DNA of 37,065 bases, filler included, from an uncultured virus (IMG/VR IMGVR_UViG_2061766007_000328) (taxonomy: Duplodnaviria > Heunggongvirae > Uroviricota > Caudoviricetes > Crassvirales). It is 2 parts of one record of this genome, joined end to end, with 100 filler letters (N's around TTAATTAATTAA, not from the genome) between each part and the next. Parts side by side here need not be neighbours in the genome. Positions count along the whole stretch, not along the records: positions 1 to 24,346 come from IMGVR_UViG_2061766007_000328; 1 more part is not named here. The stretch is one strand, 5' to 3'. Below, piece after piece: positions 1 to 37,065 of this stretch; positions within the stretch are counted from its first letter, which is position 1, and the number at the start of each line of letters is the position of its first letter. The notes beneath the pieces were generated by a model. That model saw nothing but the letters and a program-made list of their open reading frames with translations, was not told the origin of the DNA and did no database searches. The position numbers and the translations under genes were made by a program.

Positions 1-289
1 AAATGTAACTGGAGCCATAGGGATAATATCATACATCAATGTTCCTTCAATGGCAAAGTAATTGGTCTTTGGAGTAATCTTCTGCGGAACATATACCGTG
101 TTGGTCACCGTCTTGTTATATGNNNNNNNNNNAAGTAATCTTCTGCGGAACATATACCGTGTTGGTCACCGTCTTGTTATATGTCTCTATGTAGTCAAGG
201 TTAGGCTCCACGCCTGATATCTTGGCAAAGTAATCCTCTGTCCTGTACTCCTTGATGACACGCTCCATAAGGACGTAATGCACGCTGTC
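1..289 (-). CDS. Allelic fragments (1-122, 133-289) of the C-terminal part of the spanin-like gene at 300-705
   Basis: Near-identical to 300-447; 1-122 extends the protein YNKTVTNTVYVPQKITPKTNYFAIEGTLMYDIIPMAPVTF, running off the window. Confidence 0.8.
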
Positions 290-299
290 NNNNNNNNNN

Positions 300-705
300 G
301 AGTAATCTTCTGCTGGACATATACTGTGTTGGTCACTGTCTTGTTATATGTCTCTATGTAGTCAAGGTTAGGCTCCACGCCGGAGATCTTGGCAAAGTAA
401 TCCTCCGTCCTGTACTCCTTGATGACACGCTCCATAAGGACGTAATGCACGCTGTCACGGTATATTATCTGCGGCTCAGGAATCTCGGGGTCTGTATACA
501 CGGGAATGTACACTGGCCTGTCAACGTACTCCGTGTCCGCAACCGGGACCTCAACCTTGTTGGTATCTATCTGTACCGTTGTGGTAGTGTCCATGTGGTC
601 ACGATACCACTTATCCGTAATCTTCACACCACGGTTCTGTCCAAGGAAGAAAGAGCCGAGTATTGCAGCAATGACTGCCGCTATAAGTATCAGTTTCCAC
701 TTCAT
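300..705 (-). CDS. Lysis-module membrane-anchored protein, spanin-like (gap-truncated)
   Basis: N-terminal TM (MKWKLILIAAVIAAILGSFFLG), Pro/Val/Thr-rich extended region, ATGA overlap with the endolysin stop. Confidence 0.55.
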
Positions 706-1160
706 GCCGTGAACTCGTAGACTTTATCGTTTATGCCGTAGGATTGTAGGAAATCAATGTGAACCCACGATGTTCCTTTCTCAAGCCGTATCTGTGTCGG
801 GAACAGGCTTGCTTTCTCCTTTATCTTCTTCCTCGCCTGTTCCGCAGTCATACCCTCAACGGTGAAGTCCCAGGCATTACCGAAACCGTGTTGTGTGAGG
901 TATACGGTAGCCTTGCCTTTCACAAGGGCGCAGAGATTGCAACGGAGCCCTCTCTGCGTTATTCCCTTCTTGTAGTTGTTGAGGTACATAGGGCGGCACA
1001 GGATTGTCTCACGGAGAAGCAGGAGCCCGTACAGGGCATCTGTAGTGAAGAACTGCCAGGCACGCTCATTGAACCTCTTGTACACATCGGGGCATACAAG
1101 TTCAGTTATCTGGAAGTACTTCTTCAGAGACTTGATTATTGCGTCCTTTTCAGGTGTCAT
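702..1160 (-). CDS. Endolysin, peptidase M15-like Zn peptidase
   Basis: RGLR..., TQHGFGNAWDF (H-x6-D) and WVHID motifs; lies between holin and spanin-like gene. Confidence 0.85.
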   Translation of the reverse strand: MTPEKDAIIKSLKKYFQITELVCPDVYKRFNERAWQFFTTDALYGLLLLRETILCRPMYLNNYKKGITQRGLRCNLCALVKGKATVYLTQHGFGNAWDFTVEGMTAEQARKKIKEKASLFPTQIRLEKGTSWVHIDFLQSYGINDKVYEFTA

Positions 1161-1570
1161 GATTTCTTTACGAAACGACCTTTGGCATCACGGGGACGAG
1201 GGATAGGCTCTGTGAACTCGTTGGCATCTACTCCCTCGACGTCCAGATCGTGCTTCTTTCCGAAAGCGTGTATGATGGAATTGAGGATATTCCCCCAGCG
1301 GAGTTTGACGCCCTTTGACTCAAAGTAATTACCGATAATGCTTGCAACCTCGTTTATTACGACTGCACCGAGAACCACAGCCTCTATCCACTTGTACCCG
1401 AATGCCAGCGTGGCTGTGGCGGCGAAGCAAATCCATGCTACGTATTCCACGGCCTTGCCGAAAGTTCTCCTGAACGCCTTGCTGAATCTTACCCTGTCGC
1501 CTCGGTATTTAGCCGCCTTGATTCCGAATATGAGGTCCAGAACGATAAGAGGGATGGCGACAATCATGAA
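1157..1570 (-). CDS. Holin, phage holin 4-like (N-terminus lost in gap)
   Basis: LIVLDLIFGIKAAK...FSKAFRRTFGKAVEY...NEVASIIGNY pattern, several TM segments, basic C-tail; ATGA overlap with endolysin. Confidence 0.8.
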   Translation of the reverse strand, partial: FMIVAIPLIVLDLIFGIKAAKYRGDRVRFSKAFRRTFGKAVEYVAWICFAATATLAFGYKWIEAVVLGAVVINEVASIIGNYFESKGVKLRWGNILNSIIHAFGKKHDLDVEGVDANEFTEPIPRPRDAKGRFVKKS

Positions 1571-1580
1571 NNNNNNNNNN

Positions 1581-1706
1581 CGCGCGTACAGCGCCCATGA
1601 GGATTGCCTGATGCAATGCTTCCGGCATGGTACAGGTAGATACCGCTGTCTGTCCGTTAATGGACTTGCCTTCCGCCGAAAGGTCAACAAGGATAATCGG
1701 GTCTGG
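1581..1706 (-). CDS. Misplaced C-terminal fragment of a crAss-like ring/neck protein
   Basis: Frame not in the ORF track: PDPIILVDLSAEGKSINGQTAVSTCTMPEALHQAILMGAVRA, resembling the P.PIIL.DL...SI.G...C....H..IL..AV ending I recall from crAss ring proteins; gaps on both sides. Confidence 0.6.
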
Positions 1707-1749
1707 NNNNNNNNNNNNNNNNNNNNNNNNNNNNNNNNNNNNNNNNNNN

Positions 1750-1797
1750 AAGTATGTGAAGCAAGCCGTCTTGCCTAATCCACTTTGCCAGTTTCAT
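1750..1797 (-). CDS. N-terminal fragment of a small probable membrane protein (MKLAKWIRQDGLLHIL)
   Basis: ATG at 1797 after an A-rich tract, overlapping the upstream gene end; DxLLH motif; cut by gap. Confidence 0.5.
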
Positions 1798-1975
1798 TTT
1801 TGTTCTTCTTCTGCTTTTGATGCCAAACCAGAGGAGCGATGGTACTGAAAACGAAGCCCTCAATGATGGCGATAACACCGATACCGGTTACAATCCACTT
1901 GGTGACTTCACCAAACAACGTCTCCTCAATAACTCTTCCCCAGCCAAGGCCAAGCACAAGAAGCACTACGGCTAC
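1775..1975 (-). CDS. C-terminal fragment of a small membrane protein
   Basis: Two hydrophobic segments then basic tail ...HQKQKKNKNETGKVD*. The ORF-track fusion to the peptidase across Ns is unsupported. Confidence 0.6.
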   Translation of the reverse strand, partial: VAVVLLVLGLGWGRVIEETLFGEVTKWIVTGIGVIAIIEGFVFSTIAPLVWHQKQKKNKNETGKVD

Positions 1976-2137
1976 NNNNNNNNNNNNNNNNNNNNNNNNN
2001 NNNNNNNNNNNNNNNNNNNNNNNNNNNNNNNNNNNNNNNNNNNNNNNNNNNNNNNNNNNNNNNNNNNNNNNNNNNNNNNNNNNNNNNNNNNNNNNNNNNN
2101 NNNNNNNNNNNNNNNNNNNNNNNNNNNNNNNNNNNNN

Positions 2138-2458
2138 AGTCTCACTGCCCAACTCAATATCGAGTGAACTGGCGATAGCGGCAGCAAGATGATACGCTTC
2201 GTGCGCGAATGTGTTCTGAAACTCTGCGCCCGACGATGATGGCCCAACAACTACAAGCGCTTCCCTCAAATCCGAATTGGTAAACGTGAATCCGGTATTC
2301 ATGTCTCCGCTTTCCATATTCTCGTTGACCTCACGCATTATGTATATCGGAGCGTCAATGTCATACAAACGGGTAAGTACCAACTCGTCATCGTACCCCT
2401 CGTCTGCGAACAGGAAATCAACGTGCCACCTGCCTATGTATAACTCCCGCTCTATCAT
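2138..2458 (-). CDS. HEXXH Zn-metallopeptidase-like protein, allele B (gap-truncated)
   Basis: FAHEAYHLAA followed by a downstream Glu (ELGSET); ATGA overlap with the upstream gene. Confidence 0.7.
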
Positions 2459-2856
2459 AGCATATTGTCCCATATAACGGGAACACCTTTACCGTTGCAG
2501 TCAGCGATGAACCTCGAGAAAGCAATCCCGTCATAACCATCCCTATCGTCAAGCACGTCTTTTACATACTGGCAGAGTGCAGCATCACCGGCAATGGAAC
2601 TGCCTAGATAGTCTGATTTGCCCATGTGATATACGAATACAGAATCGTATCCTTTGTCGTTCTCCAGTTTGATACCGTGCTTCTTCAACATATCATCAAC
2701 GGCTTCCTTGTCAGCCATCACCAGTTGCTTGCCGTTTCTATCCACCATGTTCCGCACAGCCCACTCGCACATCTTCTTGGAGAAATGATGCCCGTAGTAA
2801 GACAGGTATCTCTCCATTCCTTCTGGTATTATATCGTAGTAATCCAAACGTTCCAT
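2455..2856 (-). CDS. Conserved phage hypothetical protein, 133 aa, allele B
   Basis: MERLDYYDIIPEGMERYLSYYGHHFSKKMCEWAV...; ATG at 2856 matches allele A. Confidence 0.85.
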   Translation of the reverse strand: MERLDYYDIIPEGMERYLSYYGHHFSKKMCEWAVRNMVDRNGKQLVMADKEAVDDMLKKHGIKLENDKGYDSVFVYHMGKSDYLGSSIAGDAALCQYVKDVLDDRDGYDGIAFSRFIADCNGKGVPVIWDNML

Positions 2857-2870
2857 ACAAATCAAATTAA

Positions 2871-2891
2871 GGGGGAGTTATTGGCTCCCCC
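2871..2891 (-). terminator. Intergenic GC hairpin, allele B
   Basis: GGGGGAG-CCAATAA-CTCCCCC followed by TTAATTTG on the minus strand. Confidence 0.55.
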
Positions 2892-2899
2892 AGGTTAAA

Positions 2900-3085
2900 C
2901 TAACGACGACGGTCATCATCATCCCAGTCATGCTCGTCACGGCGATAACCACGACGGCTGTACTTGTCCTCCATATCGTCAGACAGATCGCACAGCATCT
3001 CTATCGCCTCCTTGGCTTTCTTGAGGGCTTTCTTGTACTCGTAGAGTTCATCGCCTCCACGTTCCATAATCTTAACAAGTCTCAT
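2900..3085 (-). CDS. Small highly charged protein, allele B (61 aa)
   Basis: MRLVKIMERGG start shared with 4030-4233; R/D-rich tail; AGGAGG upstream. Confidence 0.8.
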   Translation of the reverse strand: MRLVKIMERGGDELYEYKKALKKAKEAIEMLCDLSDDMEDKYSRRGYRRDEHDWDDDDRRR

Positions 3086-3096
3086 AGCGCATCCTC

Positions 3097-3252
3097 CTAT
3101 CCGTTAGTTGGCGTAGTCTGTGTGACAGTAAGCTGAGGCCATACGACTGGTACAGTATTCGGTGCCTTCGCTGCAAGATTGTTGACCTGAGCCATAAGCG
3201 GAGCAAGCATTGCCTGGAACTGCGCTGTCTGCCTGTCATTGTCAAGCTGACC
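3097..3252 (-). CDS. C-terminal fragment of the Gly-rich coiled-coil protein, allele B
   Basis: Frame not in the ORF track: GQLDNDRQTAQFQAMLAPLMAQVNNLAAKAPNTVPVVWPQLTVTQTTPTNG*, aligning with NQISNDKQTEAF...PNTVPVVWPNL of 5096-6013. Confidence 0.85.
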   Translation of the reverse strand, partial: GQLDNDRQTAQFQAMLAPLMAQVNNLAAKAPNTVPVVWPQLTVTQTTPTNG

Positions 3253-3263
3253 ANNNNNNNNNN

Positions 3264-3584
3264 GGTCTCACTGTCCAACTCAATGCCAAGAGAACTGGCT
3301 ATCGCTGCGGCGAGATGATACGCTTCGTGCGCAAACGTGCTCTGGAACTCCGAACCAGACGATGACGGGCCAACAACCACAAGCGCTTCCTTCAAATCCG
3401 AATTGGTAAACGTGAAGCCGGTGTTCATATCACCGCTTTCCATATTCTCGTTGACCTCACGCATTATATATACCGGCGCGTCAATGTCATACAGACGGGT
3501 AAGGACCAACTCATCATCGTATCCATCGTCTGCAAACAGGAAATCAACGTGCCACCTGCCTATGTATAACTCCCGCTCTATCAT
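3264..3584 (-). CDS. HEXXH Zn-metallopeptidase-like protein, allele A (gap-truncated)
   Basis: FAHEAYHLAA motif; near-identical to 2138-2458. Confidence 0.7.
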
Positions 3585-3982
3585 AGCATATTATCCCAGA
3601 TAACGGGAACGCCTTTACCGTTGCAGTCAGCAATGAACCTTGAGAAAGCAATCCCGTCATAGCCATCCCTATCATCAAGCACATCCTTCACGTATTGGCA
3701 GAGTGCAGCATCACCGGCAACTGAGCTTCCGAGATAGTCTGACTTGCCCATGTGATATACGAACACCGCATCGTATCCCTTATCGTTCTCCAGCTTAATC
3801 CCGTGCTTCTTCAGCATATCATCAACGGCTTCCTTGTCAGCCATCACCAGTTGCTTGCCATTCCTGTCTACCATATTCCGTACAGCCCATTCGCACATCT
3901 TCTTGGAGAAATGATGTCCATAGTAAGACAGGTATCTCTCCATTCCTTCAGGTATTATATCGTAGTAATCCAAACGTTCCAT
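3581..3982 (-). CDS. Conserved phage hypothetical protein, 133 aa, allele A
   Basis: Two amino-acid differences from 2455-2856 plus many synonymous changes, supporting coding status. Confidence 0.85.
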   Translation of the reverse strand: MERLDYYDIIPEGMERYLSYYGHHFSKKMCEWAVRNMVDRNGKQLVMADKEAVDDMLKKHGIKLENDKGYDAVFVYHMGKSDYLGSSVAGDAALCQYVKDVLDDRDGYDGIAFSRFIADCNGKGVPVIWDNML

Positions 3983-3997
3983 ATTGTTAGAAATAAA

Positions 3998-4020
3998 GGG
4001 GAGCAGAGAAACCACTCCCC
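3998..4020 (-). terminator. Intergenic GC hairpin, allele A
   Basis: GGGGAGTGG-TTTCT-CTGCTCCCC then TTTATTTC on the minus strand. Confidence 0.6.
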
Positions 4021-4029
4021 TGATTAATA

Positions 4030-4233
4030 CTAATCATAATCCATGTCATCGTCTTCAACGCTTTTCCTATACTTGCGCATACGACGCATAGAACCACCCC
4101 TGGAACTATACTGCTCCTCCATGTCGTCAGACAATTCGCATATAATATCCACGCTTTCCTTGAGTTTCTTCAAGGCTTTCTTATACTCGTGGTAGTCTTC
4201 GCCACCACGTTCCATGATCTTAACAAGTCTCAT
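4030..4233 (-). CDS. Small highly charged protein, allele A (67 aa)
   Basis: ORF in operon; homologous to 2900-3085. Confidence 0.8.
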   Translation of the reverse strand: MRLVKIMERGGEDYHEYKKALKKLKESVDIICELSDDMEEQYSSRGGSMRRMRKYRKSVEDDDMDYD

Positions 4234-4238
4234 AATTT

Positions 4239-4718
4239 CTAATTCTCGTTTTTCTTGTTACCAAGAGCAGCAGCGAGCATACCCTTAAGTTCTTCTATCT
4301 CTCCCTTGAGCGACGCAATCTGTGATTCCTGCGCCCTTTCAGGTATGAGCGTATCAAGAAGATTAGTGTACTTCCCGTAGAGGTCCTTGTGCATATCATA
4401 ACTGTCTATGATACGCTTGCTATTCTCCTGCATCGTAGTGACCTCGTTAATAAGAAGCGATTTGTCTTCACTCAAGAACACGCCCTTGTCGGGGAAATTC
4501 GCAACGGATGCGCTGGCAGGTAATCCAACAAAAGGTATTGTCTCGTTACCGACAGACAATGTGACATCTGTCACCATCCCATTGAATATAGCCTGAGGTT
4601 GCGAAGGATTGTACTGCGGCAAATGGGTATTCACCGCAATGACTCTAGCCGACTCAACCCTCGGCTCATTCCGATAAAGTATATAGAGCGTTGCTCCCTG
4701 CTGTAACCCTTGAAACAT
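4239..4718 (-). CDS. Hypothetical protein, beta-rich N-terminus and coiled-coil C-terminus
   Basis: 159-aa ORF with AT-rich leader; heptads in IASLKGEIEELKGML. Confidence 0.8.
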   Translation of the reverse strand: MFQGLQQGATLYILYRNEPRVESARVIAVNTHLPQYNPSQPQAIFNGMVTDVTLSVGNETIPFVGLPASASVANFPDKGVFLSEDKSLLINEVTTMQENSKRIIDSYDMHKDLYGKYTNLLDTLIPERAQESQIASLKGEIEELKGMLAAALGNKKNEN

Positions 4719-4736
4719 ATTGTGTTATTTAACTGA

Positions 4737-5081
4737 TTAAGTTGTTGCCGGTGCAAGCGGCGATACTAACTGAAGGATTCCTGAATACCAGTCGAAGAAG
4801 ACAGTTATAACACCGACTCCCTGAAGGTCCGCAGCAGTCACATTCGTACCGCCGAAGAATGTAAGGTTCCTAGTGTTTCCGTTAAGTGTGAACCTGACGG
4901 GGAATGTACTAGTTGCATCTGCTGGAATAGCATCAGCAACGTTGACTGTCAGATATCCGATTGGCGGAATCCTGCGGAATCCCAACGCGAAGTCTATTGT
5001 TTCGGTTCCAACCGTAACCTGACTAGTGCGCAAGTACGGGACTCCGTTCACATTTGTAGTGACATTTACATAACCGAACAT
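4737..5081 (-). CDS. Hypothetical all-beta protein (114 aa)
   Basis: Thr/Val-rich alternating pattern; tightly spaced in operon. Confidence 0.8.
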   Translation of the reverse strand: MFGYVNVTTNVNGVPYLRTSQVTVGTETIDFALGFRRIPPIGYLTVNVADAIPADATSTFPVRFTLNGNTRNLTFFGGTNVTAADLQGVGVITVFFDWYSGILQLVSPLAPATT

Positions 5082-5095
5082 AGTACTATCGCTGA

Positions 5096-6013
5096 TTAGA
5101 AACTGAAACCGTTAGCTCCTGGTCCGTAGAAACCGTTAAAGCCACCCTGATAATAACCACCGCTCACATAAGGAGTAGCATTGACAGCCTGAAGGTTGGG
5201 CCATACCACAGGAACAGTATTAGGCTGACGTGCGGAAAGCTCGGTAATCTTCTGGTTCAGTGTGTTGAACGCAGCGGTAAACGCCTCAGTCTGCTTGTCA
5301 TTGCTAATCTGGTTACGAAGCTGGGTGATGATGTCAGACTGCGTATCAATCTTCGACTGCAGATCGCGCTCTTTTGCAGCACAGAATTGGTCGTTCATGG
5401 CTACTGTCTGGGCGTTGATAGCGCCGATAATAGCGTTGGTATTCCTGTCAGCCTGAGAACCTAACTGGTTGGTCTGATTGAGAGTTGCAATCTGGGATTC
5501 ATATCCCTGCTGTGTAGTGAGAAGCCTATTCTCGCAGCAGCAGTCGCAGAGTTTGCTCATAAGGCCACTGTCACCGCTCTGGATTGCATTGACTATCTGA
5601 GGTACACTCACCGCCTGCTGGAGAGCAAGCGAGGAGAGACCCGACTGGATAGCGGCAACTGCAGCGCTTACCTGTGAATAATCCTGACCAAGCATAGTAG
5701 CAAGGTTCTGGGTTGCAGCACGGGATGCCTCACCGTTGGAATTGATAGCGTTCATCAGAAGCTCACGACCAGCGTTGTTGTCAATCTGGTTAGAGAGAAA
5801 GCCAGCACCTCCGGCATTGCCTCCGCCGAAGCCACCGAACCCACCATAACCTCCCCAGCCGTTGCCGAAGAAGAGGCCAAGAAGGAATCCGAGGATACCT
5901 CCACCAAGTCCGCCACCGAAACCATTGCCCCAGCCACCATTGTTCATGGCAAGCCAAGCCGGAACGGAATTCTGCGAACTGTCAAAAACGTATGTACGTC
6001 CTGATTCGTCCAT
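5096..6013 (-). CDS. Gly-rich hydrophobic-segment / coiled-coil protein with Cys cluster (305 aa)
   Basis: GGGLGGGILGFLLGLFFGNGWGG, Q/N/A-rich helical region, LCDCCCENR, aromatic-Gly tail. Confidence 0.85.
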   Translation of the reverse strand: MDESGRTYVFDSSQNSVPAWLAMNNGGWGNGFGGGLGGGILGFLLGLFFGNGWGGYGGFGGFGGGNAGGAGFLSNQIDNNAGRELLMNAINSNGEASRAATQNLATMLGQDYSQVSAAVAAIQSGLSSLALQQAVSVPQIVNAIQSGDSGLMSKLCDCCCENRLLTTQQGYESQIATLNQTNQLGSQADRNTNAIIGAINAQTVAMNDQFCAAKERDLQSKIDTQSDIITQLRNQISNDKQTEAFTAAFNTLNQKITELSARQPNTVPVVWPNLQAVNATPYVSGGYYQGGFNGFYGPGANGFSF

Positions 6014-6048
6014 AATTTTGTAGATTTTATTTGTTTAACTTCAATTAA

Positions 6049-6062
6049 TAGCTGTACAGCTA
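6049..6062. promoter_or_regulatory. 14-bp perfect palindrome, candidate operator
   Basis: TAGCTGTACAGCTA, immediately downstream (minus strand) of the -7 box. Confidence 0.5.
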
Positions 6063-6065
6063 AAG

Positions 6066-6100
6066 CAAATCTACCATATACTATCCGGCGTATACAACAA
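6066..6100 (-). promoter_or_regulatory. Bacteroidota primary-sigma-type promoter
   Basis: TAGATTTG (TAnnTTTG consensus) at 6073-6066; only partial -33 match (TTG) around 6095-6100. Confidence 0.55.
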
Positions 6101-6113
6101 TGCTCATATACAG

Positions 6114-6147
6114 AAAAATCCCCCGTAGAACTTAATCTACGAGGGAT
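6114..6147 (-). terminator. Rho-independent terminator after the HTH gene
   Basis: ATCCCTCGTAGA-TTAAGT-TCTACGGGGGAT with one G-U pair, ending in a T run. Confidence 0.8.
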
Positions 6148-6166
6148 ACACTGAGCGGAATAATGC

Positions 6167-6466
6167 TTATTTGTTAAGTTGTGTCTTTGCTAGTTTCCGT
6201 ATCTCACGCTCAGACCAATATAGCTCTTTGAATCCTGGAGAAGACTTGCCTCTTGGAATCTTGCCTTCTCTTACGTATCTGTCAAATGTTGCTCTACTTA
6301 TACCAAGAAACGTGTATGCCTGATACTTGCTCCAACGGTTATCCTTACGGGTGTACTTCTGGAGAGTCTTGATGATTTTGACTTGTTCTTCTTCTGAAGC
6401 ATTGCTGTTACCGGCATCAATATCGTCAACTATACCAAGCAAGAGTTTCTTTATTATCTGCAGCAT
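6167..6466 (-). CDS. AlpA/excisionase-like HTH DNA-binding protein
   Basis: WSKYQAYTFLGISRATFDRYVREGKIPRG...LYWSE. Confidence 0.8.
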   Translation of the reverse strand: MLQIIKKLLLGIVDDIDAGNSNASEEEQVKIIKTLQKYTRKDNRWSKYQAYTFLGISRATFDRYVREGKIPRGKSSPGFKELYWSEREIRKLAKTQLNK

Positions 6467-6864
6467 TTCTCTTTACGATAAAAATATAAAACCAAGAATA
6501 AAAATAAACCAATCAATATAACGTGTAGTACAAACAGATTAAATGTATCTATTGGTATCCCGATGTAGTAATCAACGAATTCAAGTATGTTATTAACCAG
6601 AATGTAATGCAAGAACATCCTATGATACACACAGAACCTGAACACGAATGAGGCCAGATACAAGAATACAAGCGGTAGGAAAGATATGCCCCCAAGCATT
6701 GATATTATGGAGCAATCTATTCCAAGAAAGCCGAACATTGTATTAAGTATAGCAAGGAATGCTAAAAGCATCGGTATTACCTTTAGCATTCCAAGCATCA
6801 ACTTATACGTTCTTCTTTCTAGTAACTTTCCCACCAGTCGTATATCTTGACTTCTTAACTCCAA
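6454..6864 (-). CDS. Multi-pass membrane protein (about 4 TM; start uncertain)
   Basis: Hydrophobic segments with YLASFVFRFCVYHRMFLHY; overlaps the HTH start; true start may be an internal GTG or the ATG near 6799. Confidence 0.75.
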   Translation of the reverse strand: MELRSQDIRLVGKLLERRTYKLMLGMLKVIPMLLAFLAILNTMFGFLGIDCSIISMLGGISFLPLVFLYLASFVFRFCVYHRMFLHYILVNNILEFVDYYIGIPIDTFNLFVLHVILIGLFLFLVLYFYRKEKCCR

Positions 6865-6943
6865 GTGTAGGTGCAGATGGTTGTGGCCTACCCTTCAGGT
6901 TCTTTTTAATAAAATATTTTGCTTTGCTCTCTTTGTTGTTCAT
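6803..6943 (-). CDS. Small basic protein, 46 aa (not in ORF track)
   Basis: MNNKESKAKYFIKKNLKGRPQPSAPTLGVKKSRYTTGGKVTRKKNV*; ATG about 20 nt after the upstream stop. Confidence 0.65.
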   Translation of the reverse strand: MNNKESKAKYFIKKNLKGRPQPSAPTLGVKKSRYTTGGKVTRKKNV

Positions 6944-6964
6944 ATTCTGTTAAGGGTTAATCGG

Positions 6965-9900
6965 TTATGCGATAGGCGGAGTAGGTAGCGTAATCCAATC
7001 TGGATTAGCGCCGGGGCTATTGATATAGTTGTACCAAGTGTCAAGCTTTGCTGAGTATGCCAACCATGCGGAATCGGATGTATACATAGCAAGAATAGCG
7101 TTGTCGTGGTCCGCAGAACTGCCGTCGCCGACGTAAATATTAGTTATCGTGGTGTATTCAGCCTTTACAAAACTTGGAGCACACGGTAGGGCATCATTTG
7201 TGACGGCGTCATACCCAAGGTGTAGTATTACGCCAGTAGGAGGCAATCCCGCTTCACGACCAAATATGTAACCAACGTTATTTGAAGCCGCTTTCCCAAG
7301 CAACTCAAAGAACTCAACATTAACCAAAGCGTTACTATTAAATCTACCTATGACTGTACTGTTAGCATTTGCCATATAGACATCACCAAGCACTCGGACA
7401 TCTTTTACCGGAGAACCAGTATCAACTACAAGTCTTTGTGCATTTGTTGTATCGTACACGCCGCCAATAATAAGTTTCTTCGCTCTAATATTTGTCCCAA
7501 TGGAGCCACTTACTGTTGGGGCAAAGTAAATAACTCCAGTTCCATCCCCCGTATTGGCAATGCTGGCTATATTAAGAGTTGTGCCCACACCGCCATAACA
7601 GTATAGATTTGTAAGACTTGTGAGTCCCTGAGGGACATCAGCTCCCAAATTGGTAACAGTCGAGGGTATTATAAACGTTCCCACTAAACTTGAACATTCC
7701 GTGAAAGCTTTTTGGCCAATAGTCGTTACCGAACTCGGTATCGTGATAGAGGTTAAGCGATTCCAACGGTAGCAAGCACCGGCTCTAATTGTAGTTACAG
7801 TATTGGGTATTATCAAGTCGCGGACTTCCACGTCGTCGAAATATACATAGTGCGTATCCGAATTGTATCCAAATGGGATGCTTTGCTGATAGAATGAAGT
7901 ACTATTCGGGAGTAGGCTCATACTCCGTGCGAAATCACTGAAATACAGTTTCGTCAGCGATGAACAACCATTAAACCATTGGGAGTTAGAGTCGGTACTT
8001 GGCGAAATGCCAAGGAAGTGGAACTCTTCAAGGGAGGAGCAGTTTGCAAATACAGTTACATAGTCTCGCCCAACGTTACCGAGGATAGTAACGCTTGTAA
8101 GGCCGGTGCAACCATTGAACGCATTTGGTCCCAAAACAGTAACCGATGACGGAATGGTTATTGATGTTAAATTTGAGCACCCCAAGAATGCGCCTTCGCC
8201 AATACTCGTTATTGATGAAGGAATAGTTACTGACGTTATGCTTTTGCATCTGACCAAACAATAAGATTTAATCTGTGTCATTGTTGACGGGAAGTTAACG
8301 TTAGTAACCGGCTCATCATTTAGATATAACGTTCCACCAGTAGCACCAGAAGGTCCAAACGGATGTGCATTTTGCCCGTTCCACGAAATGCTTATAAAAG
8401 CATTAAGGTCTGTTATGTATATTTTATTAACTTTAAGACAACCCTGAAACACATTAGTATCAGTCGCGGTAACACTGCTCGGAATTCCAATCACCTCAAG
8501 ATTTGACGTGCTCTTAAACGCCACGCCAGCAAGATAAGTAACCCCGGTAAAATAAATCAATTCCTTAAAGTCTATGATGCTTGTGTCTTGGGCAAAACCT
8601 GCCTGATATAAGCTACTTACGGATGCGGCTTGCGTATACGTGATACCCGTCCCATCACCCCAATTACTCACACATATCTGCTTAACTTCATTATCCACAA
8701 ATGGTATGTATATCTGCGTAGGATCATAAATAAGCTGCAGAGAACCAAGTTGCGGTATCATGTTGGCCTTAAGACCTTCTGTCCCGTAATCTTCCGCACT
8801 ATCAGGATCAAGCCCCATATCCTCAAACAACTGCATATAGAATGGAGTATTCAGTTGTATCTTTCCGATAATAGACGGCACGGCAGTAGGAGCAGGAGCA
8901 CCATCCGCAGTAACTCCAGTATATGTAACCTCATTACCATCTTTGTCATGACCGGAAGCCAATCCCGATATTATAGCCAAATCAGAGTTGTCAATAAGTT
9001 TAGTGCCGTTTATAGTTACTGATATATTTCTAAGACTTGAATTCTCTGTATTATAAATGTCGTACAGCAACTCCAATGCATCAACTCCGCAATTCTCCAT
9101 TTGAAGAAGCTCGATACCAGACAAGTCGCTTGGCATCTGCAGGTTTTGAAGAGTTAACCTCCTCATGTTCTTCATTGATATGTTACTGATAGCATCTGGA
9201 AGACTAAGTTTCTCTATAGGTTGACCATTTGCAAACCTCAACTGAGTTACACTCGTACCGTCGAAATAAGCCTCCCTCAATCTCTTGCACGGGGAAAGAT
9301 CCACAACACCTGACAGTGATGTGGCATTTCTTGCATCAATCCTTTCAAGACAATTTGTCCCCGAGAAGGCTATTCCTGGAACATTAGTGGTAACATTCGA
9401 CACCTCTACACCATTCTCAGTCCTCGTTGCATCTTCGTCTCCAATCTTAAAATTAATCAGCTTTGCGCCTTCCACAGTAATAGTCTGCATATAACCTGGC
9501 GCAAGGTTGAGGTCTTTCCAGTCTCCAAGATACCAAAGAAGATTAGAAGCATTTATTGACGCTTCGGTCTCTCCGTTTCCGAACGAACCAACAAACTCAC
9601 ACTCGTCACCAACCCATGTTCTACTGGTTGGCTGCATAGTAGTACCAACAGCAAAACCGGGATATAGAGGGGTAGCGGGAACAAACGACGGGTTACGCCA
9701 GTTATACGGACGGAAATTGATTCTTCCAAGATTGCTATCGGCATAGTCTCCAAACGGTCCTACGCGGAATAACGACATCATATATATCATTCTCTTATAG
9801 AACCAATAGTATTCTGCCGAATAGTGGTTACCAAGTGACTGTATAAGTGATACGCCAGAATACTTAGAATCCAACCACCCATCCTCGTACTTAAATGCAG

Positions 9901-12900
9901 CATCGGCATTATAAGCACTCTGCGGGAAGTAGTTCTGCGCCTTGTCCCAGAACCTTGTCTTCATGTAGCTCATAAGACCAGCGAGCGTACCACCACCAGC
10001 CCCTGCTATGGAAGCCATTGCCTGAAGGACGGCCTTGCCAGTAGATATTATACCATCCTCGGAATTGCCGCTTACAGTTGACACGTAATCATCCATGTAG
10101 CATTCGTGGATGAGATTCCAAAACACAGATTGGCTTCCTCCAAAATACGGAGCCCCGTTATTTGAATCCAGGAATTCCATCCATGTCGGCATCGTATCTG
10201 CTCCAAGGTTTCCAATACCGCCAAGGGAATCAAGGTCATCCTGCCTCCAGCCCCAACGTCCATCATTGGAAAGAGAACCCATCTTAACAGGATAGGAGTT
10301 CTTTCCAAAGTTATCCATGGAACCAAAAATCATCATGAACACATAACAATAGCACGAATCGTGGATATCCCAATAATTCTCAGCAGTTGCCATGAAGCGC
10401 TCACGTCTTTTAGCCCGGAACCACTCGTTTTCCTCAAGAAGATTATTGCCTTCCGGTGTTCCGTGTTCCGTCACAAGGTTTCTTCCGGTAGGGAGATACT
10501 TGCCCTGTTTCAAATCATAATAGTACAGGTCATAATCATCTTCTACCCAAATCTGATAGAACTCCATAGTAGTCCTTCCATCAGGACTAAGCGAGCCATT
10601 AAACGTAGCGATGTTGTTATTTATATACTCTATGGTAGCCGCTGCAGTCTGGCCATAAGTTCCAAGACTGATAGGGACAAGTAGAGTTGAGTTATAGAAA
10701 ACATGCTCGTAAGCAGGCTTGAACTCGCTTTCAAGAACCTCCTGTATTGCGGATTGGTCCGCGGATTTATCAGTACTTAAGTCGTTACAGTTTCCTACCT
10801 CCCAACCTTTATCATAAGAGTTGGTGCCAAGCACTATATTCAAAGCCTCGTTAGATGCCAGATACTGCACATCAGAATTCCAAGGACTGTTGAACATCAC
10901 AAGTTTCCTGGCATGGTCCGTACCTTCCATAGTTATAAGTTCGGAAGGAATATCAACCCCATTGCCCTCGTCTACTATATCATATCCAAATGTCGGTTTG
11001 TCTCCTTTGTCTGGACCTATAGTAAATATGCCTATAAAAACATAGCTGTTCCCTTCTTTAGAAAATCCATACACCGGATGCTGGTACACAGCAACAGAAG
11101 GCACAGGCTTATTATTCTGTTTGGCATATTCCTGAGCTTTATTTTCAAGCCCAATTGCATCGTGAAGTTCTGTATATGCCCATGTAGCGCCCATCTTGTG
11201 AGACTGCATAGACGAGGCAGAATTAATCTTCGCTGTGATCCTCTTTACCGCCGGATGGTTACCACTTCCATCGAATATCACAGATTTGCTCTGCTCGGGA
11301 TCATCCCAAGTGTACTCGTATGAGCCTGCCCTGCTACTTCTGGAAGAAAGATACGAAACTGGCACCTTCTTGTCGGAGTTCGTTTTATCTATTCTCCACC
11401 GCAGATTCCACCTATAGTAGTTCATGGACGTAGTTCCCTGACCACCTACCTCAACGTTGAATATTTTCCAGTCCCACTCCGGATGTTCGCCATAATGCAT
11501 TTCCAGATTACAGCGCCCCTTATCGTCTGTTCCCCAGTTATTTGCCCTTGATGGCACATTTGCGCCATTAAGCATTTCTATAACAAAGAAATTCTTGTCG
11601 TGGTTCTTTACTGCCTCGTAATCAATGTTCCTGCCATTCGCGTCCATAACAGAAGCAAGAACCTCTGACAAGTCTTTTCTGGCAGCAACGTCCTTAAGGG
11701 AGTTTATATAGTTGGCTTGAATATTCACATCAGATAGTACGGAGCCATATTTCCTAAGGAAATATAACGATACGTCAGATTGTTCTGCACCTATTATCAA
11801 CGAACCTTCTGTTGCCCATGCACTACCGGTTGCATACTCGAACTGGAAATTCTTACATCCGTTAATATATCCTGTGACAAGGTTCTTGTCGCTTCCTCTG
11901 AAACTTGGATACATTGTTATAGCAAGATGCACGACCTCTTCATCCATAAGGTTGCAGCCTCGATAAATATCATTCGCATCGGTGCTGTCCGAGCCAGAGT
12001 GTACTAAGATATTAGTAGGTTTAACCTTTATTCCTCGCCACGGGCTAGATACAAGATTATCGGCAATGGTTATGACTGGCTCGTCATAATCAGTAACGTT
12101 GGATATCCTATAGCACAGTTCAAGAGTAATACCATCACCGTTTATAATCTGATACTGTGAATACGGCAACTCCATCTTCGATCCGGCACGAATATATAAG
12201 CCTTTCCTCTGTATATCGTCAGATATCCATCCGTCAATGCCGTCAACCCAAGTCATATTAGTCCATTCAGGAGTATACTCAAGTTTGTTCTTAGCGTTGA
12301 CTATCTTGAGATAGTTCTGGTCTGCATTATTCCTTGTGGCGCAATTGATATAGAAATCAAAACCGGGAGTAGGAGGGAAAGTACTCGAATTATCCACAGC
12401 AACATCAACTGTCTGGTTGTTACCGTATGTCATATTAGCACGAACAACAAGATTTATAGTCTCCTCCGTAATCCATTCCAAGTCTACATTATACGGTTGC
12501 CTTGTTGATGTTGGAACATTTTCAAGAACTGTTTCAGGTATTATAACTGTTGGATTGTAATTTATAATCTGGACCACCTCAACAGTCGGAGAACCAGTTG
12601 CTGCCCCCTTGTTGTATATAGAATACTCGAACATCTTTGATGTCGTGTAATTATATACTGATTTAGCAACCTCATTGACACACACAAGACGAGCATTGGT
12701 CATATCGCCCTGTGCAACGTACATTATGTTGTAGTTAACCGGCGATGATACAAGCGCAGACGCTCCAGTTCCGGATGTAAGATATGCGGACACCAAATAC
12801 ACACCAGTCGCCAATTCAGACAAATCAAGACCCATGTTCTGCACGTAATTAAACGGAACTTGGTCATAAGAAGAAGGGCCTATAGGATACTCAAACTCGA

Positions 12901-13663
12901 GGACTTTAAGTTCTCCGTTATAAATATCCATGTGGAGGGTCTTGTTAAGAGCACCTACGATACGATAACCGCCAAGTTTATAGTTAGCAACATCACCACC
13001 CTCAACTATCGGAAGATACCAAGAGTTGTTCAGCGGCTCGATAAACATATCGGTCATGTTGATGGTATATGTTATGGACGACGAAACACTGGAATCATCC
13101 TCATCAACAAAATTTATCTTCACGCGGTTAGCACCAGAACCAATGACATTCCTTACATCTATAGAATACAACTGACCAGCAGGATAGATCGTTGGTTCCT
13201 GAATCATCTCGAACTCACCAAGGGCCCCTACATCCACATACGCTGACACTATCACGCCGGAGTTAGTGCCCGTCCATACGGCGTCAGATATATTTCTTGT
13301 CTGCACCTCAAAACCAAGAGAAAGTATCAACTCGGTCTGATTGGTTGCAACATTTATCGTGGTCGTATTGTTCTTATTGTCAAGCGCAACCCTGAACAAA
13401 TCAGAACTGAATGTAATAGCCGTAGAGTAAAGTACCAGATTTGTCTGGGAGTCGTCATCAATAAACGACTGTTTGTCTTCGTCGGAAGCAAAGAAATACA
13501 AAGTCATGTTGGCCGGATTGAAATACATGGCGTTTGCAATCGAGCCAAGATAACTCTTTATAAAAGACTGTACCGCTCTTCCGCTATAGGGGAGCCCGTT
13601 AGTTGTATCTTTACTCCAATCCTGAGACAGATTGGTTATATTATTAGGACTATACTTTGCCAT
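6965..13663 (-). CDS. Giant 2232-aa probable virion protein: Ig/LamG-like + CotH-like kinase + BspA-type LRRs (allele A)
   Basis: LamG-like GITLELCY...YINGCK; GQGTTSMNYYRWN, DNFGKN, WRQDDLDS kinase-like motifs; TIPSSITSIGEGAFLGCSNLTSI repeats. Confidence 0.75.
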   Translation of the reverse strand: MAKYSPNNITNLSQDWSKDTTNGLPYSGRAVQSFIKSYLGSIANAMYFNPANMTLYFFASDEDKQSFIDDDSQTNLVLYSTAITFSSDLFRVALDNKNNTTTINVATNQTELILSLGFEVQTRNISDAVWTGTNSGVIVSAYVDVGALGEFEMIQEPTIYPAGQLYSIDVRNVIGSGANRVKINFVDEDDSSVSSSITYTINMTDMFIEPLNNSWYLPIVEGGDVANYKLGGYRIVGALNKTLHMDIYNGELKVLEFEYPIGPSSYDQVPFNYVQNMGLDLSELATGVYLVSAYLTSGTGASALVSSPVNYNIMYVAQGDMTNARLVCVNEVAKSVYNYTTSKMFEYSIYNKGAATGSPTVEVVQIINYNPTVIIPETVLENVPTSTRQPYNVDLEWITEETINLVVRANMTYGNNQTVDVAVDNSSTFPPTPGFDFYINCATRNNADQNYLKIVNAKNKLEYTPEWTNMTWVDGIDGWISDDIQRKGLYIRAGSKMELPYSQYQIINGDGITLELCYRISNVTDYDEPVITIADNLVSSPWRGIKVKPTNILVHSGSDSTDANDIYRGCNLMDEEVVHLAITMYPSFRGSDKNLVTGYINGCKNFQFEYATGSAWATEGSLIIGAEQSDVSLYFLRKYGSVLSDVNIQANYINSLKDVAARKDLSEVLASVMDANGRNIDYEAVKNHDKNFFVIEMLNGANVPSRANNWGTDDKGRCNLEMHYGEHPEWDWKIFNVEVGGQGTTSMNYYRWNLRWRIDKTNSDKKVPVSYLSSRSSRAGSYEYTWDDPEQSKSVIFDGSGNHPAVKRITAKINSASSMQSHKMGATWAYTELHDAIGLENKAQEYAKQNNKPVPSVAVYQHPVYGFSKEGNSYVFIGIFTIGPDKGDKPTFGYDIVDEGNGVDIPSELITMEGTDHARKLVMFNSPWNSDVQYLASNEALNIVLGTNSYDKGWEVGNCNDLSTDKSADQSAIQEVLESEFKPAYEHVFYNSTLLVPISLGTYGQTAAATIEYINNNIATFNGSLSPDGRTTMEFYQIWVEDDYDLYYYDLKQGKYLPTGRNLVTEHGTPEGNNLLEENEWFRAKRRERFMATAENYWDIHDSCYCYVFMMIFGSMDNFGKNSYPVKMGSLSNDGRWGWRQDDLDSLGGIGNLGADTMPTWMEFLDSNNGAPYFGGSQSVFWNLIHECYMDDYVSTVSGNSEDGIISTGKAVLQAMASIAGAGGGTLAGLMSYMKTRFWDKAQNYFPQSAYNADAAFKYEDGWLDSKYSGVSLIQSLGNHYSAEYYWFYKRMIYMMSLFRVGPFGDYADSNLGRINFRPYNWRNPSFVPATPLYPGFAVGTTMQPTSRTWVGDECEFVGSFGNGETEASINASNLLWYLGDWKDLNLAPGYMQTITVEGAKLINFKIGDEDATRTENGVEVSNVTTNVPGIAFSGTNCLERIDARNATSLSGVVDLSPCKRLREAYFDGTSVTQLRFANGQPIEKLSLPDAISNISMKNMRRLTLQNLQMPSDLSGIELLQMENCGVDALELLYDIYNTENSSLRNISVTINGTKLIDNSDLAIISGLASGHDKDGNEVTYTGVTADGAPAPTAVPSIIGKIQLNTPFYMQLFEDMGLDPDSAEDYGTEGLKANMIPQLGSLQLIYDPTQIYIPFVDNEVKQICVSNWGDGTGITYTQAASVSSLYQAGFAQDTSIIDFKELIYFTGVTYLAGVAFKSTSNLEVIGIPSSVTATDTNVFQGCLKVNKIYITDLNAFISISWNGQNAHPFGPSGATGGTLYLNDEPVTNVNFPSTMTQIKSYCLVRCKSITSVTIPSSITSIGEGAFLGCSNLTSITIPSSVTVLGPNAFNGCTGLTSVTILGNVGRDYVTVFANCSSLEEFHFLGISPSTDSNSQWFNGCSSLTKLYFSDFARSMSLLPNSTSFYQQSIPFGYNSDTHYVYFDDVEVRDLIIPNTVTTIRAGACYRWNRLTSITIPSSVTTIGQKAFTECSSLVGTFIIPSTVTNLGADVPQGLTSLTNLYCYGGVGTTLNIASIANTGDGTGVIYFAPTVSGSIGTNIRAKKLIIGGVYDTTNAQRLVVDTGSPVKDVRVLGDVYMANANSTVIGRFNSNALVNVEFFELLGKAASNNVGYIFGREAGLPPTGVILHLGYDAVTNDALPCAPSFVKAEYTTITNIYVGDGSSADHDNAILAMYTSDSAWLAYSAKLDTWYNYINSPGANPDWITLPTPPIA

Positions 13664-13674
13664 ATACTATATTA

Positions 13675-13863
13675 TTAATTTTTCCAACCTTCATTGTTAA
13701 GCCACGGCTTATCGTTAACCCAGTAACCAGCCCCGAAGCATGACTTTATTGCCGTCCATACAAGCCTTGCGCCTCTGTACACTTCAGTCACTACACGCCA
13801 CTGACGTATATTGACCATCTTGTATCTGGCTGACAGCGCCTTATTTCCTTCGTGATAAATCAT
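13675..13863 (-). CDS. Small Trp-rich fibre-adaptor-like protein, allele A
   Basis: 62 aa, EVYRGARLVW and CFGAGYWVNDKPWLNNEGWKN; homologue at 22322-22513. Confidence 0.8.
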   Translation of the reverse strand: MIYHEGNKALSARYKMVNIRQWRVVTEVYRGARLVWTAIKSCFGAGYWVNDKPWLNNEGWKN

Positions 13864-14978
13864 AATTCCTCCGGCTCTTCTTCAGACTCTTCCTCCGGTT
13901 CGGTATCATCGTCCACCTCACCGACGGCAATTGAGTCATCCTCTTCATAGACATTGTATGTTTTGGTTATATCCTTAATTGCAATGGCATCGAACGCTTC
14001 CTGGGTAAGCCAAACCTCATCATCTTTCCTCTGGAAATCATCGGAGTTTATCTCAAGACTACCCGCCTGTACCCAAGTTCTAGTGGAACCGTCAACCTGT
14101 ATGATGTACTGGTCATACTTTTCCGTCTCGTCATTATATAAAAGATAAACAATACTTGTGGAAGCGTTCTCTTCTGACGGCAACTCGTCAACGATGCTCA
14201 TAGTCGTATTGTTCGTTCCAGGCTCTCCCTGCATTCCCTTAAGGCCATAGAAGGACAACGTAAGTATACCGTCCTCTATGCTCGCAACACACCTTGGTGT
14301 GCCCGGAAGCCAATCAACAGTAGCACTTGCATCCTGTATTCCAGCAGGCCCATTCTTTACCTTGAAGGTAAATTCCCTATCATCCTCAAGTGTAATCTTG
14401 ATTATATTATTCCCCTCAGGCTCAAGAGACTCTGTTGTCTGAGTGATGGACTTTATGGATGTTCCCTTGAGACCGCTGAAGGAGAAATGTATGTTCTTCT
14501 CCTCATTAGTTCCGCCTGTGGAAACATCTACAGCAGGCTCTCCGCCGGTATCGTCAATCTCAGCGTCAATCGTTCCGAATCCAGCAGGAGTTCCGGGGTC
14601 TCCCTTGACTCCCTTCTGCTCGTTAATCCACTCCTCAAGCGTACCTTCATACCCAGCCTCTACGGCAAGTTCATAATTCGACTTTCCCCTTGGACCAACT
14701 GGTCCTATATACGGGCGTATGGCATTACATATAGCATCATAGGCAACAAGAGCATTGACGTATGACTCGAGCAGCAATTCGCTCTGCATACTTGAGGATA
14801 CACCAAGGTCCCGTATCTGTATGACACTATACTTGCTCGGCTCTCCGTTATACCTTCCAGAATTCTTCAGGATAGATATTGCTGTCCTTTCCGACGTCGC
14901 CGCCATCAATGCAAGACCTGAATCCCCTCCTGCGGTAAACGATGCCACATATAGATGGTTTGTATTACAATTATCCAT
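13860..14978 (-). CDS. Collagen-motif fibre protein, allele A
   Basis: G-X-Y triplets, SNYELAVEAGYEGTLEEW motif, C-terminal WLTQEAFDAI..KDITKTYNVYE. Confidence 0.75.
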   Translation of the reverse strand: MDNCNTNHLYVASFTAGGDSGLALMAATSERTAISILKNSGRYNGEPSKYSVIQIRDLGVSSSMQSELLLESYVNALVAYDAICNAIRPYIGPVGPRGKSNYELAVEAGYEGTLEEWINEQKGVKGDPGTPAGFGTIDAEIDDTGGEPAVDVSTGGTNEEKNIHFSFSGLKGTSIKSITQTTESLEPEGNNIIKITLEDDREFTFKVKNGPAGIQDASATVDWLPGTPRCVASIEDGILTLSFYGLKGMQGEPGTNNTTMSIVDELPSEENASTSIVYLLYNDETEKYDQYIIQVDGSTRTWVQAGSLEINSDDFQRKDDEVWLTQEAFDAIAIKDITKTYNVYEEDDSIAVGEVDDDTEPEEESEEEPEEL

Positions 14979-14979
14979 A

Positions 14980-15768
14980 TCAATAAACGTATATCAATCT
15001 GTATGTCTGATTCGCAGCAAAGTTGCCAGTCCCTGCCGTAACTGTGAATGTTCCGTTGGAATATGACTTGCTTCCTGTGGTGTAGTAATACTCTCGTGCG
15101 GCTCGTGTTCCCGATGAGTTGTATCTGCAAGCGGTTGTGTACACGTTAGAGCCATCGCCAATTACACTTGACACAAGATAAGTCGAAGTCGAAGAGTTAG
15201 TAAGGTATGAACCTGATGAAGCCAAGGATAATTGCACCGCAAACATCTTCGGTTGTCCCGACACCGTAAAAGCGAGTGACAAAGCATTGCTTGAGCCAAC
15301 CTTCTTTGTCGTGGTCGCTACCGTTGCGGATGCTCCTGTATAGTTTCCCGTCACGCCCAAAATGGTTGTCCCACTCTTGATGTTTCCCGCCGTTATNNNN
15401 NNNNNNNNNNNNNNNNNNNNNNNNNNNNNNNNNNNNNNNNNNNNNNNCTTCGTGAGATACTTTCCACTTGTCGGAGTAATGTCCTGTGAGGATGTGGTCG
15501 GAGTTGCGGTCTTGGTTTCGGTCTGGATCGCCCCCACCGTAACTTGGCTCAAGCCGTCATACCCGTTATCTGCCGTGATGGTCTGCTGACTTGTCGAAGG
15601 CGCTGCCGTCTTGCTCTGCAACGAAGGCGTAGTAGAAATGCTATCTATCAAGTCTGCATAGTCATCCAATTTGGCACTTGAAGACACGGTTACGCCCTTG
15701 CCCTCTATCGCAGTCTTAATATCCGCTTTTGCCCCTTGGAGGCGAGTCAAATCGCTTGCTATGCTCAT
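14980..15768 (-). CDS. Tail-fibre-like protein, allele A (internal gap)
   Basis: [27 protein letters not shown]-terminus, two KTxxPxTSxQxIT...LxxVTV repeats, [13 protein letters not shown]. Confidence 0.7.
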
Positions 15769-15769
15769 A

Positions 15770-15940
15770 CTACAACGATGCTAAAATTGTTGCTATATCA
15801 CCAATCTGCGACTCAACTCCGGCTACTATCTGCGCCGGAGTAATATACTCGGTATCGGACACAGGCAACTTTTCTGTACCTGCTATTGTTGCCTTCTGCG
15901 TAAGAAGGTCAATGTCTTTATGTGTTATTGTTCCTGGCAT
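15770..15940 (-). CDS. Small hypothetical protein, 56 aa (not in ORF track)
   Basis: [56 protein letters not shown]; fills the gap with 8-nt and 1-nt spacing. Confidence 0.75.
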
Positions 15941-15948
15941 AATTACTA

Positions 15949-16767
15949 TTACTTATCTGGACCCAATATAAAATCTCCTGTACCATTATTCCCATATAGA
16001 GTACCGCTAATCTTGTCATACATATAACCAACCTGACCAACTCTAACTGGGATCAAGTCATATACAAGATTATCTCCAACTACAATAGATAAACTCCCGA
16101 TTATAATAGGAGCATTATATGTAGTATATCCGCCGAATAACTTAAAAGAAGTTATATTAGATTTTAGTGGCCTTATTGTTTCGGTTTCTACTCCTCCTGT
16201 AATCTTTTTCGTAGTTGACAACAAAAAATACGTTAATTCATTTTCAGATATAGAAATACCACCGTTTGTTGCTACACCGCCAAGCGTAGAAGCATACGTG
16301 TGCATTCCTGTCGCAGCTGTTCTGCTATACCACTCAGCGTGGAATTGGGCATTTGGATCAGCCCCAAGTATCATATAAGACCTTGAAGATGTTACGGCCT
16401 TTAGTGTGCCGCTTATCTCAAAGTAGGTTCCACTCTGACAAGACAACGGTAATTCTATATATTGTGTTCCTGATGACCGTAAATACTCTATTTCAGAATC
16501 ATATAGCTTATAACCTATTGCCGTATCATTATATGTAATACATGTGTCATTCCAAGTTATTGATACTAAAGAGTCAGCTTTTTTTTGAGTTACTGACAAC
16601 ACGGCTGTAATTGAACCAACACCAGAAGTGAATGTTATATCCTTGGTTCTGGCGGGACCGGCATTGGCATCCGAGGAAACCATTATTGTCTGGTTCCCGG
16701 ATGCCGCCGTATACGTCAAGTATATCTTGTCGCCGGTCCCGTCTCCCCAAAGAATCTCTGTAACCAT
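15949..16767 (-). CDS. N-terminal half-BACON + LamG/lectin-like domain protein
   Basis: ASGNQTIMVSSDANAGPARTKDITF...LSVTQ, then EIEYLRSSGTQYI...DLIPV...GYMYDKISG..GTGDFILGP. Confidence 0.7.
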   Translation of the reverse strand: MVTEILWGDGTGDKIYLTYTAASGNQTIMVSSDANAGPARTKDITFTSGVGSITAVLSVTQKKADSLVSITWNDTCITYNDTAIGYKLYDSEIEYLRSSGTQYIELPLSCQSGTYFEISGTLKAVTSSRSYMILGADPNAQFHAEWYSRTAATGMHTYASTLGGVATNGGISISENELTYFLLSTTKKITGGVETETIRPLKSNITSFKLFGGYTTYNAPIIIGSLSIVVGDNLVYDLIPVRVGQVGYMYDKISGTLYGNNGTGDFILGPDK

Positions 16768-17372
16768 TAGCTGATAGTCCAGTTAGTATTGGATGTAACG
16801 GAAACAGACTGCGCTGTACCAGCAGCAGGAATCGTGATGGTAGAAGGACTGATGCTAAGGGTAGGATCTGCAGCAGCCTGGGTTATATTACAAACAGCAG
16901 CAGTACCACTGTTCGGAGTAACCGTAATCTGCGACGTCTTGGATGACGTGCTTGAGTTGGCAGAAATATTTGAAATGGTGATACTGAATGCGTACTGCGC
17001 AGATGCTCCAGGGTCACCGGAAATAGCCGCCCCGTTATTCGTCGATACAGAGTTGGCGGTATATGACGAGGGCAATGAAATACCTATATTGTCCGTACCA
17101 GTCTCTGTAAATGTCAGTTTGGAAGAGTTCGATGTTCCTGAAATAGTGACAGAACCACCAGTCTTTGCCACTGTAGCAGTTGAGTCAATAGTTACAAACT
17201 CCGTCTTTCCTGACTGGGTTACAGAAAGAGTCTTCGAATCCACACCTGAAGCCGAGAATGTTGCGGTGGTAGTTCTCGCTGTACGACCAGTATGTTCAGA
17301 AGCACTGAACGATACTGTATCATTTCCGCTACCACTTGTCTTTGATGGATTTAACCACGATGCGTATGCCAT
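16767..17372 (-). CDS. Circularly permuted BACON/Ig protein (201 aa)
   Basis: Begins ASWLNPSKTSGSGN...RT...VTQ and ends LSISPSTITIPAAG...VTSNTNWTIS. Confidence 0.8.
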   Translation of the reverse strand: MAYASWLNPSKTSGSGNDTVSFSASEHTGRTARTTTATFSASGVDSKTLSVTQSGKTEFVTIDSTATVAKTGGSVTISGTSNSSKLTFTETGTDNIGISLPSSYTANSVSTNNGAAISGDPGASAQYAFSITISNISANSSTSSKTSQITVTPNSGTAAVCNITQAAADPTLSISPSTITIPAAGTAQSVSVTSNTNWTIS

Positions 17373-17388
17373 ATAATATCTATTTTAA

Positions 17389-17754
17389 TTATTCTACAAT
17401 CCAGTCAGTATTGCTGTATACATTTACATCCCTTTCGAACTCTTGATACACCCAAATAATCTCATTAGGCTCAATCTCGAGATAGTATTCTTTCTCATCA
17501 GGTTTCTCCGGCGAGCGAGGTACACATATAAGTTTTATTACCGCATTCACCCCAGAGCCAATCACGTCAACCGAACTGCTCGCCCTGCTCTGCAACAACG
17601 ACAGACTTGCCTTCTGTATCGCTTTCTCTATATCGGCATCTGCTATTACGCAAGAACTCTCCGGCACTATCTGGGCTATCACCTTCCTACACGCAGAAAC
17701 TGAAGCCTTTATGTCAGAGAGCGTAAGCGTCACATTTGCCTTGAGACAACTCAT
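17389..17754 (-). CDS. Hypothetical protein ending in a half-BACON
   Basis: C-terminus YLEIEPNEIIWV...VNVYSNTDWIVE. Confidence 0.75.
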   Translation of the reverse strand: MSCLKANVTLTLSDIKASVSACRKVIAQIVPESSCVIADADIEKAIQKASLSLLQSRASSSVDVIGSGVNAVIKLICVPRSPEKPDEKEYYLEIEPNEIIWVYQEFERDVNVYSNTDWIVE

Positions 17755-18077
17755 TTCATCAGCGGCATTATCGGTCCGAGATTGATTGGTTTGGCTTTTT
17801 CCTCCCTATAACCACCGGGGAAATCCTCGTCGGGAATCCGCACAGTCACAACGGCTATAAGTGAACCAGCCTCCAGTTTTATCCTGTTATTATTCTTTAC
17901 AACCGGCAGGATAAAGTTCCCCTCGTCGTCCTTCTTAACGTCAGCCTGCGTAAACGCATACGTCCTGTCGTTATTGTATAACTCTATGGTATAGTTGTCC
18001 GACTCCTGACTGAAGCCAAGAGCCTTGACATCTATCAGCAGTTTAGCGTCTGACCCTTCGTAGAAATTACCTGCCAT
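17751..18077 (-). CDS. Small beta-sandwich structural protein (BppU-N-like)
   Basis: 108 aa, GSDAKLLI...GSLIAVVTVRIPDEDFPGGYREE; ATGA coupling to the next gene. Confidence 0.6.
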   Translation of the reverse strand: MAGNFYEGSDAKLLIDVKALGFSQESDNYTIELYNNDRTYAFTQADVKKDDEGNFILPVVKNNNRIKLEAGSLIAVVTVRIPDEDFPGGYREEKAKPINLGPIMPLMK

Positions 18078-18090
18078 AATTTTCTTGTTA

Positions 18091-18119
18091 AATGGGGCGA
18101 GCGTTTAACCCGCCCCGTT
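18091..18119 (-). terminator. Intergenic GC hairpin
   Basis: GGGGCGGG-TTAAACG-CTCGCCCC followed by ATTTAAC; weak U-tract. Confidence 0.5.
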
Positions 18120-18123
18120 AAAC

Positions 18124-18357
18124 CTAATACTTACGCTTCTTGAAAGCCTTGACACAGTTTACAAGCGCACCTACGATAGCAATGATTCCGCACGCTACGT
18201 AGAAGCCCTTGCCCTCATTGAACGCCGGAACTACCGCAAACACAGTTGCGGCGATCCACAGAGCGGTGGGAATGAGGTTTACGATGAAGTCCTTGACCTC
18301 CAGCTTTCCGGCTTCGATAGCCTTCTCAGCCTCCTGTTTGATTTTCTCTTCTTCCAT
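18124..18357 (-). CDS. Small two-TM membrane protein
   Basis: Two hydrophobic helices, basic C-terminus. Confidence 0.75.
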   Translation of the reverse strand: MEEEKIKQEAEKAIEAGKLEVKDFIVNLIPTALWIAATVFAVVPAFNEGKGFYVACGIIAIVGALVNCVKAFKKRKY

Positions 18358-18360
18358 ATT

Positions 18361-18555
18361 TTACTGTATTATTAATCCCTGACTAATTGGTATTGTCTTG
18401 GTAGAACCGCCAAGGCCAACAATCGTAATATTTCCTCCTACCTGCGAGTTCGACAGCTTGCTTACAGTAACCTCTACTACCATATCCCCAGAGCCGTTCG
18501 CGGGATATATATTAGCCCACTGTACATCCACAGATGCGCTCCAAGCAGTATTACA
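18361..18555 (-). CDS. True C-terminus of the large multi-BACON protein
   Basis: CNTAWSASVDVQWANIYPANGSGDMVVEVTV...IPISQGLIIQ*; overlaps in sequence with the end of inverted piece 18811-19081. Confidence 0.8.
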   Translation of the reverse strand, partial: CNTAWSASVDVQWANIYPANGSGDMVVEVTVSKLSNSQVGGNITIVGLGGSTKTIPISQGLIIQ

Positions 18556-18810
18556 CCNNNNNNNNNNNNNNNNNNNNNNNNNNNNNNNNNNNNNNNNNNN
18601 NNNNNNNNNNNNNNNNNNNNNNNNNNNNNNNNNNNNNNNNNNNNNNNNNNNNNNNNNNNNNNNNNNNNNNNNNNNNNNNNNNNNNNNNNNNNNNNNNNNN
18701 NNNNNNNNNNNNNNNNNNNNNNNNNNNNNNNNNNNNNNNNNNNNNNNNNNNNNNNNNNNNNNNNNNNNNNNNNNNNNNNNNNNNNNNNNNNNNNNNNNNN
18801 NNNNNNNNNN

Positions 18811-19081
18811 GGTTATAACCGTAACTTATCCTGCCAACACTACGCTTGATGGAATATCGCGCTGGGTTAAAGTTTCTGCTGATGATTCTACGCTTGGTGT
18901 TATGGATCAGACATGCAACATTTCTCAGGCAGGTATAACAGTAGTTACATTCCGCGTTCAGGACGAGAACTACAACGACGTAACATCGTTGGTGTTTGCT
19001 CCTAACGACATGTACAAAAAGATATATGTCCGGTGTAATACTGCTTGGAGCGCATCTGTGGATGTACAGTGGGCTAATATA
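18811..19081 (+). CDS. Inverted contig: fragment of the multi-BACON protein
   Basis: Same translation as 25330-25550 and bridges it to 18361-18555; N-flanked. Confidence 0.85.
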
Positions 19082-19091
19082 NNNNNNNNNN

Positions 19092-22000
19092 CTTTACTAT
19101 ATCCATGAACTCCTCGTCAGCCTCCAGATTATTCCACAGCACAGAACTGTGACCGGCATAACAATATGCGTTCTGATTATCAGGATCCTTGCTCTGCCTG
19201 TCTATATCATAACCAAAACGAAGCAAACCGTCATTTCTTACACCAAGGATAGTATCGTTATCGTAGTTGATATAGAACCAGTGTATGCCATCCTCGGTTG
19301 TAAACATAGCATTCTTGACAGTCTGGTCAACGCCACCGAACCTCATGAGATAGACATAATACGCAGCCATCTTATACACGTCGAGATGGTACCATTTACC
19401 GGAAGAAAATACACTCATAAGTTCAGAGTTATTTACTACAACAACCCCGTTTGATACGGCAGACGCTCCCTTAGTAGAATATATCCAATCAGCAACATCC
19501 TTGAGTGCGCCGTTTGCTCTTGTAGCTTCTGAAGACTTTCCGCTATCATCCGGATAACGTGCCTCGAATGCGTTTCTCCATCCTAATGTCGAACTGCTTG
19601 TAGTATCCCAGTCAGACACATCATCAAATGTATTCGCCGGGTAGTCACCATTTACAACTTCCCAACACTCAACATTAGAATCGTTGAACCCTGGGATGTC
19701 ACAGAAACCATATACAGACTCTGTTGATTTGTCGTTATTCCAGTTATATTTGCCAAGGCATATGAGAGCATCGCTTTCATAACGGTGATAAAATAAGACA
19801 ATAGGAAAACCATCAACAGTTGTTCTTACGTCTTTGTTAAATCCATTTGCCTCTGCTGCATGCTGCGCCAGTGTCCTACATGGGTTCTTGCTGTCCTCAT
19901 AGTAATCGAGAAGATAATGCCTGCTATCTACATTGTTTACAACAGCATTCTTCATTACTGTATTCCACAAGCGTGCAACACCAGTATTATGAGTAGACGA
20001 AGACTCTGCATAATCTGCCTTCAAGCACCAGCAGTTCACAGGCTGAGAGCCATCCTTGAACGCATATTTCCTGTCGCCGCCCTCAAGCTCGTGACCTTGA
20101 TAATCGAATACTCTGGTCACATAACTATTCACTGTCGTATCTGCGCTATCTTTTGCCAAATAAAATCTGAAGTTCTTTCTGGGATAATCCATAGAGGATG
20201 TTCCCTGACAGCGCATAGAAGCGTCATACAGAGTGAGATTCTTGGTTGTATCAAAGTTGTTGATAATCTCTATTTTGTCCATTTTGACATAAGTTCCTTT
20301 ATTGGAACGGTCAAAATTCATCAACTTCTCAACATCACCGGTTATAATAATAACAGGTGTATATGCAGCAAGTTTTTCATAAGAAGGCTGGCTGCTCTCA
20401 TCAAGGATATCATTCCTGTCATACACATTAACCAATTCCTGAGCAGTCGGTCTATATAGCGTGTAGTTATTAAGAATCTCAGACGCCGACAATGCCCTAT
20501 TATAGCAACGAACCTGTTTTACAAGAATAGATGCGTCCGAAGAGCCTGCAAACTGGAGATATGCACCAGATGTAAATGAATCCGTACTTGCGTAGGTTAC
20601 AGCACCTGCAAGTATACCGTCAATATAAATAAACAGTAAGTTCTTATTCCTGGTAGCAGTAGGAGAATTTACCACAAAAGATACCCTCAGCGGAACGCCA
20701 CTCTTATACTTGGTAGATACACTGACATTTCCTCGCGACGTTATAGAAGCCTCGGATGCAGTAATAAGTATACCAGTACCATTTGTTCTGAGGTCGCATA
20801 TAACCTCATCATCGTCAAGCACCCTCTGAGTCTCGAACTCCATCTCGAAAGTGAATCCGTTTGTCACAATATCCCCGGAAAGAGGGGTATAATTCGTAAC
20901 GAATGATGCCCCATCAGGGATAAGAAGACCGTCTTTTGTCCATCCGCTTCTATCGGTATACGAGAAACCCGTCATCGTAGCAGTATAATTGCCGTATGAC
21001 CATGTGTTTCTGTTCTCAGAAGCATTTGTCCTATCACTCTTGTCAAGGGCGAACACAAGCCCGTTAGTCACTTCTTCAAGGTCGGCATATTGTGTTCCCG
21101 CTATACTTACATTGAATTCAAGGATATCAGTTCCAAACGAGAATGACAAGTAAGATGTCCCGGAAGTGAATGACTGCATGGTATATGTATATACATGCTG
21201 ATTTGCGGCAATGCTATTTGTTATGTTTCCACCAAAGGATATCTGCATTGGATGCTCACCTTCATAGCAATGTACGGCATATTTGATGTCTTTTGCCATA
21301 TACTGCACCGCTCCATAAATCGGTATCGGCTCACTTGTAGGATCAATAATCCCATTCATGCCATAACTTGCGTTATATGGATAATCAAACGATGCCACTA
21401 CGACATAATCCTGGAATGTACCGCTATCAACTATGAAGTCACGATACATAATATCGGAATAGAACAAGGAGCCATCAGCAGTTTCAACGTATGCACGATA
21501 CTGCAGGTTATGCCTTCCGTTAGCAAGATTGTACGACGGCAAGTATATACTCTTTGTGCGTGACGCTTCACTTGCCGTTACATCATCATTCTGCGAATCA
21601 TACGGCACTTGAACCCCATCAATAAACCATTCCATTCGTTTGACGCCGCCACCAACTATATTGAAAGCTATATCAAGATTACCAATAGGACTTACGTGAC
21701 TTGATATATCAAACGTATCACTAAGTTCAAGTTTTATGGCATAGTACGTTAGGCCAATTGACGTTGCAGCAAGAGTATTCTGACCAACAGCAGCTAGTGT
21801 TATAATATTTGTACCAGTTGACAGATAATCATCAATATTAAGAACCAGAGTTGAGCCATAGGTTACAGAACGTACAGCACGGGACACCGCAGAACCGTTT
21901 CTGAACGTGATTGTAACGTTCATATTCTCTCCGACAGAGGCACCTGACTTATTGACAACATCGAATTGAGCCTTTATATAATTACCTGTACTACCGGACT

Positions 22001-22310
22001 GTATATAATTTACGCTTTCGGTATCAACAAGCTCTATACTTGCTGTATAGTTGAAGGGCGCATCAAATGTTCCTATAAGAAGAGAGGCATTGTCTATTGG
22101 GTTGTCAAGATACTTATCCCTGTTATCCTCGTCCGCAAATACAAGAAACCTGTTATTTGTGGCATCATAATAAAAGCACCCAGCCCTTGAGTCAAGCTGT
22201 TCCTTTATCCACTCCTGTACGGCTTCTCCGGAATAAGGAAGCCCATTCTCAGGGTCCCTGCTCCAATCTATATTCTTATTGTCAATCTTATTTGTACTAT
22301 ATTTTGCCAT
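19092..22310 (-). CDS. Giant Ig/LamG-like + CotH-like kinase protein, allele B (C-terminus lost in gap)
   Basis: MAKYS start as in allele A; QGTSSMDYPRKNF, LKADYAESSSTHNTG, GKYNWNNDKS, DQTVKN, YDNDTILG. Confidence 0.75.
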
Positions 22311-22321
22311 GTCTAATATAT

Positions 22322-22513
22322 TTAGTTGTTTTTCCAACCCTCAGTATTGAGCCAAGGCTTCTCATTTACCCAAAAGCCAGCGCCAAAACAAGACCTTATA
22401 GCGGTCCATACAAGATTAAGTCCTTTGTATATCTCAACAGTTGACCACCATTTTCCGTTAGCATTAAGTCTATATTTGCCAGCAAGCGGCTTATCCCCTT
22501 CGTGATAAATCAT
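22322..22513 (-). CDS. Small Trp-rich fibre-adaptor-like protein, allele B
   Basis: Homologue of 13675-13863. Confidence 0.8.
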   Translation of the reverse strand: MIYHEGDKPLAGKYRLNANGKWWSTVEIYKGLNLVWTAIRSCFGAGFWVNEKPWLNTEGWKNN

Positions 22514-23670
22514 ATCTCTGACACCTCCTCATATACATTATAAGTCTTTGTCGGATCTATCTCACCAGCATCTACCAGCGCGTCGAAGTCTTCCTCTGAC
22601 AGCCATATCTCATCATCTTTCCTCTGGTATTCCGAGAAATCAACATCTGTGCTTCCAAATGGTACCCAATAGTACGTACTGCCATTTTTTACGGTCACAT
22701 ACTGCTTCTTTGTGTCGTCATCCTCATTACCTATAAGATATGTCTTTTGATGAGTAGAAGAACTTGCTTGCAGTGTCCCGGTGTAGTCCGTACCATTATA
22801 TGACACAACAACGCCGGCAGGGATATTTGAAACTACCGGAGCAGAAGATCCGTCCCAGGCCAATACCGTATCGTTTGTTGACAATGCACCAACAGATGAC
22901 TGAAGCGCGGCTATTACTATAGACTGGTTGTCAAGGGCGGCATTAGTGTTCGCAATTTTTACCCCAACTGCAATACCTTCGCTATCCCTTACAGCACTTT
23001 CATGTGTTACAGGATAAAATTCATTTCCATCGGAATCTTTTACATGCTTTATTGGAGCATCAACAGTAGTAACTATATCCCCAACATAAGATGCTCCGCC
23101 AAGTTTCCTGTTCGTCTCGTCAATCTCGCTCTTGAGTTGTACTCCCATAGCAGCCGATAATGCTAATCTAGGGGTGTCCGTCTCAAGGTTATTGGCGATT
23201 GATACTGGAGGACCAGTTGGACCAATAGGGCCAGTATCACCCTTAAGGTTCTTAAAGCTGAAAACAAGACTCTTCTCAAAGTCGTCACCAGTCATTGTTA
23301 CTGTCACCTCTGGGGTTCCGATGTTAGGGTCTACCTCAGCATCAACCTCTTTGAGTTTAACTGGGTCGCCCTTGTCTCCTTTATCTCCTTTTGGTCCAAC
23401 ATACTTGTTGACAACAGACATTATGGCATCGTATGCAACCAAGGCGTTGATGTACGACTCGAGCAAAAGTTCAGTAGCCAAGCCAGAAGACAGACCTATG
23501 TCACGTATCTGTATAATGCTGTACTTGCTCGGCTCTCCGTTATACCTTCCCGAATTCTTCAGGATAGATATCGCAGTCCTTTCCGACGATGCCGCCATCA
23601 ACGCAAGGCCTGAATCCCCTCCTGCGGTAAACGATGCTACATATAGATGGTTTGTATTACAATTATCCAT
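22510..23670 (-). CDS. Collagen-motif fibre protein, allele B
   Basis: First ~83 aa near-identical to 13860-14978; GPKGDKGDKGD; shared QRKDDE.WL...KTYNVYEE C-terminus. Confidence 0.75.
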   Translation of the reverse strand: MDNCNTNHLYVASFTAGGDSGLALMAASSERTAISILKNSGRYNGEPSKYSIIQIRDIGLSSGLATELLLESYINALVAYDAIMSVVNKYVGPKGDKGDKGDPVKLKEVDAEVDPNIGTPEVTVTMTGDDFEKSLVFSFKNLKGDTGPIGPTGPPVSIANNLETDTPRLALSAAMGVQLKSEIDETNRKLGGASYVGDIVTTVDAPIKHVKDSDGNEFYPVTHESAVRDSEGIAVGVKIANTNAALDNQSIVIAALQSSVGALSTNDTVLAWDGSSAPVVSNIPAGVVVSYNGTDYTGTLQASSSTHQKTYLIGNEDDDTKKQYVTVKNGSTYYWVPFGSTDVDFSEYQRKDDEIWLSEEDFDALVDAGEIDPTKTYNVYEEVSEI

Positions 23671-23676
23671 ATCTCG

Positions 23677-23748
23677 TTAATTTGTCCAAAGTTTCTGTGC
23701 CACACACTCCGATAGCGAAGGGCTATTTCCACCGTCAACTACCTTCAT
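23677..23748 (-). CDS. Possible 23-aa mini-ORF inside an allele-specific 78-bp insertion
   Basis: MKVVDGGNSPSLSECVAQKLWTN*; its ATG follows TGAT exactly as the collagen gene ATG does in allele A. Confidence 0.35.
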   Translation of the reverse strand: MKVVDGGNSPSLSECVAQKLWTN

Positions 23749-23749
23749 A

Positions 23750-24346
23750 TCAATAAACGTATATCAATCTGTATGTCTTGCTCGCGGCAAAAGAACCTGT
23801 TCCTGCCGTGACCGTGAAAGTACCATTGCTATATGACTTGCTTCCCGTGGTGTAGTAATACTCTCGCGCCGCGCGTGTTCCTGATGAGTTATAACGGCAA
23901 GCGGTGGTATATACATTCGTCCCATCACCAATCACGCTTGAAACAAGGTATGTCGAAGTCGAAGAGTTGGTAAGGTATGAACCTGATGAAGCCAAGGACA
24001 ACTGCACGGCAAACATCTTCGGTTGTCCAGACACCGTGAAAGCGAGTGACGAAGCATTGCTTGAGCCAACCGTCTTTGTCGTGGTTGCCACCGTTGCGGA
24101 TGCCCCCGTATAGTTTCCCGTCACGCCAAGGATGGTAGTTCCACTCTTGATGTTTCCCGCCGTGATGTTGGCATCTATGGAGGAAGTCACCGCACCTACC
24201 GTGACCTTCGTGAGATACTTTCCGCTTGTTGGCGTGATGTCCTGCGATGAAGTGGTAGGGGTTGCGCTCTTCGTTTCCGTCTGGATTGCACTCACAGTAA
24301 CTTGGCTCAAGCCGTCATACCCGTTATCTGCCGTGATGGTCTGCTG
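23750..24346 (-). CDS. Tail-fibre-like protein, allele B (N-terminus lost)
   Basis: Near-identical protein to 14980-15768. Confidence 0.75.
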
Positions 24347-24446
24347 NNNNNNNNNNNNNNNNNNNNNNNNNNNNNNNNNNNNNNNNNNNNTTAATTAATT
24401 AANNNNNNNNNNNNNNNNNNNNNNNNNNNNNNNNNNNNNNNNNNNN
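24347..24446. other. Artificial contig linker N44-TTAATTAATTAA-N44
   Basis: Exactly 100 nt, symmetric, stop codons in all six frames. Confidence 0.95.
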
Positions 24447-24447
24447 T

Positions 24448-24584
24448 ACCGCTCTGTGGACCGCCGCAACTGTGTTTGCGGTAGTCCCGGCGTTCAATGA
24501 GGGCAAGGGCTTCTATGTGGCGTGTGGAATCATCGCTATCGTAGGTGCGCTTGTAAACTGTGTCAAGGCTTTCAAGAAGCGTAA
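24448..24584 (+). CDS. Inverted allelic fragment of the two-TM gene 18124-18357
   Basis: TALWTAATVFAVVPAFNEGKGFYVACGIIAIVGALVNCVKAFKKR. Confidence 0.85.
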
Positions 24585-24594
24585 NNNNNNNNNN

Positions 24595-25319
24595 GAGATG
24601 ACACTTGCATGCCAAGATGCACCATAAGGAGACACAGACACGTCCACAATACTAGGCGAAGACGAATTCCCGTCGGGCGCAATGCTTATGGAAGAAGCTG
24701 ATACAGATATTGCACCGACCTGAGTAATTCCGCGCTTTACAACAGTTATCTCCGCGACATCAATATAAGTACCATCTATCTGCTGGCTGAATATTATTGT
24801 TCCAGTCTGGTCAGAATTGTATTCCTGCGCAGGATACGTCCAGATTTGTACATGNNNNNNNNNNNNNNNNNNNNNNNNNNNNNNNNNNNNNNNNNNNNNN
24901 NNNNNNNNNNNNNNNNNNNNNNNNNNNNNNNNNNNNNNNNNNNNNNNNNNNNNNNNNNNNNNNNNNNNNNNNNNNNNNNNNNNNNNNNNNNNNNNNNNNN
25001 NNNNNNNNNNNNNNNNNNNNNNNNNNNNNNNNNNNNNNNNNNNNNNNNNNNNNNNNNNNNNNNNNNNNNNNNNNNNNNNNNNNNNNNNNNNNNNNNNNNN
25101 NNNNNNNNNNNNNNNNNNAACCGTCGCTATAATATCTGCCGTATTGCCGCCAGCGTCACTGCTATTATATGCGCTGAGCGTTGCGCCTCCAGATATCTGA
25201 GCCGTCCAACTTGTAGTACTCTGTACATGAATTGTGACCGTGGTGTCACTGGCAGATATGCTTGAACTACCAGTCACGCTCGCAGAAAGCGTATTCGCAG
25301 GAGCGATAGGCTCTTCCTC
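24595..25319 (-). CDS. Allelic fragments of the multi-BACON protein
   Basis: 24595-24854 and 25119-25319 duplicate parts of 26390-27130 with mostly synonymous changes. Confidence 0.85.
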
Positions 25320-25329
25320 NNNNNNNNNN

Positions 25330-27856
25330 TGACATATATCTTTTTGTACATGTCGTTAGGAGCAAACACCAACGAGGTTACGTCGTTGTAGTTCTCGTCC
25401 TGGACGCGGAATGTAACTACTGTTATACCTGCCTGAGAAATGTTGCATGTCTGATCCATAACACCAAGTGTAGAATCATCAGCAGAAACTTTAACCCAGC
25501 GCGATATTCCATCGAGCGTTGTGTTGGCAGGATAAGTTACGGTTATAACTCCATCTCCCACGACGTTATCGGTATCGCCGCTAAGCACTATGCCAGAACT
25601 TGCAGTTGCAGACCACGCAACGTTTGACGTAACAACTATTGTAAGTGTACCTCCGCCAGATCCGACGCTAGCAAACCTCTTATCTATAGAAAGTTCATTC
25701 TGGACGGGAACAACAGAGTCATCATCATACTCAGCCAGGAACTCTTCGGTATACGCACTTATAACATCATACTTCTCGCTATACGCGACGAACGTAGTGT
25801 CTTCACTGATACTTATGGCAGACGCGTATGACTGATAAGCCGAATAAGAACCAGTTGTCTTATACTTATAGAAAATAGCCGCACCCTGCGTAGCGCAAGT
25901 TATCGTAACCTGGTTTTCATCCTGCGATATAACCGGAGTTGCCGGCGCCGCAGGAAGCTGTGTTACAGTAAACGACTGGTTTACTCCAGAATTTGCTACT
26001 GCTGCAACCGTCAATGTTCCCATCCTTATCTCCGTATCAGAGTTCGAGGATATTGTAACAGCGACAGTAGTACTTCCTGCGCTTCCGCTATTCTGGCCTA
26101 ATGATATCCAAGTGTCGCCACTCCCCTTAGTTATAGTCCATGCGCAGTTCGCGGCTATAACCATATTCCTGGTCATTGCGGACTGGCTACCGGAAGCAGG
26201 GAAGGAAGTCGTGCTGAAGGATACACTTATGCTCGGCTGGGCCTGAGATACGCTTATGTCAGCATATTCATCAGTACCATCAAGATAGACCCTTACAGTC
26301 CAATTCCTAGAAGACTCTGTTGCTGCAGCATAAATACTTAACTTATTAAGTGATGTGTCTGCAGAACATGCAATTGCGCTGGTGTTCCCATAGATGACAC
26401 TTGCATGCCAAGATGCGCCATAAGGAGACACAGATACGTCCACAATACTGGGCGAAGACGAATTCCCGTCGGGCGCAATACTTATAGAAGAAGTTGATAC
26501 AGATATTGCACCGACCTGCGTAATTCCGCGCTTTACAACAGTTATCTCAGCAACATCAGTATAAGTACCATCTATCTGCTGGCTGAATATTATTGTTCCT
26601 GTCTGGTCAGAATTGTATTCCTGCGCAGGATACGTCCAGATTTGTACATGTGTTCCGCTTGTTGCAGAACCGCTTGTGGTCGGAAGCGCATATCCCGTAA
26701 ATAAACCAGATGTGTCTTTCTTGCGCATCTTCCAAGGAACGGAACTCTTTATATAGGCCGTAGTCGTGGAATCGGCGCTCGCCCCAAGTTCAACAGAGCC
26801 AGGAACAGTTCTGGTTACAGTACCGCCCTGACTTATAGAAAGCTGGACAGAAACATCTGGAGTACAGTCTGGATCATCAGATGTAATAGTCACGATAAAC
26901 GAACGCGAACTAGAAGTAGAGTTGGAGCCTACAGTCGCTATAATATCTGCCGTATTGCCGCCAGCATCGCTACTATTATATGCGCTGAGCGTTGCACCTC
27001 CAGATATCTGAGCCGTCCAACTTGTAGTGCTCTGTACATGAATTGTGACAGTGGTGTCACTGGAGGATATGTTTGAACTGCCAGTCACGCTCGCAGAAAG
27101 CGTATTCGCAGGAGCGATAGGCTCTTCCTCACCATCACCACTGCTTTCAGGCGCTGAAGCTTCCTGATGAATCGTAGCTACCACATAACCGCGAGGAAGC
27201 AACCCTTCTGCAAGGCATACTCTAACGCTTATATTCCTACTATCTTCTCCTTCCTCAAGAGGAAGAATCCTTACTTTGAGTCCGCTCGGGGAATTGTCAG
27301 TACAAACAGCGGCAGTATATCCGGCAAAAGCGCCACTGGTTCGGACATCTTTATTCTGGAACTCTATACCCTCAGGCAAATCGTATCCATACTTATTATA
27401 GTTTATAAATACGTACCAGCTAGGTATCCTTCCATCTGCCCTACTGCATACAAGATTCGCGTAACCACCTTCTTCGTTAACATGTGCCGGCTCGAAGTAC
27501 ACTTCATAGTTACCCTCTTCTGTACCGAACTGTATTATTGAACACCACGAACTAGCCTCATCATTATTAAGAGAGGCTTTTATCCGGACAGACCTGCCAT
27601 AAACCCAGTCATTTTCCTCTCGGTCAAGCAGGATGTCTATCCATTCAGAATCCGTAGAAGTGCCATAGGCAGTAAGACCATCTTCGGATATTGTATAATC
27701 ACATCCATCAATCACCATGAACTTTATCCAGTCATTCTCTGGAATAACAGCAGTCCATGAACCTGATGCGCGAAGTTTTGCTGTCCTACCTGCGAATCCA
27801 ATATGGCTGACGGACACGTGCTTCATGCCGTCTTCTCCAATAATCTTTATGGAATT
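25330..27856 (-). CDS. Large multi-BACON/Ig-repeat fibre protein, main fragment
   Basis: Repeated V.S/AN..W...W....SGS...R...TVTQ units and an FN3-associated-like TPVISQ...VTITCATQGAAIFY unit. Confidence 0.85.
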
Positions 27857-27866
27857 NNNNNNNNNN

Positions 27867-29531
27867 CACAACAACAGTCTCATCGTTGCTAAGGCATATA
27901 TTGACCTCAGATGTCCTCTGGGTGTTAAGACTTACTGCGGCATCGGCATTGGAGAGCCTAAGAACGTCGCCATATTTTTCTGCCCGGAACCAATTGTAGC
28001 TCTGTGTTTCGGCAAGTTTCCATGTATCTGTAGAGTTGTTTACCGTCACCGTTAAGTCTACATAGTCCTCAACCGAATTCGCTCCGACGATAAACTTACC
28101 CTCGCTATTTATTGTTACAGGATTTGGAGTTACCGTTATGTATGGTTCGGCAACTGACTGGTCATCACCGCCAACCTTACGCACAGTAAGTTCATAAGGC
28201 GAAGAATTAACGCCAGCATACGAAGCACGAATATTAACCGTCTGCATCGAAGCAAGTGTGTTCTTTCCTGTAACAAGGCCATTTACAACTTCCGCAGCAA
28301 GCCTGTTGTCAGTCGTCCACTGGATGTCAGGATTCGTTGCATTGGTAACCTCTGTACTTGATATCAGGCGGTCATTTACATATTTATCGTAGAACGCACG
28401 AAGCTGTGTGGTGCCGGCAGCGTTGATCTCCCTGACATTATCATCTGATGTGATACGAAGGACATAAGTAGTACCATCACCTGTATCGCCACCAGGAATA
28501 TCGGAAGACTTTTCCTCAAGTGCCGCCACCTTTTCCTGCAGTACTTTTATCCTTGCCCAAAGATTATATATAGTTTTTGCGTTTGCCAGCAAACCTGTCT
28601 TATCATCAGGCTCCTGAACGAGATTCTGGAACTCCGCCCAAGTATAGATTTTCTCTATGCCATTGTTGAGGGCAATAAGTTCCTCAATCATATTGGCAAG
28701 AACGCGTCCCATATTGGCAGAAAGCGCAGCATCTGTCCTTGTGCTGGTNNNNNNNNNNCGGTTCCTGAACGAGATTCTGGAACTCCGCCCAAGTATAGAT
28801 TTTCTCTATGCCGTTGTTGAGGGCAATAAGTTCTTCAATCATATTGGCTAGAACGCGTCCCATATTGGCAGAAAGCGCAGCATCTGTCCTTGTGCTGGTG
28901 AGATTGTTGACAATCTCTACGCCACTGCCCGGAGACAGGTTCTTTATCATGTTCCAAAGGTCGTAGCCAGCCTTTGCCGACAGGGGTTTTGTCGAATCGT
29001 TGACGTTGTAGCTCTTAAGGTCATCCTTTGTCAGAGCCTTACCGCTAAGCGTATCAAGGGCCAACTTAAGAAGTTTGACGTCCTCTGCAGAAGCAGCCTT
29101 GCCTCTTCCTCCACCNNNNNNNNNNCTCTTGCTCCGTCCCCTCGAAGCCGTAGCGAACAGCAATCTGGTATGCAGACTCTCCCTGCCCGACATAAGGAAG
29201 CAACCCTTCAAGATATTTACCGAAGATTTCGCCAATCTTTACGCGCCGGTTCTGTAAATCCTGCACGATGGCCACCTCCTCGTTACCAGTAAGCGGATAT
29301 GCTTCCGGCAAATCAGTATCACGGACNNNNNNNNNNGCCGCTAAGCGTATCAAGGGCCAATTTAAGAAGTTTGACGTCCTCTGCAGAAGCAGCCTTGCCT
29401 CTTCCCCCACCGTAGTTCTCAACTATGGTAATAGCGGCATTAAGCGACTCAATCCATTCTTGCTCCGTCCCCACGAAACCATAGCGAACAGCAATCTGGT
29501 ATGCAGACTCTCCCTGCCCGACATAAGGAAG
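27867..29531 (-). CDS. N-terminal fragments (overlapping alleles) of the same fibre protein
   Basis: Pieces 29126-29326, 29337-29531, 28759-29115, 27867-28748 overlap in sequence: VRDTDLPEAYPL, GESAYQIAVRYGF.GTEQEW, NNLTSTRTDAALSANMG, Big_2-like and BACON units. Link to 25330-27856 crosses a gap. Confidence 0.7.
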
Positions 29532-29541
29532 NNNNNNNNNN

Positions 29542-29949
29542 CTTCTTGTCCTTTCTCTCGTCGCCCTTTGCACGCAACTCTGCGTCGAATTCGCGTATCT
29601 GCTCTGCCAGTTTCTCACGCTCAAGGTCATACTTCTCGTGGACCAGTTGTTCGTCGTTCTCCTCGGCATAGACGCCAAGACGCAGGTATTCGGCCTGTGC
29701 GTTAATCTCCGCAACCTTGACCTTGGTGTCGTTGTCACGGGCATTAAGCATATCCTCCTGCTGCATCTTCTGCATCTCAATTTGCTGCTGAGCCTGAATC
29801 TTCTGCTGCTCAAGCTGGGCCTGCTGTTGCTGCTGCTCCTCAAGACGCTGCTGCATCTGCTTCTCTGAATGCTCGACAATCTTGACCTTCTCCGCAGTGG
29901 AGGACGAAGAGAAGAGTTTAATCATAGCGGAAGCGGACATCATCTGGTT
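29542..29949 (-). CDS. Portal C-terminal fragment, second allele
   Basis: Duplicate of 30050-30456. Confidence 0.85.
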
Positions 29950-29970
29950 NNNNNNNNNNAACCATAATGT

Positions 29971-30456
29971 TTATTTCTTAGCCTGTGAAGAATTGCCCTT
30001 GGCCTTGGCTATCTGCTTCTGGGCTTCTATCTTTTTAAGTTCTATATTTTTCTTGTCCTTACGTTCCTCGTCCTTCTGGCGAAGCTCTGCATCGAACTGT
30101 CTTATGGATTCGGCAAGTTTCTCACGCTCAAGGTCATACTTCTCGTGGACCAGTTGTTCGTCGTTCTCCTCGGCATAGATACCAAGACGCAGGTACTCGG
30201 CCTGTGCGTTAATCTCCGCAACCTTGACCTTGGTGTCGTTATCACGGGCATTGAGCATATCCTCCTGCTGCATCTTCTGCATCTCAATCTGCTGCTGAGC
30301 CTGAATCTTCTGCTGCTCAAGCTGGGCCTGCTGTTGCTGCTGCTCCTCAAGGCGCTGCTGCATCTGCTTCTCGGAATGCTCGACAATCTTGACTTTCTCC
30401 GCAGTAGAGGACGAAGAGAAGAGTTTAATCATAGCGGAAGCGGACATCATCTGGTT
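29971..30456 (-). CDS. Portal protein C-terminus (Gln-rich coiled coil)
   Basis: QQQQQAQLEQQKIQAQQQ barrel-like coil ending ...SSQAKK*. Confidence 0.8.
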   Translation of the reverse strand, partial: NQMMSASAMIKLFSSSSTAEKVKIVEHSEKQMQQRLEEQQQQQAQLEQQKIQAQQQIEMQKMQQEDMLNARDNDTKVKVAEINAQAEYLRLGIYAEENDEQLVHEKYDLEREKLAESIRQFDAELRQKDEERKDKKNIELKKIEAQKQIAKAKGNSSQAKK

Positions 30457-30527
30457 NNNNNNNNNNACCCATTACGGCAAGCGCCCTTCTGATTTCTTCA
30501 AGATCTTTCTTAGTAAANNNNNNNNNN

Positions 30528-31376
30528 CTGTACAAACGCCTGTGCGTTGTTCTCAAGCAACTGGTGCAGTTTCTGCGTATCGGTGGAATTGTCAACGACA
30601 AGACCATAGTCGCACTCCGCGAACTCATCACCGTCAATATCCATTATCCTACGGGAGTTGTCCGAAAGGATGTACTGGAACTTCTTGCTCCTGCCACGGA
30701 GCGACGCCTTCGCTTCCTCAAGGAAACACTCAAGGACACGCCTCTTTGTGTCATCGTGCTGCTGGAAAAGCCAGTCAGTAATGTACGAGGACTGAAGGAC
30801 GGCACGCTCTATGCCGCCCACAGTCTCGCGGTTATATGTATTTCCTTCCCTCTGGCGGTTGATGCCAACAAGGTCGGACATGGAATCCTTCGTCCACTGG
30901 AGGATTTCTATATAGTTTTGGATTGAATTGCCCCAATCAGCGTCTATGTAACCCTTGGATGCGTTGTTGAGTCCGCCGGCGAGTTTTCCTGTAGCGGCTC
31001 CCTTGTTGCCTTCGTTGAAAGAGTCCTTGATGAGAACCTTGTTTACCCGTGCGAAGTACATCCATTTCTCAACCTGCCAGTCCTTAGGCTTGAGAGCGAG
31101 GTCCATCTCAAGGAGTTTGCCCCAGTTGGTAGCGATGAGGTCTACGAGTTTGGCGTGTACCGCATCATACAGATAGTTATAGGGCTTCATCATATCAACG
31201 AGGGAATAAGGCTTGCTCTCGTTGAGGTTATAGATAGTACCTACGATTCCGAAGTGACAACGCGAAGGATTGGAAAGTGAGTTGTGCTGGACAAGGCAGG
31301 GACGGATGCCGACGTAGATATCTTCACCTATCTTCGTGCCTTCCCAAGCCTCGTTTATCCAAAGTTTTGTTGCGGT
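30528..31376 (-). CDS. Portal protein central fragment
   Basis: WINEAWEGTKIGEDIYVGIRP, SLVDMMKPYNYLYD, GINRQREG...ETVGGIERAVLQSSYIT, matching crAss-like portals; downstream of terminase. Confidence 0.9.
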
Positions 31377-31386
31377 NNNNNNNNNN

Positions 31387-32163
31387 ACCTGCGAGTTTAC
31401 CTGTAGCGGCTCCCTTGTTACCCTCGTTGAAAGAGTCCTTGATGAGAACCTTGTTTACCCTTGCGAAGTACATCCATTTCTCAACCTGCCAGTCCTTAGG
31501 CTTGAGAGCAAGGTCCATCTCAAGGAGTTTGCCCCAGTTGGTAGCGATGAGGTCTACGAGNNNNNNNNNNCACTGACTGGCTTTTCCAGCAGCACGATGA
31601 CACAAAGAGGCGTGTCCTCGAGTGCTTCCTTGATGAAGCGAAGGCGTCGCTTCGTGGCAGGAGCAAGAAGTTCCAGTACATCCTTTCGGACAACTCCCGC
31701 AGGATAATGGACATTGACGGTGATGAGTTCGCGGAGTGCGACTATGGTCTTGTCGTTGACAACTCCGCCGATACGCAGAAACTGCACCAGTTGCTTGAGA
31801 ACAACGCACAGGCGTTTNNNNNNNNNNNNNNNNNNNNNNNNNNNNNNNNNNNNNNNNNNNNNNNNNNNNNNNNNNNNNNNNNNNNNNNNNNNNNNNNNNN
31901 NNNNNNNNNNNNNNNNNNNNNNNNNNNNNNNNNNNNNNNNNNNNNNNNNNNNNNNNNNNNNNNNGTCCTGAACTATGTCCTGAACCATGCTGAAATACTG
32001 CTGCTTCCTGTCTTCCTCTATCTGGGATATCGAATACGGATTGGTAACTATCACCGTCCAGTCAAATACCCTCGCNNNNNNNNNNATACGGATTGGTGAC
32101 TATCACCGTCCAATCAAATACCCTCGCCGCTTCTTCTCCACGCAGCGTGTTAATCTTGGAGTT
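31387..32163. CDS. Short allelic portal fragments (31387-31560 -, 31571-31817 +, 31965-32075 -, 32086-32163 -)
   Basis: Each duplicates or extends other portal pieces. Confidence 0.8.
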
Positions 32164-32173
32164 NNNNNNNNNN

Positions 32174-32512
32174 GTACGGATTGGTAACTATTACCGTCCA
32201 GTCAAATACCCTCGCCGCTTCTTCTCCACGCAGCGTGTTAATCTTGGAGTTGAGTATCGGATAATGCTGAATCTTCTCCGGCATAAACGCCGTAGAGATG
32301 TCTCCGGGGTTTATGATAGCGGCGACATCCTCCATGTGGATCTGTCCGTTCAGCAAATCGTAGTTGATTTTCATGTGAACGACATCCTTTCTCACAGGAG
32401 AGAACTGGAAGTATGTCTTGGTAGCTCCCCAATCGACACACTCCTTGCCCCAAGCCTTGTTCTTAGACTTGAAGGAGAGCGTCTGACGGGGAAATGGTGC
32501 GCTATAGTCCAT
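32174..32512 (-). CDS. Portal protein N-terminus
   Basis: MDYSAPFPRQTLSFKSKNKAWGKECVDW...IQHYPILNSKINTLRGEE. Confidence 0.88.
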
Positions 32513-32526
32513 GTATATATACAATT

Positions 32527-32562
32527 ATCTGTGGCGAATCTAACGAGAAAAACGCCACAGAT
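32527..32562. promoter_or_regulatory. 10-bp perfect inverted repeat between terminase and portal
   Basis: ATCTGTGGCG-N16-CGCCACAGAT, overlapping minus-strand TAGATTCGC. Confidence 0.5.
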
Positions 32563-32582
32563 TACGTAAGTAAGTGAAACGC

Positions 32583-35500
32583 TTACTGTTCTAAAGAAGA
32601 ATTGTATTGACGACCAAATCTCTCCAGATGCCTGTTCCAATCCTTGTCGAAGAAATCATCGTCAGAATCACTCTCCACAACATCTGACGCATTAGCCGCT
32701 CCGCCATACAGGATATTGAAATGCTCCCTGTAGAACATAACCTGAAACAGCGCAGATACACGGTCCGTATTCTTCTCCGGTGCATACGATACGAGTTCCT
32801 GGAGCAATGCCCTGTTGCGTATATGATACAGTTGAGGTATCTCCTCTATATGCATCTCGCCGTTTTCCTCCATTACCTCAACGGGTACTGTTTTCTTGAG
32901 CCAGTCGTTGATGAGGTCAATTCCCGTACTGATTAATGCAGCATTGACTGATACGCCCTTTATTGACGAGCCGAACATCGAATACTTCACCAGCCCCCTC
33001 TGGCGCAACCACTCCGGGCAGTCTGCGAGCCTCCACAGGCATTTCATTTTGGAGAAATAGCCGTACATCAATTTACGGTTGCTCTCGTACATCACCTGCG
33101 CATTGTAGAATATGGACAGTAGTCTGACAATCTCATATCCATCTTCAGCCATCTGCTGCCTTCCGGTATACTCTGCTGCTATCTCGTCATTGAACAGGTC
33201 GAACACTATCACGGACATAAGAGATACTGACTCCGCCTTGTCATTGTCAACGGGGTCAACGCCTATACAATACCTGTTGTTGGGTATATCCCCGGATGGA
33301 GGCATCGTGTATATCTCCAATGCACCCTTATCCTGTATTCCCTCGTCATACTCGCGTATGGGTATGTCGGAGGTGGCCTTGAATTCAACCCCGCCGCCAA
33401 CATCAATGAGCGTTCCGACATATACGTCGTCAAAGATGCGTGGGCTTGAGTCTATCTGACGCAATCTCTCGTTGAGCATTACCGTAGGGAAGAACGTAGA
33501 ACGTACGCGAAGTATAGCCTCTTCAGGTGTAATCGGCATCTGTGCGACACGCTTGAGAAGGGAACCGGCATCTCCACCCTGCTTGACCATATCACGCTCC
33601 ATAAGTATCTCGAGAAGGGCTTTAACGACATCAGAGTTGCCGTCCTTGTCCATACAGCCTTCACGGGATATGTATGACGGAAAGAAATAAGCGAATTTGC
33701 TTGCACCCTTTCCGCGTTTGTCGTACACATTCTCCAGGGAGTACACTTCGTATGCATCAGGCTTATACAGGATAGTCCTTACACTGGCAAAATCTGAAGC
33801 CTCATCACCTGCAGTTCCGACTCCGTACAAAAGCGAGAACACGTCGCTACCATTTTTCACGGAGTCACGCACGTTATCCCACACGTCTTTGAAGTTCGGA
33901 TAATTACCGATTTCCTCAAACAGAATGAAACCTCGCTTGCCTCGAATCTTACCCTCGTCATCCTTGACGGACAAGCCCATCACGGAGTTGAGTGAACCCA
34001 TCTGGTTGCCGTTGCTGTTCTTATAGCCCATTACCCACAGCATATCTCCGGCACGGCGTGTAAGCATAAGCCTCGGAAACTCCGTATTGGCAGCAGTAAA
34101 GTCTATTATAGGGGTGAACTTGGAGAACGTTCCGTCTTTCTGGGCAAGATACTCCTTTGTGTATGCCGTAAGGACCGTGGTTACCCTCCTGTTTGCCTCC
34201 TCATCTTCGCCAAGAATAAGGTTGTGCGCCATAACGCTTGCCAACGTGTATGATTTTCCGCAATTATGTGTTTGAACAAAATCACCTACAAGATATGAGG
34301 AATCTTCAGCATCTACAGTAACGCATTTACACTTCTCCCTACCAACATATTCAATGCCAACAATACACGTCTTTCGCTTTCTCGACTCATTTGAATCAGA
34401 ATCAATTAGAGCCTTCTTTCTTGGTAACGTAAATATACAACTATCAGCATAAACAGTTACAAAATATGCGTCTTTACATTTTATATATTCCCCATTCTTT
34501 TTATATCCTGCCTGCTGTATCGAATAATTACAATTATATCCCAAACTCCTTGCGACCTCAATAATGTCAAAGCACAGTTGCGCAGATGTGGTTGTGATCT
34601 GCGGGGCCCTTGTCTGCGTTGCACCATAACCGTCAGTATCAAACAAACCCTGCAAAAGCCTCAATCTATCATTTCGTGACCCATATTTGTAGATATCAGG
34701 GATATACTTCTCATCAGACTTTTTCATCCATAACCCCTCGCCGTATAGATATGAAATATCAAGTTTTATTGCCCAGGTTCTATCATCTGAACTAATCTTA
34801 TAAACCTGATACGGGATTTGTGATGCATAGTGCTGAATGTCATCATATAGCCCAGATATCGTTACTTGGCCTTTATACCCAACAGTCCTGAAGCACCCGT
34901 CGCCTAGGAGAACCCCCATTGTATATGGCTCTATTGGAAGGGATTGTTGGCTAAACTCCACGCCCTGATTTGACGGGATAAAATACTGATACTCTATTCC
35001 AGATGGTATTCTCCAACTTTTAGGACGTTGTAATGCGTAGTGCTGTAAAAGTTCCTTTGTTGTCCTCTGAACAACCTTTCCGTTCTTTCTGATGACATTC
35101 CATATATGGTCATCCGAAGCATAAACTATCCTACCATCGCGCAATGTAAACTTATAAACATCGGCTTCGTCATCAAAAGGAATATCAGTTACTGTCGTTA
35201 TGTTACCGTATGTACCAAAAAGCCTGTCCCCAATCTTTATATCTCCCCACTGCTTTATACCATCTGGAGTATAAACTTTCTGTGAGTATGGGTGTGCGCC
35301 GCGCCTGGCTAATTCAACGCAGTGCTTTCCGTGCTTTCTGGCTTGGTCTATATAGTGAAAACGGTAGTATATCCCCTCCCACATAGCAGGGAAACCTTCT
35401 ACACGATGGACAATGCCCGTTTTCTCTGACCGCTCGCTAATCATAATCGGAGCATAGTTGAGGAACCAGTACATCTGACCAGTTATCCATTCTCCATCAG

Positions 35501-35864
35501 ACTCCCTCACATACCCCTCACGGCATCTTCTTACCTCTTCACGGAACCATTTGCCGTATTCACTGTTTGGATTAGCGTTAGGCTTGAGAAGAGAATAGCA
35601 TCCATTATCCTGATAGAACTTGATTGCCGGTCTGAAATAGTCCATATCCTCCAGTATATGCGGATGCGTAATGTCCACTATTATTCGTCCTTGACTGTCT
35701 CTTGGCAAGTCTTTAGCCCTCGGCCTCTCCCCTATCATCCATTTAAGAAGCGGAACAGTATCAATGAAATCCATGAACTGCTCCGCCACCTCCTCTGGAT
35801 ATTGAGCCAGAAGCTCATCCGTTATTGGCGTTTGAAAAGAATTGGTCTGTATTATTACGCTCAT
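32583..35864 (-). CDS. terL: Terminase large subunit (crAss-like), intein-containing
   Basis: Spliced Walker A ARRG/CGKS, Walker B FILFEEIG, GVGTAG coupling motif, nuclease IGVDPVD and TDRVSA; about 750 aa after intein removal. Confidence 0.95.
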   Translation of the reverse strand: MSVIIQTNSFQTPITDELLAQYPEEVAEQFMDFIDTVPLLKWMIGERPRAKDLPRDSQGRIIVDITHPHILEDMDYFRPAIKFYQDNGCYSLLKPNANPNSEYGKWFREEVRRCREGYVRESDGEWITGQMYWFLNYAPIMISERSEKTGIVHRVEGFPAMWEGIYYRFHYIDQARKHGKHCVELARRGAHPYSQKVYTPDGIKQWGDIKIGDRLFGTYGNITTVTDIPFDDEADVYKFTLRDGRIVYASDDHIWNVIRKNGKVVQRTTKELLQHYALQRPKSWRIPSGIEYQYFIPSNQGVEFSQQSLPIEPYTMGVLLGDGCFRTVGYKGQVTISGLYDDIQHYASQIPYQVYKISSDDRTWAIKLDISYLYGEGLWMKKSDEKYIPDIYKYGSRNDRLRLLQGLFDTDGYGATQTRAPQITTTSAQLCFDIIEVARSLGYNCNYSIQQAGYKKNGEYIKCKDAYFVTVYADSCIFTLPRKKALIDSDSNESRKRKTCIVGIEYVGREKCKCVTVDAEDSSYLVGDFVQTHNCGKSYTLASVMAHNLILGEDEEANRRVTTVLTAYTKEYLAQKDGTFSKFTPIIDFTAANTEFPRLMLTRRAGDMLWVMGYKNSNGNQMGSLNSVMGLSVKDDEGKIRGKRGFILFEEIGNYPNFKDVWDNVRDSVKNGSDVFSLLYGVGTAGDEASDFASVRTILYKPDAYEVYSLENVYDKRGKGASKFAYFFPSYISREGCMDKDGNSDVVKALLEILMERDMVKQGGDAGSLLKRVAQMPITPEEAILRVRSTFFPTVMLNERLRQIDSSPRIFDDVYVGTLIDVGGGVEFKATSDIPIREYDEGIQDKGALEIYTMPPSGDIPNNRYCIGVDPVDNDKAESVSLMSVIVFDLFNDEIAAEYTGRQQMAEDGYEIVRLLSIFYNAQVMYESNRKLMYGYFSKMKCLWRLADCPEWLRQRGLVKYSMFGSSIKGVSVNAALISTGIDLINDWLKKTVPVEVMEENGEMHIEEIPQLYHIRNRALLQELVSYAPEKNTDRVSALFQVMFYREHFNILYGGAANASDVVESDSDDDFFDKDWNRHLERFGRQYNSSLEQ
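34263..35297 (-). mobile_element. 345-aa class 3 intein with LAGLIDADG homing endonuclease
   Basis: Starts AHPYSQKVYTPDG, block B SDDHIW, block F KCKCVTVD, ends VQTHN/C; endonuclease motifs MGVLLGDG and LQGLFDTDG. Confidence 0.92.
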
Positions 35865-35881
35865 TATCAACGAGTTAGACG

Positions 35882-36157
35882 CTACAGGTCTTCTCCGATT
35901 GCCTTGACGGCATTTCCTCTGGCGTTTTCATCTGTAGCAAAATCTTTGGCAAGTGATTTCTCCGCTTCGACAAGAGCCTTGGCAAGTTCCGGTATCTGCC
36001 TCAACGCACTGGTCATAGCGGCAACGGTCTTCTCCGATATCTCCGTATTCCCAAGAAATGTACTGAGCTTGTCTATGCCCTTGCGCATGCCCTCGAGCAA
36101 GAGCGCTGAGGTTGTAACAGTATGCTTGCGGTATATGTCCATTGCCTCCTTGAGAGT
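35882..36157 (-). CDS. C-terminal part of the helical protein upstream of terL (small-terminase candidate)
   Basis: TLKEAMDIYRKHTVTTSALLLE...ENARGNAVKAIGEDL*; function inferred from position only. Confidence 0.55.
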   Translation of the reverse strand, partial: TLKEAMDIYRKHTVTTSALLLEGMRKGIDKLSTFLGNTEISEKTVAAMTSALRQIPELAKALVEAEKSLAKDFATDENARGNAVKAIGEDL

Positions 36158-36168
36158 NNNNNNNNNNT

Positions 36169-36383
36169 CAGGACATAGTTCAGGACCGGGGCATAGACCA
36201 GGCACAGGCGGAGAAGCAGCTTCAGGATGGTCAGGAATTCTTTGAGTACAACTGGCAGGACATACGAGAGGTTCGTGCAAATGAACTCCTGCGTCACTAT
36301 CAGAAGGAGCAGAATTTCAAGAAGATTTTCAATGACGGTTTCGTTGATGCCCTTTCTTCCGGCATGGAGGTGTATCAGTGCGG
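36169..36383 (+). CDS. Inverted portal fragment
   Basis: QDIVQDRGIDQAQAEKQLQDGQEFFEYNWQDIREVRANELLRHY continues 31965-32075. Confidence 0.85.
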
Positions 36384-36394
36384 NNNNNNNNNNC

Positions 36395-37065
36395 GAACTC
36401 CTGCGTCACTATCAGAAGGAGCAGAACTTCAAGAAGACTTTCAATGACGGTTTCGTTGATGCTCTTTCTTCCGGAATGGAGGTGTATCAGTGCGGCATCG
36501 TAGGTGGAGAGCCTGTCCTTACCAGACTTAACCCTATGAAACTGCGCATCTTCGGAAGCGGATACTCCAACAGGATAGAGGATGCAGATATCATAGTATA
36601 CGAGGACTACTGGTCAAGGGGCAGGATAGTGGATACGTTCTATGATGAACTTACCACCAAGGACATAAAGTGGCTCACGGATGAGACTCCTGAGTTAGGC
36701 ACTGGTCCTACTGGTCCTGCCGGTAATGTCAACGAGGCTTATCCTTTCATCAACGGAAGGTATTTCTACGGTGAGGACGGCATAATGGTCAACGGTAACA
36801 ACATTGACTATGTGTATGACGCGTTCAACGAACTTGCCGGAGGAATAGGCTCCGACCTCCTTCCTTATGATGTGGCTGGTAACGTGCGCGTTGTCAGAGT
36901 ATGGTGGAAATCCAAGAGGAAAATCCTCAAGGTAAAGTCCTTCAACCCCATTACGGGAGACGAGGAGTTCGACTTCTATCCTGAGACCTACGTTGTTAAC
37001 GAGGCGGCAGGTGAAACCGCAACAAAACTTTGGATAAACGAGGCTTGGGAAGGCACGAAGATAGG
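36395..37065 (+). CDS. Inverted portal fragment running off the window
   Basis: ELLRHYQKEQNFKKTFNDG...GYSNRIEDADII...VWWKSKRKI...WINEAWEGTKI, overlapping the start of 30528-31376. Confidence 0.9.

Follow-up and report, generated by a model that had tools for sequence, protein, structure and literature searches.

Complementary BACON half-domains on three consecutive phage genes: a possible anchor, shaft and lectin tip joined between chains

How can three neighboring phage genes each encode only part of a small domain at their borders, and what would become of such proteins after translation? This question is raised by three consecutive genes, here called X, Y and Z, in the window (the whole stretch of 37,065 nucleotides that was analyzed), which carry complementary halves of BACON units at the ends that face each other. 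We think it reasonably probable that X, Y and Z are the anchor, the shaft and an exchangeable LamG-like lectin tip of one phage appendage, joined through half-domain complementation. The separate proteins most likely clip together, since the nick in the domain lies at a cut that is conserved in many relatives.

As a scaffold the window is messy: N gaps and a contig spacer interrupt it, and some stretches are duplicated as strain variants. The region of X, Y and Z holds no N, and re-reading it bore out what an earlier note on this DNA had stated of the three genes, i.e., ORFs of 121, 201 and 272 aa in ungapped sequence, a 16-nt spacer before Y and a TAATG overlap in which base 16767 is common to the stop of Y and the start of Z (Table 1). 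X ends in ...YYLEIEPNEIIWVYQEFERDVNVYSNTDWIVE before its stop, Y begins with MAYASWLNPSKTSGSGN... and ends in ...LSISPSTITIPAAGTAQSVSVTSNTNWTIS before its stop, and Z begins with MVTEILWGDGTGDK.... Comparison of the region to GenBank phages with blastn gave no match, and a PHROGs scan of X, Y and Z gave no family.

Table 1. Features of the three-gene locus, with positions counted along the window.
Feature	Position	Strand	Remarks
108-aa Ig-like protein	17751-18077	(-)	directly upstream of X, 4-nt overlap
X	17389-17754	(-)	121 aa; ORF call; proposed anchor/adaptor, N-terminal part variable
X_C, BACON first half (YYLEIEP...VYSNTDWIVE)	17392-17487	(-)	X residues 90-121; lines up with the C-terminal ends of 13 homologues of X
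X-Y spacer	17373-17388	(-)	16 nt, A/T-rich; from the X stop TAA to the Y ATG, Y in another frame
Y	16767-17372	(-)	201 aa; proposed shaft unit
Y_N, BACON second half (MAYASWLNPSKTSGSGN...RT...VTQ)	17214-17372	(-)	Y residues 1-53
Y middle unit, complete Ig-like/BACON-like beta-sandwich	16869-17207	(-)	Y residues 56-168; AF2
Y_C, BACON first half (LSISPSTITIPAAGTAQSVSVTSNTNWTIS)	16770-16859	(-)	Y residues 172-201
Z	15949-16767	(-)	272 aa; proposed tip
Z_N, BACON second half (MVTEILWGDGTGDK...RT...VTQ)	16585-16767	(-)	Z residues 1-61
Z C-terminal domain, LamG/ConA-like jelly roll	15952-16503	(-)	Z residues 89-272; homologous to P0056 287-485

At their C-termini X and Y carry only the opening ~30 residues of a BACON unit, and the closing ~55 form the N-termini of Y and Z; the architecture of Y is a BACON second half, a whole BACON-like Ig unit and a BACON first half. 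Pfam BACON (PF13004), a model of 61 positions that spans the second half only, matches Y residues 4-53 at 35.2 bits and Z residues 11-62 at 25.2 bits (cutoff 25). X has no match to Pfam BACON, and X_C and Y_C alone match no family in Pfam or PHROG. On 3ZMR (chain A), the BoGH5A structure with a solved BACON domain, the Y profile covers sequence positions 43-92, and the BACON domain thus starts ~40 residues before the part of the Y_N type. Y_N and Z_N match only the final ~50 residues of the domain in 3ZMR, so neither is a complete ~90-residue sandwich within one polypeptide, and the missing first half lies at the C-terminal end of the protein before. The N-terminus of the homologue P0123, which is equivalent to Y_N, aligns weakly (E 0.075) to positions 41-87 of the 94-position viral BACON model (BACON_2, PF19190). 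Unlike the terminal units, the middle unit of Y is a complete beta-sandwich in one chain. Its AF2 pLDDT is mostly >90, and VIA-align superposes it on 3ZMR_B residues 42-129 (Z-score 8.7, rmsd 2.6 Å, 86 residues), the best match overall being 7ptb (Z-score 9.5). For X alone the Atlas model is of low quality (pLDDT 0.40), and searching the Atlas with X yielded no relative that could be used.

The intact unit that the earlier note had used as its reference is indeed present in the window, in an 869-aa ORF (25274-27883) with a Pfam BACON match at residues 585-642 and a first half before it. Half-domain HMMs found the two parts of this protein in the expected order, 551-584 and then 586-642, at insignificant scores (-4 to +2 bits). 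Counted in the sequences, the Trp-to-Trp distance over the nick is 8-9 residues at both X/Y and Y/Z, compared to 6-11 in fused forms; thus, the residues that flank the nick sum to a normal loop.

To what extent is the cut shared? We surveyed 73 viral loci, 68 of them with a complete Y; the loci are non-independent, many being near-identical contigs. Y measures 200-207 aa in all 68, with its ATG at MAY(A/S)(S/A)W and its stop 3 residues past the final W. Immediately upstream of Y there is an X-type ORF with the first half at its end in 69/73 loci (64 by regex, 5 by eye), and immediately downstream a Z-type ORF beginning with the second half in 64/68 (58 by regex, 6 by eye). Partners that are not adjacent were found elsewhere in the same record (Z-type ORF 5/5, X-type ORF 4/4), and some records have permuted orders, including Y-Z-X and Z...X-Y. 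The earlier note had asked whether split points and gene order hold among homologues; the split points do, whereas the order holds in most loci and is permuted in some genomes.

One could suppose that the stops arose by assembly or sequencing error or by decay, or that programmed frameshifting or read-through bypasses them, so that the locus makes one long fiber protein. The messy scaffold and the existence of fused homologues would be compatible with this. However, this stretch has no gap, 68/68 complete Y genes share the stops and ATG starts, and in several genomes the partners are non-adjacent or reordered. The X-Y gap in relatives ranges from 5 to 33 nt, with the three relative frames represented by 38, 13 and 13 loci, and the Y-Z gap from -1 to 53 nt. 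In 5/5 Y-Y loci a 74-aa gene lies between X and Y-Y. A frameshift or read-through product was rejected on these grounds, as fixed frame and adjacency are both absent. Because gap length and frame vary and gene order is permuted, sequencing error and frameshifting are excluded as far as sequence data go, and we give a single long protein hardly any credence. The claim that X, Y and Z are separate polypeptides with complementary BACON halves therefore stood.

By sequence matches the half-domain family is large, with 1,841 cluster representatives matching Y at E <= 0.001. Among the best 150 cluster representatives (50% identity clusters), 81 are 190-230 aa long and align with Y end to end, and this recurrence of the Y termini is far beyond chance. 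Such conservation bears on whether the half-motifs could be relics of gene fission that do not pair, the proteins being independent or bound by other surfaces. In keeping with relics, X_C and Y_C match no family on their own, pairing in trans is still an inferred step, and AF2 gives orphan halves high pLDDT. On the last point, the orphan N-half of P0056 reaches 88-96, so that pLDDT is non-discriminating here and half-domains may be modeled as stable alone. On the other hand, relatives down to ~40% identity retain the core positions of both halves (L.V.P, SN..W, W, G.G, R, V.Q) and have the cut in precisely the same place, the hydrophobic core of a lone half sandwich would lie exposed, and X-, Y- and Z-type genes are found together even in genomes with a scrambled gene order. 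Fission relics are, in our judgment, quite unlikely.

Complementation draws further support from homologues in which the junctions occur in one chain. X_C is fused to Y_N in P0109 and P0137, Y_C to Y_N in P0002, P0130, P0009 and ~20 clusters of 408 aa, and Y_C to Z_N in P0056, P0152-P0154, P0123 and P0168. BACON_2 covers the fused junctions nearly end to end: residues 174-258 of P0002 (Y-Y junction) correspond to model positions 2-92 at 30.2 bits, the Y-Y junctions of P0130 and P0009 score 35.7 and 34.5 bits, and the X-Y junction of P0109 scores 23.6 bits, just under the cutoff of 25. AF2 models fused P0056 with a pLDDT of 89.2; in this model the junction (residues 170-257, at 88-95) folds into a complete sandwich whose B and E strands have 7 residues each, and junction plus lectin domain superpose on the two-domain Bacteroides protein 4dqa (Z-score 14.5, 264 residues, rmsd 6.8). 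A search for a viral locus with P0056 found none. According to the earlier note, homologues in the form of a single fused ORF would make the stops signs of decay or error. Such forms were found, though only as a small minority (0/68 in the locus survey), so the stops in the window are not decay. Rebuilding of one domain between chains is thus indirectly supported, given that fusions exist for every junction type and that the partners co-occur despite permuted order.

The same fusions speak to a different arrangement, in which Y is closed on itself as a circularly permuted two-domain monomer, its own C-half completing its N-half, while X_C pairs with Z_N or both are orphans. The AF2 model of the Y monomer is confident throughout (pLDDT 90.1, pTM 0.68; termini pLDDT 85-94), the halves are compatible in cis, as in the Y-Y fusions, and, on geometric reasoning, the short linkers would permit two antiparallel side-by-side sandwiches. 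Against this, the natural fusions join X_C to Y_N (P0109, P0137) and Y_C to Z_N (P0056, P0123 and others), and no X_C-Z_N fusion was seen among the homologue sequences read. In the DSSP strings, moreover, the Y monomer has short strands (B 191-194, E 22-24) compared to 7 residues each in the P0056 junction, and the orphan P0056 N-half has a likewise short E strand (20-23). AF2 monomers tend to self-complement exchanged strands, a habit that we also counted against self-closure. The strand lengths of the models suggest, indirectly, that Y is not closed on itself, and we regard self-closure as very unlikely.

The earlier note had proposed a pilus-like fiber of variable length, in which Y polymerizes head to tail (Y_C completing the next Y_N), X primes and Z caps. 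Y does carry both kinds of half, and a fused Y_C-type and Y_N-type pair gives one canonical BACON domain (BACON_2 at 30-36 bits in P0002, P0130 and P0009). In the Y-Y phages the N-half of Z (MAESWLKYTPASG...) resembles that of Y, so no obvious motif bars Y_C from Y_N. Yet shaft length is varied genetically, from Y (200-207 aa) through Y-Y (408-433 aa) to a roughly four-unit form (807 aa), which would be needless if polymerization were free, and the surveyed loci hold exactly one Y gene between X and Z. The Y-Y and four-unit proteins keep both terminal halves or the N-terminal half. In the window, X_C differs from Y_C, and the W-to-G.G segment of Y_N is ~6 residues shorter than that of Z_N, which suggests two distinct joint types. 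Length variants encoded in this way agree with a defined chain no less than with a polymer, and we consider polymerization unlikely.

In the defined chain that we favor, the separately translated X, Y and Z would be structural proteins of one appendage, and each joint would be a BACON Ig-like beta-sandwich nicked in the loop past the 'SN..W.I.' strand. The first ~30-35 residues (strands A, A', B and C) would come from the upstream partner, and strands C' to G, which make up the last ~55, from the downstream one. Once the proteins are translated, X_C would pair with Y_N and Y_C with Z_N, each pair forming one domain. The result would be a beads-on-a-string chain, presumably at 1:1:1 stoichiometry, in which X provides a variable N-terminal anchor, Y a shaft with a whole Ig unit and Z a lectin tip. 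The conserved half-domains might act as standard plugs and sockets, so that tip kinds and shaft lengths could be exchanged by recombination at gene borders. Among relatives, Z_N is conserved and the C-terminal parts of Z vary from 81 to 364 aa.

How does such a joint compare to known systems? In chaperone-usher pili (Fim, Pap, Caf1), the N-terminal extension of the next subunit supplies the missing final G strand, exchange is driven by chaperone and usher, and the major subunit homopolymerizes; in the type V pili of Bacteroidia, strand exchange between subunits is driven by a protease. The likeness is that an incomplete Ig-like fold is completed by the next subunit to give a linear fiber with an adhesin at its tip. 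However, a single strand is donated there, whereas here it would be a multi-strand half (~30-35 + ~55 residues, with the break after the SN..W.I. strand). Pfam and PHROG scans found no chaperone or usher genes among the neighboring ORFs. The analogy to donor-strand exchange that the earlier note had drawn is therefore apt in principle but not in its particulars, as a three-strand half rather than one strand would be exchanged, with no chaperone or usher. Were Y to polymerize after all, which we doubt, an X-primed, Z-capped Y chain with rebuilt BACON domains as its only joints would amount to a counterpart of donor-strand-exchange pili that is encoded by a virus and needs no chaperone, its length set by subunit supply.

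BACON domains (PF13004; PF19190, 'Viral BACON') form tandem repeats in crAss-like phages, according to the available part of de Jonge et al. (2019; PMC6949934), in which the word 'split' is absent. Fold and sequence family are the same here, the domains are tail-associated in gut phages, and the window has a tandem array too (the 869-aa ORF). The described units, however, are whole within one chain, while the terminal units of this locus are nicked at one loop and split over consecutive proteins. Another parallel is the BppU-BppA crystal structure of Lactococcus phage Tuc2009, in which, as far as the accessible text goes, a C-terminal beta-hairpin of 25 residues completes the partner's beta-sheet in a small beta-sandwich domain of the carbohydrate-binding accessory protein, giving a composite like titin Ig (PMC4742702). 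There, as proposed here, an Ig-like fold, in that case a solved one, is rebuilt between two phage proteins and hangs a lectin-type module. In what is accessible of that report, the Tuc2009 case differs in having one joint and no two-joint chain, and in placing a hairpin onto a mostly complete domain instead of a ~35 + ~55 split. We liken it to X-Y-Z by architecture, expecting no sequence relation, and on the same portion of the report it is not known as a recurrent exchangeable connector. In the split nozzle of Pseudomonas podophage A1002, two tail proteins from separate genes complement each other's beta-strands and so restore the domains of one canonical protein, and fiber dimers dock via beta-sheet augmentation (PLoS Biol 2026, PMC13730344, in its available part). 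In both systems separately encoded proteins would rebuild domains by complementation, but from what can be consulted of that paper those of A1002 are a beta-propeller and platform, not BACON, and belong to the tail core, not to an exchangeable fiber joint. The available part of the crAss001 atlas describes the tail fibers as unresolved and does not mention BACON (PMC10172136). In the literature on BACON, crAss-like tails and phage strand complementation, we found no description of a split BACON or such a split-Ig fiber joint; studies retrieved for BACON and complementation, as far as their accessible parts show, concern Bacteroides mucin glycans and mucinases, none of them phage.

If complementation holds, gut phages have a connector that is simple and can be used again and again, namely a small Ig-like domain with a cut in one of its loops, through which separately encoded anchors, shafts and glycan-binding tips could combine and be swapped at gene borders. 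This would explain the free exchange of host- or mucus-binding modules in phages of Bacteroidota, and the few fibers known to be built by fold complementation would gain a viral member that needs no chaperone. More broadly, nicked Ig domains could be a general 'plug and socket' for mixing anchors, shafts and lectin tips in gut phages. It would also offer an annotation rule that links small 'hypothetical' ORFs to one appendage, the half-domains escaping both Pfam and PHROGs, as well as a split-domain connector from nature with which phage receptor-binding proteins could be engineered.

Where the appendage sits and what it binds can be approached from its two ends. Glycan or mucin binding is only a proposed function of the BACON family. 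Judging from gene neighborhood and fold, the likely attachment site of the appendage is the head-tail connector region, and its likely ligands are glycans. The neighboring ORFs are phage structural, packaging and lysis genes by Pfam and PHROG. The profile of the 108-aa protein upstream of X matches residues ~122-212 of a 221-aa protein of a related locus, L011 (hhalign probability 97.4%, E 9.5e-12), which has Pfam Phage_connect_1 at residues 14-86; BLASTP between the two single sequences found nothing. By this profile match, the 108-aa protein is homologous to the C-terminal domain of relatives' gp6-like head-tail connector proteins and is a candidate docking platform.

At the other end, the view that Z ends in a LamG/ConA-like fold held up through the AF2 model of its relative P0056, not through a model of the window's own Z, which matches P0056 over residues 229-485 with 27% identity (E 1e-9). 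In the alignment of Z homologues, fused and stand-alone, a few N-terminal residues of the stand-alone rows are misplaced. The C-terminal domain of P0056 (residues 287-486) resembles laminin G, neurexin LNS, pentraxin and sialidase lectin domains (Z-scores 13-15), with VIA Z-scores of 13.4-13.8 against 1dyk, 2h0b, 3v64 and 1w0o and up to 15.3 against amidase accessory domains. By this model, the C-terminal domain of Z is presumed to be the glycan-binding tip, and in L018-L026 the same lectin domain lies behind other N-terminal adaptors.

Three consecutive genes, X, Y and Z (see the table), lie on the minus strand, like every other gene in this region, and the open reading frames and junctions reported for them in the earlier note were confirmed. 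X and Y are separated by a 16-nt A/T-rich spacer and are in different frames, the stop of Y overlaps the start of Z in TAATG, and the stretch contains no N. X ends in ...YYLEIEPNEIIWVYQEFERDVNVYSNTDWIVE, Y extends from MAYASWLNPSKTSGSGN... to ...LSISPSTITIPAAGTAQSVSVTSNTNWTIS, and Z begins with MVTEILWGDGTGDK.... The reading that we favor, with some reserve, is that the three would be made as separate proteins, with translation of Y and Z coupled through the TAATG overlap, and that complementary halves would rebuild two BACON domains by putative assembly in trans, giving a defined chain of anchor (X), shaft (Y) and lectin tip (Z).

Genes X, Y and Z in the window, and relatives in which a joint is continuous (X_C and Y_C, C-terminal first halves; Y_N and Z_N, N-terminal second halves)
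Feature	Position or proteins	Strand	Length	Remark
X	17389-17754	-	121 aa	ORF call
Y	16767-17372	-	201 aa	ORF call
Z	15949-16767	-	272 aa	ORF call
X_C-Y_N fusion	P0109; P0137		1195 aa; 828 aa	large unrelated N-terminal part ahead of the joint in each
Y_C-Y_N fusion	P0002; P0130; ~20 clusters		411 aa; 433 aa; 408 aa	
Y_C-Y_N fusion	P0009		807 aa	roughly four units; N-terminus still a second half
Y_C-Z_N fusion	P0056, P0152, P0153, P0154		481-493 aa	lectin domain same as in window Z
Y_C-Z_N fusion	P0123, P0168		283-287 aa	

The half-domains belong to the BACON family. Residues 4-53 of Y and 11-62 of Z match Pfam BACON (PF13004; 35.2 and 25.2 bits), a 61-position model restricted to the C-terminal portion of the domain structure. 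The true domain starts earlier on two counts. In a profile of Y, residues 5-55 align to sequence positions 43-92 of 3ZMR_A, a solved BoGH5A chain (E 0.002). In the AF2 model of Y, the whole middle unit (58-168, pLDDT mostly >90) superimposes over 86 residues (Z 8.7, rmsd 2.6 A) on residues 42-129 of 3ZMR_B, which make up its entire BACON domain; other Ig-like folds give similar scores (best 7ptb, Z 9.5). The full-length model BACON_2 (PF19190, 94 positions) spans the internal junction of fused Y-Y chains nearly end to end in P0002 (residues 174-258, model 2-92, 30.2 bits), P0130 (177-265, model 2-93, 35.7 bits) and P0009 (188-266, model 2-86, 34.5 bits). Thus, an intact unit consists of the first half that ends X or Y followed by the second half that starts Y or Z, and the earlier note was right on this point. 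The X-Y fusion P0109 gave a match slightly below the cutoff (residues 996-1074, model 2-88, 23.6 bits), and the Y-type N-terminus of P0123 matches positions 41-87 only, weakly (E 0.075). On the 869-aa BACON protein of the window, half-domain HMMs recovered the halves in the order expected, with insignificant scores. The number of residues between the two Trp is 8 at X/Y and 9 at Y/Z in the window, compared with 6-11 in fused forms and 9 for the intact unit of the window; the stretches on the two sides of the nick together make up an ordinary loop.

For every joint, a minority of relatives carry both halves in one continuous chain, and by the classical gene-fusion argument X_C probably works with Y_N and Y_C with Z_N; we regard it as quite unlikely that the half-motifs are non-pairing relics. 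Y-Y fusions also bear on the stronger claim of the earlier note, that Y additionally polymerizes on itself into a pilus-like fiber of variable length. Halves of the Y_C and Y_N types are mutually compatible in cis, and Z_N resembles Y_N in the Y-Y phages, but shafts of one, two and four units are encoded genetically, which points to a fixed length and leaves self-polymerization rather doubtful.

The split itself is conserved. A first search recovered 17 viral loci (Y identity 52-65% over the full length), 16 of them with the X-Y-Z arrangement of the window. Searching more broadly with alignment A1 brought the number to 73 loci; the contigs of the first 17 are among them, and many of the 73 are near-identical contigs, so these are not 73 independent observations. 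In this survey of split points and gene order, as suggested in the earlier note, all 68 complete Y genes kept the split (200-207 aa, ATG start) and the neighbors were mostly of X and Z type: an ORF with a first-half end lies directly upstream of Y in 69/73 loci (64 by regular expression, 5 by eye), and one with a second-half start directly downstream in 64/68 (58 by expression, 6 by eye). The X-Y gap is 5-33 nt with all three relative frames represented (38, 13 and 13 loci), and Y-Z gaps lie between -1 nt (33 loci) and 53 nt. Independently, 1,841 of 1.84 billion cluster representatives matched in an exhaustive HMMER search (E <= 0.001). Of the best 150 matches, 81 measure 190-230 aa with end-to-end alignment, 7 are fragments below this size, 4 fall at 231-500 aa, and 58 exceed 500 aa, chiefly long tandem arrays; 58 of the 81 passed a strict test of both termini, and the other 23 have the same ends by eye, three with a C-terminal extension of ~17 residues.

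Each gene has its own ATG. All four records lacking an adjacent X carry an X-type ORF elsewhere (85-135 aa, E 1e-11 to 1e-13) ending in SNTNWNIN or similar, one record has the order Y-Z-X, and in two record types without an adjacent Z, a Z-type ORF was found upstream in all five records searched. Five fused Y-Y loci have a 74-aa gene between X and Y-Y. Together, the varied gaps and frames, separate starts, permuted order and 74-aa insertion exclude sequencing error, decay and programmed frameshifting, bearing out the claim of separate polypeptides. As a scaffold, the whole window is messy, with N runs, a contig spacer, strain-variant duplicates and a fold-back repeat; yet given the N-free X-Y-Z stretch and the variation among relatives, we give almost no credence to the stops being artefact or recoding. 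The earlier note had linked single fused ORFs in homologues to decay or error; fused forms do exist, but none of the 68 surveyed loci is fused, so the stops are the normal state. Partner types occur in the same records whether adjacent or not, and where they are apart the halves could meet only after translation.

As a proxy from a relative, the natural Y-Z fusion P0056 was folded with alignment A7, which includes fused and stand-alone Z homologues (pLDDT 89.2, pTM 0.61). Its junction (residues 170-257) forms a full sandwich (pLDDT 88-95) with strands B 186-192 and E 213-219 of 7 residues each; the junction plus C-terminal domain matches 4dqa, a two-domain Bacteroides ovatus carbohydrate-binding protein (264 residues, Z 14.5, rmsd 6.8). 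The Y monomer was modeled confidently throughout (pLDDT 90.1, pTM 0.68; five models 90, 88, 79, 76 and 56), with short would-be pairing strands (E 22-24, B 191-194) that look like the orphan N-half of P0056 (E 20-23) rather than the complemented junction. This suggests, indirectly, that the termini of Y are not packed into a full sandwich in the model, and closure of Y on itself is very unlikely. pLDDT is no guide to whether a half is complemented or orphan because the orphan half of P0056 also scores 88-96. Residues 287-486 of P0056 form a LamG/ConA-like jelly roll in the AF2 model, similar to laminin G, neurexin LNS, agrin, pentraxin and Vibrio sialidase lectin domains (Z 13-14) and amidase accessory domains (Z up to 15.3). 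Window Z is colinear with P0056 residues 229-485 (27% identity, E 1e-9), and this homology supports its description as lectin/LamG-like.

In chaperone-usher pili, an Ig-like fold is completed by strands from another chain. A BppU hairpin of phage Tuc2009 completes a small sandwich of the lectin-bearing BppA (PMC4742702), and the podophage A1002 nozzle is rebuilt from two proteins (PMC13730344). Strand completion from another chain is common to these three systems, and the proposed X-Y-Z joints would share it. Tandem BACON repeats in phages are described in PMC6949934, which does not mention split units, and no description of such a joint came up in literature searches on BACON and crAssphage tails, phage Ig-like domains and strand complementation, or in the crAss001 atlas. 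What is new is a recurrent, conserved nick in one BACON loop that would serve two successive joints as an exchangeable connector.

The N-half of Z is conserved, and the remaining 81 to 364 aa comprise short tails, LamG-like domains or a leucine-rich-looking module. The LamG-like domain is also seen by itself, in tandem or following other N-terminal adaptors; P0155, P0170 and P0172 have two or three tandem copies, with or without an N-terminal BACON half. One adaptor, MSIAS(D/E)L..L...K.D...AI..KGV.V......LDDYA.L(I/V)DSI, heads the window's 262-aa ORF 14980-15768 (-) and, in another phage, a LamG-like lectin protein (L026:3830-4546); it may represent a second type of exchangeable module for attachment. 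The N-terminus of X is variable (X alone gave a poor Atlas model, pLDDT 0.40); in homologues from L110, L109, L108 and L001:3692-3988 it consists of 2-5 copies of an ~11-residue repeat with an R(I/V)GG(I/V)S core, which may dock X onto the virion.

Immediately upstream of X, a 108-aa gene (17751-18077) is homologous to the C-terminal domain of gp6-like head-tail connector proteins of siphovirus-like relatives (Pfam Phage_connect_1; hhalign 97.4%, E 9.5e-12), and in such relatives X-Y-Z lies between the connector gene and a head-completion gene (Phage_HCP). From this neighborhood, we infer an appendage mounted on the neck or connector rather than a classical trimeric tail fiber. The window also encodes terminase, portal fragments, large fiber genes and lysis genes; weak crAss_PVA matches, under the Pfam cutoff, point tentatively to a crAss-like phage.

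The window is a stitched scaffold, with a contig join at 24347-24446 (an N-flanked TTAATTAATTAA six-frame-stop spacer), several N10 gaps and many tandem duplicates, 91-97% identical, with a strain-variant look. Two 50-nt arms (18508-18557 and 19032-19081) form a fold-back inverted repeat on either side of a masked stretch, and arms 18812-19030 and 18131-18267 repeat 25331-25549 and 24448-24584 in inverted orientation. A 56-aa ORF at 18361-18531 (-), starting MDVQWANIYPANGSG, was rejected as a fourth split gene because its frame runs on upstream (...RCNTAWSASVDVQWANI) into the masked region; it looks like the intact last BACON unit in a copy of the 869-aa protein. Two paralogous fiber cassettes, 13823-15588 and 22473-24346, lie ~8.7 kb apart (79-89% DNA identity), with 262-aa and 372-aa ORFs before a 2232-aa ORF in one, and 186-aa and 386-aa ORFs before a 1087-aa ORF in the other; both giant ORFs match phrog_24896 and phrog_14959. 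The terminase large-subunit ORF (32583-35870, -) is unusually long at 1095 aa, with profile matches at 197-542 and 535-1054 and ~190 extra N-terminal residues. In the viral contig L027, a lectin-domain gene (4001-4570) has three in-frame stops, all TAG and two where relatives have E or Q; when TAG is read through, the longest open frame at this locus grows from 298 codons to 832, which suggests TAG reassignment in that phage.
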